In this document: in pieces, positions 1 to 64,000 of the stretch
Layout of the letters: each line of letters opens with the position of its first letter
Numbering within the stretch: the first letter of the stretch is position 1
Source of the DNA: Candidatus Thorarchaeota archaeon
Lineage (GTDB): Archaea > Asgardarchaeota > Thorarchaeia > Thorarchaeales > Thorarchaeaceae
DNA length: 64,000 nucleotides
Direction of reading: 5' to 3'
Assembly (NCBI GenBank): GCA_021498125.1
Contig: JAIZWL010000001.1
Coordinates: 197,434-261,433, forward strand
The notes under the pieces: model-generated
What the model was told of the DNA's origin: nothing
Databases searched by the model: none
Seen by the model: only the letters and a program-made list of their open reading frames with translations
Position numbers and translations under genes: made by a program

Positions 1-1789
1 GTACAGGGCTGACTCGTTTGACGTAGTTGAGGATCTGTTTTCTATCGGAGTGGCCTGAGAATCCCTCAACGGTCTCTATCTGCATATGCACAGGAATGAC
101 CGTCATTTTTCCTTCCCGATTGTACATTTGGACCTCTTTCCATCCCTTCTGAATCCGTCGGCCTAAAGTCCCTTCACCCTGATAGCTGACAAAGATGAGT
201 GCGTTTTTCTCATTCGTTGCTAATAGTTTGAAGTACTCGACACTTGGTCCTCCTGCAAGCATGCCTGAGGTGGCCATGATTATACAGGGTTCACCATTGA
301 CTATCTCTTCGCGTTGTTCGGGGTTGTCAACCTGCACGAATATCTCATTCAAGAATGGGTTGATTCCTTGATGGAAGATCATCTCTCTGATTTTCTTGCT
401 TAATGCTTCGGGGTGGGTGGTATGGATGGCCGTGGCCTGTGCGATCATTCCCTCAATGAATACAGGGACTTTTGGAATGCGTTTCTTGGAAACGAGATCT
501 TCTATGACCAGCATGATCTCTTGAGCACGTCCGACAGCCAGTACAGGAATGAGGACTTTTCCTCCACGCTCGATGACTTTCTTGATTATTGTTGCAAACT
601 TTTTCTCGACCTCTTGTCTTGGTGGCATCTTGTCAGTAGGATGCCCATAGGTGCTCTCGATAATGAGAGTTTCCAGCCGGGGGAATGTGAAGGTGGCTGG
701 CTCAAGGAGTCGAGTTCTGCCAAATTTGAAGTCGCCTGTATATGCGAGATTATACTGTCCATCACCAATATGCAGATGAATTATTGCAGACCCAAGAATA
801 TGACCTGCATTATGTAGGGTCAATCGTACATCAGGTGCAATATCTGTGACCTCACCGTATCCAAGGGGAATGGTGTGTAAGATTGCCTCTTTGACATCTC
901 GATCTCTGTACGGTCGAAGCTTGCCCTCTCGCTCAGCAACATCTAGGTAGTCCAATTGAAGAAGTGTTGAGAGGTGGAGTGTTGGATGTGTCATGTATAC
1001 TGGGCCACGGTATCCATACTTGAAGAGGAATGGGACCATCCCTGAATGATCAAGATGTGCGTGACTTACAATGACCGCATCGAGTTCATCAATATTGAAC
1101 TCAGGCATATCCAATCGTGGAAATGCTCTGCTTGGGGCTCCTACATTGACTCCACAGTCGATGAGAATATTGCTGTCGGAGGTCTGAAGGAACATCGCCT
1201 CGCGGCCGACCTCTCGAAAGCCTCCTAATGCCGTCAGGCGAATCCATCCATTATTGAGGATGGGCTGTCTGTGAATGCGTTTTCCAATCTCTCTGAACAC
1301 TTTGTTTCGGGTTTCAGCCTCGCTCTGAATGATGTATCTGATCTGTTTGATAAGCTTGCTCTCAATAGGTGGGGTCCGTTGTACATTAGGTCTCCAGAAC
1401 GTCTGTCGGGTGATCTCTCTTAGAGTGGCGCCACTCCTTCCAATGACTAACCCCGGTTTTTGTGCTTCTATAATTACCTCGCCACGTGACGTATCAAAAT
1501 CAATTGATGTGATTTCCGCATCGGGTGGGACCAGTTCGCGAACGGTCTTTTCAGTTTCCTCAAATGGAAGTCTTACCTCTGGAGCAGATCTGACAACAAG
1601 CCGCTTTCTCATCTTTCTTGCTAGGGCCTTAATTGCATCACCATCATCGAGAAGAATCTTGGGGGCCTTGGAATAAATTGCGATTTCCGGTCCCTCGTAC
1701 TCCACGGAGCTAATTGCAGCCGACCTTGGAAGTGCTTTCATCACCACTTCTCTAATATCCTCATATTCATTTTCAGAATTCGAATTCAT
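1..1789 (-). CDS. fttA: aCPSF1/FttA-type KH + metallo-beta-lactamase/beta-CASP ribonuclease (archaeal CPSF73 homolog, transcription termination factor); N-terminus at 1789, C-terminus runs off the window start (partial)
   Basis: Manual minus-strand translation from ATG at 1789 gives MNSNSENEYEDIREVVMKALPRSAAISSVEYEGPEIAIYSK... (two KH-like segments), then HAHLDHSG metal-binding motif and beta-CASP region, with no stop before position 1. The ORF track misses it because it is open at the window edge. The plus-strand ORFs 413..1676 are antisense artefacts. Confidence 0.85.
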   Translation of the reverse strand, partial: MNSNSENEYEDIREVVMKALPRSAAISSVEYEGPEIAIYSKAPKILLDDGDAIKALARKMRKRLVVRSAPEVRLPFEETEKTVRELVPPDAEITSIDFDTSRGEVIIEAQKPGLVIGRSGATLREITRQTFWRPNVQRTPPIESKLIKQIRYIIQSEAETRNKVFREIGKRIHRQPILNNGWIRLTALGGFREVGREAMFLQTSDSNILIDCGVNVGAPSRAFPRLDMPEFNIDELDAVIVSHAHLDHSGMVPFLFKYGYRGPVYMTHPTLHLSTLLQLDYLDVAEREGKLRPYRDRDVKEAILHTIPLGYGEVTDIAPDVRLTLHNAGHILGSAIIHLHIGDGQYNLAYTGDFKFGRTRLLEPATFTFPRLETLIIESTYGHPTDKMPPRQEVEKKFATIIKKVIERGGKVLIPVLAVGRAQEIMLVIEDLVSKKRIPKVPVFIEGMIAQATAIHTTHPEALSKKIREMIFHQGINPFLNEIFVQVDNPEQREEIVNGEPCIIMATSGMLAGGPSVEYFKLLATNEKNALIFVSYQGEGTLGRRIQKGWKEVQMYNREGKMTVIPVHMQIETVEGFSGHSDRKQILNYVKRVSPV

Positions 1790-1904
1790 CTGGAGTCACT
1801 TCTCTCATTCGAAGGGAGCAAGCCCCTCTTATTCTATCAATGGTTTCATATCCCGTGGTCTCGGAATCTCTCGCCATTGCTGGGGGACGAAGGTATCTGG
1901 ATCT

Positions 1905-2543
1905 CTATTGACTCTTCCAGATCTTCATTATTGTGTCCTTGTCGATTGCTTGATAGCCGTCCTTGTCAATCACACTGACAAGGATTGAGTTACCAGTAGC
2001 AGCATCACGTTCAATGGCCGAAGCTATTGCTCTCACTGCAAGCTCGATTGCTTTGTTTTTAGTCAAGTTATCTTTGTATCCAGCTTCAAGAACACCAAGT
2101 GCAACAGGCGATCCCGATCCAGTGGCTGTAAATTTGTCCGGCAAGACCGACCCAATAAAGTCGGTATAGAACACCTGCGGACCTGCATCATCAAATCCTC
2201 CTACAAGACACTGCAACATATATCCTCCCCTTGCTTGGAACATGATGTTCGCCAAGAGCCGAGTTAGAGCCTTTACCCTCATGGGTCGTCCACGCTGGAT
2301 CTCGTACAACTTTGACTCAGCCCGTAGAAGTTCCATGATTGCCTGTGCATCAGCAACTGAGCCGGCAATCGTGGCCCCAATACTGTTGGTGATTTTGTAG
2401 ATCTTCTGAGCCGATTTGTTTGCGATTAGGTATCCCATGGTTGCTCTCTGATCGCTGGCGAGAACTACACAGTCTTTGGCAATCATACCTACTGTGGTCG
2501 TTCCAGTCTTCAATTCAGCAGGGGGCTGCATGTTACGTTCCAT
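1905..2543 (-). CDS. psmB: 20S proteasome beta subunit (Ntn hydrolase, propeptide then TTTVG active-site Thr)
   Basis: TTTVGMIAKDCVVLASDQRATMG... is a typical archaeal PsmB signature, 212 aa. Confidence 0.9.
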   Translation of the reverse strand: MERNMQPPAELKTGTTTVGMIAKDCVVLASDQRATMGYLIANKSAQKIYKITNSIGATIAGSVADAQAIMELLRAESKLYEIQRGRPMRVKALTRLLANIMFQARGGYMLQCLVGGFDDAGPQVFYTDFIGSVLPDKFTATGSGSPVALGVLEAGYKDNLTKNKAIELAVRAIASAIERDAATGNSILVSVIDKDGYQAIDKDTIMKIWKSQ

Positions 2544-2658
2544 GTTGAGTAACTCCCTAGGAATTTAGCAGTGTCTAGGAGAACTAGTGACAATGACATC
2601 TCACGGCCTCGATATTAAAAGGTTTTTCATAGGGAATGAATTATCGATTTTTCATTGT

Positions 2659-3435
2659 CTACTCGGTTGGTGCTGGTGGTGTTTCTTCTTTCCGTTTGTA
2701 GACCACCACAAGTTTGACCTCGTTTACATCGTCCATTATCTTAATGATGTCCGACGCAATGCCAATCTCAGCATACTGTACCCCTTCTATATATCGAGTC
2801 AATTCGGGCATCTCAACCGTGACAATGCCCTTTGATTTAGAAACATTGAACATCTCATCGGGGATTCCTGGAATGCGCCGCTTGACTATGGCCATGATCT
2901 TCTCTTTTGTATCGCTCACTATTCCTTTGACCGTGATGTCAAAGACGAGAGTCTTTCCAGCAAGACGACTGTTAAAGTCAACTCTGACCTTCCTTCCTGT
3001 GACTAGCGTGATGACTCCCTCATCATTTCCTATCTTGACGCGTTCGCCTTTTATTGGTCGGATTCCCATCTTCAATATCTTGGTCTTTGGAAATAGTTTG
3101 ATCTTACTGGGATCTCGCGGACCAGCCGCTCTCTCTGGTGGGACTTCAATATGCTTGCTCTCTCCCACCTTCATACCCTCGAGTTCTTCTTCAATCGCCT
3201 CAAGGAGCCAATTATGACCTACCGCCACGAGCATGGGTTCGTATCTGCCTCGTTCATTGTAGACCCCCTCTTTCTTTGCGACCTCTTCAATCGTCAGGTC
3301 AAATATCTCATTGTCTTCTTTTACTCTGCCCACATAATCCACATAGACTAGACTTCCTTTCTTGACTTTTGTTTCAGTCTTCTTTGTGGTCTTCTTTTTG
3401 GGCGTGGTCTCTCTTTTTTCCTCTTTTTCAGACAT
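2659..3435 (-). CDS. Long-type FKBP peptidyl-prolyl cis-trans isomerase (FKBP26-like, with IF and C-terminal domains) carrying a Lys-rich N-terminal tail
   Basis: LVYVDYVGRV...DLTIEEVAKKEGVYN...DPSKIKLFP...VDFNSRLAGKTLVFDITV resembles M. jannaschii FKBP26 throughout. The N-terminal KKKTTKKTETKVKK extension is unusual. Confidence 0.8.
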   Translation of the reverse strand: MSEKEEKRETTPKKKTTKKTETKVKKGSLVYVDYVGRVKEDNEIFDLTIEEVAKKEGVYNERGRYEPMLVAVGHNWLLEAIEEELEGMKVGESKHIEVPPERAAGPRDPSKIKLFPKTKILKMGIRPIKGERVKIGNDEGVITLVTGRKVRVDFNSRLAGKTLVFDITVKGIVSDTKEKIMAIVKRRIPGIPDEMFNVSKSKGIVTVEMPELTRYIEGVQYAEIGIASDIIKIMDDVNEVKLVVVYKRKEETPPAPTE

Positions 3436-3483
3436 TAGCGATACACCTTATCGGCTCCAGTCTCTCGCTCCTCATTCGAGCTA

Positions 3484-4086
3484 TCATAAAACCGTTTCCT
3501 TGTGCCCCTTGGTCCCCTTTATGACTCGAACCTCTTCGTAAAACAACCTCTGTGTCTTAATGACTGACACCTCTAAGCCCATTGCACGCATAAGCATCTC
3601 AATACGATCGACGTGAGATAAGGTTGAAACCACTATATACAGCGACCCGTCCTCTGCAAGATGCGGAACAGCTTGGCAAATAAACTCCTCAGTTATCTCG
3701 ACACCAGTATCGCCACCAATCAAGGCCCCGTCCAAATCGGATCGTTCTTCATCTTGTGGAAGGTATGGTGGATTAAATGCTATGACTGAAAATTTGGCAC
3801 TCGTACCAAGTCCAGACAAGAGGTGGCTCTGAAGAATCGTGAGATGATCAATTCCGTTCGCCTGTGCATTTTTCTTGGTGGTGCGTGCAGCATCTAGAAG
3901 CACATCAATTGCAATCGCATTGTGTGTGATCATTGACGCATTAATTGCAATATATCCACTTCCGCATCCGACTTCCAAAAAAGAATCATCTGAAGTTAAA
4001 TCTATGGCATCCGCTAATAGAAAGGTGTCTTCTGATGGTGGATAGACCCCCTCAGGCGCCGTGATCTTTGTCACAACCTGTTTCAT
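3484..4086 (-). CDS. HemK/Mtq2-family N5-glutamine (release factor) methyltransferase, class I SAM MTase
   Basis: VGCGSGYIAINAS SAM-binding motif, NPPY substrate motif, ~200 aa. Confidence 0.7.
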   Translation of the reverse strand: MKQVVTKITAPEGVYPPSEDTFLLADAIDLTSDDSFLEVGCGSGYIAINASMITHNAIAIDVLLDAARTTKKNAQANGIDHLTILQSHLLSGLGTSAKFSVIAFNPPYLPQDEERSDLDGALIGGDTGVEITEEFICQAVPHLAEDGSLYIVVSTLSHVDRIEMLMRAMGLEVSVIKTQRLFYEEVRVIKGTKGHKETVL

Positions 4087-4961
4087 TTGTCATCATCTCG
4101 TGGATCTGGTAATTGTTTCTTCTCCACAAGTTCTAGAATGCAATCGGCAAGATGCACAAGCACCTCCATTGATAGCGCCCGAAGACGTTCGGAGCCATCA
4201 ACTACATCTCCACATGTTTTGATGAGCGTTTCTACAAGAGGTTTCTCCGCTCCCATGTTTTTGAACCAGATACGTAATGCCTTTCTAAGGATTTTATTTG
4301 GATACGCATAGATTCCATGAACCATCCAGTAGAATACTTGTTCATCCTTTGCAAAAGGCCCCTCGGTTCTTCGTTTCATTCTTACTACAATCGAGTCCAC
4401 CGCTGGCCTTGGATAGAATCTGCTGGCAGGAACCTCCAAGAGCTTTTCTACGACCATCTTGTATTGGACATCGATTGAGAGGCGCGAGTAGGTCTGCGTT
4501 CCTAGGACTGCAAATAATCGGTCTGCGAACTCTTTCTGAAACATCAGAATGGCATACTCAAACTCCACTTCGCGAATCAACCTAAACGTGATCTCCGAAG
4601 ATATGCTGTACGGGAGATTTGCAACAACCTTGTTCACGCTGGGGAGTGGTACTGTAAGTGCATCCCCTTTGATGATCTCAACATTCTCATGGTCACCAAA
4701 ACGCTTTCGGAGAATTTGTACAAGTACTGGCTCTATCTCAATGACTGTTAGCCGACCCGCTCTGGGCGCCAACCATTCTGTGAGGGCTCCCACGCCACCT
4801 CCAATCTCAAGAACGTGATCTTTGTTTGTGACCTTTGCAGCCTCGACAATGCTTTTTGCAACACGTGAATCCACAAGGAAGGTCTGTCCTCTCCTTTTCT
4901 TGGGTATGAAACCATAGGACTCTAGCATGCGTGTGGTATCATGCCACGACAGAGTCATCAC
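4083..4961 (-). CDS. rsmA: 16S rRNA (adenine1518/1519-N6)-dimethyltransferase KsgA/Dim1
   Basis: RRGQTFLVDSRVAKSIVEAA, EIGGGVGALTEWL, NLPYSISSEITFRL are canonical KsgA motifs. Confidence 0.9.
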   Translation of the reverse strand: MMTLSWHDTTRMLESYGFIPKKRRGQTFLVDSRVAKSIVEAAKVTNKDHVLEIGGGVGALTEWLAPRAGRLTVIEIEPVLVQILRKRFGDHENVEIIKGDALTVPLPSVNKVVANLPYSISSEITFRLIREVEFEYAILMFQKEFADRLFAVLGTQTYSRLSIDVQYKMVVEKLLEVPASRFYPRPAVDSIVVRMKRRTEGPFAKDEQVFYWMVHGIYAYPNKILRKALRIWFKNMGAEKPLVETLIKTCGDVVDGSERLRALSMEVLVHLADCILELVEKKQLPDPRDDDK

Positions 4962-5578
4962 CTATATCTGGTTCTTTCAATTCGTTCCTCTTCTTGAGGG
5001 GGTGGTCTCACAAACAGCCATCGTTTAACATCGCCCTGCAGTTCCTGAATGATTCTTGCAGTGACTACCTTCTTGGGATTTTGAAGTTTGGTGCGATCAG
5101 AGATGTCCTCAAAATTCCTGAATGGTTCCTTTTTCCTCTCCTCGAGTAAAGCCCACATCAGCGTTTGGCCAATGCCTGGCAATAATTGAAGTGAGTGTTT
5201 ACGGGTTGTTATCGGTGGGGCCTCGTTAAAGAATTGAACGAACTTGCTCTCATGTTTGGTGACTATCATCTCAACTACTAACGGCAATTCAGCAGTGCTT
5301 TCTGGAGTAAGATCTTCATATCTTAGTCTACGGCTCACACGTTCAATCCTGTTCCGTGCTGATCTGTCAAGTGATACTCGTTCGTGAGGTCTCAGATTGG
5401 CTCCTCGATTTGGTACGACCTCTAGGAGTGTAAAATACGACTCACCTACAGCTTGAGCGACTGTAATCCCACGTGGCCTTGTATCTCTCAAATATACCTT
5501 CGGCGGAATGACTGCGAGGATATATGCGTGACTCTCGTGCATGCGTCGTTGAGTTCCATCCATCCTGTCATTCTCCAC
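4958..5578 (-). CDS. DUF655-family predicted RNA-binding protein (OB fold + HhH), a conserved neighbour of rpoF/ksgA in archaea
   Basis: HhH motif LLPGIGQTLMWALL, and a position inside the conserved L21e-RpoF-DUF655-KsgA cluster. Confidence 0.55.
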   Translation of the reverse strand: MENDRMDGTQRRMHESHAYILAVIPPKVYLRDTRPRGITVAQAVGESYFTLLEVVPNRGANLRPHERVSLDRSARNRIERVSRRLRYEDLTPESTAELPLVVEMIVTKHESKFVQFFNEAPPITTRKHSLQLLPGIGQTLMWALLEERKKEPFRNFEDISDRTKLQNPKKVVTARIIQELQGDVKRWLFVRPPPQEEERIERTRYR

Positions 5579-5675
5579 TTTCTTCTAGACCACATTAAGT
5601 AGAACATCACATACTCGTGATAAAAACTAATCGGGTGGCGCATCACCACTCGCATTGAATCAGGCAGTCACTACA

Positions 5676-6011
5676 TCAAGAGCGGGCCTTCATGACCATA
5701 TCAATGATCTCGATGATCTTTTCATCTGAGAATTTGCTCGCCTGTGATCCAAGAATGACCTTAAGCTCTTCTTCGGTAGTTGGCGCGATATTTACGATCT
5801 GCACAGCAATGCCCCGGTTCAACTCAAACTTGGTCATCAGTCGAGTGACGAGCTTTGCTGCTACTGCTGGCGCCATCTTCGAAAAAGCAGCTGCGTGTTC
5901 CAATGTTATTGACTGTTGAAATGACAGGTCTCCCTCTTTTGATCGCTTACTGAGTATCTTCTTCACTTGAGGGAGGGGTATCTCCTCTTGACTAACGATC
6001 TCTTTTGGCAT
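5676..6011 (-). CDS. rpoF: DNA-directed RNA polymerase subunit F (Rpo4/Rpb4 homolog)
   Basis: 111 aa helical protein lying between L21e and DUF655, as in other archaea; sequence is Rpb4/RpoF-like. Confidence 0.7.
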   Translation of the reverse strand: MPKEIVSQEEIPLPQVKKILSKRSKEGDLSFQQSITLEHAAAFSKMAPAVAAKLVTRLMTKFELNRGIAVQIVNIAPTTEEELKVILGSQASKFSDEKIIEIIDMVMKARS

Positions 6012-6020
6012 TTGAATCCC

Positions 6021-6317
6021 TCAGCCCCTACTTGGACGAAGGTGTTCTGGTCTGATAATCAGTTCTTTGACTGCTTTACCCAGAGTGACATTGATAACAA
6101 TGCCTCTACCTCTCTTGCCCACGACAACCCCAGTTCGGCCATGGTATCTCTTGTGTGGCATGCCCTTGTGGAATGCTGGATCAATAACAATATCGACACG
6201 CTGGCCAACTTCATAGTCTCGTAGGACCGTGCTCAATGGGCTGATGCCACGTTTCCGAACCTTTTTGGACATCAAACTTCGTGTTCTTGCGCGGTATCCA
6301 TGACTCTTTTTGACCAT
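6021..6317 (-). CDS. rpl21e: 50S ribosomal protein L21e
   Basis: MVKKSHGYRARTRSLMSKKVRKRGISPLSTVLRDYEVGQRVDIVIDP... is a classic L21e. Confidence 0.9.
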   Translation of the reverse strand: MVKKSHGYRARTRSLMSKKVRKRGISPLSTVLRDYEVGQRVDIVIDPAFHKGMPHKRYHGRTGVVVGKRGRGIVINVTLGKAVKELIIRPEHLRPSRG

Positions 6318-6404
6318 GGCAGTTCATCTCTATGTTGTCTGTGAGCCGTCAATTGTCTATACTATGACATAGACGAGTTCCAGCATGACCACTTGGGTGG
6401 CCAC

Positions 6405-7781
6405 TTAAGGATTATGGTCTGGTTCTACCTCGTAGATGGCCGTGACATTAAGTTCTATACATACGGCTTTTGAGCCTAATAGTTCTGTAATAGATGGGCG
6501 TGTCCGGCCCTCATCACCCGATACCAGTTCCTTGACATACGTTCCTCCTTGTACTCGAAAGTTCCCCTTGATCGTCGTCTCATCGATTTTTTCTAATCGT
6601 ACCTCGTATATGCGTTTGATACGGATTTTATCGGCACGTCGATGAGCTACTCTTGTAGGGGTGCGTTGTTCAATTGTGATATCTCTGAACTTTTCTTCTA
6701 GCTGTCGGAGTGTGTTCTCGTCAACTGGTTCATCTGTTCTGATCAATGCCTCATACTCTTTTACATTCTGAGATGCACGTTCTTGGAGAAGCTGACTCAC
6801 TTCTCTTCTTGTCATCTTGAGTAAATGGATCTCTACCTTTCCCTCTGCGCGTTCGTTTACCTCGCGTGCTAAGGCATCAAGATCCAACGTGCGGATCTTC
6901 GGTTCTGAGACCTCTACAACAAACGGCCTGCCTTCTCCCAGCATAAGCACATCGATGTCTTCTCGCCCCGCTGCATGGAGTTTGAACTTGGTGCCCTTTG
7001 CTGCTTCTTTCATGGGGATGCCTATGTACTCAGAAATAGAGTCCGGATATTTTCGTCCTGTCCATCCACAGAGTTCACAACCTTTGCCGTGGCATGCCTT
7101 GCAGTCCCATCTGCTCTGTGGTATTCCTCTCTTTAGTTTGCGATATCTCCCGTAGATGAAAATTGGGCTGATCTGAAGCCAAATACTATCTTTGGCCATA
7201 TTGTACCCGATCACCAGATCTGGGCGCTTAAACTCGACATCTTTTCCTATGCGTGCAAGTATTTGTTTTCCAAGTTCTCGATTAAAGTCGGATTTGAGTG
7301 ACTCTCCATATAGAATATTGAACTTGGCTCGTAATTCATCTTCCACATCTACAAGCCTTGGATCCACCTTGCATCCTATCAGAATGTTATTGTACTCAAT
7401 ATCCCGAATCTTTTCTATTGCGCGCTCAACTATATTTGGAATTCTCTCAAAGACACTTGTACCGTCTATTGAGCAAAGCCGACACTCCGTTTTATGGTCG
7501 AACGTAATTGCATTCTTTTCAGCAAGCTTTTCCGCAGGTTCAAACATCCCATTACTTGCTAGGAGGGCTATCAGACTCTTTCCTTGGTCCACGTTTCCAG
7601 ATTTGATGTCATAATCCGCCTGCATTGAGAGCAGAAGTTTGATTGATCTTCCTCGTTCCAAGTTTGAGCTACTGGTACTAAGCCATCCGAATTGGCGGCC
7701 AAGGCAGCGATCGCATACTGGCCCATCTTCAATTATCTTTCTGGCGGTCTCAACAACATTGTGTGATTGGTCTGAAGACAT
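6405..7781 (-). CDS. pus10: tRNA pseudouridine(54/55) synthase Pus10 (THUMP + zinc ribbon + catalytic domain)
   Basis: N-terminal CDRCLGRQFG and internal CKACHGKGCELCGWTG zinc motifs, 458 aa, Pus10 catalytic region. Confidence 0.8.
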   Translation of the reverse strand: MSSDQSHNVVETARKIIEDGPVCDRCLGRQFGWLSTSSSNLERGRSIKLLLSMQADYDIKSGNVDQGKSLIALLASNGMFEPAEKLAEKNAITFDHKTECRLCSIDGTSVFERIPNIVERAIEKIRDIEYNNILIGCKVDPRLVDVEDELRAKFNILYGESLKSDFNRELGKQILARIGKDVEFKRPDLVIGYNMAKDSIWLQISPIFIYGRYRKLKRGIPQSRWDCKACHGKGCELCGWTGRKYPDSISEYIGIPMKEAAKGTKFKLHAAGREDIDVLMLGEGRPFVVEVSEPKIRTLDLDALAREVNERAEGKVEIHLLKMTRREVSQLLQERASQNVKEYEALIRTDEPVDENTLRQLEEKFRDITIEQRTPTRVAHRRADKIRIKRIYEVRLEKIDETTIKGNFRVQGGTYVKELVSGDEGRTRPSITELLGSKAVCIELNVTAIYEVEPDHNP

Positions 7782-7826
7782 AAGCGGGCCTCAAAGATTC
7801 GATTTGCCCACCGCCTAAAAACATGT

Positions 7827-9038
7827 TCACAGGTGAATAAGATTGAGATGACGGATGACATTGAGACCCGCAAGGGCCGTTGCAGGCCTTCTTAGCAGTT
7901 TTAGGATGACTTCTCCCTGCATATCCATGTCTCCCGCTCTCTTGACCGTATCAAGCAGTCCTAATTCAGCAGCATTACTGATTAATAGATCAAGCCCCTT
8001 ATCGCTGAGAGCCCCTATGACTTGTTGAGTCAGATACATTGCCTTGAGGTCCCGTGAATAACGTGCCTGCCATGCGCGCTCATACTTTTCGAGCATCTGT
8101 TGCGACACATCTTCTCTCTTGAGAGCCTCTGCTCCAACCACCCCTGCGATCTGTGCGATTGCCCCTCCTATTATCACACCTCCTCCCGTTGTTGCTTTCA
8201 CCATTCCTGCGGCGTCACCAACAACCATGAGACCTGTTGTGTATGTTCGTTTGACAGGCAATCCGACAAGTACGATTCCTCCAAATCCCCGTTCAATTGT
8301 GGCATCTTGAAGCCGTTCTCTAATAATTGGATGATGTTTCATCGCCGCCTGAAGCCGTATTTTTGATCTATCCCGTGCTGCAAGCCCGACTCTCGCCCGC
8401 CCCTCCCCTAAGGGGATGATCCATGCAAAAAATCCTGGTGCAATCTGATTGCCATAAAACATCTCTACGAGGTCTTCATGAATATTTGTTCCTCTTACCT
8501 CAAACTGGTAAGCAGGTCTCATGCTTTTCCGTGGGACTCCCGGTAATCCAACACTCTTTGATATGACACATCGGCTACCTTCACCGTCTATTACTACTGA
8601 TGCTTTTAGATCGGTTCGATCCTTGCCTATCCGGACTCCCTCAACATATTGCTTATGGATTACCTCTGTGACCCTGACTCCTGTTCGAACCTCAACACCC
8701 GAATTGATCGCTCTCTCTGCCAACCATCGATCAAACGCCCGTCTATCGATAACAAGTGCCTCTCGTTTTCCTCTCTCGATATGAATCGAGTGACCTGAAG
8801 GGGCGTAAATCACAGCTCCCCTGACATGATTCTGTATCACATGGCTTGGCGGTTTCAATCCCAATGATGCAAGACCTGTGACACTCAATAGCCCTGCGCA
8901 ATGATCAGGAACTCCCACCTCTTCATGTTCCTCTAATACCAGAACATCAACCCCCTGAAGTGCAGCTTCTCGTGCTGCAAGAAGCCCTGCTGGGCCTGCA
9001 CCGATTATCGCAATGTCCGGACTCAAGGTGGTTCCCAT
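7827..9038 (-). CDS. Geranylgeranyl reductase family FAD-dependent oxidoreductase (digeranylgeranylglycerophospholipid reductase-like)
   Basis: N-terminal IAIIGAGPAGLLAAREAALQGVDVLVLEE Rossmann FAD motif; GGR-family length and conserved blocks. Confidence 0.75.
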   Translation of the reverse strand: MGTTLSPDIAIIGAGPAGLLAAREAALQGVDVLVLEEHEEVGVPDHCAGLLSVTGLASLGLKPPSHVIQNHVRGAVIYAPSGHSIHIERGKREALVIDRRAFDRWLAERAINSGVEVRTGVRVTEVIHKQYVEGVRIGKDRTDLKASVVIDGEGSRCVISKSVGLPGVPRKSMRPAYQFEVRGTNIHEDLVEMFYGNQIAPGFFAWIIPLGEGRARVGLAARDRSKIRLQAAMKHHPIIRERLQDATIERGFGGIVLVGLPVKRTYTTGLMVVGDAAGMVKATTGGGVIIGGAIAQIAGVVGAEALKREDVSQQMLEKYERAWQARYSRDLKAMYLTQQVIGALSDKGLDLLISNAAELGLLDTVKRAGDMDMQGEVILKLLRRPATALAGLNVIRHLNLIHL

Positions 9039-9112
9039 CTTGATGACAAATGGTATACCTTATTATCTCTGGCATTAGCTGGTCTGACAGATACTACGGA
9101 TGTGAACAATTG

Positions 9113-9481
9113 ATGAGCGGCCCTCAGTTCCGATACAAGCAAGTCATAGCAGTTCGTACCGATCTTGGGATGAGTAAAGGCAAGATCGCTGTGCAGGTGG
9201 CCCATGGTGCAGTCAGTGCTGCTGAACGCACACGTGTCACGCATCAGGATGTGTGGCGTGCTTGGCTACGGGAGGGCCAGAAAAAGGTCGCAGTCAAGGT
9301 GGGATCTGAGGAGGAACTGCTGGAGCTCAGGAGGCTTGCAGTCGTTCATCGAATACCCCATGCTCTCATTCGGGATGCCGGATTGACAGAACTATCTCCT
9401 GGGACCATGACTGTCATCGGCATAGGTCCTGCACAGGGAGAGTTGATCGACAAGGTGACAGGCAGTCTCAAACTCTTATGA
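9113..9481 (+). CDS. pth2: Peptidyl-tRNA hydrolase, archaeal/eukaryotic type (Pth2)
   Basis: KQVIAVRTDLGMSKGKIAVQVAHGAV core; start moved to the internal ATG at 9113 (the ORF track starts at 9050). Confidence 0.85.
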   Translation: MSGPQFRYKQVIAVRTDLGMSKGKIAVQVAHGAVSAAERTRVTHQDVWRAWLREGQKKVAVKVGSEEELLELRRLAVVHRIPHALIRDAGLTELSPGTMTVIGIGPAQGELIDKVTGSLKLL

Positions 9482-9490
9482 GGTCTGATT

Positions 9491-10837
9491 ATGCGAGAAG
9501 CACATCCGCTTGAACAGCAGTTTGGAATAGAGTACTATTCCACCGATTTTGATGGTATTGGTGGGCGGATTAAGCAGCGTTATGAAGACTTTATTGTTGA
9601 AGAGATCACGCCTGAGAGAGAAGTGCTTCACGTACAACCTTGGCAGCGTCAGTCTTCCGAAGAATCGCTCTCTCCGCCAAGTGGGAAGCGATTGAGATTT
9701 GCGACCTTTGTCGTTCAGAAGATTGGCCTCTCTACAATGGATGTTGCAACAATTCTCGCTGCTGAGCTACGAATCCCTCACAAATATGTGTCCTATGCAG
9801 GTCTCAAAGATAAACGTGCTATCACAGTTCAGGCGATGTCTGTGCCTTCTCAATCAATTGAGAGGCTGCTTGATCTAAGGCTTGCAAGAATCAATATTCG
9901 TGACCCTCAATACACGCGGCGTTCAGTTCAAATCGGCGATCTCTGGGGCAATCGCTTCACTATTCGTTTGCGAGATGCTGATGTTGATTGTGAACTTGCA
10001 CATGATCTGATGCAGAAAATTGGTGCCACTCCTCTGTTGAATTATTTTGGTGTCCAGCGATTTGGTGTAATTCGCCCCTACACACATCTCGTGGGTAAAG
10101 CGTTGCTCAAAGATGATTTTGAGAATGCAGTTCGAATAATCTTGACGACACGTAGTGAATATGATCCTGCGCCTCTTACCGAGGCTCGTGTTCGATTGGC
10201 CGAAGAATTGATTCCGACCGATGAGATCATCTCTCAATTCCCAGAAGATTTGCGTTACGAGCGTGTTGTTCTGCGTCAGTTGATCAAGACCCCCCATGAT
10301 TACAAAAAGGCCTTTGCGCAAATTCCTGTACGTGTGCAGACTCTATTCGTTCATGCCTATCAATCCTACTTGTTTAACCGTTTGATAAGCAGACGTGCAG
10401 CTAAAGGTGAACCGATAACAGTACCTGAAGTGGGTGACTTTCTAATCCAGCTTGATTCGCCTCACACTGGTCGGGACTCTTGGATTTTTGTCACCGAGCG
10501 AACTATCGATGAATACCGTAAGGAAGTAAGTGCTGGCCATTACGGTCTTGCTGCACCAGTTCCGGGCTACTCGACGAAAATACCTCCCTCATGGCAGACT
10601 GATCTATTACTTGACCTTCTCAAAGAAGAAAATATCTCACTCATGGATTTCCGGAATCCTCGGAGTCGGGCGTTGGACTCTGCTGGTGGACTGCATCTCA
10701 TCTCTATTCGTCCTCTTGACTTGTCTTTGGACTGTGTGGAGAACGATCTTGTTGCAAGCTTCTCTCTGCGTAAAGGATCTTATGCCACAGTCGTCATGAG
10801 AGAAATAATGAAGAACCATCCTATCAATCGCATATAG
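9491..10837 (+). CDS. truD: tRNA pseudouridine(13) synthase TruD/Pus7
   Basis: FGIEYYSTDFDGIGGRIKQRYEDFIVEEI N-terminal block and overall TruD architecture. Confidence 0.85.
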   Translation: MREAHPLEQQFGIEYYSTDFDGIGGRIKQRYEDFIVEEITPEREVLHVQPWQRQSSEESLSPPSGKRLRFATFVVQKIGLSTMDVATILAAELRIPHKYVSYAGLKDKRAITVQAMSVPSQSIERLLDLRLARINIRDPQYTRRSVQIGDLWGNRFTIRLRDADVDCELAHDLMQKIGATPLLNYFGVQRFGVIRPYTHLVGKALLKDDFENAVRIILTTRSEYDPAPLTEARVRLAEELIPTDEIISQFPEDLRYERVVLRQLIKTPHDYKKAFAQIPVRVQTLFVHAYQSYLFNRLISRRAAKGEPITVPEVGDFLIQLDSPHTGRDSWIFVTERTIDEYRKEVSAGHYGLAAPVPGYSTKIPPSWQTDLLLDLLKEENISLMDFRNPRSRALDSAGGLHLISIRPLDLSLDCVENDLVASFSLRKGSYATVVMREIMKNHPINRI

Positions 10838-10858
10838 GTGCGGTTGAGAGTTCTCATT

Positions 10859-11434
10859 TTATCGACGTTTTGATAGTCCCCTTAGTCGATCTTCAAGAAC
10901 GTCTGGAACATCTTCACGTTTCTTTTCCTCGCGTTCGTCTTGGTATTCGAAAATAACACTCTCTCCGGTTACGGCCGAAACAATTTCTCGAAGTTCTTCT
11001 TTCGAATATGGAATGCGCCCCCTATCCTCGCTTCTCAGCATTACAATGCTCTCTCTAAATCCATCTGGAAGATAGAGGCTGTTTATACCGACTTCAATAG
11101 CAGGTGCGATGAGTTTCCGTACAATAGTTCGTAATTTGGCAGGTCCCTCAAGAATCAAGACCTCTCCGAATTTTTCCTTCATTTCCTCCATTAACTCGGT
11201 ATTTGCAAGAAGAATATCACGGCTCTTCTTTACCACAAGTATAAGACGATTTTCAATACGAATGGCACGTAGCAGGTTCAACTTATCAAGGTCGAGATAT
11301 TCTTTTGCCCGTTCCAGAATCCATTTAGAGAACTCTATATCAAACTGATCAATTCGCCCGCGATCAAGCTTATCTTGACAGCTCGGGCAAAGGAAATCTG
11401 ACTCCAAATCAATAATACACACGGGTAACTTCAT
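10859..11434 (-). CDS. Conserved hypothetical protein with an N-terminal Cys cluster (VC...LCPSC), possibly nucleic-acid binding; function unknown
   Basis: 191-aa ORF with a good start and no recognisable family motif; lies between truD and albA. Confidence 0.5.
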   Translation of the reverse strand: MKLPVCIIDLESDFLCPSCQDKLDRGRIDQFDIEFSKWILERAKEYLDLDKLNLLRAIRIENRLILVVKKSRDILLANTELMEEMKEKFGEVLILEGPAKLRTIVRKLIAPAIEVGINSLYLPDGFRESIVMLRSEDRGRIPYSKEELREIVSAVTGESVIFEYQDEREEKKREDVPDVLEDRLRGLSKRR

Positions 11435-11515
11435 ACAGTAACCCTCGTTTCAATGAGTGTCCACTGACAGGCTCCCTGTAGCGAGGGACATATGAAAGTT
11501 CTGTTATCACTGATT

Positions 11516-11827
11516 TTACTGTCTGGCGAGCACTATGTCGATAGTTGAAACGTTGAGTTCGCTCCCCTTGTCGGTCTGCACAGTTGTTGTTCCAATTGTA
11601 ATGTCTTTTACGATGAGATCTGGCATGAATCTGTTCCTTGTAATCTCAGCGACGTCGACCGCACGACTGATGAGGCGTCCACGTGCTCGAATAACGACCT
11701 CTTGAGCACCTTTATCGAACAATGTCTTGCATGCCAAGACATACGACATGACATTTTTAGAACCGACTAGGATGGTCGACTCAGCGTTAGAGCCTTCGGC
11801 ATGGCTCCCAAGTTTCTCCTCCGTCAC
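11516..11827 (-). CDS. albA: DNA/RNA-binding protein Alba
   Basis: [49 protein letters not shown] matches the Alba consensus. Confidence 0.9.
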
Positions 11828-12006
11828 CAGTTCTCTCTCCCTAGTGATGTGGATATTTCATTGGTTTGCGCATCATATATTGATTTCGCTTTTGAATACC
11901 TCTATGCTTGATTTTTGGAATGAATGTATCACTATTACCTCATTATGTGTTCCTTTCACAAAGCTTTTCTTATTCCCTCGACCTGCGAACATTGGATGTT
12001 GACCGA

Positions 12007-13275
12007 ATGACACAATTGACCTTCTTAGGATCTTGCCGCGAGATTGGCCGGTCCGGCTTCTTAGTTGAACACGAAAATGAGAGTTTCTTAGTTGATTATG
12101 GGACCAAGTTTCAAGATCCTCCCTCTTTCCCACGAATGATATCTACTGAAGGTCTTCAGGGCATTGCTCTTACTCATGCCCATTTGGATCACTCTGGTGG
12201 TATCCCCCGAATTTTGACTGAGGACCCTGATCTCTCGCTCTTTTGTACGCCCGCAACTCGAGATCTCTCTGTCCTTTTGATTCGTGATATGTACAATATA
12301 TCACATGGCCGAATGCCCTTTGCGCGGACCGACATTAGTCTGGTTCGAAAACAGTGCGAGGCAACGAGATACGAGGAAACGGTTCCCTTAGGTCGCTCTT
12401 TCGAGATGACTCTATTCAATGCAGGCCATATCCCTGGCAGTGCAATGGTGTCGTTACGGGTCGATGGCAAGCGTATATTATTTACTGGTGACTTTAATGC
12501 AATCGAGTCACAGCTGAATCCTGGTGCTCGAAATAATCTTCCAAAACATGATGTTGTTATCACGGAGAGCACCTACGCTCGCAGAATTAATCCGCCTCGT
12601 GAGAAGATTGAGCAAGATCTTGTCCATACGATTGAGCTGACCATGGAACGCGATGGGACAGTGTTGATTCCCGCATTTGCAGTCGGCCGAAGCCAAGAGA
12701 TCATGTGCATTCTTGAGCGATACGGCTTGACAAAGAAATATCCAGTCTATGTGGACGGCATGGCACGAAAGGTCAATGACATTTTGACCCGTCACCCCGA
12801 ATACATAATGTCCCCTCATACTTTTGAGCGGGCTGTTCAGCGAGTTCAAGTTATTCAAGAACACCGCGATAGGGTTCGCGCTGTACGTAATGGTGGTATC
12901 ATTATCTCACCTGCGGGAATGTTGAAGGGTGGTGCATCTCACCTCTACTTCAAGATGGTCCATGACAATCCTCGAAACTCAATTGTCTTGGTAAGCTTTC
13001 AGATACCTGGGACCCCTGGTGCCGAGCTTCTTGCGCATCATAAGGTGACGGTTGGAAAGAGAACCTTCAAGGTCGAGGCTGATGTGTTCTATCACCATCT
13101 CAGTAGTCATTCTGACTCAGAGGGGTTGTTGAGTCATCTTCTCAAAATTCCTGGTGATCCCCTCTTCTATATTGTACACGGGGAATCAGAATCGTGTGAT
13201 GTTCTTGCTGAGAAACTCCAAGAACATGGGCGAAAAGCAGTGGTGCCTGAAGTTGATGAGTCCTTTGAGGTCTAA
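12007..13275 (+). CDS. Metallo-beta-lactamase/beta-CASP ribonuclease without KH domains (aCPSF2-like)
   Basis: HAHLDHSGGIP motif, beta-CASP motifs and a C-terminal RNA-metabolising MBL region. Start moved to the ATG at 12007 (MTQLTFLGSCREIGRSG...). Confidence 0.8.
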   Translation: MTQLTFLGSCREIGRSGFLVEHENESFLVDYGTKFQDPPSFPRMISTEGLQGIALTHAHLDHSGGIPRILTEDPDLSLFCTPATRDLSVLLIRDMYNISHGRMPFARTDISLVRKQCEATRYEETVPLGRSFEMTLFNAGHIPGSAMVSLRVDGKRILFTGDFNAIESQLNPGARNNLPKHDVVITESTYARRINPPREKIEQDLVHTIELTMERDGTVLIPAFAVGRSQEIMCILERYGLTKKYPVYVDGMARKVNDILTRHPEYIMSPHTFERAVQRVQVIQEHRDRVRAVRNGGIIISPAGMLKGGASHLYFKMVHDNPRNSIVLVSFQIPGTPGAELLAHHKVTVGKRTFKVEADVFYHHLSSHSDSEGLLSHLLKIPGDPLFYIVHGESESCDVLAEKLQEHGRKAVVPEVDESFEV

Positions 13276-13487
13276 GCCTCTTCCTTTGTAGGTCGGGCCT
13301 CAACAACTTGGCACTTGATGCGTTGAAGGATCGTTTCTGCCTCTTGTGGGTCAACTATCAGCGTGTAGAGATAGCGCTTCGTTCGAAGCTTTAGTTTGAC
13401 CTTATCACTGCCTCTCTTCACGCGGCATTCCACTGCATCCTCAGACATCTCGAGGAACTTTTCGGTATCGTAGATCTGTTTCGGCAT
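13272..13487 (-). CDS. rpl38e: Ribosomal protein L38e (eL38), a eukaryote/archaea-restricted r-protein
   Basis: KRGSDKVKLKLRTKRYLYTLIVDPQEAE aligns with eukaryotic eL38 [24 protein letters not shown]; 71 aa. Confidence 0.7.
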   Translation of the reverse strand: MPKQIYDTEKFLEMSEDAVECRVKRGSDKVKLKLRTKRYLYTLIVDPQEAETILQRIKCQVVEARPTKEEA

Positions 13488-13523
13488 TGATTTGGCCCCT
13501 ATTTTGATTATTTATGGGGATGA

Positions 13524-13630
13524 TGGTGGGCCGGGAGAGACTTGCTCCAGCAAGGTTCAGTCCTGAACTGTTTGAACTCTCGATTTCCGCCGTGTGAAGG
13601 CGGCATCATAGCCAACTAGATCACCGGCCC
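13524..13630 (-). tRNA. tRNA-Val(CAC) with a 30-nt insertion (predicted non-canonical intron) at position 59/60 in the T-loop; CCA encoded
   Basis: Minus strand reads GGGCCGG UG AUCU AGUUGGCUA UGAU G CCGCC UUCACAC GGCGG AAAUC GAGAG UUCAAA [CAGUUCAGGACUGAACCUUGCUGGAGCAAG] U CUCUC CCGGCCC A CCA. It has a 7-bp acceptor, U8, A14, G18G19, U33, A37, G53:C61 and an A73 discriminator. The insertion occupies plus-strand coordinates 13541..13570. Folded by hand only. Confidence 0.75.
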
Positions 13631-13782
13631 ATTCAAAGGCGTTGGAAATGGCCACAAAGATAAAGATATCGTTGAATGTACATTTTTATCTTGGCCATTC
13701 CACTGGTGCGAGAGCACAAGTGGAGATTGTCTGCTGACACTCCCCACTCGGCTCTATTGTACTTTTCCGTTTCTGGTATGGT

Positions 13783-14424
13783 CTACCATGTGTCAGGCAA
13801 ATCCGATGCTCCGCTTGGTAGTTTTCTCCACTCTGTATAAAAGAACAGCAATATGGTGACTTGAGAAAATAAGGCGATTGGCGCTGTAATAACGAACATT
13901 GGGCTTATCATCCCTTCTGGCCCGCCAACAAACCAGTGGGATATATACCCGACGATAGAAAGTAGAAATCCTATGGCAGCGAGCAGAGTGGCATTTGACG
14001 ATGCGCTTCTCTCTCTGATGTACATGAGCGGAACAAACAAGATCAGCGCTACTATGATCCCCACTACATCATTAATTATCAATATGCCATATCCCACGAG
14101 TGGGATCATCATTGAAGTGAAAAGAACTACTAGTACGCTAAATGCGAGTATGATCCCCCCAATTGCGAATAGTATTTGTTGATACCTTTGTGAGAGTCCA
14201 TAGAAACCAATACCCAGTAAAATATTGGTAATAGTCGCTACTATCGCAAATAATATTGTTATTATTGCCAAGCTCGTCATGAAATCCTGTGGTGGGCCAT
14301 TGGCCATTAATGCAATCATAACGAGCGGATTGACAATGTTCATAGAAATTGTAATAATGCTACCAATCAATCCAACTCCAATTGTGGTTTTGGCACTGCT
14401 TGATTCAGCATCTTCAAATGGCAT
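13783..14424 (-). CDS. Polytopic membrane protein, unknown function (6-7 predicted TM helices)
   Basis: Highly hydrophobic 213-aa ORF; no family motif recognised. Confidence 0.5.
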   Translation of the reverse strand: MPFEDAESSSAKTTIGVGLIGSIITISMNIVNPLVMIALMANGPPQDFMTSLAIITILFAIVATITNILLGIGFYGLSQRYQQILFAIGGIILAFSVLVVLFTSMMIPLVGYGILIINDVVGIIVALILFVPLMYIRERSASSNATLLAAIGFLLSIVGYISHWFVGGPEGMISPMFVITAPIALFSQVTILLFFYTEWRKLPSGASDLPDTW

Positions 14425-15037
14425 TTAATTAATTAGCACCGTCCTCTTGTTGTATTGTGTATAGGTTGCTTGAGGCGTAATCTTGTTGTCCGTTTAGAGT
14501 GCATTGTTGTTAGATGATCTACACGTCATTAAACAGCGATTTACTGTTTCTCTGTCATTACGGCAAAATGATTTTACGCCTCATAATGCACCTGTCTTAT
14601 TCATGGGCGGTTGTATTCATAAGTTTTTGCAAAAAATCAAAAAGTCCCGTCCATCAGTTGTAAAATATAATATATGACTATTAATTAACAAATTATGAAA
14701 CGAAACACACACACGCTCGTACGACTAGATATAGACGCTTTAAAACGTGAATATATCGATCACTTCTTTGAACGTCTCTTTGGCCTGAGGTCTTTTGTCT
14801 TGCATTTTCTGCATTTCTTTGCTTTAAGCGGATTTGTGGCACCGCAGTATCGGCATACTGACTTGTAGAGCAAATAGTGCTGTGCGAGTCTTCTTTTCTC
14901 GATATCCGCAACTGGCATATTATTGACCTCTTTAAGATACAGCGGGAATGCGTGTTCATTGAATCCGCTCTGGAATCCCAGCCGGGTCGTGTTAAAAAAC
15001 TATCGTTGCGACACGCCCGGCCGAGACCTATTAGATA

Positions 15038-15907
15038 CTATAACATCTCCTTGAGCAGTCGTGGGATGTCGCTAGGTCTGTCAGCAACACGGACGCCTGC
15101 ATCATTGAGCGCCTTTATCTTGGCAGCAGCGGTACCTGAGCTTCCACTGATGATGGCTCCCGCATGTCCCATTCTCTTACCTGGTGGTGCGGTCCTGCCC
15201 GCAATGAAACCGACGACAGGAATGTCCACATGTTCCTTGATGTAGGCTGCTGCACGTTCTTCAGCATCGCCACCAATCTCACCTACCAAGACCATTGCCT
15301 TGGTGTGTGGGTCTTTCTCGAAGATCTGAACCGCTTCAACCGTGGTGAGTCCTACACAAGGGTCTCCACCGAGGCCGATGGCTGTTGTTATGCCGATGCC
15401 TGCATTCGTCATTCCGGCGGCGATCTCATAGGTGAGAGTACCGCTTCGTGACATGAGTGCGGCAGGGCCATCCGCAAAGACATGACCTGGCATGATGCCC
15501 AGTTTCTGTTTTGCGCTTGGGGTGATGATTCCTGGTGTATTGGGGCCGATTATGGTGATGCCTTTCCTTGCTGCTGCATGGATGACCTGGATTTCATCTT
15601 TTACGGGTACATGTTCTGTGATGATCACAACAGGGTTGAGATCAGCCGCGATGGCCTCTAGTGCTGCATCTCCAGCAAATGGGGCTGGTACAAAGATAAC
15701 TGAGGCGGTCGCATCATGAGCTTCCTTCGCCTCTCTAACGCTATCATAGACGGGAAGTCCATTGACCTCAGCACCACCCTTTCCCGGAGTGACTCCCGCA
15801 ACAATCTTGGTGCCATACTCAAGCATGGCCGCGGAGTGAAATGTTCCCTGTGATCCAGTAATTCCTTGGACTATTATACGAGTGTCTTTGTCTACAAGTA
15901 CCGCCAT
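15038..15907 (-). CDS. sucD: Succinyl-CoA synthetase (ADP-forming) alpha subunit
   Basis: IIVQGITGSQGTFHS CoA-binding start and catalytic His region; 289 aa; immediately downstream of sucC. Confidence 0.9.
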   Translation of the reverse strand: MAVLVDKDTRIIVQGITGSQGTFHSAAMLEYGTKIVAGVTPGKGGAEVNGLPVYDSVREAKEAHDATASVIFVPAPFAGDAALEAIAADLNPVVIITEHVPVKDEIQVIHAAARKGITIIGPNTPGIITPSAKQKLGIMPGHVFADGPAALMSRSGTLTYEIAAGMTNAGIGITTAIGLGGDPCVGLTTVEAVQIFEKDPHTKAMVLVGEIGGDAEERAAAYIKEHVDIPVVGFIAGRTAPPGKRMGHAGAIISGSSGTAAAKIKALNDAGVRVADRPSDIPRLLKEML

Positions 15908-17053
15908 CTATGAGACCTCCTTCACGAGTTCGACCACCTTTGAGGCAGCCTCCTCCATTGTACTGAGGAATGGAATTCCTGCGTCATTGAGAATCTTCTG
16001 GCCCTCTTCCTCATTCGTTCCGACCATTCTGATGACCATCGGTACATTGATTCCCTTTTCCTTACGGGCAGTCACAATCCCTTTTGCGACCTCATCGCAC
16101 CGAGTGATTCCACCCATGATGTTGATCAGGATGGCCTTGACCTTGGGATACATCAGAGCGATCTCAATTCCCTGAGATACACGTTCGGCGTCGGCACCAC
16201 CGCCAAGGTCCAGAAATGTGCTTGCCTTACCACCATGTAGTGATACTGCATCAAGAGTTGCCATAGTCAGTCCTGCACCGTTACAGATGCACGCGATGTC
16301 GCCATCAAGTTCAACATACGCCATTCCCTCTTCTGTGGCACGACGCTCGCGTTCATTCTGTTCCACGGGCGCCCTCTTTAATTTCTCAATCAAGTCCTTG
16401 TGTCTGTATAAGGCATTATCATCGATATTGAGTCGTGCGTCAGCCGCTAAGAATCGCCCATCTTTTGTCAGGATAAGTGGGTTGATTTCGGTCAGCTCCA
16501 CGTCATACGCCTCTACAATATTCCAGAGCTTGACAAAGAATCCTGCAAGCTTGGAGATCTGTTTTCCCTTGAAGCCCATCGCAATCGCCATTTCACGGGC
16601 CTCATAGCTCTGAAATCCGAGATGTGGCTCTACATGTCTCTTGATGATCTTCTCCGGTTGGGTCTCAGCTAGCTCTTCAATGGACATGCCACCTGCTGCA
16701 CTACCAATCACAACATACTTGCGTTCATTGCGATCAATAGTGATTCCTGCATAGATCTCCTGTGCGATATCGAGTTTCTCTTCTACAAGAACTGCCTCAA
16801 CTGGCAGGTCATTGATCCTCATTGCAAGGATCTGTTTAGCGACTTCTGCAGCCTCATCAGGAGTAACTGCAAACTTGACTCCTCCTGCCTTTCCTCTCTT
16901 TCCCGAGAGCACCTGTGCCTTGACAACGACTGGTTTGCCAATCTCCTTAGCGCGTTCTTTTGCTTCTTCAGGAGTCTTGGCAACCCCGCCAGGTGGGGTC
17001 GGCATCTTGAAGGCGCGAAACACATCCTTCGCTTCATGTTCAAATAGTTTCAT
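15908..17053 (-). CDS. sucC: Succinyl-CoA synthetase beta subunit (ATP-grasp)
   Basis: MKLFEHEAKDVF..., GKAGGVKF, NGAGLTMATLD, GGGA are SucC blocks. Start set at MKLFEHE (17053), not the upstream ATG of the ORF track. Confidence 0.9.
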   Translation of the reverse strand: MKLFEHEAKDVFRAFKMPTPPGGVAKTPEEAKERAKEIGKPVVVKAQVLSGKRGKAGGVKFAVTPDEAAEVAKQILAMRINDLPVEAVLVEEKLDIAQEIYAGITIDRNERKYVVIGSAAGGMSIEELAETQPEKIIKRHVEPHLGFQSYEAREMAIAMGFKGKQISKLAGFFVKLWNIVEAYDVELTEINPLILTKDGRFLAADARLNIDDNALYRHKDLIEKLKRAPVEQNERERRATEEGMAYVELDGDIACICNGAGLTMATLDAVSLHGGKASTFLDLGGGADAERVSQGIEIALMYPKVKAILINIMGGITRCDEVAKGIVTARKEKGINVPMVIRMVGTNEEEGQKILNDAGIPFLSTMEEAASKVVELVKEVS

Positions 17054-17128
17054 TGTGATCCACCTATGGCCTGTGGGGTCTTCATGCGCCCCGCACTTGA
17101 CACTCCCTAAAAAAGATTGAGAAGCCAC

Positions 17129-19339
17129 TCACATATTGTGTGACTCTAATAATTTCATCAAATTGTTGTGGAGTGATAGAGCCTCTCGACTGAGACCTTG
17201 CCTTGCCTCCTTGCTCATTAAACGAAGTAGAATTGTATTGATGTATTGGACCTCCTCAATCACATTCTCAACTAGGCCGGGCAGGTCGTCCCTAGTGATG
17301 AGGTCTGCAAAATCCTCGGCTGGGAGATGCTCTATCACGTGCTCGATGATCTCCTGAGGTATCCCTGTACGTGCTGCTGCAATGTCGCTGAGTATCTTCT
17401 TGAGACCGCTTCTCTGCTTCCTAATTGCGTTCAGTACTCGTTTTGCATCAGCAACAGGGACTCCTAACATCACCACATCTCTTCCAAGTCTAGTACAACG
17501 GGTCGTTCCACGTTCTCTTCTTATGAGGCCTGCCCGTTCAAGTTCGTCAAGAAGTCCCAGCCCTCGTAGAGCCTGTTGAATTACCGATGCTGCATAGGGC
17601 TTGGTCTCCTCTTCGCGGAGTGCAAATGTTGCAAACTTCACCAGATGTTTACAAAGTCTATGCTTACTTATTCCCTGATACTTCCATGACTCGCAAGAAC
17701 AGGAAACTCCTTCATCTGCCTTTAGTGCAACATAATGCCATAGCTCACGCGTACCACTATGGACTAACCCCTCGATCTTTGTGGGTGTGACCGAAACGAG
17801 CTTGACCGAAGAATCAGGAATCGCTTTTGCACGCTTGATAGTGGAGTTGGTAGCTCTGAGAGTAATAAGGGTTTCAGCACGCACTTCTCCTCCTGCCTCC
17901 GTCTGTTGTTGAATATTTGTGACTCGGTTGCTCTCAGCCCAATAGGTATGGCCAAGTATGGCAAAGGGGGAGTCAGCAGGTTCCTCACCTTGGCACATCT
18001 GGCTCAGAATGAGATCCTGTGCATTCTCAGGGTCGTCCATCGAGCTATCGACTTCTCCCAGTTGAGGCAAGATCCCCTCCTCACCTCTCACAAAGAATTT
18101 CCCTAACACTCTTTGGCGTTCGGACTCGTTATCTACGACCACAATTCCAAAACCTTCTGTATCTGCACCGCTCCGTCCTGCCGAGTACAAGACCTCTGAG
18201 AGTTGCCATTCTGTGAGCATAGTCAGTTCTTCATCATCAGATAGATCGCTGCCTAGGTTCTGCATGAAGACTCCTATCACGAAGACCAATGATGCTCTGA
18301 GGCCGCTCGCAATTGCAAATCTTATGGGCATGATCAGAACAGGAATTCTCTCCTCCTCCCAAGCAAGCGAGATCTCTCTTCTCTGAGACCTTGGAACCCC
18401 TTCATGGAGAAAGCCTATCCCTCTTTGTAAGGTACTCGTTAATTTTTCTGTGAGGTTGCTTTCTGGGAATGTTTGACTGATGATGTGTGCAATACTTCGA
18501 AGATCATCTTGTTTTTCTGGCATGATTCTCAGATCTAAGCTTGGTCCTGGTTCTTCGCTCAGGCCTGCGAGTTGGAGTGCTATTCTCTCACATGTGTTGA
18601 TGTTTGAGCAAAGAATCATTATCTGGCCCTGTTTATACTGAGCAAACTCTGTAAGATCTATAATGGACTCGTTAATACTCTCAAAGGCTTTCACACTAAA
18701 TATGCGTCTGACTCTAGATATTCTATCCTCTACTATCTCTGCATCGAGCCACCTGCTCAAATCATCCAGATCAGCCACTTGTGGGAGAATTGCAATGAAT
18801 TGAGGATTTGGAGAATGAATCTTCATGGTCACAAGAGCATTCTCAAGACGTGCCCCAATCCAAGGGTCTCCTATTAGATCAAGTCGTTCTACAAGAACGC
18901 TCTGGACTCCCTCTAGAATTTCGGGATGGCTGCGTAATGCTATAGTGAATGATTTGAACGATGCAATGATGAGTCGTCCTCTCTCCCACTCTGCACGAGT
19001 TGCTGTCTTCCGTCGTGCGATTAATGTTGTTTCAATTCCTAATTTATGACATATAGGTTTCACGGCACGTAACCGTTTTTCAACAAGATGTGGGTTGGGA
19101 CAGAGGATAATCCCCCGAGCTCTGATATCCATGGCCAGTGTGTTGAGTACTGCAAACTCGGCGATATCATAGGCCTCGTCATAATCATAAGTCACAAGCA
19201 ATTGGCTCTTCCCGCGGAACAAGCCACCCTCCAATGCACTCTTTTGAAACTCTGTCAGAGCTGTATATCCCTGTCTGCGAAGAATCTCTAGAAGGCGTGG
19301 GGATACCTGTTCGTATTCGAGTTCCGCTAGCGTGCTCAT
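17129..19339 (-). CDS. Hel308/Ski2-like superfamily-2 helicase paralog with degenerate ATPase motifs (predicted inactive pseudo-helicase), plus a C-terminal winged-helix-like region and SWIM zinc finger
   Basis: Aligns with Hel308 across RecA1/RecA2, but Walker A PTASGKT is replaced by YDYDEAY, DEVH by ERLD and SAT by ILP. The IGFLHEGVPRSQRREIS and YSAGRSG(ADTEG) RecA2 motifs are retained. C-terminal CSCESWKYQGISKHRLCKH fits the SWIM CxCxnCxH pattern. Start set at MSTLAELEYEQ (19339). Confidence 0.65.
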   Translation of the reverse strand: MSTLAELEYEQVSPRLLEILRRQGYTALTEFQKSALEGGLFRGKSQLLVTYDYDEAYDIAEFAVLNTLAMDIRARGIILCPNPHLVEKRLRAVKPICHKLGIETTLIARRKTATRAEWERGRLIIASFKSFTIALRSHPEILEGVQSVLVERLDLIGDPWIGARLENALVTMKIHSPNPQFIAILPQVADLDDLSRWLDAEIVEDRISRVRRIFSVKAFESINESIIDLTEFAQYKQGQIMILCSNINTCERIALQLAGLSEEPGPSLDLRIMPEKQDDLRSIAHIISQTFPESNLTEKLTSTLQRGIGFLHEGVPRSQRREISLAWEEERIPVLIMPIRFAIASGLRASLVFVIGVFMQNLGSDLSDDEELTMLTEWQLSEVLYSAGRSGADTEGFGIVVVDNESERQRVLGKFFVRGEEGILPQLGEVDSSMDDPENAQDLILSQMCQGEEPADSPFAILGHTYWAESNRVTNIQQQTEAGGEVRAETLITLRATNSTIKRAKAIPDSSVKLVSVTPTKIEGLVHSGTRELWHYVALKADEGVSCSCESWKYQGISKHRLCKHLVKFATFALREEETKPYAASVIQQALRGLGLLDELERAGLIRRERGTTRCTRLGRDVVMLGVPVADAKRVLNAIRKQRSGLKKILSDIAAARTGIPQEIIEHVIEHLPAEDFADLITRDDLPGLVENVIEEVQYINTILLRLMSKEARQGLSREALSLHNNLMKLLESHNM

Positions 19340-19548
19340 TCCTATCTCCAAGCTAACTATGGTTAGCTTAACGCCTAATAGTCTTTTGTACCAATTATAC
19401 AATGCCCTGGTGTGAGTTGTTTGTGTTTTTCCAATCAAGTGATTATTACGTAGACGCATATACAAGTACAAAAGGGATTTAGTTTCCGATAATATTGGCG
19501 AGTTCTTAGAATACTGGTCAAGCTCGTCGATATAGAGGTCTGAGCGAA

Positions 19549-20283
19549 ATGGCTTTCGTAGCAACTAAAGACTCAGGATTTGAGATTATTCTGAAAGACG
19601 GTTTTAAGATTCCTCCGGGTTCGACCTTTATCTGTGGTTTTCATGGACTTGGTGAGGTCGGGTTTCTGAGCACTGCACATCTCACACGTGCATTAGACGC
19701 CCGTAGAGTCGGTTTCATCAAGACAGATATGCTTCCTCTGTTTGTATCAATGGAGAATGAAAAACTGGTTCTCCCCTTTGAACTGTATTCATACGAGAAC
19801 TTCATCTTTCTCGTGCCACGGTTTCAACCACATCAGTCCGAACAGTGGCAATTTATTGATCGTATTGCCCGATGGATTGTTGAAAACAAGTTTGAAGAGA
19901 TTCTCCTGCTTGGTGGTCTGGATGCCAGCTTTAAGGAGGATGATGAGGACATGCGCTGTGTTCCGACAACAGCATACAAAGATCGTTTGGACAAGTGGTC
20001 TATCCCTCTTCTTGAGGAAGGTCTATTCGTTGCAGGGCCATTAGCTCTTCTGCTTGCAGAGCTGGAGATGCGTGATTATCCCGGTCTTGGACTTTTGACT
20101 TATGCCACACGCGGCCGTCCTGATCCACGTTCTGCTGCAACCATGTTGCAAAAGATAAACAGTGTATATGGTCTAGATGCCAGCGTTGATCAGTTGCTTG
20201 AAGAGAGCAAGGAGATTGAGCGTCTGGAGAAGATGCGCAAGTCAATTGAGTCTGATGATCGTTCAACAGATATGTTCGTCTAG
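19549..20283 (+). CDS. PAC2-family protein (archaeal proteasome assembly chaperone-like, PbaB/PAC2)
   Basis: ICGFHGLGEVGFLSTAHL N-terminal glycine-rich signature and ~240 aa length are typical of the archaeal PAC2 family. Confidence 0.65.
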   Translation: MAFVATKDSGFEIILKDGFKIPPGSTFICGFHGLGEVGFLSTAHLTRALDARRVGFIKTDMLPLFVSMENEKLVLPFELYSYENFIFLVPRFQPHQSEQWQFIDRIARWIVENKFEEILLLGGLDASFKEDDEDMRCVPTTAYKDRLDKWSIPLLEEGLFVAGPLALLLAELEMRDYPGLGLLTYATRGRPDPRSAATMLQKINSVYGLDASVDQLLEESKEIERLEKMRKSIESDDRSTDMFV

Positions 20284-20822
20284 CCAAGTCTGCGAATATA
20301 CCACCCAATATCTACAAGATTCTTGGCAACGAGTTTCTCAGGTCCCAATCGATCGATTCGTGCAGCGTCAACGGAGAGTGCGCCTAGACCAATACAGTTT
20401 CCCTGTGTGTCTCTTACGATGACCCGCTGACGCCGTTTCAATCCTGGCGATATTGACACAACTGACTCTCGTAGGATGCTACGACCATAGGTGAAAGATT
20501 CGGCACCGCGTTTTGAGACCACTAGGACTCTGTTAGTGTATCTTGCAATGTCCTCAAGGATTGCTATACTCAGTCTAAATCGACCATCTGACATATCTCC
20601 CATCCATATGCCTAGTGATGATACTGTAAAACCTTCAAATTCCATATTTATTGAGCGTAGCCACTCTCCCGGTATGAGATAGAATGACCGAGTCTCTCCA
20701 CGTTTCAGCATGACTGGAACCATGTCCCCCAGAATCTTCTGAGTGACTCCCTTTCCAAAGTCATCATCAATCTGGGTCTTTATCTCTGTCCAAATGATTG
20801 GCTCGACTAACTCCGGAATCAT
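20280..20822 (-). CDS. PUA-domain RNA-binding protein (Nip7-like), a partner of the adjacent NOL1/NOP2/Sun methyltransferase
   Basis: C-terminal PUA-like block IVRDTQGNCIGLGALSVDAARI...VDIGWYIRRL; conserved adjacency to an m5C RNA methyltransferase as in other archaea. Confidence 0.55.
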   Translation of the reverse strand: MIPELVEPIIWTEIKTQIDDDFGKGVTQKILGDMVPVMLKRGETRSFYLIPGEWLRSINMEFEGFTVSSLGIWMGDMSDGRFRLSIAILEDIARYTNRVLVVSKRGAESFTYGRSILRESVVSISPGLKRRQRVIVRDTQGNCIGLGALSVDAARIDRLGPEKLVAKNLVDIGWYIRRLG

Positions 20823-20824
20823 CG

Positions 20825-21796
20825 CTATGCCTCCTTGGTCATCTTGCAGATGAAAAAGCCCTCTGTGCCATGCAAGTGTGGCAGAAATCTACGAGCTAAT
20901 GCCAGTGATTTGTTCATTTGGATTCCGTAGGGACTGGTGATTCCCGGACTGCCGAATTCGAGATCGATTGGCACTATCTTCATTTCTGGGTGGCGGTGAA
21001 GGATCCCGTCAACGATGTATTCATTCTCTTCAGGGGCAATAGAGCAAGTCGCATAGACCATTGTTCCCCCTGGTGCTAAGGCATCAACAGCTGTATGCAG
21101 AAGTTCGTCCTCAACAGTTGCACAGAATCGGATATCCGGCATTGTCTTGCTGGTCTTTCTTGAATGATCTAATGGAATGAGACCCTCTCCTGAGCATGGT
21201 GCATCAAGTAAGATTCTATCTGGTGTGATTCCAATCGGTTTTATTTTCCGAGCATCACCACGAAGAACAATTGCGTTGGTCACACCGCATCTGTAAATAT
21301 TGCTCTCTAGACTTCCTATTCTTAATCTGTCCTGTTCGATAGCTATAATGATTCCCCTGTTCTGTTGGAGCTGGGCAATGTGTGTTGTTTTTCCTCCGGG
21401 TGCCGCTGCAAGATCCATGATGATCTCGTCCGGTTGCGGATCCAAGACCCGCGTGGCAGTCATAGATGGTGTCCCCTGGATGTAGTATTCGCCCAACATG
21501 TGTTCAGTCAGTGCACCTGGGGACATCTCCCCAAAATCCGCCCAGAACCCCTCCGGAATCCATGGGATCTGTTCTAATCTGACACCTTTTTCCTCAAGGC
21601 GTTCAACTACATCTTTGATATCTGCTTTCAATGTGTTGATACGAATGGCTGTACGTACTGGACGTTCACATGCATCCAAGAACTGAAGTGTCTCCTCTTC
21701 TCCCCAAAGTGTAATGTATCTCTCGATCATGTATGGAAGATACCCGTATTTCTTTGCGAGAATTTTTGCATGCTCGCGTACCTGTTTCTTGCCCAT
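20825..21796 (-). CDS. NOL1/NOP2/Sun-family RNA (cytosine-C5)-methyltransferase
   Basis: DLAAAPGGKTTHIAQL SAM motif, DAPCSGEG catalytic motif (motif IV), TCS motif (motif VI). Confidence 0.9.
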   Translation of the reverse strand: MGKKQVREHAKILAKKYGYLPYMIERYITLWGEEETLQFLDACERPVRTAIRINTLKADIKDVVERLEEKGVRLEQIPWIPEGFWADFGEMSPGALTEHMLGEYYIQGTPSMTATRVLDPQPDEIIMDLAAAPGGKTTHIAQLQQNRGIIIAIEQDRLRIGSLESNIYRCGVTNAIVLRGDARKIKPIGITPDRILLDAPCSGEGLIPLDHSRKTSKTMPDIRFCATVEDELLHTAVDALAPGGTMVYATCSIAPEENEYIVDGILHRHPEMKIVPIDLEFGSPGITSPYGIQMNKSLALARRFLPHLHGTEGFFICKMTKEA

Positions 21797-21802
21797 TCCT
21801 GT

Positions 21803-22228
21803 TCACTCACCAATGTCCTCGTTCCACAACGAAGGATTTTCTTTGATGAATTTGCTCATCATCTCGATGCATGTGGGATCTTGAAGGATCGTCACTTTCA
21901 CACCTCTTTTTCGAAGATACTCTGTTTGACCTTGAAAGTTCGTATCTTCTCCAACGACCACATGCGGGATTCCGTATAGCAGGACAGCTCCACTACACAT
22001 GTCACATGGTGACAGTGTTGAAAACAGGGTTGCCTTCTTGTATTGTTCAGCAGTAAGGCGTCCGGCATTCTCAAGGCAATCCATCTCAGCGTGTAGAATT
22101 GCACTGCCCCTTTGAACCCGTTGGTTGTGGCCTCTCCCTACTATTTTGTTATCAATGACCAATACTGCACCAATTGGGATTCCTCCCTCCTCAAGTCCAC
22201 GTTTCGCCTCTGCAATTGCCTCATTCAT
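21803..22228 (-). CDS. Cytosine deaminase of the yeast Fcy1 type (CDA-fold zinc deaminase)
   Basis: GGIPIGAVLV...GRGHNQRVQRGSAILHAEMDCLENAGRL...LFSTLSPCDMCSGAVLLYGIPHVVVGE...WNEDIGE is near-colinear with S. cerevisiae Fcy1 (HxE and PCxxC zinc ligands, C-terminal EDIGE tail). Confidence 0.8.
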   Translation of the reverse strand: MNEAIAEAKRGLEEGGIPIGAVLVIDNKIVGRGHNQRVQRGSAILHAEMDCLENAGRLTAEQYKKATLFSTLSPCDMCSGAVLLYGIPHVVVGEDTNFQGQTEYLRKRGVKVTILQDPTCIEMMSKFIKENPSLWNEDIGE

Positions 22229-22247
22229 GAATTTTCGTAATTGTTCT

Positions 22248-23528
22248 TCAATCAGTTGAGTTGCCTCCAGTTGTCAGATCCAATTTGAGATCGTCTATAG
22301 TTGGGTTGATAACGGGTGTTTCCGGAAGTTGACTTCTTGCAAACTCAAGATCCTTAAATCCGCTTCCTGTGATAGGAACGACCACAGTATCCTGTCTGTC
22401 AATAACTCCCTGTTTTACGAGGATCTCAAGTCCCGCTAATCCTGCGGCCCCACTAGGTTCCGCAAAAATCCCCTCTGTCTTTGCCAGTCTGAGCAGCCAT
22501 TTCGTAGTGTCCTCATCTGAGACCGCGATCGCTGTACCGTTGGCCTGATAGAGATATTTCAAAGCTGCATCTCCGTCCCACGGTATCGGGTCTGCGAGAC
22601 CTCCACAACTTGTATGAGGTTCTCCCCATGGTTTGATCTTGTCAGATGACTGAGTGTACGCTCGCACAATTGGAGCGCATCCTTTAGGCTGGACAATTAC
22701 TGGTCGTGGTAGTCTATCAATGAGGCCTATCTCGTAGAGTTCCAGCAATCCCTTCATGGTTCCGGCCATCAGTCCACCGCTACCCGTTGGGAACAGGATC
22801 CAGTCCGGCACGTCCCACTCAAGTTGTTCTACTATCTCATATCCCAAGGTCTTTGTCCCTTCAAATTGAAATCCATTGAATGGTCCAAATGATGGAACTG
22901 GCGTCCACCCCTCCAATTCGTTTAGTTTCCATAGCAACTGAGTCGTTGGATCTATTCCGGTTTCAATTGCTCTAACTCTAAACACAAGTGCCCCAAGAGC
23001 TTGTATATGTGTTAGTTTTCCGCGTGGTATGTCTTCGGGTACCAGTACTACTGCTCTCAATCCCATCCTTGCAGCATAGGCGGCCATTGCGGAAGCCGCG
23101 TTTCCCGAGGAGGCAGAGACAACAGTATGGGATCCGTCCGCAAACGCTCTGTTTACTCCTACACTGATCGGTCTGTCCTTAAACGATCCTGTTGGATTGA
23201 CGGTCTCATTTTTGAGATATAGACTCTGCAAACCCAGGGTTTCGGCCAATCTATTGCTTTGTAGTAACGGTGTTCCTCCCTCTCCAAGGGTTGTGATCGT
23301 GGTAGCATCCTCGAGTGGTAAGAACTCAATGTATCTCCTGAGCCCCACCTTTTGACTGTCGAGACTCTTGCGTGTCACCCTTTCCTTTAGCGCTTCGATA
23401 TCAAGGTAAAATTCTATTCTTCCTCCACATGCATCATTGGCTGGAACCCTGTGGGAATCGTATGTCTTACCGCATCGGGAACACTGTATCTTACTGTATA
23501 CTGGCAAGTTTATACCTCGGGGAAACAT
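22248..23528 (-). CDS. thrC: Threonine synthase (PLP-dependent) with an N-terminal zinc-ribbon
   Basis: GSFKDRP PLP-lysine motif, N-terminal CSRCGK...CGG zinc ribbon, ~430 aa; start may be at 23570 or at the internal Met at 23528. Confidence 0.8.
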   Translation of the reverse strand: MFPRGINLPVYSKIQCSRCGKTYDSHRVPANDACGGRIEFYLDIEALKERVTRKSLDSQKVGLRRYIEFLPLEDATTITTLGEGGTPLLQSNRLAETLGLQSLYLKNETVNPTGSFKDRPISVGVNRAFADGSHTVVSASSGNAASAMAAYAARMGLRAVVLVPEDIPRGKLTHIQALGALVFRVRAIETGIDPTTQLLWKLNELEGWTPVPSFGPFNGFQFEGTKTLGYEIVEQLEWDVPDWILFPTGSGGLMAGTMKGLLELYEIGLIDRLPRPVIVQPKGCAPIVRAYTQSSDKIKPWGEPHTSCGGLADPIPWDGDAALKYLYQANGTAIAVSDEDTTKWLLRLAKTEGIFAEPSGAAGLAGLEILVKQGVIDRQDTVVVPITGSGFKDLEFARSQLPETPVINPTIDDLKLDLTTGGNSTD

Positions 23529-23609
23529 TATCACCGCAAGATAGGATATGTGGCTTTTGGAATCACACACAATTACTAATATTCAAAGAGGGGTACTATT
23601 GCCTTACTG

Positions 23610-24188
23610 ATGGCCATGAACGACTCCTTTGAGGTTGAAATTAAGATTCCCGTGCATACCCACAATATTACCACAATGCTGACCAACTTGGGGCTTCAGC
23701 CAGAACGGATCGAACATCACGAGGATCACTATTTTAACCATCCCTGTCGTGATTTTGCCGAGACCGATGAGGCACTTCGCCTTCGTCATGTACGAACCGA
23801 GCCTCCTTCTGCTCTGCAAGGTGAAGGGATCGCTCGCATTGAACTGACCTATAAGGGGCCAAAGCTAGACCCTCTCTCTAAGACACGAGTTGAGATCAAT
23901 TCTATAATCTCTGATAAGAACGGACTCATTGCTATCATCGAGCACCTTGGTTTTCGTGATGTGGCTGTTGTTCGAAAGACACGGACTATCTATCACATGA
24001 ACGATGTCGAGGTCTGTGTTGATGTAGTCGAGGGCCTAGGAACCTTTGTCGAATTAGAGTCAATTACGGCTTCCAAAGATGCTATCCCCGCTGTTCGTGA
24101 TCATCTCTTCGAGATTGCACGTATGTTGCATCTCGATCCTGTTACGATGATTCGCAAGTCGTACTTGGAGCTTATCATTGAGAAGTAA
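23610..24188 (+). CDS. CYTH-domain protein (class IV adenylyl cyclase / triphosphate tunnel metalloenzyme family)
   Basis: N-terminal EVEIKIPV ExExK motif and ~190 aa beta-barrel pattern typical of CYTH/CyaB. Confidence 0.7.
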   Translation: MAMNDSFEVEIKIPVHTHNITTMLTNLGLQPERIEHHEDHYFNHPCRDFAETDEALRLRHVRTEPPSALQGEGIARIELTYKGPKLDPLSKTRVEINSIISDKNGLIAIIEHLGFRDVAVVRKTRTIYHMNDVEVCVDVVEGLGTFVELESITASKDAIPAVRDHLFEIARMLHLDPVTMIRKSYLELIIEK

Positions 24189-24798
24189 GACCTTCCTCCA
24201 GAGAGATCTCTTCTCTCAGCTGTTCGACGAACGACTGTAGAATCTGATGTCGCTGGTGTGCCATTCGTTTAGCAGGTTGGGTGTGAATCAGATTTGCTAA
24301 TTTCAATAGTTTTTCATCGGCATGGTGAAGAAATCCTTCCATATCCCTTCCATCTCTCACTGATTGAGCAATCGCTCTGTAGACTCCTACTGCTCCCATT
24401 GCATCAAGTTTGTCGGCATCGCTGAGGATGTGACCCTCAAGAGTGGTTGGGGTGAGTCCCTCACTGAACCTGTGAGTCCGGATTGCTTCAATTATCTGGG
24501 TGATCTCCTCTTCTGAATATCCTGCCTGTCGGAGTGCAGGACGTGCCATCTGACCTGAGAGGATCGAGTGCGATATTCCAGTCTCAGTTTCTCTCACGCG
24601 GCCGATGTCATGTAGAAGTGCAGCCGCTCCTAATACACGTAGATTGGCATCAAGTTCATTTCCGATCTGTAGTGACATCATGTAGACTCGTAACGTATGA
24701 TCGTAGGTATGTGCCCCCTTTTTGTATCCCGCAAAAATGCCTCTGACATATGCATCAAGTAACTTTTCGCTCTCAGTCATCTGTGTCAATGAGATCAC
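24175..24798 (-). CDS. HD-domain metal-dependent phosphohydrolase
   Basis: LLHDIGR and downstream His/Asp residues of the HD motif. Confidence 0.75.
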   Translation of the reverse strand: MISLTQMTESEKLLDAYVRGIFAGYKKGAHTYDHTLRVYMMSLQIGNELDANLRVLGAAALLHDIGRVRETETGISHSILSGQMARPALRQAGYSEEEITQIIEAIRTHRFSEGLTPTTLEGHILSDADKLDAMGAVGVYRAIAQSVRDGRDMEGFLHHADEKLLKLANLIHTQPAKRMAHQRHQILQSFVEQLREEISLEEGLTSQ

Positions 24799-24956
24799 CT
24801 ATCCACTCATGTAATTTTGACCATAATTATTCGATTTTCGCTTTTTCGATAGATTCCCTACGGGAAACGCTTTAATCCTTTTAACACAAGTGAAGAAGGT
24901 ACTTACTCGGCCGCACCTAATAGCCTGCTATTTACGTAGACGAGTGTGAACCTAAT

Positions 24957-27900
24957 ATGACAGCCGCCACAATAACTCCAAGGCGTAAGATGGGTTTGAC
25001 TACAATTCTTGGTACAGTTGCTGTTATTGCGATGCTTATGTGGGGTACGGTCGTCTTCTTTCAGATTCAGACGGGGAACGTTAGGACTGAGATCCCCCAT
25101 GAGCGGTACAGCGATGTAGTTCCATGGCCCTACAACATCAACTGGGGCGGTTCGTCTACTAATTGGTTTGATAACATGGACTATAATCAACTCCCTCTCA
25201 ATCAGACATTACCCGATGATCTTCTAGAGCATCTTAATGACGTTATGTTTATCGAGTCACCCACAGAGCCGGTTCAGTTGTGGCGTTATGATGCTTACGA
25301 CGAATATACAGGTTCATCTTGGCAGAAGACTGATGCGGCAATGAGTAATGTGACTCTAAACCTGATAACCCGCTCAGAGGCTGAGGCACTAGGCAATACG
25401 ATTTACACCGTCTACCTGAATGTTACAGCGGGCCCAAATGTTGGAGCGGTTCGACTGCCCACATTATTTCCAGATGCGCTCATTATCCAAGACTCTTTTG
25501 TGACTGGCCAGATCGAGGATGGCCATTTTCAAGTTGATACTCCCTCCCGTCTGTTGAATTACGATCTATCTCTTGACGCGCTTGGCGTTGTACAGTTCCG
25601 TCCACTTCTCTCAGCCCCCACTGGGGAGCATGTTTTAGTCGCATATGATCTCACGTTCAGAAGTCAGGATCTCTCGTCAATAGCAGATAACTCTCTACGT
25701 GGTGATAGCTCACCCCCAGACATCTGGGCCATGTATGGGCCCTCCACTCTGGATGGTATTGACTTTACACAGCGCGTAATCGATAACATCTCACAATTTG
25801 AAGACTCTTCAGCGACCGCATTTCAGACAGCAACAACAGTGGCAACCTATTTCCAGACCAAGTTCAAACTGATAATGAATGCCTCTGAATATAATATCCG
25901 CCCCGAGGAAGGTCGAGAAACGACCGATTGGTTCCTCGAACGTGGTGGTGGACTGCCGATGGATTTTGCCAGCTCGTATTGTGTGTTCATGAGACATCTT
26001 GGTATTCCTGCTAGGTATGTTGCAGGATTTGCAGTTGGTGATGATCTTGGTGGCTATAGGGCCCTAAAGGTCCTGCATATGACCTTCTGGGCGGAGGTCT
26101 ATATTCCAACATCCAGCACAACTGGTGAATGGGTACAGATATTGCCACTACCACTGCCCTCTGGCTCCGGGACCGAGATTCCCATGAACACGCCGGGTGA
26201 ACTCAAGCTATATACTTGGGCAAACACTCCTCAGGGCTGGGTGGTCACTGGTGATGATTTTGTGATCAGTGCCCTGTTATTATCTGGTGGTGTCCCAGTT
26301 TCAGGGCAGCAGATCACTTTCCGCGATAACACCGACAATCACTTGATGGGGACCGCCATCATTGAGCAGGGTACTTTCCTACCCTTGGCAAATCTGACAT
26401 ATGCCTATCCTGACGATGCGACACCTGGTCTCCATAATATCTCTGCTATCTTTCAGGGCCCCACAGAACAGGTTGAGAACTTTACATACGTGTACGTTGT
26501 GGCACAACCTAATCCTTATTCTCCGAATGGCCCCTCCTCCCCACAATTTACTCTCAGTGAAACATATGATGTGGATCTTAGCCTAGGTCTAGACGACTAT
26601 GTTGCCTATTGGGATGACATCTTGCACGTTCATGGGGTCATGACCGTGGGTGGTGATCCTGTAGATGGCACGACCCTAAATAATGACCAGATTCGTATCA
26701 TGTGGGACGACTACTTCATGGGTAATGCGACCATTCAATCGGATGGTTCGTATGAACTGGACATTCCTCTAGACCCCTCAGATCATGTTCGAATGACTGT
26801 TGGAACACATGAGGTATGGTCGGAATATCTTGGTGAGTACAATTCTCAGGGCATTCCTATCTTATTACCCGCCCGATCCGCTGATAATTCGACTGTCGAC
26901 TTACAAGGTAACATTGCGCTTACGCTCACAGCGACGCCTTCTCCAGTGGCTCGTGGGGGTACCCTGCATTATGACGGTATTTGCGAGCTACGAAATGGGA
27001 CCATTCTGGTAGGCGAGACCATTGGGATCTTCTTCGACAGTACATGGATAACAGATGTGACCACAAACAGCACTGGTGGCTTTAGCTATGATTATATCAT
27101 TCCTGTTGCACAGCCTCTGGGAACTTTTCCAGCTCAGGCAAACTGGACTTCCTCCTATACAGGTATTGCAGGAAACTGGAGCAATACGGTCGATGTGGAA
27201 GTCCAACTTAAGGCAGCTTCACTGACTATCGATTCTACTCCAAAAGATCCTGATGTAGTCCATCCTTATGAAAAGATTACAATATTCGGGTATCTCACTG
27301 ATCAGCTTAATGGGTCTGGTCTGGTTGGGCAGGATGTTGATATCTATTGGGACACCGGAAGTGGTGCTGTTAAAATCGGCACAGCGACTACTGATGCCAA
27401 CGGCTATTACGAGTTTAATTATACGGTCACAGATGCTTATTTTGGATCAGTTGATTATTGGTCAGAGTATGTATCCAGTTCTCCCTCCTATGAGGGTGCC
27501 ACCTCTCCCACTCTCTCAATCACCGTGGAGAAGTGGGCTACCGATGTGACGATTTCCGTTTCCCCGTCTCCCGCGCATCCTGCTGAATTAGTAACATTCT
27601 CGGGAACCGTGTCTGTGCCGGATCAAGGATCACTTCTCGGAAATGCTCCCGTCACTATTTGGTGGCAAAATAGTACAAGTACCTATAATCTATCAGTGGT
27701 CTTAACAAGTGCGGCCACTGGTATCTACACGTACTCATATACAATTCCTCTTAATCACGAGTTTGGAACCATCAGTTGCTGGGCCGAGTTTGTATCACCT
27801 TGGGCTGCCTTTGCGGATGATGTTTCCGATATTCGATTACTGACTATTACAAACTATACCACCCATCTGAATATCACCTCTAATTCTACCGTATACCACC

Positions 27901-30900
27901 TTAATGAGACCGCTCATATCTGGGGATCTCTTACTTTTGAGAATGGCAGTCCTATCGTCGGTCGGCAAGTGGTCTTATCATGGACAAATGCCACCGATAC
28001 GTATTATTACACACTACTGACAGATAGTCAAGGACGCTACGATTTCTATTACAACTTCTCTCCATCCAAAGATGATGTTGGTACTGTTGATGTGAGCGTA
28101 TCCTTCACATCATGGACTCGATTGCACTCTGATGCTTCAGCTACTCTTGGCACGCTTACTGTGCAATTGTTCCAAGTCGATTTGACTGCTACTCTTGATG
28201 CCGCGGAATATCATCAAGACGAATCCATTACTGTTTCGGGGACATTGACCTTTCAGCATAATGGCAATCCGCTTGGTGGGGCAATGGTCACGATATATTA
28301 TAGGAATGCAACCAAACTTATGAACTTCACAAAATACACCGATGCGACTGGCGCTTATTCATTCCAATATAATTTGACGCTTGATGATGCTCTTGGAGCG
28401 ATCTACATCTGGGCTCAGTATACCAGTACTGATCCATTATGGACTGATGCTATCTCTGCAAATAGGACTGCAACAATAATTCTGTATAGGCTCTCACTCA
28501 CAACCCAGACTAATTCAACATCATACCATCTCAATGAGACCATATGGGTCTCGGGTCGATTGACATTTCAGCACAATGGTACTGCAATAGTAGGTGAGTC
28601 AATTACGATACATATGCAATTGAGTAACGGAACTCTCCTGACATATTCTGGTTATGTGACAAACTCTACGGGTTATTATAATTTCTATTACAACTGTTCT
28701 CCAACTAAAGACAGTACGACCACAATCACGATCTGGGCAACGTATACAAGCACTCAACAGCTCTGGGATGATGCATCCTCTTCTCCTGGGGTTGATGTGG
28801 ATCTGATTCTCTATCCACTTCAACTATCACTTACTGGTCCTGCGGCAGTATATCTTGATAATTCGGTCGTGTTGACAGGGAATCTAGCGCATCAGGGCGG
28901 ATCGCCTGAGTTGACTGGGAAATGGGTGCGCATCTATCTTCTTGAAGGAAGTACTTGGACCTACTTGGGCCAGTCACAGACCGACTCTAATGGCGATTAT
29001 CAATATGTGTACACATTTACACTCAGTCAGGGCGCAGGTGATTACACTTTCAAGGCAAACTACTCTAGCACTGATCCACTGACTGCCGATGCAGAGAGTA
29101 GCCCATTCACTGTGACTGCAATGCGATATGATGTCAATATTGATTTCACTGCAAGTCCTACTACCGCAAAACTGAACGAATCAATCTTTTTCTCAGTCCA
29201 TCTCTACTTCGACAATGGTACTGATATACAAGGAGAAACAATCCTCATTCGATGGAACAATGGTTCTCTTTATACATTACATTCAGAGACCACAAACAGT
29301 ACTGGTTGGATGAATTTTGTTTTTACTGGTTTCCAGGAGCATACAGTATGGACTGGTATCACTAGTTATGGTGAATTTTCAGGTTCCCGTCTGTACAACG
29401 CCAATTCATCAGCTCACATTGCTATAACTTTGGAACAATGGGTCACAGCCATTATTGGATACAATACTACTGGTGGGAGAACAGATTACTATGTCACAGA
29501 CTGGGTAGATCTCAGTGGCGGGCTCTATTATACCGAGCCAGCACCAGATGTCCCCCTACCATCCGCCACTATCACCCTTCTCTTTGATGGAACTCCTGTT
29601 GATTCAACAGTCACACTTACTGATGGCTCTTTCTCGATCTCGTGGATGATTCCAGAAAGTACATCCCCCGGTCTACACACACTCTCGGTGGCGTTTTATT
29701 CTCCTGATAACTGGATCGCTGACTCAACAGACTCGATTACCCTTAATATTAGTGCAATCACACTCGTATGGACGTTGTTTGTGAATCCGAATAATCCCGC
29801 CTACCTGAGTGATCATCTCAATATCTCTGGAACGCTCTATCTGAGCAATGGTTCACCGTACAGTGGTGCAGCTGTGAGCCTCTATTGGGATCATCTGAGT
29901 GATGGCTTGAGTCCGCTCTTTATTAGTCAGGTCCTTACACAACCTGATGGGTCCTTCGAGTATATTTTCACTATTGATGCTTCAACAACTACTGGCTTTA
30001 CGACCGTTTGGGCATCTTGTACTCCCTCAAGCTCGTATATTGTCGGCAGTGATTCGGAAACAGTGACTATTGAGATTCTGCCAATCCCTGTTAATTTGAC
30101 TCTCACGTATTTTGATGACTCAGCGTATGTGGGTGACACAATCAATCTGGGTGGCTCGCTGCACTGGGGGAACGGTACTGGTTCGGCCATGGTGGGATAT
30201 ACAATAGCCCTCCTCTGGTCCGGGAGCCAAGTTGACTCTGTGGCCACAGATACCGATGGTGATTATGATTTCACATTTACAGTTCCTTGGGATAACTCAG
30301 TTGGGGTCATAACCTTTACAATTCAATTTGTGCGTCCTGATGCCTCTTTTGAGTCCGCAGAAGCCAGTGATTCTATCGAGATTTACAATCTTGTCACGAT
30401 CACGCTTAATCCGCAAAGAGTGACCGTCGTCTATCGTGGTGATCAACTAATTGTGAACGGGACTGTGACTAATACACATGGGCCAGTCCAAGATGTACCG
30501 CTTGTCCTATTAGTCGATGGTGCTCCCACTAGTGTGACTACAACTACACTTAGTCAAGGGGCCTTTGTACTCACCTATTCGGTTCCGAGTGATCTTCCTC
30601 TTGGCCCGCATACATTCAGCGTGAACGTGACCAATTTCTACTACGAGTTGAGTGGGGCTGTGGGCACATGGGATGTGACGGTGAAATTACAGAGTATATT
30701 GTCTGTCTACGTAGATCATACATATACGGTCACAACTGGTGAGAATTTCAGCGTCAGTATTCGGCTCACAGATTCCGATGGCAATTTAATTGCTGGGGTA
30801 GTGCGCGTCTATCTCAATAATTCCCTTCTCTCAACTGAGAATATTGATTCTGGCGCATGGGTGGTTATTGAGTTTCAAGTTCCGTCATCCATTTCAGCAA

Positions 30901-31742
30901 GTGGCTATTATGTTGTGAGTGCGGAATTCGATGGTATCGAGTCTTCATATATTGATGGCTCAACTGCTGAAGGGGAGGTACCTATTCATATCTTCACTCA
31001 AGTGGTCTTCACATCCTCTGTTGAAACAGTTCAGGTGGCGGGATCACAACTCGTCATTAGTGGACAACTCACTGACGACTCGCCAAATGCAATTCCTATT
31101 GTTGGACGTAGGCTCACGATAGCTGTAAATGGGACCACTTACACAGCAACAACAGGTGATGATGGTTCTTTCTCAGTAGTGATAGCTCCTCGAACGGTTG
31201 TGGGTATCTATGAGGTTTCTATTGAAGTTCCAACTGAAACGAATCCTATTTCAGTTTCAAGATTTACGATCCAAGTTCAAGCTAATACAGGTGGTAATAT
31301 GCAACTAGGTGATTTGTTAATTCCAATTACTGCTCTGGCAGGTGCAGTTATCGCGGTTCTGCTGTATCTTTACTTCGTCAGAGGTTTCTTCCATCCCTCT
31401 AAACGAGTGGGTGGTGTGGACATTCCAAGTAAGCTTCGCAACATCAAGAAGCTTGCAGATGCCGGAAAGTATGATGCTGCAGTGACTCTTGCATATCGTA
31501 CCTTTGAGCAGATGTGTGGATTGAAAACGGGCACAGAGCGTCTCAATTCTGAAACGGCTCGTGAATATCTTGACCGGGTACTCAAGTCATTGCCTCTTGA
31601 TGCTACTGCTATTGATCAGTTTGTGAATATCTATGAAGAGGCACGGTTCTCACAGCATGAGATCACACGAGGTCAGTATGAAGAAGCAGTCCGTATCTTT
31701 ACCGATCTCTATCCGCGTTTAGATGTTGGAACAACCGACTGA
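24957..31742 (+). CDS. Giant (2261 aa) TgpA-like surface protein. It has an N-terminal signal anchor, a transglutaminase-like cysteine-protease core, about 15 tandem ~100-aa Ig-like/carboxypeptidase-regulatory-like repeats rich in N-x-S/T sequons, a C-terminal TM helix and a cytoplasmic DUF4129-like tail.
   Basis: TGc core ASSYCVFMRHLGIPARYVAGFAVGDD. The repeat motif ...YHLNET...SG.LTFQHNG...G..V.I...N.T...Y.TDS.GxYxFxYN... recurs from ~aa 600 to 2050. C-terminal TM LIPITALAGAVIAVLLYLYFV is followed by a YRTFEQMCGL...AREYLDRV...ARFS tail. Confidence 0.8.
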   Translation: MTAATITPRRKMGLTTILGTVAVIAMLMWGTVVFFQIQTGNVRTEIPHERYSDVVPWPYNINWGGSSTNWFDNMDYNQLPLNQTLPDDLLEHLNDVMFIESPTEPVQLWRYDAYDEYTGSSWQKTDAAMSNVTLNLITRSEAEALGNTIYTVYLNVTAGPNVGAVRLPTLFPDALIIQDSFVTGQIEDGHFQVDTPSRLLNYDLSLDALGVVQFRPLLSAPTGEHVLVAYDLTFRSQDLSSIADNSLRGDSSPPDIWAMYGPSTLDGIDFTQRVIDNISQFEDSSATAFQTATTVATYFQTKFKLIMNASEYNIRPEEGRETTDWFLERGGGLPMDFASSYCVFMRHLGIPARYVAGFAVGDDLGGYRALKVLHMTFWAEVYIPTSSTTGEWVQILPLPLPSGSGTEIPMNTPGELKLYTWANTPQGWVVTGDDFVISALLLSGGVPVSGQQITFRDNTDNHLMGTAIIEQGTFLPLANLTYAYPDDATPGLHNISAIFQGPTEQVENFTYVYVVAQPNPYSPNGPSSPQFTLSETYDVDLSLGLDDYVAYWDDILHVHGVMTVGGDPVDGTTLNNDQIRIMWDDYFMGNATIQSDGSYELDIPLDPSDHVRMTVGTHEVWSEYLGEYNSQGIPILLPARSADNSTVDLQGNIALTLTATPSPVARGGTLHYDGICELRNGTILVGETIGIFFDSTWITDVTTNSTGGFSYDYIIPVAQPLGTFPAQANWTSSYTGIAGNWSNTVDVEVQLKAASLTIDSTPKDPDVVHPYEKITIFGYLTDQLNGSGLVGQDVDIYWDTGSGAVKIGTATTDANGYYEFNYTVTDAYFGSVDYWSEYVSSSPSYEGATSPTLSITVEKWATDVTISVSPSPAHPAELVTFSGTVSVPDQGSLLGNAPVTIWWQNSTSTYNLSVVLTSAATGIYTYSYTIPLNHEFGTISCWAEFVSPWAAFADDVSDIRLLTITNYTTHLNITSNSTVYHLNETAHIWGSLTFENGSPIVGRQVVLSWTNATDTYYYTLLTDSQGRYDFYYNFSPSKDDVGTVDVSVSFTSWTRLHSDASATLGTLTVQLFQVDLTATLDAAEYHQDESITVSGTLTFQHNGNPLGGAMVTIYYRNATKLMNFTKYTDATGAYSFQYNLTLDDALGAIYIWAQYTSTDPLWTDAISANRTATIILYRLSLTTQTNSTSYHLNETIWVSGRLTFQHNGTAIVGESITIHMQLSNGTLLTYSGYVTNSTGYYNFYYNCSPTKDSTTTITIWATYTSTQQLWDDASSSPGVDVDLILYPLQLSLTGPAAVYLDNSVVLTGNLAHQGGSPELTGKWVRIYLLEGSTWTYLGQSQTDSNGDYQYVYTFTLSQGAGDYTFKANYSSTDPLTADAESSPFTVTAMRYDVNIDFTASPTTAKLNESIFFSVHLYFDNGTDIQGETILIRWNNGSLYTLHSETTNSTGWMNFVFTGFQEHTVWTGITSYGEFSGSRLYNANSSAHIAITLEQWVTAIIGYNTTGGRTDYYVTDWVDLSGGLYYTEPAPDVPLPSATITLLFDGTPVDSTVTLTDGSFSISWMIPESTSPGLHTLSVAFYSPDNWIADSTDSITLNISAITLVWTLFVNPNNPAYLSDHLNISGTLYLSNGSPYSGAAVSLYWDHLSDGLSPLFISQVLTQPDGSFEYIFTIDASTTTGFTTVWASCTPSSSYIVGSDSETVTIEILPIPVNLTLTYFDDSAYVGDTINLGGSLHWGNGTGSAMVGYTIALLWSGSQVDSVATDTDGDYDFTFTVPWDNSVGVITFTIQFVRPDASFESAEASDSIEIYNLVTITLNPQRVTVVYRGDQLIVNGTVTNTHGPVQDVPLVLLVDGAPTSVTTTTLSQGAFVLTYSVPSDLPLGPHTFSVNVTNFYYELSGAVGTWDVTVKLQSILSVYVDHTYTVTTGENFSVSIRLTDSDGNLIAGVVRVYLNNSLLSTENIDSGAWVVIEFQVPSSISASGYYVVSAEFDGIESSYIDGSTAEGEVPIHIFTQVVFTSSVETVQVAGSQLVISGQLTDDSPNAIPIVGRRLTIAVNGTTYTATTGDDGSFSVVIAPRTVVGIYEVSIEVPTETNPISVSRFTIQVQANTGGNMQLGDLLIPITALAGAVIAVLLYLYFVRGFFHPSKRVGGVDIPSKLRNIKKLADAGKYDAAVTLAYRTFEQMCGLKTGTERLNSETAREYLDRVLKSLPLDATAIDQFVNIYEEARFSQHEITRGQYEEAVRIFTDLYPRLDVGTTD

Positions 31743-31764
31743 TCCGATTGGAGTGTAAGGAACT

Positions 31765-33168
31765 ATGATGAATCCGAAGAAGGCTCTCTGGATTGTTTTA
31801 TTCGCCCTTTCTTGGATTCCAGTCGGGATGCTGTTCGTTTCAAATGTGTCGAATGTTCCCGATGTCTATCCTCAGGACTTCAGCATCTATAATCAGGGCT
31901 GGAATGGATTGAGTACGTTCAGAGAAGACATAGAATCTATGGGCTATACACCTGTTGCCATTCAATCGTCGATGAGTGTTGTCACACGATATGAGGGCAA
32001 TGCTGTTCTTGTCATCACGGGTCCCGTTCGTGACTTCTCTATTGATGCAATATTTGTCATCTTTGATCATTTAATGAATGGCGGCAGCGTTGTGATAGCC
32101 GATGATTTTGGGACTGCGAATGCCTCCTTTGCATTGCTTAATACTTTGATTTCCGGTCAGGTCACCGAGCATGCTCCCGTTCCAGTTCATGGTATTCTCT
32201 CTTATACCGGTGGTGTTCTTCTCGATCTGAACTCGTACGACAAGAGCCCGAAGCTTCCTATCATCACCGATTTTCGTCCCGGACTTGATGGTGGTGCCTT
32301 GACCGTTGGTGTTTCCAGTCTGCATCTAAATTGGGCCACTGCAATCAATCCGCGTTCGGCATTGGGTCTGGCAGGTATAGCATGGACCTCCGAACGATCA
32401 TGGTGCGATCGAAATATTACCGACCCCAATCCGTATCCTGATGATGGTGAATGGAATGGTTCCCTGCCAGTGGTTGGGGCTCTAGATCTTGGAGGGCTGG
32501 TTGGTGATGGTTCGCGTGGGGGTCGCATTGTTGCGATAAGTGACCCAAGTATCTTTACAAATGATATGATTAATCGTGGTGATAATCGTCAATTTGCTCA
32601 TAATGTGATTAATTGGGCTACTCATGGAGAGCAGAATCAGACAATTGTTTTCTGCGAAAATCTACTTGCAGTGCCATGGTACGCACCCGAATTCTTCTTT
32701 GGATTATATCTTAGTCGAGTTATCTGGCTGTCGACGCTCCCATTTGTATCATTCCTTTATCCTTTTGTTACGGTTGTGGGAATAAAGAAATACCTGCCAG
32801 ATATGAAGAAACCCGAGGTAAAAGCGGTTTCAGAGGTGTTCTTGCGTCGGGGGCAGACATATTTCAGTGAGCGTATGGCCTATTACAGGACTGAGGGCAA
32901 TTATGCCCGTGTAATTAAGATGTTATATCGTAAATTGCGGCGCGATATGAAACGAAAGTATCTATGGGCCGAGTATGATTCACAAAAAGTATGGGATCTT
33001 CTCAAAGCAAAAGATCCGAAATTGAAACGAAATGATTTCTTTAAGACGATAACGCGTATCGAGAAGATAGCAGCAAATCCCGCCATGAAAATTCATGAGA
33101 ATGAGATGATGGATTTGTTCTTCTTCATGCGCAATATACAGAACAAACTTATCGCTACAAAAAAGTGA
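31765..33168 (+). CDS. DUF4350-like membrane-anchored protein (N-terminal and C-terminal TM helices), an accessory subunit of MoxR/DUF58 systems
   Basis: Topology (N-terminal TM, large extracytoplasmic domain, C-terminal TM LSTLPFVSFLYPFVTVVGI, basic tail) and a position immediately upstream of MoxR-DUF58. Confidence 0.45.
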   Translation: MMNPKKALWIVLFALSWIPVGMLFVSNVSNVPDVYPQDFSIYNQGWNGLSTFREDIESMGYTPVAIQSSMSVVTRYEGNAVLVITGPVRDFSIDAIFVIFDHLMNGGSVVIADDFGTANASFALLNTLISGQVTEHAPVPVHGILSYTGGVLLDLNSYDKSPKLPIITDFRPGLDGGALTVGVSSLHLNWATAINPRSALGLAGIAWTSERSWCDRNITDPNPYPDDGEWNGSLPVVGALDLGGLVGDGSRGGRIVAISDPSIFTNDMINRGDNRQFAHNVINWATHGEQNQTIVFCENLLAVPWYAPEFFFGLYLSRVIWLSTLPFVSFLYPFVTVVGIKKYLPDMKKPEVKAVSEVFLRRGQTYFSERMAYYRTEGNYARVIKMLYRKLRRDMKRKYLWAEYDSQKVWDLLKAKDPKLKRNDFFKTITRIEKIAANPAMKIHENEMMDLFFFMRNIQNKLIATKK

Positions 33169-33178
33169 GGTAATAGAT

Positions 33179-34165
33179 ATGACTTTAGACGAGACTGACA
33201 CAATGGGCGGTGGTTCTGTCGATGCATTAAGCATTGATGAGGTCCACAGTTTGACAACCGAGATCATCCGTGAGGTCCAACGAGTGATCGTTGGCAAGAC
33301 GGACATCCTACGGGACTGTCTGATTGCAATGTTGTCCAATGGTCATGTTGTGCTTGAAGGTGTTCCGGGTCTTGCAAAGACGTACATGGCTCGGACTTTT
33401 GCGTCCATTTTGGGATGCCAGTTCAAACGTATACAACTCACCGTGGACACACTCCCTGCGGACATTCTTGGTAGTAATGTTTTCAATCAGCGCAGTGGCG
33501 AATTCTGGTTCAGGAAAGGTCCAGTATTTGCCAATCTGGTGCTTGCAGATGAGATCAACAGATGTCCCCCTAAATCTCAGAGTGCACTGCTCGAGGTGAT
33601 GGAAGAACGTCAGGTCTCAATTGAGGGTGTGACACGAAAGTTACCTGAACCGTTTCTGATCATTGCCACTCAAAACCCTGTGGAGCAAGAAGGCACCTAC
33701 CCCCTGCCTGAGGCACAGCTTGATCGGTTCATGTTCCGTCTGATTCTTGATTATCCTACTAAGAGTGAGGAGGCAGAAGTCATCAGACGTAAACATATTG
33801 GTGAGGCAACTGACCTGCGGGTTCTAGCGGATCCGGAAACCATTGTTCGGATGCAAAACACCTGTAAAAAGGTATACATCGATGATGACATCATCACTTA
33901 CATTCGAGACCTCATTGTTCGCACCCGAAATGACCCTCAAATTCTTCTTGGTGGTTCCCCTCGGGCCTCCCTCGTACTTATGAGTGCATCAAAGGCACGT
34001 GCAGCCATGCAAGGGCGTGATTACGTCATTCCCGAGGATGTACGAAAGCTCGCAATTCAGACTCTCAACCATCGGTTATTACTTAAACCCGAGGCTGAGC
34101 TCGAGGGAATGACTGTAGAACGTGTCGTGTCCAAGATACTAGGTGAAATCGACTGTCCCCGATAG
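33179..34165 (+). CDS. MoxR-family AAA+ ATPase
   Basis: VVLEGVPGLAKTYMARTFASILG Walker A, hhhhDE Walker B (LVLADEINR), sensor regions; 328 aa. Confidence 0.9.
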   Translation: MTLDETDTMGGGSVDALSIDEVHSLTTEIIREVQRVIVGKTDILRDCLIAMLSNGHVVLEGVPGLAKTYMARTFASILGCQFKRIQLTVDTLPADILGSNVFNQRSGEFWFRKGPVFANLVLADEINRCPPKSQSALLEVMEERQVSIEGVTRKLPEPFLIIATQNPVEQEGTYPLPEAQLDRFMFRLILDYPTKSEEAEVIRRKHIGEATDLRVLADPETIVRMQNTCKKVYIDDDIITYIRDLIVRTRNDPQILLGGSPRASLVLMSASKARAAMQGRDYVIPEDVRKLAIQTLNHRLLLKPEAELEGMTVERVVSKILGEIDCPR

Positions 34166-35528
34166 ACTCTATCGGTCACATACTGTTCACTGGAGACGAT
34201 ATGCTGTGATTACTAAGAGAGGCTTTGTGGTTCTGTTCGGTGGCGTTCTTTTACTGACAAGTGGATTCGCCTACATGAACTTCTATCTCACTATGATAGG
34301 GGTATATCTATTGGTCGGTCTCGTTGTTACATTACCTCTTTTTGCACTTACTGCAAACCTCTCGGGGATTGAAGTGGAGCGCCAGATAGACAAGGGAAAG
34401 GTCTTTTCTGGTGATTTTCTACGGGTCCGTGTCACAATCAAGAATGTATCTCACAGGCATTTCGACTTCATTGAAATCTGGGATCAATATCCCGAGACTT
34501 GGATATTGGCCATTGGTGAGAACTTTATAGCATCGCGAATCGAACCTGGAAGTAGTATTACCTTCTCCTATATCTTGCAAGCGCGAATGCGTGGTCGATA
34601 CTATATTGGCCCTACAGAGGTCATTATGCGCGATCGTCTGGGTCTACACTACTACAAACGAACTCTAAAGGCACGTACTGAGATTCTCGTATATCCTACT
34701 TGGAAAGATGTACGCAGAATGGAGTCACTTGGCAAGCAGAGGCAGCTTGGTCTCATGTTTGGAGCTCACAGAACAAAGACAGTTGGTATGGGCACGGACT
34801 TTGCAGGGTTCCGTGATTATGTTCCTGGAGATGCTTTTCGGCTCATTGATTGGAAGGCAAGTGCTCGTCGTGGTAAGATGATTGTTAAACAGTTCGAGAT
34901 GGAGAAGAATATTCAGATCGTGTGTATGATTGATACGTCAGGTAGTATGGGTAATGGCTATCCTGAAAACACCAAATTAGAATATGCAATTCGTGCTGCT
35001 GTTCTTCTCTCCTATATGGGAATTGAACGAAAAGATCTTGTTGGAACCTGTGTATTCTCCGATAAAGTGCATACATTTGTCCCGCCAAGTCTAAAGCCTA
35101 ACCATATGTTTGAAGTATTGGAATCATTGGCCCTTGCTGAACCAATAGGCTGGAGTAATTTTCCAGAGGCAGTGGAGTATGTCACCCGACAGCTCACAAA
35201 GCGTACTCTATTCATTTTTCTCACCGATTTGGAGGAGAGCCCGGGGCCACTGCTGACTGCAATGAAACGGGTTATTGCAAACGGGCATAAGGCCCAAATT
35301 ATCAGCCCGTTTGGTCCTTGGTTCGAGGCGCCTGTAGGGCAGTTTGGTCCAGTAGAACGTGTTCTTGCTGAGGCTGTTCAGGAGGAGCTCTGGGAGCGTC
35401 GTAGTAAGATCGCACGAGCCCTATCACGTTTTGGTATTGATGTTGTAAATGTCGGCCCAGAAGACTTCCTGCCTGTGATCATTAAGCAGTACAATTTGGC
35501 AAAGCAAAGGGGGGTTGCACTACATTGA
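34143..35528 (+). CDS. DUF58-family protein with a von Willebrand factor A-like domain (MoxR partner)
   Basis: N-terminal TM pair, DUF58 core, MIDTSGSMG MIDAS-like motif; overlaps the moxR stop. Confidence 0.8.
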   Translation: MKSTVPDRLYRSHTVHWRRYAVITKRGFVVLFGGVLLLTSGFAYMNFYLTMIGVYLLVGLVVTLPLFALTANLSGIEVERQIDKGKVFSGDFLRVRVTIKNVSHRHFDFIEIWDQYPETWILAIGENFIASRIEPGSSITFSYILQARMRGRYYIGPTEVIMRDRLGLHYYKRTLKARTEILVYPTWKDVRRMESLGKQRQLGLMFGAHRTKTVGMGTDFAGFRDYVPGDAFRLIDWKASARRGKMIVKQFEMEKNIQIVCMIDTSGSMGNGYPENTKLEYAIRAAVLLSYMGIERKDLVGTCVFSDKVHTFVPPSLKPNHMFEVLESLALAEPIGWSNFPEAVEYVTRQLTKRTLFIFLTDLEESPGPLLTAMKRVIANGHKAQIISPFGPWFEAPVGQFGPVERVLAEAVQEELWERRSKIARALSRFGIDVVNVGPEDFLPVIIKQYNLAKQRGVALH

Positions 35529-36910
35529 AGATAGTCACATGGATTCTGCGTATTCTATCCACCACAACTTTTGTCTATATGTGCTGGATTGTCTATAACC
35601 AGTTATCGGGTTATTGGGACTGGGCCTCTCCCTACACTTTCATTGTGACCGTCTTTCGTGTTCTCTCCCTCATATTGTTCTTTGTGACCATTATCGTGGT
35701 GAATGGTATAGCCAGTATAGTACTGGGAGGGCATATGGCCAATAGCTTGGTTGTAGGTCTCTATAACTCAATGGCACTCCACTTCTGGTATCTCCAACCA
35801 TACGGTTCCCATGGTCCTCTTACTGATGTCTATCAAGTATTTCAAGTGTTTTCGACACAGATCTTTGATTTAGCTTTTCAGTTATGGGATGACACCTTTA
35901 CATTTCTGTATTTTCTCTTTGCAGGAATTGGTATTGCGATGTTTTTGCAATCTCTATTTCGAATGGAACACAAGTTCGTTGGAGGTGCCTTTCTCTCCAT
36001 TCAAGCAATTCTTATTGTGGCCGCCTTTCGAGATTTGCCCATTTATGGTGGCTCCCCTCCCTCTGGTGATTTTCTCACCTTTCTCGCGTCCGGTATGCAG
36101 ATCTTGGCAATCGTGTCATTTGCATATCTCGAATTCAGTTACCAAATGATTTACAGCTACTCCGTAGGGAAACCCGTTGAAGACCGGGAAGAAACATTGA
36201 AGAAGCAACTGTTAGCTTTGCGGTCAGCCACCCGCCGCCAAGACGCTATAGAGCGTGGGGAGCGAACGTCCTCTTCAACAATGAGTCGAACAACTGGCGC
36301 AACTGCATTTTCATTCTTACGTGAGGTCATCGAACGAAAAATCATCGGTAGTCACAAGGCGCTTGAAAATCTAGATGCGATTAGTGATGTACGGCGTCTG
36401 AATATCTATGTAGATGAATTACTTGCAACAGATTCCTCTGCTCGTGACGAGCTCACCGCCAAAGCTGCTACTCCCTCTTCAGCTTATGTGATCAGTTCTA
36501 CAATCATTGGGTCTGTCATCCGGTTTCTCAGTGTGGTGGCAGTGTCCTTTTTCCTTCTAAATCCTGCATTTCTCATGAATCTCCTTAATCTCCCTCCCGG
36601 AATTCGTAACAGTGTAGAGCTACAGCAACCTGAGATTGTTGTGCTCTTTCTAGTGCCAGTATTGCTCACCTTTGCCTTTGCAGCGGCCATGATAACTTGG
36701 TTGTCACAAGAAAGGTTGGAAGACGAGCCCAAATTGAGCCGTGAGGAAAAACGAAGTCTCCGGAAACGCAGAAAGGAATTGGAGCGTAAGATGCGAGAAC
36801 TTGAACGTGCTCGACGCGAGCGATTCAAACGTTGGAGAAAACGCAAACGAAAGCCGGATGCCGAAGAAGATGAATGGGATCGCGCATTAGATGAAATCTA
36901 CAAGTCATGA
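35525..36910 (+). CDS. Polytopic membrane protein with a C-terminal highly basic coiled-coil tail (possible membrane partner of the TGase/MoxR system)
   Basis: Multiple TM helices in both halves; C-terminus KRSLRKRRKELERKMRELERARRERFKRWRKRKRK; translationally coupled to the DUF58 gene (overlapping stop/start). Confidence 0.55.
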   Translation: MKIVTWILRILSTTTFVYMCWIVYNQLSGYWDWASPYTFIVTVFRVLSLILFFVTIIVVNGIASIVLGGHMANSLVVGLYNSMALHFWYLQPYGSHGPLTDVYQVFQVFSTQIFDLAFQLWDDTFTFLYFLFAGIGIAMFLQSLFRMEHKFVGGAFLSIQAILIVAAFRDLPIYGGSPPSGDFLTFLASGMQILAIVSFAYLEFSYQMIYSYSVGKPVEDREETLKKQLLALRSATRRQDAIERGERTSSSTMSRTTGATAFSFLREVIERKIIGSHKALENLDAISDVRRLNIYVDELLATDSSARDELTAKAATPSSAYVISSTIIGSVIRFLSVVAVSFFLLNPAFLMNLLNLPPGIRNSVELQQPEIVVLFLVPVLLTFAFAAAMITWLSQERLEDEPKLSREEKRSLRKRRKELERKMRELERARRERFKRWRKRKRKPDAEEDEWDRALDEIYKS

Positions 36911-36927
36911 ACTCGGAAGTGAGATGA

Positions 36928-37896
36928 ATGAAGTCTTTTGTTCTCACACATGGTGATGTTGATGGAATCACCTCCGGTGCCATTGGTCTGTTGGCTTTCC
37001 CGGGGTCCTATCTCTATTTCACAAAGCCCTCTCAGATTCATACAGATCTCTATCGGGTCGCTAAAGATCGGCCCGATGTAGTTTCTATCAGTGATATTGC
37101 TCTGAACACCGCTCATTTTGATGACATTCTTAGAGCATTGTCACGGTTTCCTGATGACACTGTGATTCATTGGACCGACCATCATCCTATGGAAGCAAAA
37201 TACAAGCGAAAGCTGGCGAAACGAGTAGATCTGTTCCATCAGATTGGTCCCTGTGCTGCTGAACTGATGTATCGAAAGTTTAAGGACAGACTACCAGAGC
37301 ATGCTCTCAGGCTAGCTCTATATGGCGCAGTTGCCGACTACTGTGATGACACTCCTTTTACAAGGGAACATTTCGAAGACTTTGATAAACGAACGCTCTA
37401 TCTTGAGGCGGCACTACTTGTTCAAGCTCTTCAAGAAATTGATTATCGCAGGGAGTCAAAAGATCTCACTTGGGAGCTCACGTTGGGAATTGAACCAAGT
37501 GCTATGAACAACATCGTGACGCTTGCTATGAAGGCAACGCGTGTAGAGCATGAGGTATTTAGATATGTACAGACGCATGCACGCAAGATGGGGCCTGTCG
37601 GTTATGTCCTTGATATGCCTGTCCACGGTTATCGTGGGAAAAGCGCAAAATTCGCAGCCTATGCAACAGGCTCACCAATAGGGATCAGTGCTCGCTCATC
37701 TGATGACGAGATCGATATGTCTATCAGGCGTCGAAATTCGACAATCAATCTGAATCGTGCTCTGAACAAAATTCTCCCCCTCCTCAATGATGCTCAAGGT
37801 GGTGGTCATCCAGCTGCTTGTGGAGGTAGTATGAAACGAGAAGACTTTCCTCGTTTTCTACAACTGTTAGGTGAAGAGGTAGCGTCTTTATCATAG
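36928..37896 (+). CDS. DHH/DHHA1-family phosphoesterase (NrnA/RecJ-like short form)
   Basis: HGDVDGITSGAI DHH motif at the N-terminus and GGGH (AQGGGHPAACGG) DHHA1 motif near the C-terminus. Confidence 0.75.
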   Translation: MKSFVLTHGDVDGITSGAIGLLAFPGSYLYFTKPSQIHTDLYRVAKDRPDVVSISDIALNTAHFDDILRALSRFPDDTVIHWTDHHPMEAKYKRKLAKRVDLFHQIGPCAAELMYRKFKDRLPEHALRLALYGAVADYCDDTPFTREHFEDFDKRTLYLEAALLVQALQEIDYRRESKDLTWELTLGIEPSAMNNIVTLAMKATRVEHEVFRYVQTHARKMGPVGYVLDMPVHGYRGKSAKFAAYATGSPIGISARSSDDEIDMSIRRRNSTINLNRALNKILPLLNDAQGGGHPAACGGSMKREDFPRFLQLLGEEVASLS

Positions 37897-40116
37897 CAGT
37901 AGCATGATTACGTTCCAGATTACCCAGACAACCGTCACTATTGCCTCACCTGCAACAATCCCGCTAAGAATTCGACTTGTCCTATCCTGTTGCATCTCTG
38001 CGCTCTCGATTCGATCGGGATACATATCTATTGTTTCCCCGGATTTCTTCTTTTGTTGGTAGTCAATAAATGCGCCGATGAGCATGGTTACTGATGTTGC
38101 AGGGGGTATCAGCAGGCCCACGACCAGACTGATGGGACTTGACCCACGTTTGTGAACTTCCCGACCAACTAGATACCCGATCACTCCAAACGATAGCAGG
38201 TACACGAACTGAATAATCGGATGCACTCCCTGAAAGATGGGGCTGTCCATGCCTGGTAACATGAGATGCCCAAGCCCCTGAAGACTTAGCACAAGAAATC
38301 CAAAAAGCTGGGCTGCTGGTGCAGGGAACTCGGCAGTACCAAAATGATATGTGGAATAGACCATATATGTCATTAACGAGCCAACGAACGTTCCCAGCAT
38401 CATTCCTAAAAATACGGCTTTGAAGATATCTCTTCCTCGAACCCCTGTGAGTTTTCCGAGTTTCAGATGTACAAGTAACGCGACGGCAGCATCCTGAAGT
38501 GCTCCCAACATGGACATGAACGTAGTGACAGCTTGGAATGTGGTTCTGAAGAATAATATTGCTGGAATCGCTATAATATCTGAAATGTATCCAGCAAGCA
38601 TTCCCGTTTCGCTGATTGCCCGTGCTGTGAAATATGCCGAAACCAATGCTAATGGCGATCCCAGTATGAACAGAAGCCAGTGAATCTCCAATCCGGCAAA
38701 TGGTCGTAGTACGAAAAAGACTACTGTACCAATGATCATGAACAGGATTATTGATACGAGGGCAACCCATACTGGGACTTGACCATTTCTGGCTCGCAGG
38801 AACTCTCGCGGATTCTCTATAAGTTGTCGGAAGTCCTCCTTAAACGTCTGTAATGAGAAGAGTTCCTCCTTGACACGCAATAATCGTGGTTCTTCTGAAA
38901 CCTTATGAGGCCAATCTATTATGAGCGACAAATCCTGTTGTTGGTTTTTAGTGCGTTCGATGAACATCTGTTCAAACCGATCGTAGGTCAGCGAATCATC
39001 TTTTCTACTGGTTGCAAAATCTCCTGCGATGACTGTTGCAAAGATTCCTAACGCAAGATAGAGTATCTCGGGTCTGTGAAGATGTGCACTATACGAGATT
39101 GGTTGAGCGCCCTCCAAAAAGATCCAGATCATCAGTGTCATAAGGCTCCCTAAAATAAGCGTGAGCGTTCGTTTCCATCCCACAAAGTATCCAATTGCGG
39201 CGATAAGCGGTGAATTGCTCATCCCTATCCAATTTGGGATTGCGGCAGCAGATGGGATAGTCGACTTAATCATGTACGGGAATGTTGAGAGTGATTCTCC
39301 AGTTGACGCCTCGGCTACTTTTGCCGCACCGACCCATGCTGCTGATATCAACACTCCTTCTGCTACATCCTTCTTGGCATCCTTGTCAAGCCCCATTGAT
39401 ATTATGCACTCGGCTTGAGGTTTAACTTGTGGCCACGGTTCTCTCTCAAACTGTTCTCTAAAGGGTGCAAGTAGCAATAGTCCAAAGATCGCACTTGTTC
39501 CAGTCACAAAGACGATAAATGGATACGTGATTAGACTTGCCGCCACATCTGGTGCGAAAATCTCTATTGCCGGAAATGTAATGAGTACGCCAATAGATAT
39601 CATAGATGCCCCATTCGCTATTGCTACGACTATTGTGTTCTCTTCCTTGGTGTATTCCCCCTTAGCACCCAGAACTAATGCTCCGAGCATCTCGGCTCCC
39701 ACAAAGTACACCATTCCCAATTTGAGAGCAAGATAGATGCCCAAAAATGTCATCACAATACCCACACCAATCCCTGTGACTATTGCTCTCTTTGTTAATG
39801 GGAACTTGGGTTCTACCAATGCACCAAGATAGATTATGATTCCGCTGATACCCATTATGGTCATTTCAGTAAAGACGCCCACACCAAGACTTGTTCCAAG
39901 AAATAGTATGATGAATAGGCCACTCACTCCCAAATCTCTCTTTGTCACCCGTTCGTGTCTCAGAGATGCGATTAGAAGAGTGCCCTCTATTATCCCTGCT
40001 GAGATAACACTTGGATCGTACCAGCGGCCCTCACACATGACCACAAAGACATAGAACAACCCCGCACCAAATAGACCTGCCAATGTTGTTCGAGTTGATC
40101 TACGGTCTTTAAGCAA
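37891..40116 (-). CDS. Large polytopic membrane transporter (about 16 TM helices), possibly an OPT-family oligopeptide transporter
   Basis: 741-aa hydrophobic ORF. The family assignment is by size and topology only; no diagnostic motif confirmed. Confidence 0.35.
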   Translation of the reverse strand: MLKDRRSTRTTLAGLFGAGLFYVFVVMCEGRWYDPSVISAGIIEGTLLIASLRHERVTKRDLGVSGLFIILFLGTSLGVGVFTEMTIMGISGIIIYLGALVEPKFPLTKRAIVTGIGVGIVMTFLGIYLALKLGMVYFVGAEMLGALVLGAKGEYTKEENTIVVAIANGASMISIGVLITFPAIEIFAPDVAASLITYPFIVFVTGTSAIFGLLLLAPFREQFEREPWPQVKPQAECIISMGLDKDAKKDVAEGVLISAAWVGAAKVAEASTGESLSTFPYMIKSTIPSAAAIPNWIGMSNSPLIAAIGYFVGWKRTLTLILGSLMTLMIWIFLEGAQPISYSAHLHRPEILYLALGIFATVIAGDFATSRKDDSLTYDRFEQMFIERTKNQQQDLSLIIDWPHKVSEEPRLLRVKEELFSLQTFKEDFRQLIENPREFLRARNGQVPVWVALVSIILFMIIGTVVFFVLRPFAGLEIHWLLFILGSPLALVSAYFTARAISETGMLAGYISDIIAIPAILFFRTTFQAVTTFMSMLGALQDAAVALLVHLKLGKLTGVRGRDIFKAVFLGMMLGTFVGSLMTYMVYSTYHFGTAEFPAPAAQLFGFLVLSLQGLGHLMLPGMDSPIFQGVHPIIQFVYLLSFGVIGYLVGREVHKRGSSPISLVVGLLIPPATSVTMLIGAFIDYQQKKKSGETIDMYPDRIESAEMQQDRTSRILSGIVAGEAIVTVVWVIWNVIMLLL

Positions 40117-40246
40117 GGGGGCGGTCTCCGGGTGATGTCAACGGTGTGTGGCTTCGGCGAGAGATAGCTTGTTCATCCGAACGTGCGAAAGAGTGCTGGA
40201 GCGGCCCATCTTTTATAGGTTTGGCACAAATCTGGCCTCGTTCTTA

Positions 40247-40543
40247 TTACAATCTCAACGTTTCAATGATCTCTTGGACTGATGGTCCCTCGATCGCAAG
40301 TATCTTTTCTCTTGACTTGTGTCCCGTGACAATCATGATGTGCGACGTTGATATTCCTATGATCTTTGCAAGTCTTTTCACGAGTTCCGTATTGGCCTTC
40401 CCTTCTCTGGCAGGCCCTCGAAGATTGATACTGATGTGAGTATCTGTGATCTCTTCAATAAATCGTTTTGACCTGGAGTTGGGTCTCACAAGAACACGTA
40501 TGAATATGCGGGACTGTTTTTCCCAGATGGCGGTTTTTTCCAT
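40247..40543 (-). CDS. DUF167/YggU (UPF0235) family small protein
   Basis: IRVLVRPNSRSKRF...INLRGPAREGKANTELVKRLAKIIGIS...IVTGHKSREKIL matches the YggU pattern. Confidence 0.7.
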   Translation of the reverse strand: MEKTAIWEKQSRIFIRVLVRPNSRSKRFIEEITDTHISINLRGPAREGKANTELVKRLAKIIGISTSHIMIVTGHKSREKILAIEGPSVQEIIETLRL

Positions 40544-40690
40544 GCCTTTTTCATGTGACCCTACCCATTTTAGTGTGCCTTAATCTGTAAATTCAGATTG
40601 GCGAGAGGCCCACTGAGATTTACTTAAATCGGGTAACGTTCTGAATACATAGTAAGGATTTAACGAGTAATTCCAACGGGGTGAATTTCA

Positions 40691-41071
40691 ATGTCTGATC
40701 CAGTAATGGACGCATATACACAAGCATATAATGACTCTGGACAACTGATCCAGGCCTTTGGCGTTATTACCACGTCAGGTCAGGTTCTCTGGCAAAGTAG
40801 TAACTGGGATCTAACTGCTGATGCACCAGGACTTGGTTCTGCAGTCGTGAAGGGCGCCACATCTGTGGTACAGAATCAAGTGAAGTACAGCACAATTCGA
40901 GTGACACCTGAAAGTCTTGTGGCTCGCAGTGTGGCTGGAAACGGTACACTTGTTCTGGCTAAGATTGAGGGTGACAAGTTCGTTGTTGCATGGGCGGACC
41001 CAAGTGCGCGTCCTGATCAAATCTATGTGGACGTTGACCGCGCGGCAAAGAAGCTCAAGGGCAAAATCTAA
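40691..41071 (+). CDS. Profilin-like protein, paralog 1 (eukaryotic signature protein)
   Basis: 126 aa. AFGVITTSGQVLWQSS corresponds to the profilin AAIVGYKDSPSVWAAV block, KYSTIRVTPESL to QKCSVIRDSL, and TLVLAKIEGDKF to TLVLLMGKEGVH, with a C-terminal helix. The Roadblock/LC7 alternative does not fit. Confidence 0.7.
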   Translation: MSDPVMDAYTQAYNDSGQLIQAFGVITTSGQVLWQSSNWDLTADAPGLGSAVVKGATSVVQNQVKYSTIRVTPESLVARSVAGNGTLVLAKIEGDKFVVAWADPSARPDQIYVDVDRAAKKLKGKI

Positions 41072-41093
41072 ACACATCTATACATATGGGGCA

Positions 41094-41148
41094 GGATGAG
41101 GGGCCATATGATTTTCTACCCCTATCCGGCCTCGATATTTTATTTTTG
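41094..41148 (+). terminator. Hairpin (GGAUGAGGGG...CCCCUAUCC) followed by a U-rich tract between the two profilin paralogs; a putative terminator or attenuator
   Basis: Near-perfect 9-10 bp stem at 41094..41127, then TATTTTATTTTTG. Confidence 0.4.
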
Positions 41149-41158
41149 AGGGATGCTA

Positions 41159-41533
41159 ATGGAAGATCCAATCGGTCAAGCCTGGAACGCCTTGTATACT
41201 GCTAATCCGAAGATTCAGGCATTTGCTGTTATCAAAGGATCCACAGTTGCATGGCAGACCTCGAACTGGGATCTTGTAGATGAAGCAGAATCTCTCTCAT
41301 CTGTTCTGAAGACCGCACCCGAAAAAATCAGAGTGAATAAGGTCGAGTATCATCGTGTATACTTGGATGAGACCTCCTTTGTAGCCACAGCCGACAAGAA
41401 AAAAGGCCATCTCCTCATGAGCCTTGTAACAGCCGGGACTTGGCTAGTGGCATGGGCAACTCCCGATGCGGATCCAGAACTTGCGCAGATTGATCTTGCT
41501 AAGACCGCTTTTGACCTTCGTGATAGTGTATAG
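41159..41533 (+). CDS. Profilin-like protein, paralog 2 (eukaryotic signature protein)
   Basis: IGQAWNALY matches the profilin N-terminal AGWNAYI helix; AFAVIKGSTVAWQTSNWDL; LVAWATPDADPELAQIDLAKTAF C-terminal helix. Followed by CTGCCTTTTTTT (T-tract at 41539..41547). Confidence 0.7.
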   Translation: MEDPIGQAWNALYTANPKIQAFAVIKGSTVAWQTSNWDLVDEAESLSSVLKTAPEKIRVNKVEYHRVYLDETSFVATADKKKGHLLMSLVTAGTWLVAWATPDADPELAQIDLAKTAFDLRDSV

Positions 41534-41680
41534 ACTGCCTTTTTTTCATATGTGATGATTCAATGTTGGCCGTCTGTAGGTCAACATGATTCTCTGTAAC
41601 TTATCAATGATTCTCAATAAATCAAAATGGCAGTAGATTTAGATAGTCGGAGAGCCCAATTATATTATGAGGGATCTACT

Positions 41681-41914
41681 ATGGCCGTTGTTGCTTTTAT
41701 CATGCTCAAGGTTCGCACGGACTCTACAAGGGGTGTTCTTGAAAAGGTCAAGTCTTTTGCAGAGACAAAACAAGTTCATATCATCTTTGGGGCGTATGAT
41801 ATGATCGTAAAGGCCGAGTTCAAGGATAACGATGAGATGAGTCGTTTCGTTGTGGATAAATTGAAATCGCTTGATGGCGTTATAGAGACCGCCACAAATG
41901 TCTGCGCCATATAA
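41681..41914 (+). CDS. Stand-alone RAM (Lrp/AsnC C-terminal ligand-binding) domain protein
   Basis: MAVVAFIMLKVRTDSTRGVLEKVKSFAETKQVHIIFGAYDMIVKAEF... is an AsnC_trans_reg domain without an HTH. Start placed at the internal Met (41681). Confidence 0.65.
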   Translation: MAVVAFIMLKVRTDSTRGVLEKVKSFAETKQVHIIFGAYDMIVKAEFKDNDEMSRFVVDKLKSLDGVIETATNVCAI

Positions 41915-41982
41915 TCGAGTTCCTGATAATGATTACTCGGTTTCAATTGGCCAAACCACAAGATGTCGGAATACTATTCACT

Positions 41983-42756
41983 CTATTTCTCAGGAAACAA
42001 AATGGCCCGAATCTGTTTTTGGGTTTCAATCCATTTGTCTATGCCTGTTGCGTGGACATTGAGCAAGAATTCGTAGAGGTCAAGGACATCACTATCTACA
42101 ACATCTCCCTTGATCATTTTGGCAATTGTTTCCCTGCCCGCTGATTCAATTGTCCATGCTTTGACTACAAGCTCGGATAATCTCTTTTTTTCATCCTCTG
42201 AAAAATTATATCCGAAGACATCGTTCAACCGGTCTATTGCTTGCTTGACTCGCCCCTTTAAGAGACGTGCACCTGTGAGTCTTGGTGTTGTTGCTATGAC
42301 GAATCCCTTTGCAGTTCTTCGATAATAGTCCGTCGTTCGTTTTCCCGTTGTCACCGTTCCATATTTGATGATCAGTCCTGCCTCAATCAATCTCGGTAGA
42401 TGATGATATACCTGATTCTTTGTGACGGCCTCAAGTTCATCATCCATTGCAGATAATTTCACGATTTCTATTACTGAGAGCGCATGCCGTTTGACCTCAC
42501 GTTGCCGTATAATGAGATCACCAGTTTCATCATCTCTCATACGAGTGGTGATGATGTCCTGTACGCCTTTTTTCATGGTCTTGAGGATTGCAAGACGTAC
42601 TGGGTCTTCCAAGGTCTGAATTATCTCTTCATTGGTCACAAAGACCAATTCCTTCTGGGGCGTGCGTCCCTCAGCAGTCAGTTCTATCTCTCTTAATGTG
42701 TCTGTCAACCTGTCAATATCTTCAGGTTGGTTCGTTATTGAGGCGGTCATAGTCAC
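41983..42756 (-). CDS. Winged-helix (ArsR/MarR-like) transcriptional regulator
   Basis: LEDPVRLAILKTMKK...HALSVIEIVKLSAMDDELEAV...VYHHLPRLIEAGLI HTH/wing pattern. Confidence 0.55.
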   Translation of the reverse strand: MTMTASITNQPEDIDRLTDTLREIELTAEGRTPQKELVFVTNEEIIQTLEDPVRLAILKTMKKGVQDIITTRMRDDETGDLIIRQREVKRHALSVIEIVKLSAMDDELEAVTKNQVYHHLPRLIEAGLIIKYGTVTTGKRTTDYYRRTAKGFVIATTPRLTGARLLKGRVKQAIDRLNDVFGYNFSEDEKKRLSELVVKAWTIESAGRETIAKMIKGDVVDSDVLDLYEFLLNVHATGIDKWIETQKQIRAILFPEK

Positions 42757-43329
42757 TGTTTCATACCCCTCCCCCCATATAAAAATACGTTTATAGTATA
42801 TGAAACAACCCCATCGACCAAAAATAGTGTGTCAAACAAACCTTTATATGGATTTGATTAACAACTATGGTAGAAGTTATAGTTTGATATACAAACCATC
42901 TGGTGATTAACATGGTGCGCGAGATTCTTACTCTTAGACATGATCGAAAAGAACTACCAATTGAGCCATTTGACGAATTTAATAGTATTGATCGGATGGT
43001 GAGGTGGTCTCGATGATTCGACATAGCAGTCGTCATAATCGGCCTCGTCGCAACTATGAATCCCCAGAGATTGTCCAGGCAAAGGCATTCTCTTGCCTGT
43101 ATTCATTTAGAAGGTGATAATTATGAATAGTCGAAATAATAAACCAAAATACAACAACACTCCTAAGATGGTGATCTCAGCGCAAGCAATAGCACACACC
43201 TATTTCCGTCGGTGATACTATATGTGGGATTTACCTGAGCGAGGGGGATATTTCGAGCGTGCCTCTTATGATGGCAACGATCGTGGGAACTCCCCCTCCC
43301 TTTCTATTGCTGAGGTATTGGCATGGGAG

Positions 43330-43350
43330 GTCACCTGAACTTCAGGTGAC
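43330..43350. promoter_or_regulatory. 21-bp perfect palindrome GTCACCTGAA-C-TTCAGGTGAC upstream of the MFS transporter gene; a candidate transcription-factor binding site
   Basis: Read directly: 10-nt arms around a single central C, containing GGTCA/TGACC half-sites. Confidence 0.4.
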
Positions 43351-43525
43351 ATTTCTTTCTCCTGTAGTTCCACCTTTGTCGTGTTTTATCGTTCAAACAA
43401 GTCCACAATCGACTATTAACTAGGTATTGTATTGCCAATTTTTCCTTTGTAATGTTCAAAATTCATCATGCTCTTAAGGTGGTTTGTAACATCATATTCC
43501 ATATATCAAATGGAGCTGACCATTT

Positions 43526-44896
43526 ATGGCATCTGATGAATATGCTTCTGATGATGATACAGGTGCAAATGCATCTGAACCTAAAACTGAAACTGAGCAG
43601 TACGTCCCCTCACGGATGAATTGGCTCTACGTCTTTGCGATCGGTCTTGGATTTTTCACCACTGGTGTGAGCTGGAGTGTTTACAACAGCTATCTGCCGG
43701 CCGACTTTCTCCCTACTTTTATTGTGGGCGATTTACAGAATACCATTATTGGCGCAATTATGGTTCTGGATAATATCTTCGCATTGTTTATGCAACCTTG
43801 GATTGGAGCCCATTCTGACAAGACGAGAACTCGTTGGGGGCGGCGAATGCCCTATATCATGGCGGGGATTCCTGTCGCCGCAGCCTTCTTTACGCTCATA
43901 TCTTATGGTTGGGCCTTGGGAAGCTTCTGGCTTATGTTTGCAATGATCACGATCTTCAACATTGCCATGGCATTCTATCGCGCACCAGTCGTGGCACTTA
44001 TGCCTGATCTTGTTCCCTCGGAACATCGGACCAAAGCGAATGGTGTGATCAATCTAATGGGCGGCATTGGTGCTATCTTTGCCTTCTTGGTGGCCTCTCG
44101 AATCTACAAGATACACGATCCGGTGATTGGTGCATTCCTTGGTGTTACTGCACAACAGTCAGGTCCAGTATTGACCTTCTTGACGACCAGCATTATCATG
44201 GTTGTTTCTCTGATTGTACTCTTCGTTGCAGTCAAAGAACCAGAGATCCCCCCTCCTGATTCCAAATCTGGTGAGATTGGCATCATGGAGGCAATCAAGC
44301 AGGTTTCTTTTGCAGAGGACAAGTCCGCCATTGCGCTTCTCGGAGCCATTCTGATGTGGTTCTTTGGATACAATGCTATAGAGACTTGGTTCACCAAATA
44401 TGGAAACGAGGTCCTTGGCTTTTTGACTGCTGATGCCTCATTTCTACTGAATGGGATTGCGATCTCCTTTGTCGTCTTTGCAGTGCCTGCGGGTGCTATT
44501 GCGGTGAGGGTGGGGCGAAAGAACACTATTGTTGCGGGTCTTGTCATTATGATTGGATCACTGACGGCTCTCTGGTTTGTTACCGACTATATCACTATCA
44601 TTCTGGTGCTTGCTGTTGCAGGTATCGGTTGGGCAATGGTTAATGTGAACTCCATCGTCATGGTCTGGCAGATGCTTGGCCAAGAGCGTCTTGGTGCTGG
44701 TACTGGACTCTACTATTTGGCAAGTATGTCGGCTGCGATTTGTGGGCCATTGATCTCCGGAATCCTCTTTGATCTGACCTCCATCGCGTATCTGTTTCCG
44801 GTATCCATTAGCTTCTTTGTGATTGCTCTACTACTCATGGTTGGAGTTCGAACTGGCGAGGCTCATCATGAGGCAATTGTTGAAACCCAAGTGTGA
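43526..44896 (+). CDS. Major facilitator superfamily transporter
   Basis: 12-TM pattern with an acidic N-terminal tail; MFS-like loop motifs (GRR...). Confidence 0.75.
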   Translation: MASDEYASDDDTGANASEPKTETEQYVPSRMNWLYVFAIGLGFFTTGVSWSVYNSYLPADFLPTFIVGDLQNTIIGAIMVLDNIFALFMQPWIGAHSDKTRTRWGRRMPYIMAGIPVAAAFFTLISYGWALGSFWLMFAMITIFNIAMAFYRAPVVALMPDLVPSEHRTKANGVINLMGGIGAIFAFLVASRIYKIHDPVIGAFLGVTAQQSGPVLTFLTTSIIMVVSLIVLFVAVKEPEIPPPDSKSGEIGIMEAIKQVSFAEDKSAIALLGAILMWFFGYNAIETWFTKYGNEVLGFLTADASFLLNGIAISFVVFAVPAGAIAVRVGRKNTIVAGLVIMIGSLTALWFVTDYITIILVLAVAGIGWAMVNVNSIVMVWQMLGQERLGAGTGLYYLASMSAAICGPLISGILFDLTSIAYLFPVSISFFVIALLLMVGVRTGEAHHEAIVETQV

Positions 44897-45003
44897 TTCT
44901 CTTGAGCTGGGACTACGGTCCCAGTCTATTCTTTTTTTATTAGCGTTTCTTACTATTTATAATATTTTTCCATTGCACTATACTTAAGAAGCGGAAGCCT
45001 CCG

Positions 45004-46860
45004 ATGGTGATAACGGCGTTATCCAAAATGACACGCGACCGAGTTGATTCACTAAGACTCAAAATCAAAAGCATTCGTTCCGAGCAGAATCTTGTACTAA
45101 ATGCGCTAGCAGCTCTTACTGGTGCAGTTTCTGGAGCCGTGGCTGTAGTATTTCGGCTTGCCGTGTACTGGCTCTCTGTTGCCTTTTCCATTATTCCTGA
45201 TTATATCGGCATAATAGGCTGGATTATCGTTCCGGTAATTGGCTCTCTATTTAGTGGATTTCTCACAACTAGGTTCGCCCCCGAGGCCAGTGGCCATGGG
45301 GTTCCTGAAGTAATGGAATCCTATGTTCTAGAAGGCGGCAAAATACGTCCGCGTGTTCCCATCATTAAGACCATTGCCTCTGCTTTTACTATTGGCTCAG
45401 GTGGGTCCTGTGGGCGTGAAGGCCCGATTGCTCAGATAGGTTCAGGTACTGGATCAAGTCTTGCCCAACTGTTCAAACTTGGTCGCCGTGATACTCGAAC
45501 GTTAGTGGTCTGTGGACTCGCATCAGGTATTGCCTCAATCTTCACAGCACCTCTTGGTGGTGCCCTATTTGGTCTCGAAGTCCTCGTTGGTGAGTTGTCA
45601 GGCGTTTCCGTAATTCCTGTCATTCTTGCATCTGTCATTGGTGTTGCCATTGTGAATGGGTTCTTTGGTCCTGACGCCTCTTCGCTCAGTGCTCCCTCTC
45701 TAACACTGACTAGCTACTCAGAATTAATCTTCTATTTCATTATGGGCCTGATGTTCGGGGTGATCAGCAAGGTCTGGGTCAAGATCCTCTATGTCTTTGA
45801 GGAATTCTTTACCCATCTTAGAACATCTGATTATTTCAAGCCCGCCCTTGGTGGTCTGGGGATTGGTCTCTTGGGTGCATGGGTTGTTGTCTTAGAATGG
45901 AATTTCAAGTATTCTGGCATCTTTACCACTAACTCTGCGTATGTTCCAGCAGTGATGGGGAGTGGTTACGCATTCATTAATGCCGCATTAATAGGATCAG
46001 TTCCATTCTTGGCACTAATCACCTTTGGATTTCTCAAGATGTTCGCCACAGCCTTTTCCATTGGTTCAGGTGGTTCAGGCGGTGTCTTCGCACCCACCCT
46101 GTTCATGGGTGCAGGAATCGGCGGTGCTTTTGGTATTATCTTTAATATGATCGCTCCCGATATTGCTCTGCATCCCATGGCTTATGCCTTGGTTGGGATG
46201 GCAGCCATGTTTGCAGGTGCAGCTCATGTTCCAGTTACTTGTATCGTCATGACCATGGAGATGACTGGTGATTATAATCTCATTCTCCCCCTGATGATTG
46301 CAGTCGCTAGCTCCTATATGCTTGCTGTTACAATCATGCCTGAGAGTATCTATACCGAAAAACTCCGGATGCGTGGTATCAACCTCAAACGTGGCCTCTA
46401 TATCGATGCTCTTCGCAGTATTACTGTGAAGCAGATCATGACTCGTGAGCCTGTGGTTCTCTCCCCGGATATGACCGCTGATGATGCTCTTCGCGTATTG
46501 AATAAGACGCATCACACCAAGTTCCCAGTTGTGGATTCAGATGGTAATCTTGTTGGCACCGTTATTGCAGAGGACTTGGAGAAACGATATGATTCGGAAG
46601 GCAATCCTCTCAAAGTACGTAACCTTATGATGCAGAAGTTTCTCACTGTTAATCTTGACACTACTATGGATGAGGTACTTCATGCGATGATGAAACAACT
46701 GGAAGGCCATGCAGTAGTACTCGACCCCAGCAATCCACACAAGATGTTAGGATTCATCACAAAGACTGATGTCTTTAGGGCATACGAGTCTGCTATTGCC
46801 TCACTTCGACTTGAGGGGTCTATTGAGGAGTGTATTCCCGTATTTACTGATAAGGTATAA
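45004..46860 (+). CDS. ClC-family voltage-gated chloride channel / H+-Cl- antiporter with C-terminal tandem CBS domains
   Basis: GSGGSCGREGP and GGVFAP ClC selectivity motifs; C-terminal CBS pair. Confidence 0.85.
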   Translation: MVITALSKMTRDRVDSLRLKIKSIRSEQNLVLNALAALTGAVSGAVAVVFRLAVYWLSVAFSIIPDYIGIIGWIIVPVIGSLFSGFLTTRFAPEASGHGVPEVMESYVLEGGKIRPRVPIIKTIASAFTIGSGGSCGREGPIAQIGSGTGSSLAQLFKLGRRDTRTLVVCGLASGIASIFTAPLGGALFGLEVLVGELSGVSVIPVILASVIGVAIVNGFFGPDASSLSAPSLTLTSYSELIFYFIMGLMFGVISKVWVKILYVFEEFFTHLRTSDYFKPALGGLGIGLLGAWVVVLEWNFKYSGIFTTNSAYVPAVMGSGYAFINAALIGSVPFLALITFGFLKMFATAFSIGSGGSGGVFAPTLFMGAGIGGAFGIIFNMIAPDIALHPMAYALVGMAAMFAGAAHVPVTCIVMTMEMTGDYNLILPLMIAVASSYMLAVTIMPESIYTEKLRMRGINLKRGLYIDALRSITVKQIMTREPVVLSPDMTADDALRVLNKTHHTKFPVVDSDGNLVGTVIAEDLEKRYDSEGNPLKVRNLMMQKFLTVNLDTTMDEVLHAMMKQLEGHAVVLDPSNPHKMLGFITKTDVFRAYESAIASLRLEGSIEECIPVFTDKV

Positions 46861-46870
46861 ACAAGTCCCT

Positions 46871-47605
46871 ATGCTGCGGATGCTTATGGTTAACGACAAC
46901 CCGACATGCGTGATATGTGGGAAGCCATTTACCGACCATGATCCAGGTATTCCTATTCTTGGTTGGGCCCTTGATATAATTGGGACCAAAGGATTCGCAC
47001 ATTATCTGTGTGTCAGTCAATTAGCAAACGAAACCAGCTATCTCCGTGGGATCGCTCCTTGGGATATTGGCCAGCCACATCCAGCGCTTGTAGATCTTGT
47101 CGAACAAAAGAAATTACCTCTTGGATCCGTGTTCGAGCCGGGCCCGGGTCGTGGTGATAATGCGCTCTATCTCGCCTCGAAAGGATATGATGTCACAACC
47201 TCTGACATCTCCCCTTCAGCTGTAGAAGCACTACGAAGACGGGCTCGGGATCTGGGCCTCTCGCTAAATGTCATTCAGGCTGAGGTCATATACGGTCTCA
47301 ATTCTCTCACCGGCAAATTCGATATTGTCTTTGAGCGCTCATTTCTGCAGACACTTCCCCCTCTGATGCGCTCCCGCTACATAGATCGGGTTGCCTTACT
47401 TCTTCACGAAGGCGGAATATATGTTGGGATCATCCGTGGCCCGCGTGACCCCCCTCCTGTCACTCAACCTTATGCGTTCACAAAACAGGAGATACTCGAA
47501 CTATTTGCTCCACGGTTTGATATAATCGAGGTCGCTCCTACTGTTTCAGGGCACGATGATAATGAACTGACCTTCTGGCTTGTCCAAGCCCGGCTTAAGA
47601 CATAG
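46871..47605 (+). CDS. Class I SAM-dependent methyltransferase (TPMT-like) with an N-terminal Cys4 zinc-ribbon
   Basis: VFEPGPGRGDNALYLASKGYDVTTSDIS SAM motif I region; N-terminal CVICGK...; start set at 46871 to avoid overlap with the ClC gene. Confidence 0.55.
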   Translation: MLRMLMVNDNPTCVICGKPFTDHDPGIPILGWALDIIGTKGFAHYLCVSQLANETSYLRGIAPWDIGQPHPALVDLVEQKKLPLGSVFEPGPGRGDNALYLASKGYDVTTSDISPSAVEALRRRARDLGLSLNVIQAEVIYGLNSLTGKFDIVFERSFLQTLPPLMRSRYIDRVALLLHEGGIYVGIIRGPRDPPPVTQPYAFTKQEILELFAPRFDIIEVAPTVSGHDDNELTFWLVQARLKT

Positions 47606-48809
47606 TAGGGGTCTCATCTATATTATTGGGGACCGATACTGTTTCTTTGCCACGACTTGCCACACGAAATAGCACAAGTGCAAGGAATGACATTATGACT
47701 GCAAAATACATGATCGGATGGTAATCCGGCCAGAGCGCATACAACACTGTTGCATAGATGGGGCCAAAGACACCTGCTATTGATAGAACTGATGAGAGCA
47801 GACCGGAGGCGGTTGACTTCTCAATATTTCGCTCGGTCACGTATTTGAGAGCACCAACATAGAGGAATGCCCATGATGCTCCAAGCAGGATTTGTGAGGG
47901 AATTATTTCGAATATATTTCTGGCCAATGTGAACCAGAAGAATGTGACTGCGCTCCCAATGAGACCAAGAGTGACCAGCTTCTTGCAGGCCATACGATCT
48001 GTGACTGTTGCCATGAATACTACTTGGGACACAGAGTTCGCCGCTTGTACAATGCCGATCATTATAAGATCCCCTCCCAAGTCTGCAAGAAAGAGCGGCC
48101 ACAGTGTCCATATTGCAAAAGCGCTGCTGTGTCTTATGAAGACCGCAGCATAGATTGCCGCATTTCGTTTGAATGTTTCGACCGGAAATAATGGCACGGG
48201 AACTTTGACTCGGTGAACTTTAGGTAGCGTCAACGCACTGCCAAACGCCAGCATGAAAAAGAGACTCGAGATCGCAAAGGCATAGTGAATATTGAAACCT
48301 GCTGCAACACCTGCGATTATGGTTCCAATTCCCCAGCCCATGCTTCCAAACGTGGCAAAGTGCCCCATCTTCATCTTAGAGTCGTGAGCATATGCAGCCA
48401 GTGCTCCGGGATATATGCCGACCGAGAAGCCATTTGATATTCTGATGATAAAGAGCAAGACCGGGTTTGTTGCAAACCATAACAGCCCGAATGTGGCTCC
48501 AGAGAGAAGGAGACCTAATCTGAGAACTATCCGTCTACCATAGATATCCCCCGCACGGCCAAAGATGTAACTTGAGATGAACGACGCTGCTGCATACGTG
48601 CCGACAAGAAGTGTGACATAGAATTCATCCACACCAAGATGATCCCGCGCAAGGATGGGAATGTATGTGAACGCCGATAGAACCGCTGCACCCGCCATGA
48701 ATTGGATAGTCTCTGTCTTCACAGTTTGGCCCCAGATTTCGACTTTGACCAACGATATTAACTGCGCGACTGGTGCAACTGGTCGTTCTCGTTTACAAAA
48801 GCTTTTCAC
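47595..48809 (-). CDS. Major facilitator superfamily transporter
   Basis: 12-TM hydrophobic pattern, MFS GR(R/A)-type loop motifs. Confidence 0.7.
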   Translation of the reverse strand: MKSFCKRERPVAPVAQLISLVKVEIWGQTVKTETIQFMAGAAVLSAFTYIPILARDHLGVDEFYVTLLVGTYAAASFISSYIFGRAGDIYGRRIVLRLGLLLSGATFGLLWFATNPVLLFIIRISNGFSVGIYPGALAAYAHDSKMKMGHFATFGSMGWGIGTIIAGVAAGFNIHYAFAISSLFFMLAFGSALTLPKVHRVKVPVPLFPVETFKRNAAIYAAVFIRHSSAFAIWTLWPLFLADLGGDLIMIGIVQAANSVSQVVFMATVTDRMACKKLVTLGLIGSAVTFFWFTLARNIFEIIPSQILLGASWAFLYVGALKYVTERNIEKSTASGLLSSVLSIAGVFGPIYATVLYALWPDYHPIMYFAVIMSFLALVLFRVASRGKETVSVPNNIDETPTMS

Positions 48810-48839
48810 TGTTCACGTTATTCTTTTATCATCTACTAG

Positions 48840-49241
48840 GTGAATTTCGAAATGGCCAAACTATCACCAGGACTAAAGTTCGTTGTAATCAATTTGGACG
48901 ATTTCGTAATCTTAGTTATTGCTCTAGCTATTATCTATTGGCTTCTTCCAATCTACTTTGTTCCACTTGCTCTAATTCTGGTAGTGGGTTTCATCATCCT
49001 AATTGCAGTCAAGTATCGCCTTCTCTATACAGCCCTTAATGACGAGCCACGAAACTATGATGTCACTGAAATGATTGGTGAGGCGATCTCTACGATCACT
49101 CCTTCTGAGGGGCATATCCGTCTCGGTGCTGAGATCTGGCACGCACGTTCTAAGGATATTGAGATACCTGCTGGTTCACGAGTGCGTGTGGTCAGTCGAG
49201 ACGGAATGGTGTTGCAGGTCACTCCTATAGATCCCCATTGA
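48840..49241 (+). CDS. NfeD-like membrane protein (short form: TM segments plus a C-terminal OB-fold domain)
   Basis: Two N-terminal TM helices then a beta-rich C-terminus RLGAEIWHARSKDIEIPAGSRVRVVSRDGMVLQVTPI typical of the NfeD OB domain. Confidence 0.5.
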   Translation: MNFEMAKLSPGLKFVVINLDDFVILVIALAIIYWLLPIYFVPLALILVVGFIILIAVKYRLLYTALNDEPRNYDVTEMIGEAISTITPSEGHIRLGAEIWHARSKDIEIPAGSRVRVVSRDGMVLQVTPIDPH

Positions 49242-49263
49242 TCACAAGAGATTCAGTATCCAA

Positions 49264-50760
49264 CTATCTCCTATGTCTGAGATAGATGACTATGGCAATG
49301 ACAATGACAATGGAGGTTGTGATTACAAGTACCGCCAACCATGTGGAGTCTGGATTCTCTGTGGGAACTGTTGTAGTGTTTGTGGTAGTAGTTGTAGTTG
49401 TCACTGATGTGGTGTTTGATACGGTGGTCATGCCATACGCATAGAACACGTCCATCTCGTTATTTCGCCCATCTGCCCAGGCGACATGTACACGATTACT
49501 ATCGTCGACTTGGATGCCCAAATATTCTCCCGGCCTTGAAAATACATTTGAAGTGTGTTCGCTGGCTATCGGAATCTCCGCTCCGAATTGAGGCGTAGTT
49601 CTATTGGTTCCTGTAAATGATACTCTTCTATAGACTGGGCGATAGTATGCCCCCTCTTGACTATAGTATGCAATATGCAAGTTTCCGGTCTTGTCAATTG
49701 CTAACTCGGGGTTCCATTGATCTCCACTGGTCCTATCGTTGACTCTGATTCTATCGCTCCACGTCATGCCCTTATCGTCAGAATATCGAAGATATACGTC
49801 AAATGTTTCTGTGTCGGGATACGTGTCGGCCCAGAGTAGATAGAGTCTGCCATGCTCGTCAAACCGTAGTACTGGCAAGGTCACTCTACTGGGATGGTTA
49901 TCGACGTTTCTAAACCGTGCGTATTTACCATCAGTATTTACAATAGTATCATTCCCAAAGCTGGCTCCGCCATCCTGACTGCGATCGAACAGAATGTTTC
50001 CATACTCACTGTCCGCAACCCACGAAATATGTCCATGCCACATACACAACTCCATCGTTGTCGATTGCCAAGTACGGCCCGACGTGGCCAGCCTCTGCAG
50101 AGTCGGAGATATTTGCAACATCAAAGAACATCCCCCGTCATTTGTTGATTTGGAGAGCTTGACTGTGACATTTCCGTTGTTGGACATATCAACGTCATCA
50201 TATGCAATATAGATTGTTCCATTCTTTGAGATTGCCATAGTTTCCTTATCCGCAAAATATGCTCCATATGATGCGCAGGCAAGATCCCATGTTGTACCAT
50301 TATCTTCGCTCTTTGCCAACGTTATCTGTGAAAAACTCGAGTAGGTCCCATATTCCAAGTATGCATAATATATGACTCCATCACGCCATACCATCCATGG
50401 GTCTGATTGTCGTGTGTTCTCGCTTCCAAAATCCCTCATATCCACAGGTTTGCTCCATGTTCTACCACTATCCGCGCTTCTGACCCAGCTTACTGAGGCG
50501 CCTCCTCCATTATGTGTTTCTGAATTTTTCCAACCTATGTATATCTCATCGGGGTTTCCGAGTGCCATTGTCACCTCGACATGGTGTGCATATCGTGTAT
50601 CGTCTGTTGAGAGCAAGACGTTGTGTGAGAATGCAACGATCTCCTCTCCTGTCTGTGCGAGCTGGTATGACCTGTTGCCTCTGTCTGGTACAGACTGCAA
50701 TGGACTTACTGTGGATATTACGAGAAAGATTGCAACACAAAGCAGGACCTTATTATTCAT
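49264..50760 (-). CDS. BNR/Asp-box repeat (sialidase/sortilin-like beta-propeller) surface protein with a poly-Thr stalk and C-terminal TM anchor
   Basis: Four SxDxGxTW Asp-boxes (SADSGRTWS, SEDNGTTWD, SQDGGASFG, SDDKGMTWS), signal peptide, TTSVTTTTTTTNTTTV linker, terminal TM helix and RHRR. Confidence 0.7.
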   Translation of the reverse strand: MNNKVLLCVAIFLVISTVSPLQSVPDRGNRSYQLAQTGEEIVAFSHNVLLSTDDTRYAHHVEVTMALGNPDEIYIGWKNSETHNGGGASVSWVRSADSGRTWSKPVDMRDFGSENTRQSDPWMVWRDGVIYYAYLEYGTYSSFSQITLAKSEDNGTTWDLACASYGAYFADKETMAISKNGTIYIAYDDVDMSNNGNVTVKLSKSTNDGGCSLMLQISPTLQRLATSGRTWQSTTMELCMWHGHISWVADSEYGNILFDRSQDGGASFGNDTIVNTDGKYARFRNVDNHPSRVTLPVLRFDEHGRLYLLWADTYPDTETFDVYLRYSDDKGMTWSDRIRVNDRTSGDQWNPELAIDKTGNLHIAYYSQEGAYYRPVYRRVSFTGTNRTTPQFGAEIPIASEHTSNVFSRPGEYLGIQVDDSNRVHVAWADGRNNEMDVFYAYGMTTVSNTTSVTTTTTTTNTTTVPTENPDSTWLAVLVITTSIVIVIAIVIYLRHRR

Positions 50761-50839
50761 TTAAATTACCCGGACTATCAGTGCCAAAGGTTGCAATCCT
50801 GTAGAGATTAATCTTGATATGAACGCATCAGATGTGTGA

Positions 50840-51952
50840 TCAGAGCCCAATACTCTTCAGCGGTTGTTCAAGGCAGAATTTCTCGTCAGTCTTCCAATCG
50901 CCAGTTTGTGCATCAAATGTCTCAGCCCATAGACCGTACGTCTGAGAGTGCTTGTAGTCTATGATCAACAGCTCATAGTCCTTTGCGAGTTGCCAGATGA
51001 ATGACAGCAATTCAGAAAAGTGCGCAGAGGGGAGACGCGCATACCACACAAAACCATCCGGGATTTGTCGGATGCTTGATGAGAATGGGAATGTTCCCTC
51101 CTGTAGTTTGGCTATCAGCCGCTCGGTCTTTGTGCGTTCGGCCTTCACGATGAGCATTGGTGTATTATAGACATCAAAATGTGTCCAGTTGATGAATACC
51201 CGGAATGAGTCAATGACCTCCTGTAACCGAAGAATCCGTTTCGATATCTTCTGTTGGATACTGCCCTCTCTCGGGTTGAGTCCGATCTTCTTGATGATGT
51301 CGATATTTTTTTGGCGAGCATTATCAGTCAGTTCTTGAAGGATCTTTGCATCGAGATGATCGATCTCAAAATGCTCTGTGGCCACCTCATTCTTCTTAGG
51401 CCGAGTAGCAGATCGATCTTGCTCTCTCTGAGGTTCTTGAGACCACCAGCGTTCCCAGTCAAAGTTCCAAGTCATCCGTTCAGGATCCCATGCTCCAAGT
51501 TGAGGTCGTGTGTGTATTGAGCCATAAATCTCCTGTAGAGTTGGGAGTTCCCTTACGGATTGCACAATGCCTTTCTCTCTCATTCTCTCAAAGGCACTCT
51601 CAAGATGAATGAGCGTTTCAGGAGGTTGTCTAAACTGTACAAGCATCCCTCTATGTTCTCCACCGAATACCCGTGATCGATATGCGGTGTATGGGTGTTC
51701 CTCACAGAACTTCTCGATCTTGATGAGATCCTTGTAGGACTTGATCTCGAGAAGATAATCATATAGTTCCAGCCCCAATCTATGTGCTCTAAGATATGGC
51801 TTGACTCCTAAATAGACGCGATCCTCAGCAAGCTTGGCAAGCCATGTTATCACTGTGGGTGTTGACTTTCCTATCTCCTCGGCTATCTTCTTGGCGGGGG
51901 CCATCGGCATCTCTTGAAGTTTGAATAGAAGCTCAAGCATCTCTTGATTCAC
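50840..51952 (-). CDS. Transcriptional regulator with two Lrp/AsnC-like HTH-plus-effector modules fused in tandem
   Basis: HTH-like blocks at the N-terminus (LELLFKLQEMPMAPAKKIAEEIGKSTPTVITWLAKL) and mid-protein (LDAKILQELTDNARQKNIDIIKKIGLNPREGSIQQKISKRILRL). Confidence 0.45.
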   Translation of the reverse strand: MNQEMLELLFKLQEMPMAPAKKIAEEIGKSTPTVITWLAKLAEDRVYLGVKPYLRAHRLGLELYDYLLEIKSYKDLIKIEKFCEEHPYTAYRSRVFGGEHRGMLVQFRQPPETLIHLESAFERMREKGIVQSVRELPTLQEIYGSIHTRPQLGAWDPERMTWNFDWERWWSQEPQREQDRSATRPKKNEVATEHFEIDHLDAKILQELTDNARQKNIDIIKKIGLNPREGSIQQKISKRILRLQEVIDSFRVFINWTHFDVYNTPMLIVKAERTKTERLIAKLQEGTFPFSSSIRQIPDGFVWYARLPSAHFSELLSFIWQLAKDYELLIIDYKHSQTYGLWAETFDAQTGDWKTDEKFCLEQPLKSIGL

Positions 51953-51971
51953 TTGTGCACAGCCCTCTTAT

Positions 51972-52454
51972 TCAAAAGTATGCACTTATAGTTGGCAGGC
52001 CCGGACCTCCACCTGTTGGTGGATCGAACGAGAATATGTCCGAAATGAGGACTTTCCCACCGCTTCTGTTCACTATTGATGCAAGCATCTGAATCTGATA
52101 CCAGCCGCACTCGTATGCCATATCAATACAATCAATTTGAAGTGTTGAGGATGAAGGCGGTTTATGCACGCTCACTCTGAATGAGTATGTTGTACCAGAT
52201 GGTAATGTCACCCAGAGACTAATGTCGATTCTTGTGGGCTCACTATCGGTAAATGCAAATTCAACAAGGATCTTAATGTCGTCAAAATACGTGTCCCCAT
52301 CAAGATCGTCATAGTATGCATTAGAGATATACACGGATTGCGATTCACTGGTCAAAACTCGTGTTGGTGCTGCATTTACGAGAGGGAGGAGTGTGATGAC
52401 CATCAGGACCCCCAGTATGACCATACTCTTGGCTCTATTCAGCGGTCTCACCAT
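51972..52454 (-). CDS. Small secreted beta-rich protein, unknown function
   Basis: Signal peptide (MVILGVLMVITLLPLVNAAP), then 130 aa with no recognised motif. Confidence 0.4.
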   Translation of the reverse strand: MVRPLNRAKSMVILGVLMVITLLPLVNAAPTRVLTSESQSVYISNAYYDDLDGDTYFDDIKILVEFAFTDSEPTRIDISLWVTLPSGTTYSFRVSVHKPPSSSTLQIDCIDMAYECGWYQIQMLASIVNRSGGKVLISDIFSFDPPTGGGPGLPTISAYF

Positions 52455-52573
52455 ATGCTACTTTTTTCACGCGCTATATAAGTGTACTTGATTCTAACTT
52501 TTCATATACATTTTTAAGTCAGTTTAAAATTCTCGTATATATCGGAAATCGTTTCCGACTGGAGTGAGAGAAT

Positions 52574-53410
52574 ATGAAACGGACAATATCGGCCGTAATC
52601 TTGTTGGGCATCACCTTTGCTCTCCTAATGCCATCGCTTGCAACAGCAGTTGACAATCGGATAATCATGAGGGGAGGTTATGGTGGTGGCGGTGGTGGTC
52701 CTCCGACAACCACCCCCACCGAGATTGTATATCACACAGGCACTGCCAACAGATGGGCGGTTATCATTGGAATCTCTGATTATGAAGGATCAACGAACGA
52801 CCTTTGGGATCCTGATAAAGATGCATTAGAGATGGCCCAGATTCTTGAAGGCTACGGTTACAATTATGCCATTGCTCTCAATGATGCTGGAACCGCAGAT
52901 AATATTGTATTATTGCTCGATTGGCTCATCACCAATGAGGATGCGAACTCTGATGTGGTATTCTTCTTCTCAGGACATGGCTCCCGTGTTGAAGATGGGA
53001 CTTGGGACACTGACATCGAATCGGATGGTTATGATGAATGTATAGTGTCCTATGATCTCGTTGCAGTGACAGACTCGTACATGGCCAGTAGGTTTTCAGA
53101 GCTTGAGTCCACACACTTTGCAGCTGTCTATTGTAGTTGTCACAGTGGAGGTATGTTTGATCAGTCATATGAGACCCAGAGTGGATCTCTCTATATCGCA
53201 GCTGCAGAAGCCGATCAGTATGGTTGGGACTACAGCACTCTAGAGAATACACTGTTCTTCTACTACTTTGGTGATCAAGGACTTTTGAATGGCCCATACG
53301 ACAATCTGCAAGATGCCTTCTGGTATGCAAGACCATTTGTCATAGCTGAACAGCCGGACAGCTGTCCAATAATGCTGGACAATCTGGGTACACCATTTTA
53401 TGTCAAATGA
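52574..53410 (+). CDS. Secreted caspase-family (C14, metacaspase/orthocaspase-like) cysteine peptidase
   Basis: Signal peptide, Gly-rich linker, RWAVIIGISDY block, catalytic His in FFFSGHG and Cys in the AVYCSCHSGG (DxCHSG-like) motif. Confidence 0.65.
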   Translation: MKRTISAVILLGITFALLMPSLATAVDNRIIMRGGYGGGGGGPPTTTPTEIVYHTGTANRWAVIIGISDYEGSTNDLWDPDKDALEMAQILEGYGYNYAIALNDAGTADNIVLLLDWLITNEDANSDVVFFFSGHGSRVEDGTWDTDIESDGYDECIVSYDLVAVTDSYMASRFSELESTHFAAVYCSCHSGGMFDQSYETQSGSLYIAAAEADQYGWDYSTLENTLFFYYFGDQGLLNGPYDNLQDAFWYARPFVIAEQPDSCPIMLDNLGTPFYVK

Positions 53411-53479
53411 GGGGATTCTCTCCCCTCTTCTTTTTTGTGTGATACCCGTGCTTAAATCCCTTAATACCAATAGATTGGT

Positions 53480-53935
53480 ATGGCATTCGAAGATCTTCTA
53501 ATTGGTCTCGGAATTGGTCTTCTTGTTGCATTCATTGTCTACTTTGCAATGAACGCGCATCTCAGGCATAGAATCTCTGTTGTTGAGGCCGAGTTCAGGC
53601 AGCTCTGGGCTGAACAAGAAGGCAAGCTCCGGCGTGATGTTGCTGACCGTAGTAGGAGAGTTATCAAGGGAAAGATTGCAGAACAGATTGTACCATTGCT
53701 CCATGACATTTTCAAGTATGATCCTGCTGATGCCCGTTTTCTAGGGGCTCCAATTGACTACGTGATTTTTGATGGTTATACCCGCGTCAAAGAAGGCCAT
53801 ACTGATGAACCGATTACAGTAGTCCTTGCGGATGTGAAGACTGGCGCAGCGCGACTAAGCCGAACTGAGAAGAAAATTAAAGATGCTGTTGAAGCAGGGC
53901 GTGTTCGCTGGGAAACCATTCATCTTGATGTATAG
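53480..53935 (+). CDS. Membrane-anchored restriction-endonuclease-fold protein (COG4741-like, Holliday-junction-resolvase-related)
   Basis: N-terminal TM helix, coiled region, then PIDYVIFDG...VVLADVKTG...EKKIKDAVEAGRV resembling the PD-(D/E)xK core of Hjc-like nucleases. Confidence 0.5.
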   Translation: MAFEDLLIGLGIGLLVAFIVYFAMNAHLRHRISVVEAEFRQLWAEQEGKLRRDVADRSRRVIKGKIAEQIVPLLHDIFKYDPADARFLGAPIDYVIFDGYTRVKEGHTDEPITVVLADVKTGAARLSRTEKKIKDAVEAGRVRWETIHLDV

Positions 53936-53943
53936 ACTACTCG

Positions 53944-54282
53944 TTAGCCTCGAAAACACTCTTTCATCAAAATTCGGAGTACTGCATCATGTAGCAGATC
54001 CTCGTCGGGAATTCCAACAAGAGTCTCGTTGCAGATTCGAATAGTAGGTGCACCTTGTACATGGTTCGCACAGCCACATGAGCAACCTTGTTCTACATCG
54101 ATTTTAGAAATTACTGCTTCGGGAACTCCATATTTCCGGAACATCTCTGCAACCATGTCATATGCCAGATCGCAAAACGCACATGTCTTGGTAAAGTAGA
54201 CCGCAACACAGCTGCATAACGCGCATTTCTGTTCGAATGTATCACTGTCTTGTATTTTTAATGTCACGTCCAAAAAAGGCAC
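53944..54282 (-). CDS. Thioredoxin-fold glutaredoxin-like small protein with an extra N-terminal Cys cluster
   Basis: CAFC redox motif in an AVYFTKTCAFCDLAYDMV context and a C-terminal GAPTIRI...GIP glutaredoxin-like block. Confidence 0.5.
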   Translation of the reverse strand: MPFLDVTLKIQDSDTFEQKCALCSCVAVYFTKTCAFCDLAYDMVAEMFRKYGVPEAVISKIDVEQGCSCGCANHVQGAPTIRICNETLVGIPDEDLLHDAVLRILMKECFRG

Positions 54283-54508
54283 GGTCCCTTTTCATCAAGT
54301 TTTACAACCATATGTTCAATAGGTTATATTACGACCTGTTAATAAGACATGTTCGGATGGATGGGCAATCTCGTATTACGACATGCCTCCTCCTATAACT
54401 CTGACAGTTTATCTGTTCACACAAGTAGGATTCAAAAGCGGAAACCTTCCACATCTTCTTTAAAGAGAACTTCGCTTTCATATATCTCCCGCTTCTGAGG
54501 TCACCGCA

Positions 54509-55405
54509 TTGAATGAGTCAACAACATTGTTAGATGCACAATCATATTACAACAAGGCGATGCATTATCTTGAGTTTAATGAGCCTCATGCCGCAATTGA
54601 CTCTCTCCGTACTGCTGTTAAGATCGCCCCTACTTTTGCTGAGGCTTGGCATCTTCTAGGTTCGCTTCTCCAAGACAACGGATCCCCCGACGAGGCACGT
54701 TCGTGTTTTGAGAAGGCTGTAGAACTTGATCCGCATGATGCACAACTCTGGCAACGTCTAGGTATCTTTGAGTTCTCGCAGGAGCAATACCGCGCAGCAC
54801 GAAAGGCACTGAAGAAATATGCAGATCTTGGTGGTGATGATTCAGATACTATGCTTGTGCTTGCGAAAGCAGCCTTCCGACTCAGCGACTGTACTACTGT
54901 TCTCTCAGTCACCAAGAAGATTCTTGATTTGGACGAAGAGCAGTATGAGGCTTGGGAGCTTCGCGGAATCTGCCAGGCCCGAAAAGATCAGCTCGATGCG
55001 GCAATCATCAGTCTAAATATGGCTCTGGAGATTCATTCCGAGAGCGTCTATGCCATGAATACGGTTGGGGATCTCTGTTACGAGCGGGAAAATTATGAGG
55101 GTGCACTCACCTTCTATCGTTCCAGTCTGGCAGTAAAGTGGGAGCAACCCCGGATTCTATTCAGATGTGCTACAAGTCTCTGGATGATCGAACGTTGGCA
55201 GGCAGCCATTCCTATGATCGAAGAATACACTGCTCTTGTCCCAGAAGATCCGCGCGGGTGGAATAATCTTGGTGTTATTTATCGTGAAAAAGGCGAGATT
55301 AAACGGGCAATTGAACTCTACCATCGAGCACTCGAATTGGATCCAGATTTCGAGATTGCAAAGGCCAACCTCGAGACCGCCAAGAATAAACAGATTGCAC
55401 TTTGA
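54509..55405 (+). CDS. Tetratricopeptide-repeat protein
   Basis: Seven or more TPR-like 34-aa repeats (W-LG-Y-A-F-P pattern). Start uncertain: TTG at 54509 or ATG at 54560. Confidence 0.65.
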   Translation: MNESTTLLDAQSYYNKAMHYLEFNEPHAAIDSLRTAVKIAPTFAEAWHLLGSLLQDNGSPDEARSCFEKAVELDPHDAQLWQRLGIFEFSQEQYRAARKALKKYADLGGDDSDTMLVLAKAAFRLSDCTTVLSVTKKILDLDEEQYEAWELRGICQARKDQLDAAIISLNMALEIHSESVYAMNTVGDLCYERENYEGALTFYRSSLAVKWEQPRILFRCATSLWMIERWQAAIPMIEEYTALVPEDPRGWNNLGVIYREKGEIKRAIELYHRALELDPDFEIAKANLETAKNKQIAL

Positions 55406-55545
55406 TGATAGATCTGTTCAGTTTCCTCTTTTGAATAGAGTCCTGCATATTTGGATTGAAGATTATTGTTTCTGATTCTTTTTAGTTTTCATAAAAGCTA
55501 CCGAATAGTTTTGTTTATACACTCTTCGAATAAGCTAACGTACTG

Positions 55546-55785
55546 GTGAATATAATGTCTGAATCACTTGTTGGAACAATAACTTCTCGTGATATTGCCG
55601 TGCTTGGTGATCTGAAATATGGTTTCATTGGAGTTGAGACCGATAATCATCATAGGCTCAAGGTAAAGATCAGTGCCCATACTCACTGGGACGACTTGAA
55701 TGTTGGTGATCGTGTCCGAGTTGTGGGCACTCTGCTTCAAAAAGATAGGATCTTTACAGCAGAAGAAGTGTCTAAGATCTCATAA
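55546..55785 (+). CDS. Small conserved-hypothetical protein (79 aa, beta-rich, possibly OB-fold-like)
   Basis: ORF with a good start; no motif recognised. Confidence 0.35.
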   Translation: MNIMSESLVGTITSRDIAVLGDLKYGFIGVETDNHHRLKVKISAHTHWDDLNVGDRVRVVGTLLQKDRIFTAEEVSKIS

Positions 55786-55817
55786 TATCTTGCATGTTTC
55801 ATTCTTGCTAACATTGA

Positions 55818-56321
55818 TTGAATCTATTTTCGGACGGGAGTTTCAAAATGCTCCGTCCAATATTTTCTATCTTTTACAAATCATTATTATTGTTGTTCAG
55901 TACTGATGTTTGTTGGGTATTCTCTATGAACCGCGATCAATATCATCGGTCTATGTATCTTATTGCTGCAATTTGGAATTGGATACTGGCAGTCACGTTC
56001 TTGATCCTACCACGAATTGATATCCATTACTTCTCCCTTGCAGGGGATACTATTCCCCCCACGCTGCTCTGGTTTGATGAGTTCATGGGACTTGTCTTTG
56101 CCTTTGGTATCGGCTTCTATCTGATCAGTTGTGATATGAAAAAGAATCATGGCCTTATACAGATCTCAATTTTCGAGAAGGTCTGGGTGTTTGTTATCGG
56201 GGTCTCTTATTTCCTTTTGAGCCAAGCCTCACTGCTTCTTGTGCTCATAGTGACTGGTGATCTAATATTTGGACTGCTCTTCCTTGAAGATCTGCTGGCA
56301 ATTCGAAAACTGGCAGTCTGA
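55818..56321 (+). CDS. Four-TM membrane protein, unknown function
   Basis: Hydrophobicity pattern only. Confidence 0.45.
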   Translation: MNLFSDGSFKMLRPIFSIFYKSLLLLFSTDVCWVFSMNRDQYHRSMYLIAAIWNWILAVTFLILPRIDIHYFSLAGDTIPPTLLWFDEFMGLVFAFGIGFYLISCDMKKNHGLIQISIFEKVWVFVIGVSYFLLSQASLLLVLIVTGDLIFGLLFLEDLLAIRKLAV

Positions 56322-56406
56322 ACCTGTTCTACGTGATTCGATACTCTTCACTATTGTGCAAATAATGATAATGATAAAATAGGATAAAGGGGAGGTATCC
56401 CCTTGA

Positions 56407-56817
56407 TCATTTCAGTGGTACATATTGTGAAGACTTGGTTGCACCGATACCCGGGTTACCGTGTCTTACTGGTTTCATTGGGCTGCTCATTTCCCCAAGA
56501 ACATGTCCGATCATCTGAGGCAGAATCTTGACGCGGACAAAGTCTTTTCCATTATGAACCGCAATGGTGAGGTCTACCATCTCAGGGAGAATGACCATGT
56601 CTCGGCAGTGGGTTTTCACGACCACATCCTTACCTTTGCGTTGGGCCTTGCGCGCTGCACGGAGTTTCATAAGGAGTTTCTTGTGTCTTGGTGGCAGGCC
56701 TCTCTTGAGAGTACGTCGTCTGTGTGACGGAAGCAGCTCGATCAAGGAGTCCATATTCATCTTGACAAGTTCATTGAGTGTGTAGCCTCTATACATGGGC
56801 TCTCTCTTTGTGGACAT
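56407..56817 (-). CDS. rps19p: 30S ribosomal protein uS19 (S19p/S15e)
   Basis: [33 protein letters not shown]...[28 protein letters not shown]...[33 protein letters not shown] is near-colinear with archaeal S19p and eukaryotic S15. Confidence 0.9.
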
Positions 56818-56843
56818 GTAATCACCTGAGATGTTATACGGAG

Positions 56844-56857
56844 TTGGTCATGACCAA
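56844..56857. promoter_or_regulatory. 14-bp perfect palindrome TTGGTCATGACCAA about 27 bp upstream of the uS19 start codon
   Basis: Read directly from the sequence; shares GGTCA/TGACC half-sites with the palindrome at 43330. Confidence 0.4.
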
Positions 56858-56911
56858 TTCGTAACACTCCAAGAGCAAAGCGGTCCCAATTTAAGGTTAA
56901 CGACATGGCCT

Positions 56912-57496
56912 TTACCAATCGCGTGCACGTGATTTTGGTTTTTGAATGTCTGTTCCCTTTTTCTCAAGCTTGCCTGCCTTTTCGAGAGCATCACGTACCC
57001 AAGGCATGGTCCGTGAGAGTGCAGGGTCTCGAATCACTGCCAGACGTGCATATTCGATTGCGGTATCCCAGTTCTCAAGTTCATAATTGATCTCTGCAAT
57101 GTGCAATAGCGCAAGGGGTAGTCGTTTTCGAATCTCAAGTGCCGCATGAAAACTATCTAGGGCCTCCTCACGCATCCCCAGCTTCCTATAGCAGACCCCT
57201 CTATTGAATAGTGGGACAGGATCTTTGGGAGCTATTTGAGCGGCTCGATCAAGCAGTTGGAATGCCTCTTCGGTTTCTGGGCTAGTGATGACCGGGTTCT
57301 CTTGAATCTCCAGCAACGCAACGGCAAGTGTGACCATTGCATTACTGTTGTCTGGGTCTTTCTTCAAGACCTCTCGAAGGAGTGGTATGGCATCCTTGGC
57401 ATTGCCTTCAAGAAGTAGGCCCGCGGCCAGCTTGTATTCTTTACTTTGTCTTCGGAATAGAGGCATTGTCAGTCGTTTCTGTGCAGCATCGGCCAT
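56912..57496 (-). CDS. Tetratricopeptide-repeat protein
   Basis: Five TPR-like repeats. Confidence 0.65.
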   Translation of the reverse strand: MADAAQKRLTMPLFRRQSKEYKLAAGLLLEGNAKDAIPLLREVLKKDPDNSNAMVTLAVALLEIQENPVITSPETEEAFQLLDRAAQIAPKDPVPLFNRGVCYRKLGMREEALDSFHAALEIRKRLPLALLHIAEINYELENWDTAIEYARLAVIRDPALSRTMPWVRDALEKAGKLEKKGTDIQKPKSRARDW

Positions 57497-57551
57497 ACTC
57501 TTAAGTGAATAGGCTTCTGCACCCTTTCACACTAAGACAGGTGAAACGAAT

Positions 57552-58913
57552 ATGGGCAAGTTATTTGGCACAAATGGTGTCCGAGGCACTATCAATGACG
57601 GTCTCACGCTCGACATGGTTGTACAACTTGGTCGTGCTGTAGGAACGGTGCTTGGCCTCGGAAAGGTCGCATTGGCACGGGACGTTCGATTGGGTGGTGA
57701 GATGTATCGTGACGCTATGGTAGCAGGCCTTCTCTCCACAGGTTGTTCCGTTGTAGATATTGGGCTGGCACCTACCCCCTGCTTGCAATTTATGGTCCCC
57801 CGTTTGAACTGTGTCTCAGGTGTTATGATCACAGCCTCACATAATCCCCCTGAATTTAATGGTGTAAAAGTAATGGGTGCCGATGGTATAGAGGTGACCC
57901 GTGAGGTTGAGGCGCAGATTGAAGAGACCTACTTCTCAAAGCAATTCAGGCTTGCCAACTGGAATGAGGTTGGTACGGTTTCCTATGAAGACGGTGCAAT
58001 TAGACAGTATATTGATGCGATAAAGACCCATGTCAATGTTGATGCGATCAAGAAACGGAATCTGCGTGTTGTGATAGATGGTGCAAATAGTGTCGGCTCA
58101 CTTGTCACACCTCTTCTTCTTCGAGAACTTGGTTGTAAGGTCATCTCTCTCAATTGCCAGCTTGATGGTGCCTTTCCTGGGCGTCTTCCAGAACCGACCC
58201 CTACTAATTTGGTGAGGCTCAGCGAAACTGTGCGATCTATTGGTGCCGACCTTGGAATCGCTCATGATGGTGATGCTGATCGCGCTACCTTTGTAGACGA
58301 AGACGGTCAGATTCTGTGGGGCGACCAATCCTTTGCAATTATTGCCTCACGTATATTGGCCCGGACCCCCGGTTCAGTTCTTGTGACTCCCGTCAGCAGT
58401 GGTCGTCTGATCGAAGACGTTGCAAAGAATGCTGGTGCCAAACTTGACTGGACAATGGTCGGAAGCGTAGTTGTCTCACATCGAGTGGTCGAAATCGGAG
58501 CAGCTCTTGGTGGTGAAGAGAACGGAGGAGTCTTTTATCCCCCCCATCAGGCAGTACGTGACGGTGCAATGACCGCAGCCCAAATTGTTGAGATCATGGC
58601 CACTGAGAACAAGGGTCTCTCCCAACTTGTGAGGGAGCTTCCTGTCTATTATAGTGTAAAAGAAAAAGTCCCTGTTCCCCCAGACAAGAAAGACGTAATT
58701 CTTGGAGAGCTTCTCTCTTTGACCAAGGATCAGGAGCGCATCACGCTTGATGGAGTCAAGCTCATCTTCAAGGAAGGCTGGGTTCTCATGCGTCCCTCTG
58801 GGACTGAACCACTATGGCGATGTTTCGCTGAGGCACAGGACGAGTCAACTGCTACTTCACTCTGTCAGAAAGGAGTCGAACTCATCAAACAGGCGATACA
58901 ACACCTAGAGTAA
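57552..58913 (+). CDS. glmM: Phosphoglucosamine mutase / phosphomannomutase (alpha-D-phosphohexomutase family)
   Basis: GTNGVRG start, TASHNP active-site Ser loop, GDGDADR metal-binding loop, and a C-terminal sugar/phosphate-binding region. Confidence 0.85.
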   Translation: MGKLFGTNGVRGTINDGLTLDMVVQLGRAVGTVLGLGKVALARDVRLGGEMYRDAMVAGLLSTGCSVVDIGLAPTPCLQFMVPRLNCVSGVMITASHNPPEFNGVKVMGADGIEVTREVEAQIEETYFSKQFRLANWNEVGTVSYEDGAIRQYIDAIKTHVNVDAIKKRNLRVVIDGANSVGSLVTPLLLRELGCKVISLNCQLDGAFPGRLPEPTPTNLVRLSETVRSIGADLGIAHDGDADRATFVDEDGQILWGDQSFAIIASRILARTPGSVLVTPVSSGRLIEDVAKNAGAKLDWTMVGSVVVSHRVVEIGAALGGEENGGVFYPPHQAVRDGAMTAAQIVEIMATENKGLSQLVRELPVYYSVKEKVPVPPDKKDVILGELLSLTKDQERITLDGVKLIFKEGWVLMRPSGTEPLWRCFAEAQDESTATSLCQKGVELIKQAIQHLE

Positions 58914-59015
58914 TCCCAACAATAATACGGTAAAAAATAAGATAATGAAGTGATGGAGAAAAGGAACCCCCTTCTCTCCATTCTCCCTGTTGTCCAGAAT
59001 CGAGTCCGGAAAAGA

Positions 59016-59372
59016 TTACTCTTCCTTCTTCTCTTCTTCCTTGTCTTCAACTGCTTCCTCGTCGAAGTCAAAGTCTTCAAGTGGTTCTGGTGCTGGTGTG
59101 GTCAGCATTGTCCAGCCAATCCACATTGCAATAATACAGATGAGAACCGCTGCAGCCCAGACTGGAAGGATGATTAAAAACATTGGATCTGGATTGAAGA
59201 TTTGATTAAGGGGTGTACCCTGCGGAAATGTCGCATTAACCCATGCAACAAGACCATCCTTTGTGAACGGGAGCTGGAGGAGAACCAGACCCCACGTGTA
59301 GTAAATGGCTGCTAGCAGCGCTGCGATGAACAGAAGCGCACCAATAAGTTTCTCTTTGCCCATGAAAATCAA
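59016..59372 (-). CDS. Small two-TM membrane protein with a highly acidic C-terminal tail
   Basis: Hydrophobic N-terminal helices; tail DFDFDEEAVEDKEEEKKEE. Confidence 0.4.
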   Translation of the reverse strand: MIFMGKEKLIGALLFIAALLAAIYYTWGLVLLQLPFTKDGLVAWVNATFPQGTPLNQIFNPDPMFLIILPVWAAAVLICIIAMWIGWTMLTTPAPEPLEDFDFDEEAVEDKEEEKKEE

Positions 59373-59582
59373 CTGCCTTCAGTTTTGATGGTATCTGATT
59401 CAATTACCATTCTCGCCTGAATAAAAGCGTTGTGTAGTGTTTGCATTATTGACGGTTTAATCTTTCGCTATTGAGATTACGAGATGTAAGTTCTTCTCAC
59501 AACAGGCTATTTCCATAGTGCTTATTAATACGGTGCAGGGATTCGAATCTTCGTTGATATCCCTTCCCTGGAAGTGAGTCCT

Positions 59583-60371
59583 ATGAAAATCATTGTGCCC
59601 GTGAAGCAAGTGCCGGAGGTCGCTGAGGTCAAAGTCGACCCCGAGACTGGAACACTGATTCGGGATGGTGTGCCCAGTATACTCAATCCGTTTGACGAGT
59701 ATGCTGTCGAGGCAGCCATCCAGCTTAAGGAAAAATTTGGCGGCGAAGTGACAATTATTACAATGGGTCCCCCTCAGGCCAAGGATGCCCTCTACAAGGC
59801 CCTTGCCATGGGTGGTGACAAGGCAATCCATCTTACGGACCGTGCCTTTGCAGGGGCTGACACCTGGGCCACTGCATACACATTGGCAGCACAGATCAAG
59901 AAGATGGAATACGATCTTGTCATCTGCGGGAAGCAGGCGATTGATGGTGATACTGCACAGGTCGGCCCCGAGATTGCTGAGCTTCTTGGGCTCCCTCAAA
60001 TCTGTTATGTGCGCCATCTCGAAGTCACTGAGGATGAGAAGTTCGTGATTGCCCATCGTGAGACCGATGAAGGATATGACGTTGTGAAAGCAAAGCTGCC
60101 CGTTCTCATCACTGCGACCAAGGGCCTAAACGAGCCGCGACTACCAAATATCATGGGCCTGATGAAGGCCAAGAAGAAGCCCTTCGAGGTTGTTGATGCA
60201 GCAACTTTGGGAGTACCTGAAGATGCTATTGGTCTCAAAGGCTCTCCTACCACTGTCCGTAGTATATTCCCACCACCCAAACGTAAGAGTGGAGTGAAAC
60301 TTGAAGACGTGAGTCCACAGGAAGCAGCCAAGAAGCTGGTTGAATTCCTTGCACAGAAGGGGGCGATCTAA
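59583..60371 (+). CDS. etfB: Electron transfer flavoprotein beta subunit
   Basis: MKIIVPVKQVPEVAEVKVDPETGTLIRDGVPSILNPFDEYAVEAA is a canonical EtfB start. Start set at the ATG at 59583; the ORF track begins at GTG 59574. Confidence 0.85.
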   Translation: MKIIVPVKQVPEVAEVKVDPETGTLIRDGVPSILNPFDEYAVEAAIQLKEKFGGEVTIITMGPPQAKDALYKALAMGGDKAIHLTDRAFAGADTWATAYTLAAQIKKMEYDLVICGKQAIDGDTAQVGPEIAELLGLPQICYVRHLEVTEDEKFVIAHRETDEGYDVVKAKLPVLITATKGLNEPRLPNIMGLMKAKKKPFEVVDAATLGVPEDAIGLKGSPTTVRSIFPPPKRKSGVKLEDVSPQEAAKKLVEFLAQKGAI

Positions 60372-60373
60372 AA

Positions 60374-61573
60374 ATGGGGCTTCTATACGATCGTGATACA
60401 TGCACTGGCTGCATGCTCTGTATTAAGGTCTGTAATTTTGGTGCTATTGAGAAAGATGGCAACAAGGTCAAGTTCGATCTTGACAAATGTGTTCTCTGTG
60501 GCTCTTGTGAGGAGGTCTGTCCGGTCGATGCCATAACTATTGAACGCAAGACTGTTGACAAAGAGGCCCTTGCAGAGTACAAGGATGTCTGGGTCTTCTG
60601 CGAGACCCATGAGGGGCGTCTTCGCAGTGTGGCCCGTGAGTTGATCAGCCAAGGGCGAGTACTGGCTGACAAACTGGGTGAACATCTTGTTGCGGTTCTG
60701 ATCGGCCATGAGATCGAAGGACTGGCCGAGGGTCTCATTCATCAGGGTGCTGACAAGGTCCTTGTGGTTGATGACAAGATCTTTGAGCACTATTCAACTG
60801 ATGCTTATACAATCGCAATGACCTCTCTTATTGCACCACGCAAACCCGCCGTCGTGTTGTTTGGTGCGACTAACAATGGTCGTGACCTTGCGCCTCGTGT
60901 CTCTGCTCGGTTACATCTTGGCCTGACCGCTGACTGTACTGGTCTTGATATTGATGAAGAGCGTCAGCTTGTCCAGACACGCCCCGCCTTCGGTGGTAAC
61001 ATCATGGCCGAGATTCTCTGTCCATATACTCGCCCGCAGATGGCAACAGTCCGGCCTAATGTCTTCAAGCCAACAGACCCCGATCCCTCTCGTACCGGTG
61101 AGATTGAAAAGGTCGATATCAAAGTCAGTCCTCTTCAGGTTCGTACGAAAGTACTCGATTCGGTTCGTGAGGTCGTTGAGGGTATGAAACCTGTTGAAGA
61201 GGCGGACATTGTAGTCTGTAGTGGACGTGGTATTAAGGACCCATCCAACCTTGATCTGCCACGACAACTGGCTCAGCTTCTTGATGCTGCCGTTGGAGGT
61301 TCTCGCCCTATAGTAGATGCTGGTTGGCTTCCTCCCTCCCAACAGGTCGGTCAATCTGGTCGTACCATTTCTCCAAAGCTCTACTTTGCCTTAGGAATCT
61401 CTGGAGCAATACAGCATCTGGCTGGGATGTCCAGTTCGGACATTATTGTTGCGGTGAACAAGGATCCAGAGGCCCCCATCTTCGAGATTGCAGACTTTGG
61501 TATTGTGGGTGACCTGTTCGAGGTCGTGCCTGCGATCATTGAAGAGATTAAGAAGCTCAAGGCTGAACGATAG
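60374..61573 (+). CDS. etfA: Electron transfer flavoprotein alpha subunit with an N-terminal 2x[4Fe-4S] ferredoxin domain
   Basis: CTGCMLCIKVCNFGAI and CVLCGSCEEVCPVDAI Cys clusters, then EtfA Rossmann and FAD-binding domains; 3 nt after the etfB stop. Confidence 0.85.
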   Translation: MGLLYDRDTCTGCMLCIKVCNFGAIEKDGNKVKFDLDKCVLCGSCEEVCPVDAITIERKTVDKEALAEYKDVWVFCETHEGRLRSVARELISQGRVLADKLGEHLVAVLIGHEIEGLAEGLIHQGADKVLVVDDKIFEHYSTDAYTIAMTSLIAPRKPAVVLFGATNNGRDLAPRVSARLHLGLTADCTGLDIDEERQLVQTRPAFGGNIMAEILCPYTRPQMATVRPNVFKPTDPDPSRTGEIEKVDIKVSPLQVRTKVLDSVREVVEGMKPVEEADIVVCSGRGIKDPSNLDLPRQLAQLLDAAVGGSRPIVDAGWLPPSQQVGQSGRTISPKLYFALGISGAIQHLAGMSSSDIIVAVNKDPEAPIFEIADFGIVGDLFEVVPAIIEEIKKLKAER

Positions 61574-61587
61574 TTTTAGTTTCTACT

Positions 61588-61640
61588 GACCTGCCCAATC
61601 TGTTGGCAGGTCATCTTCTCTTTTTCTTTTGTTCCTCTTT
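61588..61640 (+). terminator. Hairpin GACCUGCC-CAAUCUGUU-GGCAGGUC followed by a U-rich tract downstream of etfA; a putative terminator
   Basis: 8-bp perfect stem at 61588..61612, then ATCTTCTCTTTTTCTTTTGTTCCTCTTT. Confidence 0.45.
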
Positions 61641-61731
61641 GTAATTAGTTCGCGCTTTAAACTGTACAAATACCGAAGATTTATAAGAAACTGTAGAAAT
61701 GTACATTTATAATCATACATGAGGTACAAAA

Positions 61732-62619
61732 ATGAATGATGATAAAGATGCATTGAAGCACGAACTAGCAGAGATTCGTGAACTCAAAGAGGCATTACGT
61801 GAAGAACTTGATGAGATTCGTAGAGAGAAAGAAGAATTGCGTAAGATCCGTGCGGAGTCTGTGCGTAAGCGACGCGATAGTGCACCACGACCACCGCCTG
61901 AGGGTCCTCGCCATGGCCCTTCTCCACGACCCCCCCATGAGCGATACCCTCCTAGGCCCTCTCTCCCACGATTACCACGAGGCCGTGAGCATCATCCGCA
62001 TGGTCGCCAGCCTACAATAATAGATCTCGAGTCCTTAGCAGAGAGTCTCGAAGATATGATGAGTGGTCTTGGAGAGCAAATCCGTGTAGCAATGTCCAGC
62101 ATTAAACCGATTGATCTTCGTATTCGTGGTCCCTCCATGCGACGAGAAATATCCAAGAGTCGAATCAAGAGTAGGGCTAAGCGACTAAAAAAAGTGGAGT
62201 CCATTCCTCCTGATCGGATAGCACGCATTCTTAGCCCCTTGGGAAATGTGGAGCGTCTTCGGATCCTTGATTATCTCAAGGACGGTGCGAAGACGTTCAA
62301 TGATATCGAGTCCTATATTGGAAAGACCGGGAGCTCATTAACACATCATCTCTCTCCTCTTATCGAGGCGGGATATGTGGTCAAGGGAGCGGTTCGAGGA
62401 ACGTACTATATTACGGTATCTGGACGGTTGGCATACCGTTTAGCTCAGTGGTTGACCAGTCAGGTCGAACATGAACTGAGCGCCATATTATCTGAAGACG
62501 AAGAAGAGATCGTAGATGGCGATGCGCCTGTTGAGGATGAGGATATGCCTGATGAAGATCTTAGCGAGGACGATGAATTTGAACTATCACCCGAATCTGA
62601 TGAGGAGGATGTCTGGTAA
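61732..62619 (+). CDS. Putative transcription regulator. It has an N-terminal coiled coil, a Pro/Arg-rich disordered segment, a winged-HTH (ArsR-like) domain and an acidic C-terminal tail.
   Basis: ELAEIRELKEALREELDEIRREKEELRK heptads; PRPPPEGPRHGPSPRPPHERYPPRPSLPRLPR low complexity; RILSPLGNVERLRILDYLKDGAKTFNDIESYIGKTGSSLTHHLSPLIEAGYV wHTH; DEDMPDEDLSEDDEFELSPESDEED tail. Confidence 0.5.
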   Translation: MNDDKDALKHELAEIRELKEALREELDEIRREKEELRKIRAESVRKRRDSAPRPPPEGPRHGPSPRPPHERYPPRPSLPRLPRGREHHPHGRQPTIIDLESLAESLEDMMSGLGEQIRVAMSSIKPIDLRIRGPSMRREISKSRIKSRAKRLKKVESIPPDRIARILSPLGNVERLRILDYLKDGAKTFNDIESYIGKTGSSLTHHLSPLIEAGYVVKGAVRGTYYITVSGRLAYRLAQWLTSQVEHELSAILSEDEEEIVDGDAPVEDEDMPDEDLSEDDEFELSPESDEEDVW

Positions 62620-63375
62620 ATGAATCTCCAAATTGACAAGTCCATTATGGTGACCACTCGCTCATGTCAACCAATATCAACGGAGAAGGCAGTTGTGGAG
62701 TTACAACCCGGCTCTCTCTGGACACGAGTTCTCAGGGCCGATGAGGTCGTCGGAATTATCTTTGCTGGGGCTGCTCATTTTGCAGTTGATGCCATTGCTG
62801 AGACCGCCGCTGGAGCTGTAGGTGAATCTGTCACTGATGATCTTGAAGGCTGTCAGCTTCTTCTCGGAGACCTTGACATTGAGGAGGCATCTCGTGAGGC
62901 GAGTGACGATGATCTCCGCACAAATGGATTTGAGAGTGCAGCGAACTTTCTTGAAAAAGCAGGAGATATTCTGAAAGATGCAAAGCTCAAGAAGGCAGGG
63001 ATTCCCTCAGGCCATGGTAGAGTCCTCATTGGCCATACTCTGACCAATTCGAGTCTGGTTCTTGTTGTGAGCAATGACAAACTTGTTCTTGTCTATCGTG
63101 ATCGCACCTATGTTGTCAGTGATGACACACTCATTGAAGTGCGAAAGAATCGGCTCCGCGTGTATGGGAAACGTGGGCGCGTCTTTGGTCTCTTACGATC
63201 TCGGCATGACCACCCGCATCATGAGCACATCATCGATGTTGGTGTTCCTGAGCCCTGGGACGATTGGGACGACTCTGTTTCGGACTGTTGTCCTCCACAT
63301 ATGCCTCCAAGGTATACTCCCCGATTCGACTGGCATCGTGCAACTCATGACTGGGATCCAGACTGGGTTGTCTGA
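62620..63375 (+). CDS. Hypothetical protein translationally coupled to the preceding regulator; C-terminus rich in His/Trp/Asp (PEPWDDWDD, DWDPDW)
   Basis: Start overlaps the stop of the 61732 gene (TAAATG); no family motif recognised. Confidence 0.45.
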   Translation: MNLQIDKSIMVTTRSCQPISTEKAVVELQPGSLWTRVLRADEVVGIIFAGAAHFAVDAIAETAAGAVGESVTDDLEGCQLLLGDLDIEEASREASDDDLRTNGFESAANFLEKAGDILKDAKLKKAGIPSGHGRVLIGHTLTNSSLVLVVSNDKLVLVYRDRTYVVSDDTLIEVRKNRLRVYGKRGRVFGLLRSRHDHPHHEHIIDVGVPEPWDDWDDSVSDCCPPHMPPRYTPRFDWHRATHDWDPDWVV

Positions 63376-64000
63376 ACTGATCTTGGTTGTAGTTGAAGAC
63401 TATAGAGTGAGTGATACTTGCCGCCGCTGGTCATCAGCTCGGCATGTGTCCCCTCTTCTACTATTTTTCCCGCTTCAAGCACAAGAATCCTGTCAGCCCT
63501 AACAATGGTTGATAATCTGTGTGCAATAACGATTGATGTTCGCCCCTTGAGCAATGATTGCATGCCTTTCTGAATGGCATATTCCGTATACACATCCACT
63601 GAGCTTGTTGCCTCGTCCAATACAAGGATTCGCGGATCCGCAAGTAGGGCGCGGGCAAAACTGATCAATTGTCGTTCCCCCTCTGAGAGTCGTCCACCGC
63701 GTTCACCTACTTGAGTATCAAGGCCATCGTGGAGACCCTCAATGATTGGCAACGCCCCAATCGCCTTGATAGCACTCAAGACCTCCTCGTCAGTTGCCTC
63801 GGGCCTGCCATATCTAATGTTGTCTCTGACAGTTCCCATGAAGAGAAATGGCTCTTGCAGGACAAGCCCAATAGTAGAGTGGAGCGACTCTTGTTTCACA
63901 GATCTGATATCAATTCCATCAATCTCTATCGAGCCCCTCTGCACATCATAGAACCTATTCAGCAGGCTGACCACGGTCGTCTTCCCCGCCCCTGTGTCAC
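63345..64000 (-). CDS. ABC transporter ATP-binding domain (exporter-type, MsbA-like), C-terminal portion; gene continues beyond the window end
   Basis: LSEGERQ signature variant, ILVLDEATSSVD Walker B, H-loop IAHRLST. The reverse complement of the last 26 nt encodes GxxGAGKTT (Walker A), so the N-terminal part lies outside the window. Confidence 0.8.
   Translation of the reverse strand, partial: DTGAGKTTVVSLLNRFYDVQRGSIEIDGIDIRSVKQESLHSTIGLVLQEPFLFMGTVRDNIRYGRPEATDEEVLSAIKAIGALPIIEGLHDGLDTQVGERGGRLSEGERQLISFARALLADPRILVLDEATSSVDVYTEYAIQKGMQSLLKGRTSIVIAHRLSTIVRADRILVLEAGKIVEEGTHAELMTSGGKYHSLYSLQLQPRSVQTTQSGSQS

What the first reader, a model, noticed from the sequence alone, without database searches (positions are those of the whole stretch)
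17129..19339. Hel308/Ski2-like helicase paralog with substituted ATPase motifs and a SWIM zinc finger
The protein aligns with Hel308 over both RecA domains. The catalytic residues are systematically replaced: Walker A PTASGKT becomes YDYDEAY, DEVH becomes ERLD, and SAT becomes ILP. The RecA2 motifs IV-VI (IGFLHEG..., YSAGRSG) are largely kept. The Hel308 ratchet/HhH C-terminus is replaced by a region with a SWIM CxCx13CxH finger. This looks like a nucleic-acid-binding pseudo-enzyme derived from a helicase, a class well known in eukaryotes. It sits divergently next to a PAC2 proteasome-assembly-chaperone gene. I am not aware of an inactive Hel308 paralog fused to SWIM being described in archaea.
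Basis: partly seen in the sequence, partly recalled or inferred. Interest (0 to 1): 0.8.

Follow-up and report, generated by a model that had tools for sequence, protein, structure and literature searches.

The report
ATPase-dead SWIM-bearing Hel308-like protein
A Thorarchaeota gene encodes a helicase look-alike that has lost the residues needed to use ATP yet is under strong purifying selection; it belongs to a large family of Hel308-type helicases, so far seen only in Asgard archaea and apparently undescribed, that carry a SWIM zinc finger inside their winged-helix domain.

Summary
Window 17129-19339 (-) encodes a 736-aa protein homologous to Hel308/Hjm over both RecA domains. Walker A PTASGKT is YDYDEAY, DEIH is ERLD, SAT is LPQ, and the first arginine of motif VI is lost. 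A CxCx13CxH SWIM finger lies at residues 547-565.

- The protein is not decaying. Orthologs fill at least 120 clusters, nearly all labelled Thorarchaeota. None has the Walker lysine, and motif II Glu is Arg in 121/121. dN/dS is 0.06, and gene order is conserved.
- The SWIM finger does not replace the C-terminus. It is a ~110-residue insertion inside the winged-helix domain. A shortened ratchet domain follows, and only the terminal HhH domain is missing.
- The SWIM insertion is not special to the dead protein. It defines a large family whose named members are all Asgard, almost all with intact GKT/DExH motifs. The Thorarchaeota clade is an inactivated branch, and Odin/Hod/Ran relatives show intermediate decay.

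Most likely it is a non-catalytic nucleic-acid- or partner-binding scaffold centred on the SWIM/winged-helix module. The actual function is unknown. I could not establish whether an active paralog sits in the same genomes. I found no published description.

The parts
17129..19339 (-). Complete CDS, 736 aa plus stop: ATPase-dead SWIM-bearing Hel308-like protein
   Evidence: ORF. Orthologs begin at the same Met. dN/dS 0.059 against the 92%-identical ortholog in L064.
18725..19339 (-). RecA1-like domain (residues 1-205) with degenerate motifs I, II and III; Q-motif Gln32 kept
   Evidence: Aligned to Hjm/Hel308. Secondary structure from the AF2 model. dN/dS 0.06.
19169..19189 (-). Former Walker A/P-loop: YDYDEAY in place of PTASGKT (residues 51-57)
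   Evidence: HMMER alignment. Family census: D52 and E55 in 120/121; Lys position is A117/G2/S1, never K. Translation check.
18878..18889 (-). Former motif II: ERLD in place of DEIH (residues 151-154)
   Evidence: R152 and D154 are present in 121/121 family members.
18779..18787 (-). Former motif III: LPQ in place of SAT (residues 185-187; family consensus CPP)
18050..18724 (-). RecA2-like domain (residues 206-430); motifs IVa (LHEGV) and V partly kept
   Evidence: dN/dS 0.06.
18170..18196 (-). Motif VI remnant EVLYSAGRS in place of QMLGRAGRP (residues 382-390): Gln and first Arg lost, second Arg kept
   Evidence: Census: S68/A52 at the first Arg position, R114/K7 at the second.
17918..18049 (-). 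Winged-helix domain, N-terminal half (residues 431-474)
   Evidence: The family profile aligns to Hjm up to residue 479 and to canonical Hel308 up to 474.
17585..17917 (-). Insertion of about 110 residues within the WH domain (residues 475-585): two helices, a four-stranded sheet and the SWIM helix
17645..17701 (-). SWIM zinc-finger signature CSCESWKYQGISKHRLCKH (CxCx13CxH, residues 547-565)
   Evidence: Translation. Pfam SWIM 16.9 bits against a cut-off of 19.6. Ligands invariant.
17456..17584 (-). Winged-helix domain, C-terminal half (residues 586-628): long helix plus beta-hairpin wing; basic (pI 11.2)
17132..17455 (-). Shortened ratchet-like helical domain (residues 629-736); no HhH domain 5
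19549..20283 (+). Divergent neighbour: PAC2-family protein. Conserved synteny, not shown to be functionally linked.
   Evidence: Pfam PF09754, E 2.2e-35. Same arrangement in four other genomes.
15038..17053 (-). Downstream same-strand neighbours sucC (15908-17053) and sucD (15038-15907), 75 bp after the stop. Conserved synteny, link unproven.

Best explanation
The gene encodes a catalytically dead but functional member of a family of Hel308/Ski2-like helicases seen so far only in Asgard archaea. The family is defined by a SWIM zinc-finger module inserted into the winged-helix domain.

Shown:
- The protein keeps the ring-forming architecture RecA1-RecA2-WH(SWIM)-ratchet.
- It has lost the Walker A Lys/Thr, the motif II Glu/His, motif III, and the Gln and first Arg of motif VI.
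- The replacement residues (D52, E55, R152, D154) are fixed in essentially all orthologs.
- All domains are under strong purifying selection, the SWIM module most of all.
- Its nearest relatives are active-looking helicases with the same SWIM insertion, and several Asgard lineages show intermediate motif decay.

Inferred:
- It cannot bind or hydrolyse ATP in the normal way, because an acidic loop sits where the phosphate-binding loop was.
- It therefore cannot translocate. It works as a static scaffold or adaptor. The basic SWIM/WH module (pI 9-11 in an otherwise acidic protein) would hold a nucleic acid or a partner protein.
- The partner and the pathway (DNA repair/recombination or RNA/ribosome metabolism) are unknown.
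For: Homology and fold.

Motif loss fixed in the clade. The Walker Lys is never K in 120 orthologs. Motif II Glu is Arg and His is Asp in 121/121.

Purifying selection. dN/dS is 0.059 overall, 0.06 in each RecA domain and 0.012 in the SWIM module.

Ortholog breadth: at least 120 full-length clusters at 50-92% identity. Gene order is conserved in genomes down to 51% identity.

Membership of a SWIM-bearing family with intact motifs:
-.
- Full-length colinear hhalign, E 8.7e-70 over 709 columns.
- SWIM ligands invariant in both groups.

Derived loss: the SWIM family is monophyletic against canonical Hel308 in an NJ tree. The Thor clade nests with partly decayed Odin/Hod/Ran sequences: P0126 has DETY, P0130 has DDAQ, P0131 has EECD, while the P-loop is still present in these.

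C-terminal anatomy.

Charge: the Thor clade has median pI 5.9, against 8.4 for active SWIM relatives. Only the SWIM insert and WH-C are basic.

Precedents: Brr2's inactive cassette regulates the active one (cited in PMC10946056, ref. 23). Hel308/HELQ also have an ATP-independent annealing mode (PMC13623763).
Against: - No biochemical data exist. Loss of nucleotide binding is inferred from sequence only.
- No partner has been identified, and gene neighbourhoods give no consistent functional partner outside Thorarchaeota.
- I could not show that Thorarchaeota genomes also encode an active SWIM-type or canonical Hel308. The 'regulator of an active paralog' version is therefore untested.
- Some nucleic-acid-contacting positions are changed and the RecA domains are acidic, so nucleic-acid binding by the core may be lost as well.
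- The grouping of the Thor clade with the partly decayed sequences could be long-branch attraction in a simple NJ tree.
Confidence: 0.65

Rival explanations
1. Stand-alone regulatory pseudo-cassette. [quoted passage not shown] This is a specific version of the best explanation.
For: - Same cassette architecture as Brr2/Hel308.
- Asgard lineages can hold two SWIM-type paralogs: the Baldrarchaeia proteins P0142 and P0160 have accession numbers less than 1000 apart.
- The decay series keeps the P-loop while losing motifs II, III and VI in the Odin/Hod/Ran relatives. That resembles the ATP-binding but non-hydrolysing Brr2 C-cassette.
- A survey reports Hel308 present in all but 18 of 42 Asgard genomes, with 13 of the 18 absences in Lokiarchaeota (PMC10946056).
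Against: - No active helicase gene lies next to it in any genome inspected.
- Co-occurrence in Thorarchaeota genomes was not demonstrated. The Thor-labelled MAGs that carry active SWIM-type genes come from a data set with inconsistent taxon labels.
Confidence: 0.2
2. ATP-independent DNA-binding or annealing factor in recombination or fork repair. It keeps the annealase/clamp mode of Hel308/HELQ without the motor, and the SWIM finger contacts RadA or RadA paralogs, as SWIM proteins of the Shu/SWS1 type contact Rad51 paralogs.
For: - Hel308/HELQ toggle between translocation and ATP-independent annealing, and HELQ binds RAD51 paralogs (PMC13623763).
- Ring architecture is retained.
- The SWIM/WH module is basic.
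- In Odinarchaeia a KaiC/RadA-like ATPase gene (PF06745) lies two genes upstream of the relative P0131.
- That SWIM proteins of the Shu/SWS1 type contact Rad51 paralogs is from my own knowledge, not tested here.
Against: - The RecA core is acidic and several DNA-contacting motif residues are changed.
- No repair genes are among the conserved Thorarchaeota neighbours.
- The substrate preference of the whole SWIM family (DNA or RNA) is unknown.
Confidence: 0.15
3. RNA-binding structural factor in ribosome or RNA metabolism, a pseudohelicase like eukaryotic Utp25.
For: - The conserved Thorarchaeota neighbourhood is rich in RNA and ribosome genes: a Nip7-like PUA protein, a NOL1/NOP2/RsmB-type methyltransferase, L40e, L38e, a beta-CASP nuclease, Alba, TruD and Pus10.
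- Active SWIM relatives score as high against Brr2, ASCC3 and Slh1 as against Hjm.
- The Utp25 precedent (PMC9539457).
Against: - The neighbours lie on the other strand or are separated from the gene. This synteny does not extend to Odin or Hod relatives.
- Archaeal housekeeping genes are often clustered without being functionally linked.
Confidence: 0.12
4. Still an active NTPase or helicase that uses a remodelled, non-canonical active site.
For: - The replaced pocket residues are themselves invariant (D52, E55, R152, D154). The Q-motif Gln32 and the second motif VI Arg are kept. The pocket is therefore under selection for something.
Against: - The P-loop Gly-Lys-Thr is replaced by Glu-Ala-Tyr, with three acidic residues in the loop.
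- The catalytic Glu is Arg.
- Motif III and the first arginine finger are gone.
- To my knowledge, no SF2 helicase works without the Walker A lysine.
Confidence: 0.04
5. Decaying pseudogene or mis-called ORF.
For: Loss of all catalytic motifs. No Pfam helicase domain passes threshold.
Against: - dN/dS 0.059.
- At least 120 full-length ortholog clusters with no frameshifts.
- Conserved synteny.
- Confident AF2 model.
Confidence: 0.01

Closest known systems
Archaeal Hel308/Hjm (COG1204; PDB 2zj2, 2va8, 2p6r)
   Same: RecA1, RecA2, winged helix and ratchet occur in the same order. Best sequence and structure matches: E 1.9e-28 with the family profile, TM 0.65-0.74.
   Different: - All ATPase motifs are degenerate.
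- About 110 residues of SWIM insertion sit in the WH domain.
- The ratchet is shortened and HhH domain 5 is absent.
- It scores 71 bits against a 1200-bit equivalog cut-off.
SWIM-bearing Hel308-like helicases of Asgard archaea (unnamed family; e.g. P0139, P0134 Jordarchaeum, P0142 Baldrarchaeia, P0283 Lokiarchaeota, P0337)
   Same: Full-length colinear alignment (E 8.7e-70), with the SWIM module at the same insertion point and the same C-terminal domain.
   Different: Those proteins keep PSGSGKT, DEIH, SAT, HHAGL and GRAGRPG and pass the Pfam DEAD and Helicase_C thresholds. They are basic (median pI 8.4), whereas the Thor clade is acidic (5.9).
Inactive C-terminal cassette of Brr2 (also ASCC3, Slh1)
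   Same: A Ski2-like cassette that has lost unwinding activity and acts as a regulatory or interaction platform. Structural similarity is seen.
   Different: - The Brr2 cassette is fused in tandem to an active cassette and still binds ATP.
- This protein stands alone, has lost the P-loop lysine, and carries a SWIM insertion instead of a Sec63 HhH/FN3 tail.
Arch/KOW insertion in the WH domain of Mtr4 and Ski2
   Same: An accessory module inserted into the winged-helix domain of a Ski2-like helicase (stated in PMC10946056). Ski2 and Mtr4 appear among the structural hits.
   Different: The inserted fold is different (a SWIM beta-sheet plus helix, not a stalk plus KOW). I did not check whether the insertion point within the WH is the same. 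Mtr4 and Ski2 are active enzymes.
SWIM zinc fingers fused to helicases (bacterial SWI2/SNF2-SWIM proteins) and SWIM proteins such as ZSWIM8 and Shu2/SWS1
   Different: In those proteins the SWIM is a terminal or separate domain and the helicase is of the Snf2 type (from my own knowledge). Here it is internal to the WH domain of a Ski2-like protein.
Other pseudohelicases (Utp25; the helicase-like domain of eukaryotic XPF)
   Same: SF2 helicase folds that lost their catalytic motifs and kept a structural role (PMC9539457 for Utp25; XPF from my own knowledge).
   Different: Different SF2 subfamilies (DEAD-box, Hef/XPF), eukaryotic, no SWIM.

Membership tests
Hel308/Ski2-like helicases (COG1204) | Two RecA-like domains homologous to Hel308 | tested here: met
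   NCBIfam Hel308 E 5e-20 over residues 7-429. PDB Hjm 4.7e-13 with the single sequence and 1.9e-28 with the profile. hhalign 1e-45.
Hel308/Ski2-like helicases (COG1204) | Winged-helix plus ratchet domains after RecA2 | tested here: met
Hel308/Ski2-like helicases (COG1204) | Intact ATPase motifs I (GK[ST]), II (DExH), III (SAT) and VI (QxxGRxGR) | tested here: not met
   YDYDEAY, ERLD, LPQ and EVLYSAGRS occupy these positions. The loss is fixed in 121 family sequences.
Hel308/Ski2-like helicases (COG1204) | C-terminal HhH/HLH domain 5 (Hel308 proper) | tested here: not met
   The protein ends after the ratchet-like helices. It has no counterpart of the GIGRVRAR region in the canonical consensus.
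Hel308/Ski2-like helicases (COG1204) | Curated equivalog score (NCBIfam NF040935, 1200 bits) | tested here: not met
   71.2 bits. Pfam DEAD and Helicase_C give no hit for this protein.
Hel308/Ski2-like helicases (COG1204) | ATP-dependent 3'-5' translocation and unwinding | not testable with these tools
   Requires biochemistry. Sequence predicts that the activity is absent.
SWIM zinc finger (PF04434) | CxCxnCxH ligand signature | tested here: met
   C547, C549, C563 and H565. Invariant in 57 orthologs and in 31 diverse relatives.
SWIM zinc finger (PF04434) | Pfam gathering score (19.6 bits) | tested here: inconclusive
   This protein scores 16.9 bits, E 0.0047. All 57 orthologs hit at E<0.1, best 7.5e-5. 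The relative P0131 passes with 21.5 bits.
SWIM zinc finger (PF04434) | Beta-strands carrying CxC followed by a helix carrying CxH | tested here: met
SWIM zinc finger (PF04434) | Zinc binding | not testable with these tools
   Needs metal analysis of purified protein.
SWIM-bearing Hel308-like family of Asgard archaea (defined here) | Full-length colinearity, including the SWIM insertion in the WH domain and the C-terminal helical domain | tested here: met
   hhalign E 8.7e-70, 709 columns, residues 6-729. Insert alone E 7e-17 and C-terminus alone E 1.4e-8.
SWIM-bearing Hel308-like family of Asgard archaea (defined here) | Catalytically intact motor (GKT, DExH) | tested here: not met
   102 of 115 relatives of P0139 match both simple patterns, and the other 13 match one. 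The Thor clade matches neither.
Brr2-type inactive helicase cassette | Ski2-like cassette with degenerate catalytic motifs | tested here: met
Brr2-type inactive helicase cassette | Covalently fused behind an active cassette; Sec63-type tail with HhH and FN3 | tested here: not met
   A single cassette of 736 aa with no second helicase region. No neighbouring helicase gene.

The most novel reading that the evidence does not exclude
The Thorarchaeota protein would be a free-standing counterpart of the inactive cassette of eukaryotic dual-cassette helicases (Brr2, ASCC3, Slh1). It would be a dead Ski2-like cassette that docks through its SWIM/WH module onto an active Ski2-like helicase or its substrate complex and regulates it. 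The graded motif decay in the Odin/Hod/Ran/Thor lineages would then record, in the closest archaeal relatives of eukaryotes, how an active helicase paralog becomes a regulatory pseudo-cassette.
Probability: 0.12. Interest if true: 0.85.

Novelty: new variant of a known kind. Interest (0 to 1): 0.6.

Why it matters
Two things come out of this.

First, Asgard archaea hold a large and apparently undescribed branch of Hel308/Ski2-like helicases marked by a SWIM zinc finger inside the winged-helix domain. About 2900 database proteins match one member at E<=1e-20. All 115 inspected relatives of that member carry the finger, as do most, though not all, of the closest matches to the Thorarchaeota profile. 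The most recent survey of archaeal Ski2-like helicases names only Hel308, ASH-Ski2 and Brr2-like groups, and it discarded sequences with incomplete motifs (PMC10946056).

Second, one lineage of that branch became a strictly conserved pseudo-enzyme, and sister lineages appear frozen at intermediate stages of motif loss. That offers a natural series for studying how helicases turn into non-catalytic scaffolds. This process is well known in eukaryotes (the Brr2 C-cassette, Utp25, XPF) but scarcely documented in archaea. The family also scores nearly as well against Brr2, ASCC3 and Slh1 as against Hel308, so it bears on the origin of eukaryotic Ski2-like helicases. The limitation is that no function, substrate or partner is known for any member.

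Tried and rejected
- Hidden Walker A. GGLFRGKS at residues 38-45 fits GxxxxGK[ST], but only 1 of 121 family members has it and it lies before strand beta1. Rejected.
- Pseudogene. Rejected by dN/dS and conservation.
- 'SWIM region replaces ratchet'. Rejected.
- A bona fide Hel308 in the window. None found. I scanned only four of the other large ORFs, which are an OPT transporter, a 2261-aa transglutaminase/macroglobulin-like protein, a ClC channel and a BNR-repeat protein.
- Co-occurrence with an active paralog in Thorarchaeota.
  - The single genome-contig scan with P0337 (labelled Thorarchaeota) returned mainly Promethearchaeota, Hermod and Hod-labelled MAGs and did not include the complete Thor genome CP070761.1.
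  - Labels in the JBHL MAG series are inconsistent. For example, a protein with Thor-type synteny is labelled Odinarchaeota.
  - The question stays open.
- Supplementary tables of PMC10946056 are not held.
- The afdb50 structure library was not available.
- Functional link to TCA-cycle genes. sucCD follow the gene in Thorarchaeota. Aconitase, with ACL-like genes and IDH in one case, follows the Odin relatives P0131 and P0141. The Hod relative P0126 and the Odin relative P0148 have unrelated neighbours. I treat this as inherited gene order, not as evidence of function.
- ASH-Ski2/Eta membership. Sequence similarity to 7ujb covers only RecA1, and there is no N-terminal four-Cys domain. Rejected, although the C-terminal fold is similar.
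- Literature searches for SWIM with Hel308, Ski2-like or Asgard helicases found nothing relevant.
Full report
**The gene and its neighbours**

Window 17129-19339 (minus strand) is an intact ORF. The mechanical ORF runs up to a TTG at 19564. All orthologs, however, begin at the Met at 19339 (MSTL...), which gives 736 aa. A PAC2-family gene (PF09754, E 2e-35) lies divergently 209 bp upstream. sucC and sucD follow on the same strand 75 bp downstream.

**Checking the observation: Hel308 homology**

The protein matches the NCBIfam Hel308 equivalog over residues 7-429 (E 5e-20). The score is only 71 bits against a cut-off of 1200. It also matches the solved Hel308/Hjm structures:
- 2zj2 at 4.7e-13 and 2va8 at 1.5e-12 with the single sequence.
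- 1.9e-28 with a profile of 57 orthologs.

An AlphaFold2 model built on that alignment is confident (pLDDT 85.7, pTM 0.85). Its best Foldseek matches in the PDB are Hjm and Hel308. The TM-score is 0.65-0.67 normalised to the query and 0.70-0.74 normalised to the target.

**Checking the observation: motif substitutions**

Reading the HMMER alignment residue by residue gives:
- PTASGKT of Hjm aligns with YDYDEAY (residues 51-57).
- DEIH aligns with ERLD (151-154).
- SAT aligns with LPQ (185-187).
- HHAGL aligns with LHEGV.
- QMLGRAGRP aligns with EVLYSAGRS (382-390).

The string CSCESWKYQGISKHRLCKH at 547-565 is a CxCx13CxH SWIM signature. Pfam SWIM scores 16.9 bits, just under its 19.6 cut-off.

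**Is it a decaying gene? No.**

A search of 5.8 billion proteins found 163 relatives. The best 120 are all full-length or near full-length orthologs at 50-92% identity, and nearly all are labelled Candidatus Thorarchaeota and 'hypothetical protein'.

Across these 121 sequences the substituted positions are themselves conserved:
- The Walker lysine position is Ala in 117, Gly in 2 and Ser in 1. It is never Lys.
- D52 and E55 of the former P-loop are present in 120.
- Motif II Glu is Arg in 121/121, and the His is Asp in 121/121.
- The first arginine of motif VI is Ser or Ala. The second is kept.

Against the 92%-identical ortholog (L064), Nei-Gojobori dN/dS is 0.059 overall. It is 0.06 in each degenerate RecA domain and 0.012 in the SWIM module.

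Gene order (Thr synthase, RsmB/NOP2-type methyltransferase, Nip7-like PUA protein, PAC2, this gene, sucC, sucD, L40e, L38e, beta-CASP nuclease, Alba, TruD) is kept in genomes whose ortholog is only 51-54% identical.

This is a functional protein that has given up catalysis. One apparent Walker A, GGLFRGKS at 38-45, is specific to this sequence (1 of 121) and lies before strand beta1, so it is chance.

**What it derives from**

An exhaustive profile search of 1.84 billion cluster representatives collapsed the Thorarchaeota clade to one representative. The next hits were a series of full-length relatives of about 710-990 aa that align through the C-terminus.

Most of these carry a CxC...CxH motif at the same place, and most have intact PSGSGKT, DEIH, SAT, HHAGL and GRAGRPG. 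A second search, started from one of them (P0139), returned 2932 proteins at E<=1e-20. All 115 inspected carry the SWIM signature at a similar position in the sequence. Of these, 102 match both a GK[ST] and a DExH pattern, and the other 13 match one.

Wherever a source names the organism it is an Asgard archaeon: Loki/Promethearchaeota, Hel, Hermod, Hod, Odin, Jord, Baldr, Heimdall, Ran or 'Asgardarchaeia'.

Profile-profile comparison shows:
- The Thorarchaeota clade is colinear with this family from residue 6 to 729 (E 8.7e-70, 709 columns).
- Against canonical, SWIM-less Hel308 the alignment stops at residue 474 (E 1e-45).

In a neighbour-joining tree the SWIM-bearing proteins form one group apart from canonical Hel308. 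The Thorarchaeota clade nests inside it, next to sequences from Odin-, Hod- and Ranarchaeia in which the motifs are partly decayed:
- P0126 keeps GKT but has DETY, LSS and SRAGKPKY.
- P0130 has DDAQ.
- P0131 has SGKS, EECD and GRAGNPKF.
- P0141 has DEFQ.
- P0148 has lost everything in a different way.

The loss is therefore derived, and a graded series exists. That these decayed forms are a true clade rests on a simple NJ tree and could be long-branch attraction.

**Anatomy of the C-terminal half**

The evidence says otherwise.

- Boundary of the insertion. The family profile aligns with Hjm into the first helices of the winged-helix domain, up to residue 479.
- The insertion itself. Residues about 480-580 have no counterpart in canonical Hel308 (hhalign E 0.33). 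They align with the active SWIM family at E 7e-17.
- After the insertion. Residues 595-656 align with the third WH helix, the wing and the conserved 'LG..V..LYIDP.TA' start of the ratchet domain of canonical Hel308 (E 2.7e-5).
- The rest. The remainder aligns with the C-terminus of active SWIM relatives (E 1.4e-8). Some of those relatives hit Pfam Helicase_dom4_arc.

- Many winged-helix regulators over about 80 residues.

Foldseek gives Brr2, ASCC3, Hel308 and PolQ over about 200 columns, with weak E-values.

The architecture is thus:
- RecA1 (residues 1-205).
- RecA2 (206-430).
- WH N-terminal half (431-474).
- An insertion of about 110 residues made of two helices, a four-stranded sheet and the SWIM helix (475-585).
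- WH C-terminal half (586-628).
- A shortened ratchet-like bundle (629-736).

The HhH domain 5 of Hel308 is absent. An accessory module inserted into the WH domain recalls the arch of Mtr4 and Ski2 (PMC10946056). I did not check whether the insertion point is the same.

**How it probably works**

Shown:
- The scaffold is kept.
- The catalytic residues are gone.
- The replacements are fixed.
- Selection is strong everywhere and strongest on the SWIM module.

Inferred:
- With Glu-Ala-Tyr in place of Gly-Lys-Thr and three acidic side chains in the former phosphate-binding loop, normal ATP binding is very unlikely. Translocation is then impossible. The invariant D52/E55 and R152 may pair and fill the pocket. 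I could not inspect coordinates to test this.
- The clade has become acidic (median pI 5.9, against 8.4 for active SWIM relatives and 7.1 for canonical Hel308). Only the SWIM insert (pI 9.1) and the second half of the WH (pI 11.2) remain basic.
- I therefore favour a static scaffold or adaptor. Its SWIM/WH module would hold a nucleic acid or a partner protein, and the dead motor core would act as a rigid platform.

More specific versions remain open:
- A trans-acting equivalent of the inactive Brr2 cassette.
- An ATP-independent annealing or clamp factor, in line with the annealing mode of Hel308/HELQ (PMC13623763).
- An RNA or ribosome-associated pseudohelicase like Utp25 (PMC9539457).

Gene neighbourhoods do not discriminate among these. 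The Thorarchaeota context is rich in RNA and ribosome genes and is always followed by sucCD. The Odin relatives are followed by aconitase (plus ACL-like genes and IDH in one case). The Hod relative and one Odin relative have unrelated neighbours.

**What I could not settle**

I could not establish whether Thorarchaeota genomes also encode an active SWIM-type helicase or a canonical Hel308.
It did not include the complete Thor genome.
- Labels in that MAG series are inconsistent.
- A published survey reports Hel308 missing from 18 of 42 Asgard genomes, 13 of them Lokiarchaeota. This suggests that most other Asgard genomes have one. That study also removed sequences lacking full motifs (PMC10946056).
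- Baldrarchaeia MAGs appear to carry two SWIM-type paralogs, judged from accession numbers less than 1000 apart.

**Comparison with what is known, and novelty**

Pseudo-helicases are known: the Brr2 C-cassette, Utp25 and the XPF helicase-like domain. SWIM fingers fused to helicases are also known (bacterial Snf2-type proteins, from my own knowledge). The kind is therefore not new.

What I could not find described is either of the following:
- A SWIM module inside the WH domain of Hel308/Ski2-like helicases as a family trait across Asgard lineages.
- An ATPase-dead lineage of that family.

The full-text searches returned nothing relevant. The 2024 survey and a 2026 review of Hel308/HELQ mention neither. 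I rate it a new variant of a known kind, with moderate-to-high interest (0.6). The family is large, sits in the closest archaeal relatives of eukaryotes, and scores almost as well against Brr2, ASCC3 and Slh1 as against Hjm. No function is yet known for any member.

Noticed in passing
Related proteins P0133-P0392 (not in the window); loci L002-L057: SWIM-bearing Hel308-like helicases with intact motifs form a very large family whose named members are all Asgard. About 2900 proteins match at E<=1e-20. There are two size classes: about 705-780 aa with 8-14 residues between CxC and CxH, and about 810-900 aa with 19-20 residues and a conserved CSCGFxNGISDNF...F.FEFCDH loop. The family seems undescribed.
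   Followed up: partly
P0139 against the PDB: An active SWIM-family member scores as high against eukaryotic ASCC3 (5.5e-75), Brr2 (2e-74) and Slh1 (1e-71) as against archaeal Hjm (4.9e-73). The eukaryotic scores sum two cassettes. A proper phylogeny relating this family to the Brr2/ASCC3/Slh1 branch would be worthwhile.
   Followed up: no
Window 19055-19102 and 19100-19102 region (residues C80, H84, C97 of the protein): The Thorarchaeota clade has gained invariant or near-invariant C80, H84 (in LCPNPH, the former motif Ia) and C97 in RecA1, plus invariant C449 and C615. None of these is present in active relatives. A second metal site or a structural cluster is possible. I had no coordinates to test distances.
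   Followed up: no
Window 24957-31742 (+): A giant 2261-aa ORF with a transglutaminase core, CarboxypepD_reg, macroglobulin-like MG2/MG4, Big_1 and DUF4129 domains. It is conserved at the same relative position in the related genome (L064).
   Followed up: partly
Loci L001 7132-7806 and L061 5169-5834, compared with window 19340-19548: Other Thorarchaeota genomes have a PRC-barrel gene of about 220 aa between PAC2 and the helicase-like gene. In this window, and in L064 and L065, it is absent and only about 170-280 bp separate the two genes.
   Followed up: no
Loci L063 and L067 (Odinarchaeia relatives P0131 and P0141): The partly decayed Odin relatives are followed on the same strand by aconitase (plus ATP-citrate-lyase-like genes and isocitrate dehydrogenase in L063). 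The Thorarchaeota gene is followed by sucC and sucD. The recurring TCA-type neighbours may be inherited synteny or coincidence. The relatives P0126 and P0148 lack them.
   Followed up: partly
Canonical Hel308 representatives P0207, P0214, P0217, P0226, P0239, P0241, P0244, P0246, P0247, P0249, P0256, P0262, P0266, P0267: Many canonical Hel308 proteins carry large insertions exactly within motif V (TLC...HNS) or motif VI (MC...HNC). The junctions look like inteins, and some insertions look as if they include homing-endonuclease-type regions.
   Followed up: no
Loci L007, L055, L065, L066: Taxon labels in the JBHL... MAG series are inconsistent. Near-identical long SWIM helicases are labelled Promethearchaeota, Hod-, Hermod-, Thor- or Odinarchaeota. 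A protein with typical Thorarchaeota synteny (P0073) is labelled Odinarchaeota. Distribution statements based on these labels need care.
   Followed up: partly
Window 19421-19444 (residues 38-45 of the protein): This sequence alone reads GGLFRGKS, a perfect GxxxxGK[ST] string, eight residues upstream of the true P-loop position. It is not conserved (1 of 121 members) and could mislead motif scanners.
   Followed up: yes

Follow-up and report, generated by a model that had tools for sequence, protein, structure and literature searches.

This locus raises the question of what a giant gene, with a transglutaminase-like domain followed by a long array of Ig-like repeats, could provide to a Thorarchaeota cell, and whether its product can be an enzyme at all. 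The gene occupies positions 24957..31742 (+) of the window (the whole stretch of 64,000 nucleotides analysed), and the ORF list and translation gave a single unbroken ORF with an ATG start; its 2261 aa agree with the initial annotation. The product has the layout of a bitopic protein, with a first TM helix (TM1), a TgpA-like head, 16 Ig-like repeats, a second TM helix (TM2) and a DUF4129 tail. An independently assembled Logan contig encodes the identical 2261-aa protein, which is also recorded in NCBI as a Thorarchaeota MAG protein.

Colinear alignment was obtained for 82 homologues, nearly all from Thorarchaeota, and dozens of MAGs carry colinear full-length orthologs of 2000-2700 aa. Species-representative genomes contained 66 loci of the gene, again nearly all in Thorarchaeota. 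It is found at a single locus in every genome examined except one, and this locus is syntenic, with housekeeping genes around it.

Topology and the transglutaminase-like head

Kyte-Doolittle hydropathy found hydrophobic segments at aa 17-35 and aa 2120-2138 and nowhere else, and the roughly 2080 residues between them are predicted to lie outside. The first is the hydropathy peak of a short, basic, cytoplasmic N-terminus with TM1 (24957..25061 (+), aa 1-35), and the second is TM2 (31314..31370 (+)), a long helix in the model. Three Pfam families matched above their curated cut-offs: Transglut_core at aa 291-394 (E 1.1e-12), CarboxypepD_reg (PF13620) in the repeats (E 6e-18) and DUF4129 at aa 2179-2246 (E 4.6e-13). 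Together with hydropathy, this domain annotation, which had been proposed as a check, bears out the earlier layout of an N-terminal anchor, one C-terminal TM helix and a DUF4129 tail.

In the orthologs, a hydrophobic stretch of some 25 residues comes after a basic n-region (RRR/KRK). TM1 is probably an uncleaved signal anchor, because a stretch of this length favours an anchor that is retained. Cleavage of TM1 decides the architecture of the protein; without cleavage it would be a double-anchored loop, and with cleavage a single-anchored stalk with the head in a distal position.

The extracellular head (25062..26252 (+), aa 36-432) comprises a conserved juxtamembrane motif, a beta domain and the transglutaminase-like core. 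When its AF2 model (pLDDT 74.9, pTM 0.76) was searched with Foldseek, the top match was the periplasmic domain of TgpA, 6g49 (E 4e-12, 340 aligned columns), with a TM-score of 0.61 on the target. The family profile also matches 6g49 (E 2e-4), which is the best sequence match as well.

The Transglut_core match (PF01841; 25827..26138 (+)) has a degenerate active site according to Pfam, PDB alignments and hmmalign. The initial annotation had placed a catalytic Cys in SSYCVF, with His and Asp downstream, but alignments to TgpA 6g49, 3isr and canonical domains put Pro334, Thr376 and Leu396 at the canonical Cys, His and Asp positions, so that sequence and profile alignment, along with the secondary structure of the model, give no Cys-His-Asp triad. 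Pro334 (codon 25956-25958 (+)) sits at the position of the nucleophile, a column that is Pro in 82/82 orthologs; in the same 82 orthologs the catalytic His column is variable and never His, and the catalytic Asp column is always I, V, L or M. The canonical domains found with the same profile carry C/H/D at exactly these columns in hmmalign. Judging from the alignments and the model, the head most likely keeps the transglutaminase fold and has lost all three catalytic residues.

It could still be argued that the protein is an active extracellular transglutaminase or cysteine protease, in which Cys342 and downstream His/Asp residues cross-link or cleave envelope proteins and the Ig array positions the enzyme. 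The Pfam match above cut-off would fit this, as would the in vitro transglutaminase activity of TgpA, the nearest solved relative (PMC3507681), the retention of Cys342 in 73/82 orthologs and the invariance of His374. However, apart from the replaced triad columns, Cys342 lies mid-helix in the model, eight residues into the core helix (residues 299-312, where residue 299, the helix start, is Pro334), and it is replaced by Ser, Ala or Thr in 9 orthologs. We therefore consider an active enzyme very improbable. The cross-linking role that had been suggested is unlikely because the triad is absent, and, with all catalytic residues lost, a structural or binding component is most likely. Near the former active site, His374, Glu380 and Arg346 are each found in 82/82 orthologs and Asp336 in 79/82, and together they may make up a new site for catalysis or binding.

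The Ig-like array and its sequons

The array (26253..31277 (+), aa 433-2107) consists of 16 tandem Ig-like/CarboxypepD_reg-type beta-sandwich repeats of about 105 aa each, as determined with a self-built repeat HMM. The array was thus described correctly in the initial annotation, although its count of about 15 was not, and the motifs it listed were recovered (YHLNET twice, TFQHNG twice and the TD..G.Y.F.YN type seven times). Identity between repeats averages 22% with a maximum of 43%, and TRF did not find a DNA-level tandem repeat in the array; by their sequences, the repeats are old and diverged. In the colinear ortholog alignment they are orthologous domain by domain, without homogenisation. 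A lineage-specific insertion (28188..28829 (+), aa 1078-1291), recognised by its gap pattern, is missing from the majority of orthologs of about 2040 aa (gaps in 54 orthologs of 2000-2080 aa), and R6, R7 and R8 are among the most alike repeat pairs (34-43%).

Mis-assembly sometimes affects very long repetitive ORFs in MAGs, and in principle the assembly could be chimeric or collapsed at this locus, or the gene could be a pseudogene. This reading has next to no probability given the identical product of the independent Logan contig, the colinear full-length orthologs in dozens of MAGs and the insertion, whose 214 aa cover almost exactly two repeats (approximately R7 and R8). Collapse of the repeats is no concern because TRF showed no DNA-level tandem repeat, and neither the frameshift nor the collapse about which the initial annotation had been cautious was found in the intact ORF.

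The number of repeats was compared across relatives, as had been suggested. Thorarchaeota orthologs have 14-20 repeats, while proteins of other Asgard classes share the layout with about 5-6 repeats in 1150-1210 aa, in agreement with the earlier description of an expanded array. In Thorarchaeota the array may have grown from about 6 domains to 14-20, with the lineage of the window gaining two further repeats by duplication.

The abundance of N-x-S/T sequons that had been noted was also confirmed, with 52 observed against 22 expected from composition, a 2.4-fold excess (z-score 7.5; 0/2000 shuffles reached the observed count), while the other 38 ORFs of the window have an observed/expected ratio of 0.95. 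All of the sequons are extracellular, with none in the cytoplasmic parts and 47/52 in the repeats, and 19 fall in alignment columns with a sequon in at least 70% of orthologs. The excess and the conserved columns make N-glycosylation of the protein, earlier called probable, plausible, and the glycosylation is probably heavy. An Asgard archaeon has been shown to glycosylate N-x-S/T sites, and putative S-layer proteins were not detected in the sole Asgard proteome studied (PMC11284389). Protruding surface proteins were seen on the Asgard envelope, which is without an ordered S-layer (PMC9834061).

The operon, the DUF4129 tail and the proposed function

The giant gene is the first of a tight five-gene operon, whose later genes are separated by 10-22 nt or overlap. 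Gene 2 (31765..33168 (+)), which adjoins the giant gene in all related loci examined, encodes an arCOG01314-type DUF4350 protein (Pfam E 5e-12, with a weak ABC_transp_aux/GldG-like match), and its hydropathy indicates an N-terminal anchor, an extracellular domain, a TM helix at about aa 320-340 and a basic cytoplasmic tail. Gene 3 (33179..34165 (+)) encodes a cytoplasmic MoxR-family AAA+ ATPase (Pfam AAA_3 E 4.6e-63, AAA_lid_2) with intact Walker A (GVPGLAKT) and Walker B (LVLADE) motifs. The DUF58/vWA product of gene 4 (34143..35528 (+); Pfam DUF58 E 1e-31, VWA_2, BatD) has, by hydropathy, an N-terminal two-TM hairpin followed by Ig-like and vWA domains; the MIDAS motif (DTSGS) is intact, and the vWA domain is predicted to be cytoplasmic from hydropathy and positive-inside reasoning. 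Gene 5 (35525..36910 (+)) encodes a conserved polytopic membrane protein with about 6 TM helices by hydropathy; it has a charged loop, and its C-terminal tail is very basic. It had no match in Pfam, NCBIfam or PADLOC and belongs to no known family, and it aligns with gene 5 at the loci of Thorarchaeota, Hodarchaeota and Baldrarchaeia. Three other Thorarchaeota loci retain the operon in synteny, and Hodarchaeota and Baldrarchaeia carry it with a shorter giant protein (1184-1194 aa, about 6 repeats). A defence-system search gave no match. With 6g49 as the top structural match and DUF4350, MoxR and DUF58/vWA genes next to it, the TgpA-like protein does stand in the MoxR-DUF58 context that had been predicted.

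The cytoplasmic DUF4129 tail (31371..31742 (+), aa 2139-2261) is a helical bundle and the most conserved region (0.70, against 0.66 for the transglutaminase core and 0.5-0.66 for the repeats). The bundle is unfused from the giant protein in 12/68 full-length orthologs, and at the two unfused loci examined a separate TM-plus-bundle gene lies directly downstream of the giant gene; stand-alone TM-plus-bundle proteins are common in Thorarchaeota. From the gene order, the predicted topology and this fusion/fission pattern, we infer a contact between MoxR/vWA and DUF4129.

The tail, which has a HEPN-like fold, also resembles eukaryotic Spigot/C1orf43 (Pfam NICE-3), a subunit of the BLTP1/LPD-3 lipid-transfer complex. 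In both, a single TM helix leads into a helical bundle in the cytosol. Taken by itself, the tail reaches 23.5 bits with NICE-3 (cut-off 22.7), and 18/30 Asgard tails match NICE-3 at E <= 0.05. HEPN bundles score as well as NICE-3 for the tail, a PDB search with the tail profile did not recover Spigot at E <= 10, and NICE-3 had no match at E <= 0.1 from full-length proteins of other Asgard classes or from actinobacterial DUF4129 proteins. The partner of Spigot is a lipid-transfer protein, in contrast to the MoxR system of the window protein.

We propose, with moderate confidence, that the giant protein derives from TgpA, has no enzymatic role and, as a surface glycoprotein, forms the extracellular part of a five-protein membrane module conserved across Asgard archaea. 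The head would be a binding or scaffolding pseudo-enzyme, and the glycosylated Ig array would form a loop if TM1 is uncleaved and otherwise a long stalk, and could be part of the coat that has been seen to protrude, without order, from the surface of Asgard cells. A cytoplasmic MoxR hexamer with its vWA adaptor would grip the DUF4129 handle, possibly also the DUF4350 tail, and ATP would power the assembly, maturation or remodelling of the complex, in the way that MoxR-vWA pairs act on other targets.

Another possibility is an adhesin or receptor, in which a long glycosylated stalk presents the head, a pseudo-enzyme that binds a ligand, so that the cell can attach to other cells, such as syntrophic partners, or to a substrate, and the tail signals occupancy to MoxR-vWA. 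The long Ig-like array would suit this, with the head at the tip of a 16-domain stalk if TM1 is cleaved, and there is a weak match to an NCBIfam adhesin repeat (E 8e-4, below cut-off). Furthermore, the FN3 protein of the bifidobacterial MoxR-DUF58-TGM cluster was described as adhesive (PMC8430577), and protruding surface proteins connect the protrusions of Asgard cells (PMC9834061). However, the hydrophobic run of TM1 favours retention of the anchor, by which the head would be kept close to the membrane, and typical fast-evolving adhesins would not be expected to show domain-by-domain orthology without homogenisation or DNA repeats. The single syntenic locus (one genome excepted) amid housekeeping genes and the repeat-by-repeat conservation disfavour the variable form of the surface adhesin suggested initially, and we regard this reading as unlikely.

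A somewhat smaller probability is given to a secretion or membrane-remodelling machine, with DUF4350 (GldG-like), MoxR and vWA as the drivers of export or of membrane shaping and the giant protein as cargo or stator. A putative complex of this kind has been proposed for the same set of DUF4350, COG0714 MoxR, Ig-vWA and Ig-like membrane proteins (PMC5898192), and the GldG-like match of DUF4350 and the polytopic membrane protein would be consistent with it. Nevertheless, the operon contains no channel-forming or translocase family and no outside ATPase, the chaperone-type AAA+ MoxR being its only ATPase, and the giant protein has its own TM anchors and would enter the membrane via the Sec/YidC route.

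Comparison with known systems

A transglutaminase/papain-like fold that was kept for binding after loss of the catalytic triad is known from Rad4/XPC and erythrocyte band 4.2, which are eukaryotic and intracellular and have an architecture unrelated to that of the window protein. The mycobacterial and actinobacterial Rv3689-Rv3695 cluster resembles the operon in its DUF4350 (Rv3691), MoxR (Rv3692), DUF58 (Rv3693) and polytopic membrane proteins, and presumably includes a DUF4129 gene. Actinobacterial DUF4129 proteins, the next-best relatives of the tail, differ in their size of about 240-270 aa and have neither a transglutaminase head nor an Ig array. A cluster of the Rv3689-Rv3695 type is co-regulated in M. 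chelonae (PMC8191103).

The bifidobacterial PFNA cluster (pkb2, fn3, aaa-atp/MoxR, duf58, tgm; PMC8430577) likewise combines MoxR, DUF58, a membrane transglutaminase-like protein and an FN3 beta-sandwich protein. In that cluster, FN3 and TGM come from two different genes, alongside a Ser/Thr kinase, whereas in the window a single gene combines the beta-sandwich array with the transglutaminase-like part, without a kinase.

In the available portion of the account by Makarova, Galperin and Koonin (2015, PMC5898192), the arCOG01314 neighbourhood has a membrane-anchored DUF4350 protein, a COG0714 MoxR ATPase and an Ig-like plus vWA protein, alongside membrane proteins with extracellular Ig-like domains. 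These Ig-like partners are predicted S-layer-type proteins of other arCOGs, and the word 'transglutaminase' is absent from that portion on the neighbourhood. In the window, by contrast, the place of the partner is taken by a TgpA-derived pseudo-enzyme with a fused DUF4129, and the vWA domain is predicted to be cytoplasmic, not secreted.

In Pseudomonas aeruginosa, the tgpA operon encodes MoxR (PA2875), DUF58 (PA2874) and TgpA (PA2873) (PMC3507681). Both operons contain MoxR and DUF58, and both proteins have an extracytoplasmic beta domain and transglutaminase-like core, followed by a TM helix and a C-terminal DUF4129. The TgpA layout of the initial annotation therefore stands for the head, TM2 and DUF4129, but not for the N-terminus, as the 668 aa of TgpA begin with five TM helices (DUF3488/TgpA_N) and include no Ig-like array, and TgpA retains a Cys-His-Asp triad with transglutaminase activity in vitro (PMC3507681). 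The window protein instead has one N-terminal TM helix, 16 Ig-like domains between the core and TM2 and no triad, and its operon has DUF4350 and a polytopic membrane protein in addition.

A giant protein with two TM segments and a sequon-rich repeat array

The ORF at 24957-31742 (+) is single and unbroken from its ATG start and encodes a protein of 2261 aa (the giant), and the same protein sequence was found on an independently assembled Logan contig (SRR15988961_313). At NCBI it is deposited under the name 'DUF4129 domain-containing protein', and its source is a MAG of Candidatus Thorarchaeota. Pfam placed Transglut_core (PF01841) at aa 291-394 (E 1.1e-12, 48.7 bits against a cut-off of 23), and CarboxypepD_reg repeats (PF13620, E 6e-18) and DUF4129 (PF13559, aa 2179-2246, E 4.6e-13) were also found above their curated cut-offs. 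By hydropathy, there are only two membrane-spanning segments, TM1 at aa 17-35 and TM2 at aa 2120-2138, which agrees with the N-terminal signal anchor and the C-terminal TM helix proposed in the initial annotation. Rfam (gathering threshold) and ARAGORN gave no matches over the window.

The basic n-region of TM1, followed by approximately 25 hydrophobic residues, suggests an uncleaved anchor. If TM1 is not cleaved, the ectodomain would be a loop tethered at both ends; if it is cleaved, the 16 domains would form a stalk that carries the head at its far end. Next to TM1, a juxtamembrane motif (VR...PH..Y.....WPY; aa 36-75, window 25062-25181) is at least 90% conserved in the orthologs. It was modelled with very low confidence and may be a contact site for another subunit.

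Approximately 15 Ig-like repeats had been proposed for the region between the anchors. The array was confirmed, but the count was not, as a self-built repeat HMM detected 16 units (R1-R16) over aa 433-2107 with a period of ~105 aa. These units and the PF13620 match place the repeats among CarboxypepD_reg/Ig-like beta-sandwich domains; matches to Big_1, MG2 and MG4 were below the Pfam cut-off. The motifs quoted for the repeats were all recovered (YHLNET twice, TFQHNG twice and seven TD..G.Y.F.YN-like strings). The units share a mean identity of 22% (maximum 43%) and Tandem Repeats Finder detected no tandem repeat in the gene DNA, which indicates that the array is ancient and not prone to assembly collapse, and the latter result rules out a recent repeat expansion or collapse. 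The majority of Thorarchaeota orthologs are ~2040 aa long, and the window protein has one extra block at aa 1078-1291 (window 28188-28829). This block of 214 aa equals two repeat lengths and spans about R7 and R8. As R6, R7 and R8 are among the most similar repeat pairs, a two-repeat duplication probably occurred in the lineage of the window. In other lineages, proteins of 2362-2702 aa carry ~18-20 units.

The abundance of N-x-S/T sequons was confirmed, with 52 observed against 22 expected from composition (z 7.5), a number reached by 0 of 2000 shuffles. All 52 are located between TM1 and TM2, and the observed/expected ratio was 0.95 for the remaining 38 large ORFs of the window. At 22 alignment columns a sequon is present in at least 70% of the orthologs, and the window protein has one at 19 of them. 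Each repeat has a mean column identity of 0.5-0.66 among orthologs, and this conservation, together with the conserved sequon columns, argues that the repeats are not a freely varying spacer. The extracellular sequon excess kept in the orthologs supports the earlier suggestion that the giant is a glycoprotein, and in its predicted sites the ectodomain was shown to be glycosylation-ready. N-x-S/T glycosylation is used by one Asgard archaeon (PMC11284389). Elsewhere in the window, a 498-aa protein at 49264-50760 (-) with weak matches to BNR/sialidase-like beta-propellers has the second-highest sequon density (8 sequons, 1.6 per 100 aa), so that a further glycoprotein may be encoded here.

The transglutaminase-like head

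Sequence and fold both place the head in the transglutaminase-like superfamily, through the PF01841 match and a model that matches TgpA, the P. aeruginosa membrane transglutaminase (PA2873), the cysteine protease structure 3isr and, weakly, TG2. The AlphaFold2 model of aa 36-450 had a pLDDT of 74.9 and a pTM of 0.76. Its best Foldseek match was the periplasmic domain of TgpA (6g49; E 4e-12, 340 columns, TM-score 0.61 on the target), and 3isr came next. The family profile also matched 6g49 (E 2e-4), with an additional aligned N-terminal segment, 'qlWR..yD...W'. The transglutaminase fold is therefore retained in the modelled head.

The initial annotation had also proposed a catalytic Cys-His-Asp triad, which is contradicted by the alignments. 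The nucleophile position was aligned by phmmer with aa 201-500 and by hmmsearch with a 20-sequence family profile, and both searches paired 'GGGLP334MDFA' of the giant with 'SGFC AHYA' of TgpA. The family profile paired the same segment with 'AGVC RDFA' of 3isr, so that Pro334 is found at the position of the nucleophile. When the matches from a profile search of 1.84 billion representatives were realigned to the same profile, canonical transglutaminase-like domains had Cys, His and Asp at columns 299, 341 and 361. In the window protein these columns are occupied by Pro334, Thr376 and Leu396. None of the 82 orthologs has a canonical residue at any of these positions: all 82 have Pro in the Cys column, the His column holds M, T, A, Q, V, I, L or S and never His, and the Asp column holds only I, V, L or M. 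In the model, the core helix starts exactly at model residue 299, which is Pro334. Cys342, the Cys of the proposed triad, was considered as an alternative nucleophile and rejected because it lies in mid-helix, eight residues in, and is kept in 73 orthologs but replaced in 9 (by Ser in 5, by Ala in 3 and by Thr in 1).

The residue-level alignments and the secondary structure of the model point to a catalytically dead head, and from the missing triad no transglutaminase activity is predicted. The reading of the giant as a cross-linking enzyme is therefore unsupported. His374, Glu380 and Arg346 are invariant and Asp336 is present in 79/82 orthologs, so a repurposed binding site is possible.

Proteins of ~1150-1210 aa from other Asgard archaea (P0094-P0125) keep the His and Asp, whereas their Cys is replaced by Ser, Ala or Gly, and one intermediate (P0090) has Asp, His and Glu at the triad positions. 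The decay of the active site is thus stepwise, and Thorarchaeota are without all three residues. The Ser-His-Asp variants found in some of the other-Asgard sequences could still be active.

A conserved Asgard operon and its cytoplasmic parts

The giant leads a compact operon of five genes, separated by gaps of 22 and 10 nt and then overlapping by 23 and 4 nt. The second gene (31765-33168) encodes a DUF4350 protein with an N-terminal anchor, an outside domain, a TM segment near aa 320-340 and a basic cytoplasmic tail. It is followed by a MoxR AAA+ ATPase (33179-34165; AAA_3, E 4.6e-63, with a far weaker bpMoxR Pfam match, E 1.6e-12) and a DUF58/vWA protein (34143-35528) with an N-terminal two-helix hairpin and an Ig-like and vWA part, which is predicted to be cytoplasmic from the positive charges ahead of the hairpin. 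Walker A (GVPGLAKT), Walker B (LVLADE) and the MIDAS (DTSGS, of the DxSxS type) are all intact, as in a MoxR-vWA chaperone pair. The fifth gene (35525-36910) encodes a polytopic membrane protein of 461 aa without a known family. NCBIfam gave only sub-threshold matches. PADLOC gave no match for any of the five operon proteins, which rules out a known anti-phage defence system, including the MoxR-vWA ternary systems.

The operon is flanked by housekeeping genes (HD, CYTH, a PALP enzyme, an NSUN-type methyltransferase, a Nip7-like PUA protein, PAC2, succinyl-CoA synthetase, TruD and an OPT transporter). The PAC2-family (proteasome-assembly-chaperone-like) gene, at 19549-20283 (+) in the window, precedes the module by no more than a few kb in loci from Thorarchaeota, Hodarchaeota and Baldrarchaeia (L002 4970-5713; L005 861-1655; L006 6830-7657), and Roadblock/LC7 genes are also near the module in the Hodarchaeota and Baldrarchaeia loci. 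Directly upstream of the Hodarchaeota module there is an Arf/Ras/Roc-type small GTPase gene (L005 9370-9909), preceded by a TrmB-family regulator. An 811-aa ORF upstream of the operon in the window (17129-19564, -) had no Pfam match, and neither had the fifth operon protein; a ~736-aa gene without Pfam match is at the syntenic position of this ORF in three other Thorarchaeota loci.

A full-length search returned 82 matches of 1260-2702 aa, the named ones mostly from Thorarchaeota, which are colinear and most conserved in the head and tail. A scan of species-representative genomes, using patterns specific to the Thorarchaeota-type clade, found 66 loci, nearly all in Thorarchaeota MAGs, and three other Thorarchaeota loci have the five genes one after another at the equivalent syntenic position. 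In the profile search there was a second tier of proteins of 1150-1210 aa, with named cluster members from Hodarchaeota, Baldrarchaeia, 'Asgardarchaeia' and Promethearchaeota MAGs. These have the same TM-head-repeats-TM-DUF4129 layout with only ~5-6 repeats, and both second-tier loci looked up (Hodarchaeota and Baldrarchaeia) carry the same five-gene operon. The linkage of MoxR and DUF58 is kept in 5 related loci, and the fifth gene can be aligned between Asgard classes. The family is present in essentially all sampled Thorarchaeota, and Hodarchaeota, Baldrarchaeia and further Asgard MAGs have it in a shorter form; we have shown that the giant is obligatorily linked to the DUF4350, MoxR, DUF58/vWA and polytopic membrane proteins among Asgard classes. 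On the complete Thorarchaeota chromosome CP070658.1 (L069, 742576-747079, and L028), the full locus is accompanied by a second place that matches head residues 250-414 only, at 54% identity, and could be a paralog or a fragment.

The TM-plus-DUF4129 tail is fused to the giant in 56 of the 68 full-length orthologs. In the other 12 (P0005, P0007-P0009, P0011-P0013, P0016-P0018, P0022 and P0027), the giant ends in its own TM and a short basic tail, and in the two such loci examined a separate TM-plus-DUF4129 gene of 147-149 aa is located immediately 3' of it (L002 16853-17302; L004 16837-17280). This pattern of fusion and fission argues that the giant and the DUF4129 part work together physically. 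Stop-codon read-through can be rejected for these split forms: the DUF4129 ORF is out of frame in one locus, both giants carry a TM anchor of their own, and both small ORFs have a separate start codon and TM. Stand-alone TM-plus-DUF4129 proteins of ~147-158 aa are abundant in Thorarchaeota. The split-form giants have a conserved Glu within the C-terminal TM hydrophobic span, e.g. IIGIEVVVAMII, through which a partner helix may pair.

The tail has the four-helix up-down bundle of HEPN domains and lacks the HEPN Rx4-6H RNase motif; it carries ARFSxHE (R-x3-H), in which the His is not conserved beyond Thorarchaeota. Spigot is the C. elegans ortholog of human C1orf43 and consists of one TM helix and an irregular four-helix bundle (bioRxiv 10.1101/2024.06.21.600134). 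With its 181 residues, chain B agrees with the Spigot model in that LPD-3 paper (residues 7-187) and was taken as Spigot for this reason. In favour of a link with Spigot, the isolated tail matched Pfam NICE-3 (PF07406) with 23.5 bits (cut-off 22.7), and 18 of 30 Asgard tails matched at E <= 0.05. Against it, NICE-3 was matched neither by the tails from other Asgard classes nor by DUF4129 proteins of actinobacteria, and Spigot was not among the PDB sequences found by hmmsearch with the tail profile. The link between the DUF4129 tail and Spigot/C1orf43 is a lead, not a finding.

Proposed role and comparison with known systems

We have shown that the giant is a bitopic protein with a transglutaminase-fold head that lacks the triad and a conserved cytoplasmic helical handle. 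MoxR-vWA pairs are ATP-driven maturation and assembly chaperones. By analogy, a cytoplasmic MoxR hexamer with its vWA adaptor would act on the cytoplasmic handle or handles. The target would be a glycoprotein complex outside the cell, which the pair would assemble, stabilise or remodel and to which the head of the giant could contribute a binding or scaffolding module. The tail would be a testable handle for a cytoplasmic AAA+ chaperone acting on an extracellular assembly. A role as a surface adhesin had also been suggested; a core envelope component fits better than a variable adhesin because of the fixed locus among housekeeping genes, the near-universal presence in sampled Thorarchaeota and the domain-by-domain conservation.

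Among prokaryotes, no group known is more closely related to eukaryotes than the Asgard archaea. Spigot/C1orf43 is the TM-plus-bundle subunit through which BLTP1, a bridge-like lipid-transfer protein, is docked to the ER. Its relationship with the DUF4129 tail, if real, would give a eukaryotic membrane-contact-site subunit a prokaryotic ancestry. Cultured Lokiarchaeia (one species imaged) lack an ordered S-layer and have protruding surface proteins, which are thought to mediate cell-cell contacts relevant to eukaryogenesis (PMC9834061). The giant family is conserved and offers a concrete candidate for a component of the Asgard surface. We consider it a long shot that the giant and its shorter Asgard versions are these long-sought protruding glycoproteins, as double-anchored or stalk-like pseudo-enzymes that are assembled or remodelled from within the cell by a MoxR-vWA machine through a membrane-tethered HEPN-fold TM-DUF4129 handle homologous to Spigot/C1orf43.

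Within the searchable literature library, no paper linking Thorarchaeota with transglutaminase-like proteins was found, and DUF4129 is mentioned in only 2 papers. The proposed TgpA layout in a MoxR-DUF58 setting held in part. Like TgpA, the giant has an extracytoplasmic beta domain with a transglutaminase core resembling 6g49, a TM helix with a C-terminal DUF4129, and an operon with MoxR and DUF58, as described for TgpA (PMC3507681). Unlike TgpA, it lacks both the triad and the N-terminal multi-TM DUF3488/TgpA_N domain: PF11992 had no match in the window protein, which has a single N-terminal hydrophobic segment, and other-Asgard homologs matched only profile positions ~160-297, below the cut-off. 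The widespread, functionally obscure TgpA/MoxR/DUF58 system may therefore run without transglutaminase chemistry, which would indicate a scaffolding or binding role.

The operon also matches the archaeal arCOG01314 (DUF4350)-MoxR-vWA neighbourhood of Makarova, Galperin and Koonin (2015, PMC5898192), where it was proposed to be a secretion or membrane-remodelling complex; a membrane-anchored DUF4350 protein, a COG0714 ATPase, an Ig-vWA protein and an Ig-like membrane protein are found together here. Bacterial parallels are the Rv3689-Rv3695 cluster of mycobacteria (PMC8191103) and the PFNA cluster of bifidobacteria (PMC8430577). We conclude that the giant works like, and descends from, TgpA/MoxR/DUF58 systems, and that it is an Asgard-wide, catalytically dead and Ig-expanded relative of TgpA.

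Follow-up and report, generated by a model that had tools for sequence, protein, structure and literature searches.

Two tandem profilin-fold genes in a Thorarchaeota genome: a thorProfilin ortholog and a conserved, divergent paralogue

Among the main reasons for thinking that actin was dynamically regulated before eukaryotes arose are the profilins of Asgard archaea. In Thorarchaeota, work so far has concerned one profilin, here called the A type, which is weakly active on rabbit actin. The 64-kb window analysed here (the whole 64,000-nucleotide stretch of Thorarchaeota DNA) contains two small adjacent genes, A and B, and thus raises the question of whether both encode profilins and, if they do, what the second contributes beside the first. 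An earlier note, made from the sequence of the window, had proposed that two 126-aa open reading frames (ORFs) are profilins with about 35% identity to one another. Both ORFs are located exactly as it described (Table 1), the motifs it quoted (AFGVITTSGQVLWQSS, AFAVIKGSTVAWQTS, KYSTIRV, QAWNALY, TLVLAKIEG and SNWDL) are found in the translations, and BLASTP aligns the two proteins at 33% identity (41/126; E 2e-21).

Here we establish the homology, fold, conservation, selection and synteny of both genes. We consider it very probable that both are functional profilin-fold genes derived from an old tandem duplication. A second profilin, maintained by selection and lacking annotation, resides directly downstream of A in nearly every Thorarchaeota genome, and the inventory of actin regulators in this lineage has therefore been under-counted. 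The two proteins also offer a concrete pair for biochemical comparison. The general picture is unchanged, as profilins have been described in Asgard archaea before, and so have their duplications.

Table 1. Features of the profilin locus, in positions of the window
Feature	Position	Strand	Size	Remarks
DUF167/YggU-family gene	40247..40543	-		divergent neighbour of A; PF02594, E 2.8e-19
Shine-Dalgarno-like GGGGTGA for A	40678..40684	+		ATG 6 nt further on; read from sequence
Profilin A	40691..41071	+	126 aa	ortholog, by sequence, of 7PBH/TFG12995.1
G/C-rich stem-loop, A-B spacer	41084..41138	+		RNAfold MFE -25 kcal/mol
TTTTATTTTT tract	41138..41147	+		directly 3' of the spacer stem-loop; read from sequence
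Shine-Dalgarno-like GAGGG for B	41148..41152	+		read from sequence
Profilin B, ORF as listed	41153-41533	+	126 aa	
Profilin B, most likely extent	41159..41533	+	124 aa	divergent Thorarchaeota-wide paralogue without functional annotation
T7 run	41540..41546	+		6 nt past the B stop codon; read from sequence
Stand-alone RAM (Lrp/AsnC ligand-binding) gene	41627..41914	+		PF01037, E 5.4e-13, residues 25-93
Winged-helix (HTH_20/PadR-like) protein gene	41983..42756	-	257 aa	weak Pfam HTH matches

Profilin fold and the Roadblock alternative

Both proteins exhibit significant sequence similarity to experimentally established profilins. When compared with solved profilins by using phmmer, A matches the Thorarchaeota protein 7PBH (E 2.1e-52), the Odin protein 5ZZA (4e-10) and the Loki proteins 5ZZB (1e-6) and 5YED (2e-6), and B matches 7PBH (7e-19) and 5ZZA (4e-6). 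Homologs of A fall into 133 clusters, and the 120 listed share 67-99% identity and are mostly 126 aa in length. The homologs of B form 19 clusters that are unnamed or called 'hypothetical', except for one evident JGI misannotation.

The search with the Pfam profilin model (PF00235) that had been proposed as a check gave a divided result. Protein A aligns collinearly with the model (residues 20-124 with profile positions 17-124), although its score of 18.9 bits (E 0.0017) is below the gathering cut-off of 25, whereas B has no match to PF00235 or to any other Pfam family. Neither protein matches an NCBIfam model, and some orthologs of A carry a precomputed PF00235 match. With A sub-threshold and B without a match, Pfam and NCBIfam were judged unusable as a test of membership. 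Because PF00235 was built mainly on eukaryotic sequences, the low score weakens the database annotation rather than the homology. Eukaryotic profilins (e.g. PFN1/PFN2) are 12-20% identical to A and B, and HMMs of the two proteins gave no significant alignment to human PFN1 or yeast PFY1 (approximate sequences). As a result, any mapping of residues to the actin contacts of eukaryotic profilins is tentative.

Structural comparisons place both proteins in the same family. AlphaFold models of A and B are confident (pLDDT 91.2 and 92.5, respectively) and exhibit a helix-sheet-helix topology, with the antiparallel sheet, the N- and C-terminal helices packed on it and the three-strand insertion (strands at 58-61, 64-72 and 75-80) that define the profilin fold. 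Structural superposition had also been suggested by the earlier note, and Foldseek returns Asgard profilins as the best matches for both models (TM 0.80-0.91, rmsd 1.7-3.1 Å). For A, 7PBH ranks first (70% identity) and the Odin and Loki profilins come next, and for B the top group is the Odin, Loki-2 and Loki-1 profilins (TM 0.85-0.91). The Odin and Loki profilins (5ZZA, 5ZZB, 5YED/5YEE; Akil & Robinson 2018) are thus the closest structural relatives of B and the second closest of A, and they share with both proteins the signature QTxNW and, with B, the GxGH motif and a Thr at the position equivalent to 79 of A. They differ in having 19-26% sequence identity to A and B, and the long 'Loki loop' known from the Loki representatives is missing in both proteins. 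Eukaryotic profilins have the same fold and rank after those of Asgard archaea, with TM values of 0.72-0.78 to the Acanthamoeba, yeast and S. pombe proteins.

Profilin and Roadblock folds have a common core (PMC10933270), and one or both ORFs might instead encode GTPase regulators of the Roadblock/LC7/MglB type. Several orthologs of A have been named 'predicted regulator of Ras-like GTPase activity (Roadblock/LC7/MglB family)' by JGI, Roadblock and MglB chains appear in the Foldseek lists with a probability of 1.00, and these proteins (e.g. Thor Roadblock 7F8M) resemble A and B in having a five-stranded sheet with flanking helices. However, the Roadblock and MglB chains superpose clearly worse than the Asgard profilins (TM 0.54-0.72, rmsd mostly 4-8 Å) and rank lower; for B, the Roadblock values are about 0.6 and about 7 Å. 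Roadblock proteins dimerise through a continuous central helix and lack the three-strand insertion, whereas in the models of A and B a three-strand segment (58-80) replaces half of this helix. This motif is what separates profilins from Roadblock/longin proteins, and it contacts actin (PMC10933270). In PDB sequence searches with A and with B, profilins alone reach significant E-values, and Roadblock families yield no sequence match for either protein in the PDB search or in Pfam. The Roadblock reading, which has next to no chance of being correct, is therefore already largely refuted. The outcome that the earlier note had named as fatal to its claim, namely assignment to Roadblock/LC7 or another fold with no profilin match, was obtained for neither A nor B, and the profilin identity of both ORFs stands on their matches to solved profilins in sequence and in structure. 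The proposed Asgard placement of the DNA also holds, in that all 73 related loci are labelled either Asgard MAG (mostly Thorarchaeota) or generic 'uncultured archaeon'.

Profilin A and the published Thorarchaeota profilin

Gene A is the ortholog of the Thorarchaeota profilin solved by NMR, and is thus already known. It is 70% identical over all 126 residues to thorProfilin (TFG12995.1, PDB 7PBH; Survery et al. 2021; Inturi et al. 2021/2022), and the two genes share genomic position and neighbours as well as the fold of their products. A B-type gene also resides downstream in the source genome of thorProfilin (L065), and B itself is ~32% identical to the published protein. Profilins bind poly-L-proline through aromatic residues in the groove between the N- and C-terminal helices. 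At the positions matched to human W3/Y6/W31 by Inturi et al., A has V5/Y9/W34 and B has I/W/W.

The published protein is 18-19 residues longer at its N-terminus than A. An in-frame stop codon is located two codons upstream of the ATG of A, and therefore such an extension is impossible in this genome; a GGGTG sequence occurs no more than 16 nt from the A start in 54 of 65 loci. A mis-called start codon would seem to account for the 'extended N-terminus' of the published protein, and the extension interpreted in that work is, on this comparative evidence, probably an annotation artefact.

The 70%-identical ortholog of A from TEKIR_14 slows the elongation of rabbit actin at 100 uM and binds a VASP proline peptide with a Kd of 250-500 uM (PMC8410842), and it co-localises with actin in HeLa cells (bioRxiv 10.1101/2021.08.06.455371). 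Protein A is the slowly evolving counterpart of thorProfilin and, by extension from this ortholog, is predicted to bind monomeric actin through the face formed by the three-strand segment and the C-terminal helix, and to bind proline-rich peptides weakly.

Conservation, selection and origin of the pair

We found 73 Thorarchaeota species loci, and A is followed in tandem by B in 71 of the 72 genomes that could be assessed, with B missing from the remaining one (L055). The spacer has a median length of 87 nt, and the position of the B start is fixed. This conservation of order and spacing exceeds chance. Of 69 loci that could be assessed, 66 carry the DUF167 gene on the minus strand upstream of A; it is a conserved synteny partner but does not belong functionally to the profilin pair. 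The stand-alone RAM-domain gene that the earlier note had placed after the pair is confirmed by its Pfam match. It follows B in 35 of the 66 loci where this could be assessed, making it a frequent but not constant neighbour, and it likely starts at ATG 41681 to give a product of 77 aa (its 78-aa homolog in locus L037 begins at the residue equivalent to Met19). The winged-helix gene beyond it is a conserved convergent neighbour, found on the minus strand at 54 of the 61 loci that could be assessed.

For B, the second ATG of the ORF is most likely the true start, because it is located eight codons before an invariant Trp and coincides with a start position conserved in 65 related loci. This ATG lies 6 nt past GAGGG. 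The related loci, when their listed sequences are inspected by eye, mostly carry GGTGG, GGAGG or GGTGA ~5-8 nt before the start, and B begins with TTG or GTG in 32 of 65 genomes. We define the B clade as proteins of ~120-126 aa encoded 30-190 nt downstream of profilin A that carry the signature W-x2-L-[YF]-x2-N-[PS]-K-[IF]-Q-A-F ... W-Q-T-x-N-W ... G-H-[LI]-L ... P-[ED]-L-x2-I-D-L. The protein from this locus has all of these features and groups with the clade in a neighbour-joining (NJ) tree. No name for the B-type protein was found in the literature examined, and such sequences may sit unnamed in published trees. Profilin B is thus a new member of a known family without prior annotation.

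Mean identity is 76% among A proteins (minimum 60%) and 48% among B proteins. Distances for the two correlate (r 0.81), with B evolving 2.7 times faster. Both genes are under strong purifying selection, with median dN/dS values over 82 pairs of 0.044 (A) and 0.098 (B). The entropy of B exceeds that of A by 0.5-1.1 bits in every region, and because this excess affects the entire protein and no single face in particular, sequence alone gives no sign of a changed ligand. For the same reason, we rejected the suggestion that one face of the N-terminal helix of B is selectively conserved.

The faster evolution of B could also be taken to mean that it is a decaying or functionless duplicate and that A alone matters, particularly as about half of its starts are TTG or GTG, it has lost the [IV]KYST sequence kept by other Asgard profilins, and one genome lacks it entirely. 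Against this stand the low dN/dS and a reading frame without disruption in 71 of the 72 genomes that could be assessed, across A-A identities down to 60%. Furthermore, 28 positions are invariant in 20 B family members, the start position and Shine-Dalgarno sequence are conserved, and the model is confident and compact. Decay of B is accordingly very improbable.

In NJ trees, with bootstraps computed from capped distances, the A proteins form a single clade in 98% of replicates and the B proteins do so in 84%, and a sister grouping of A and B receives 43% in what is a crude tree, such that the timing of the duplication rests mainly on synteny. A relative (L074/L075) carries a single profilin and no second copy beside the same divergent DUF167 gene. 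This protein shares 37% of its residues with A and 33% with B, and a syntenic single-copy profilin equidistant from both fits an old tandem duplication. When polarised with outgroups, A and B form a mosaic of retained ancestral states: A retains [IV]KYST in strand beta4, and B retains NNP, WQT, a GxGH motif and Thr at the position equivalent to 79 of A.

Two further candidates were rejected. One was that B has lost actin-binding arginines (R70 and R79 of A). The Odin profilin, an actin binder, has Asp and Thr at these positions, where Ser and Thr are found in P0148 and P0150; hence, the arginines are gains specific to A. The other was P0159, a protein of 2081 aa with 7-9 'profilin-like' stretches, which is an LPXTG-anchored surface protein composed of SpaA repeats and a spurious match.

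The spacer and possible roles of profilin B

The earlier note had also remarked on a hairpin and T-tract between the two genes, and had suggested that these might be transcribed separately. Both elements are present in this spacer. Its predicted fold is not significantly better than those of shuffled sequences (z -1.05 and -1.45), and a terminator scan did not call the stem-loop. Among relatives, a GGG(G)...CCC(C) stem-loop of differing sequence is found 4-27 nt (mostly 11-27) past the A stop codon in 44 of 65 loci, with a mean fold z of -1.08 across the 65 spacers. RNAalifold, run on 38 spacers aligned by MAFFT, detected no consensus pairs, as this alignment leaves the 3' arms out of register. 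The hairpin thus recurs, but the T-tract does not. Runs of at least five T are present in the spacers of 7 of 65 related loci, and within the first 60 nt they are found at background frequency (4.7% per 60-nt window) both in the spacer (4/65) and after B (4/65). We therefore rejected the T-tract as a conserved terminator, and separate transcription of A and B is left unsupported. The T7 run after B could possibly serve as an archaeal termination signal in this genome only. Matches to a TATA box (TTTAWATA) occur upstream of A in 14 of 64 loci and upstream of B in 2 of 64.

We propose that an ancient tandem duplication of a profilin gene in Thorarchaeota would have yielded A and a second profilin-fold protein, B, which has its own ribosome-binding site, follows A after the conserved ~87-nt spacer and is maintained by purifying selection in essentially all Thorarchaeota. 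From the different ancestral signature residues that each protein keeps, we infer sub- or neo-functionalisation. Most likely, to judge from these residues, B is a profilin isoform that still binds a ligand but whose actin-contact strand has changed. Such a change would mean that its affinity or specificity differs, with another member of the actin family as one conceivable target. That B still binds a member of the actin family is somewhat favoured. More tentative, and on balance doubtful, is the stronger proposal that all Thorarchaeota have in B a functionally distinct second isoform, which would act on an actin-family partner of its own or affect actin in a markedly different way; a conserved spacer stem-loop may then tune the A:B ratio. 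Actin binding by A or B in this organism, and a division of labour between them, are likewise inferred; an actin cytoskeleton would be expected here from literature on the phylum, and no actin, gelsolin or ARP gene was found within the 64-kb window.

An alternative is that B acts outside actin regulation, either by binding another ligand or by joining A in a heterodimer as its partner or regulator, and that the conserved spacer hairpin sets the ratio at which the two are expressed. The replacement of [IV]KYST in beta4 of the actin-contacting segment by x-Y-[KH]-R, the tight adjacency of the genes and the recurrent stem-loop are consistent with this arrangement, and the fold has been reused in other Asgard proteins, where profilin-like domains are fused to GTPase, MIT or wHTH domains. 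However, B shares GxGH, Thr79 and WQT with the actin-binding Odin profilin and exhibits no selectively relaxed region, and profilins are normally monomers. We regard a role outside actin regulation as rather unlikely.

The reading of B as an actin-family-binding isoform has two natural points of comparison. Actin binding by the Odin and Loki profilins has reportedly been seen in co-crystals, whereas B is known here from its sequence and model. Eukaryotic profilins include paralogous isoforms with different ligand preferences, and these resemble A and B as an idea, although the A/B duplication is independent and specific to Thorarchaeota. If B does differ from A, then profilin isoform specialisation would have arisen in Asgard archaea independently of eukaryotes.

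Two tandem genes encoding the profilin fold

The two tandem 126-aa ORFs that the earlier note had called profilin-like, here A and B, were found in the window translations together with all of the motifs quoted for them. The reported divergence of the copies also stands, although the identity is 33% across the full length (BLASTP E 2e-21) rather than the estimated 35%. The pair and its surroundings are listed below.

Profilin pair, spacer and neighbouring genes, with positions in the window or occurrence in related loci
Feature	Position	Strand	Length, match or occurrence
Profilin A ORF	40691-41071	+	126 aa
G/C-rich stem-loop	about 41084-41138		in the A-B spacer (81-87 nt)
TTTTATTTTT tract	directly after the spacer stem-loop		
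Profilin B ORF	41153-41533	+ (same as A)	126 aa as listed
Stand-alone RAM (Lrp/AsnC ligand-binding) gene	41627-41914	+	PF01037, E 5e-13; next after B; neighbour in 35/66 assessable loci
OPT transporter		-	neighbour in 57/61 assessable loci
DUF167		-	neighbour in 66/69 assessable loci
257-aa wHTH protein		-	neighbour in 54/61 assessable loci

Among all PDB chains, A matches 7PBH (2e-52), the NMR structure of the orthologous Thorarchaeota 'thorProfilin' (TFG12995.1), followed by Odin profilin 5ZZA (4e-10) and the Loki profilins 5ZZB and 5YED (about 1e-6), and B matches 7PBH (7e-19), Odin profilin (4e-6) and nothing else. The Pfam Profilin model, which had been proposed as a check, scores A at 18.9 bits, under its gathering score of 25, and does not match B; neither protein is matched in NCBIfam. 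AlphaFold models built from family alignments are confident for both proteins (pLDDT 91.2 for A and 92.5 for B) and have a common topology of an N-terminal helix, two strands, a short helix, three strands (58-80), two strands and a C-terminal helix. The three-strand segment contacts actin and distinguishes profilin from Roadblock and longin, which are related folds (PMC10933270). Foldseek searches of the PDB rank 7PBH first for A (70% identity), with Odin and Loki profilins next (TM 0.80-0.88) and eukaryotic profilins after them. For B, the best matches are the Odin, Loki-2 and Loki-1 profilins (TM 0.85-0.91, rmsd 1.7-2.4 Å), followed by 7PBH and then by Acanthamoeba, yeast and S. pombe profilins (TM 0.75-0.78). 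Roadblock and MglB chains rank lower, with TM 0.54-0.72 and rmsd mostly 4-8 Å. Since profilins are matched in both sequence and predicted structure, the alternative raised earlier, an assignment to Roadblock/LC7 or another fold with no profilin match, holds for neither A nor B, and both are profilin-fold proteins.

Conservation and origin of the pair

Homologs of A form 133 clusters. Among the 120 listed, identities are 67-99%, most members are 126 aa and unnamed or 'hypothetical', a few carry JGI Roadblock-family names, one is a 'profilin family protein', and those with a named source are nearly all labelled Thorarchaeota. A word-indexed search with B returned only 19 clusters, which lack Pfam domains and are unnamed or 'hypothetical' except for one evident JGI misannotation. 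When 1.84 billion representatives were searched with a profile of the B family, just 73 proteins matched at E ≤ 1e-3: about 11 B-type clusters, after which came an intermediate protein (P0148), members of the A family and further Asgard profilins.

Scanning a single genome for each species yielded 73 loci; the majority have Thorarchaeota titles, and the remainder bear other Asgard or generic archaeal MAG labels. In 70 of the 73, tblastn places a B-type gene immediately downstream of A. In another (L037) a run of N covers the A-B junction, yet the C-terminus of B is visible, and in a third (L023) the sequence stops 7 nt after A. B is therefore present in 71 of the 72 assessable genomes. The exception is a Thorarchaeota genome (L055, 4382-5300) in which unrelated DNA begins just past the A stop codon, which suggests insertion, rearrangement or mis-assembly.

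Across 64 genomes, A proteins share a mean identity of 76% (minimum 60%) and B proteins 48% (minimum 32%), and A and B within one genome are 23-38% identical. Distances among B are 2.7 times those among A and correlate with them (r 0.81), as expected if the two genes were inherited together vertically. Over the 82 genome pairs with dS < 1.5, dN/dS has a median of 0.044 in A and 0.098 in B, so both genes are under strong constraint and B is not a degenerating duplicate. Positions conserved across the two families are A22-F23, W34-Q35, N38-W39, Y66, G85, P108, D114 and L122. The W..SNWDL motif described as common to the two copies is indeed present, but its xQ[ST]xNW[DN] block is a general Asgard-profilin signature that extends beyond the pair.

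In a neighbour-joining tree of both families with 18 other Asgard profilins (200 replicates), A and B are each monophyletic (98% and 84%); their sister relationship is a point estimate with a support of only 43%. A relative carries a single profilin, P0148, adjoining the same divergent DUF167 gene (L074:3001-3378, L075:611-988), and no further copy was found within 3 kb. This protein is equidistant from the two families, with 37% identity to A and 33% to B, and has mixed signatures, with MSDP and KYST as in A and NNP, WQT and GQGH as in B. Its locus is a candidate for the state before duplication, and the gene pair would then have arisen in the Thorarchaeota stem once the P0148 lineage had split off. 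The single profilin of that lineage may, however, reflect loss of one copy.

Proposed functions of the two proteins

Asgard profilins, including those of Thorarchaeota, are well known, and A is already among them. The earlier note thus recognized a known family correctly, and B is a new, uncharacterised member of it: a second, syntenic Thorarchaeota profilin was neither named nor characterised in the literature searched, of which coverage was incomplete. 'Multiple duplications' in the Asgard profilin tree had been noted (PMC8410842). The 7PBH protein, whose source genome TEKIR_14 is among our loci (L065), reduced, at 100 uM, the rate at which rabbit actin elongates and bound a VASP proline-rich peptide with a Kd of 250-500 uM (PMC8410842), and in HeLa cells its localisation coincided with that of actin (bioRxiv 10.1101/2021.08.06.455371). 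Because this studied protein is its ortholog, we infer that A serves as the conserved G-actin-binding profilin of the lineage in this organism as well.

Loss by B of the actin-contact arginines found in A (R70 and R79) was considered and dropped once outgroups were used to polarise these positions. The actin-binding Odin profilin has Asp/Thr there, and P0148 and P0150 have Ser/Thr, so the arginines are gains specific to A. Ancestral states are retained as a mosaic: A keeps [IV]KYST of strand beta4 and Leu76, whereas B keeps Leu12, Asn16 (NNP), Ala23, Thr34 (WQT), the GxGH motif and Thr79, and has x-Y-[KH]-R where KYST stood. The extra variability of B is even across all structural regions. The most economical reading of these sequences is that B is a second profilin isoform with an altered actin-contact strand, whose affinity or specificity would differ. 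B is somewhat more apt than not to have kept an actin-family protein as a partner; a shift to another ligand, or action together with A, is a rather improbable alternative.

Outside the window, proteins matched by the B-family profile also included profilin-like domains fused to a Ras-family GTPase, a MIT domain, TrmB-type winged helices or a long coiled coil (P0202, P0166, P0184, P0200 and P0182), presumably in Asgard archaea. A further 2081-aa candidate (P0159) was a spurious match with SpaA repeats.

Gene starts, spacer and surroundings

For A, the sequence GGGGTGA stands 6 nt ahead of the ATG, and an in-frame stop lies two codons upstream. Among related loci, a stop lies at most two codons upstream of the MSDPVM start in 37/72 and a GGGTG ribosome-binding site just ahead of it in 54/65. 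The annotated 18-residue extension of thorProfilin, MCGYNLGTEWISLRSKLE, is not conserved; it begins at an ATG straight after the TATA-like TTTTTTATACAAT, and the conserved MSDPVM ATG follows 54 nt downstream with its own GGAG. When this region (L065:3947-4000) was compared with that of a sister genome (L066:3900-4030) and with window positions 40571-40690, the sister genome had ATACC in place of the upstream ATG and only nine open codons. The few other longer database entries have mutually unrelated extensions. The 'extended N-terminus' is thus probably a mis-called start codon, a possibility already raised by its authors (PMC8410842).

B is preceded by GAGGG. Its start lies exactly eight codons ahead of an invariant Trp in 65 related loci, at one strictly conserved position that uses ATG (33), TTG (26) or GTG (6) and has a strong Shine-Dalgarno motif in most. 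Because this position corresponds to the second ATG, 41159, B is most likely 124 aa. The TTG and GTG starts lead some gene callers to over-long or shifted models, such as a 184-aa B entry (P0004). The stand-alone RAM-domain gene reported after the pair, borne out by its Pfam match, probably begins at an ATG inside the ORF, 41681 (77 aa), which has GAGGG before it and is where homologs start (for example, a 78-aa gene in L037).

A hairpin and T-tract between the genes had been taken to permit separate transcription. Both are present, but only the hairpin recurs: a GGG(G)...CCC(C) stem-loop begins 4-27 nt (mostly 11-27) past the A stop in 44/65 spacers, with sequences that differ between clades. 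Runs of at least five T occur in 7/65 spacers, in 4/65 within the first 60 nt and in 4/65 within 60 nt after B, close to the background of 4.7% per 60-nt window, so the tract is no conserved signal and does not speak for separate transcription. Spacer folding energies average 1.08 sd below dinucleotide shuffles (mean z -1.08; 65 loci, not independent), and 40/65 have z below -1. RNAalifold found no consensus pairs in the MAFFT spacer alignment because the stem arms are out of register. A TATA-box consensus (TTTAWATA) matched upstream of A in only 14 of 64 loci and upstream of B in 2 of 64. A and B may plausibly be co-transcribed, with the stem-loop lying 3' of a transcript or between the cistrons.

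Pfam scans covered 57 window ORFs of at least 120 aa with the appearance of real genes; 13 further ORFs of that size, most of them overlapping a scanned gene in a different frame or on the opposite strand, lay outside them. The 57 contained no actin, gelsolin, ARP or other cytoskeletal domain. Pfam matches were absent at E ≤ 1e-4 for 17129-19564 (-, 810 aa) and 13783-14424 (-, 212 aa), and at E ≤ 1e-3 for 35525-36910 (+, 461 aa) and 62620-63375 (+, 251 aa). Around the pair lie ordinary archaeal housekeeping and transport genes. The 24957-36910 region is a MoxR-VWA-transglutaminase style operon. Its 2261-aa protein has transglutaminase-core, macroglobulin, carboxypeptidase-regulatory and DUF4129 domains, and after it come DUF4350, a MoxR-type AAA_3 ATPase, a DUF58/VWA protein and the 461-aa protein. 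At 52574-53410, a gene for a caspase-domain (Peptidase_C14) protein adjoins one for a Holliday-junction-resolvase-related endonuclease.
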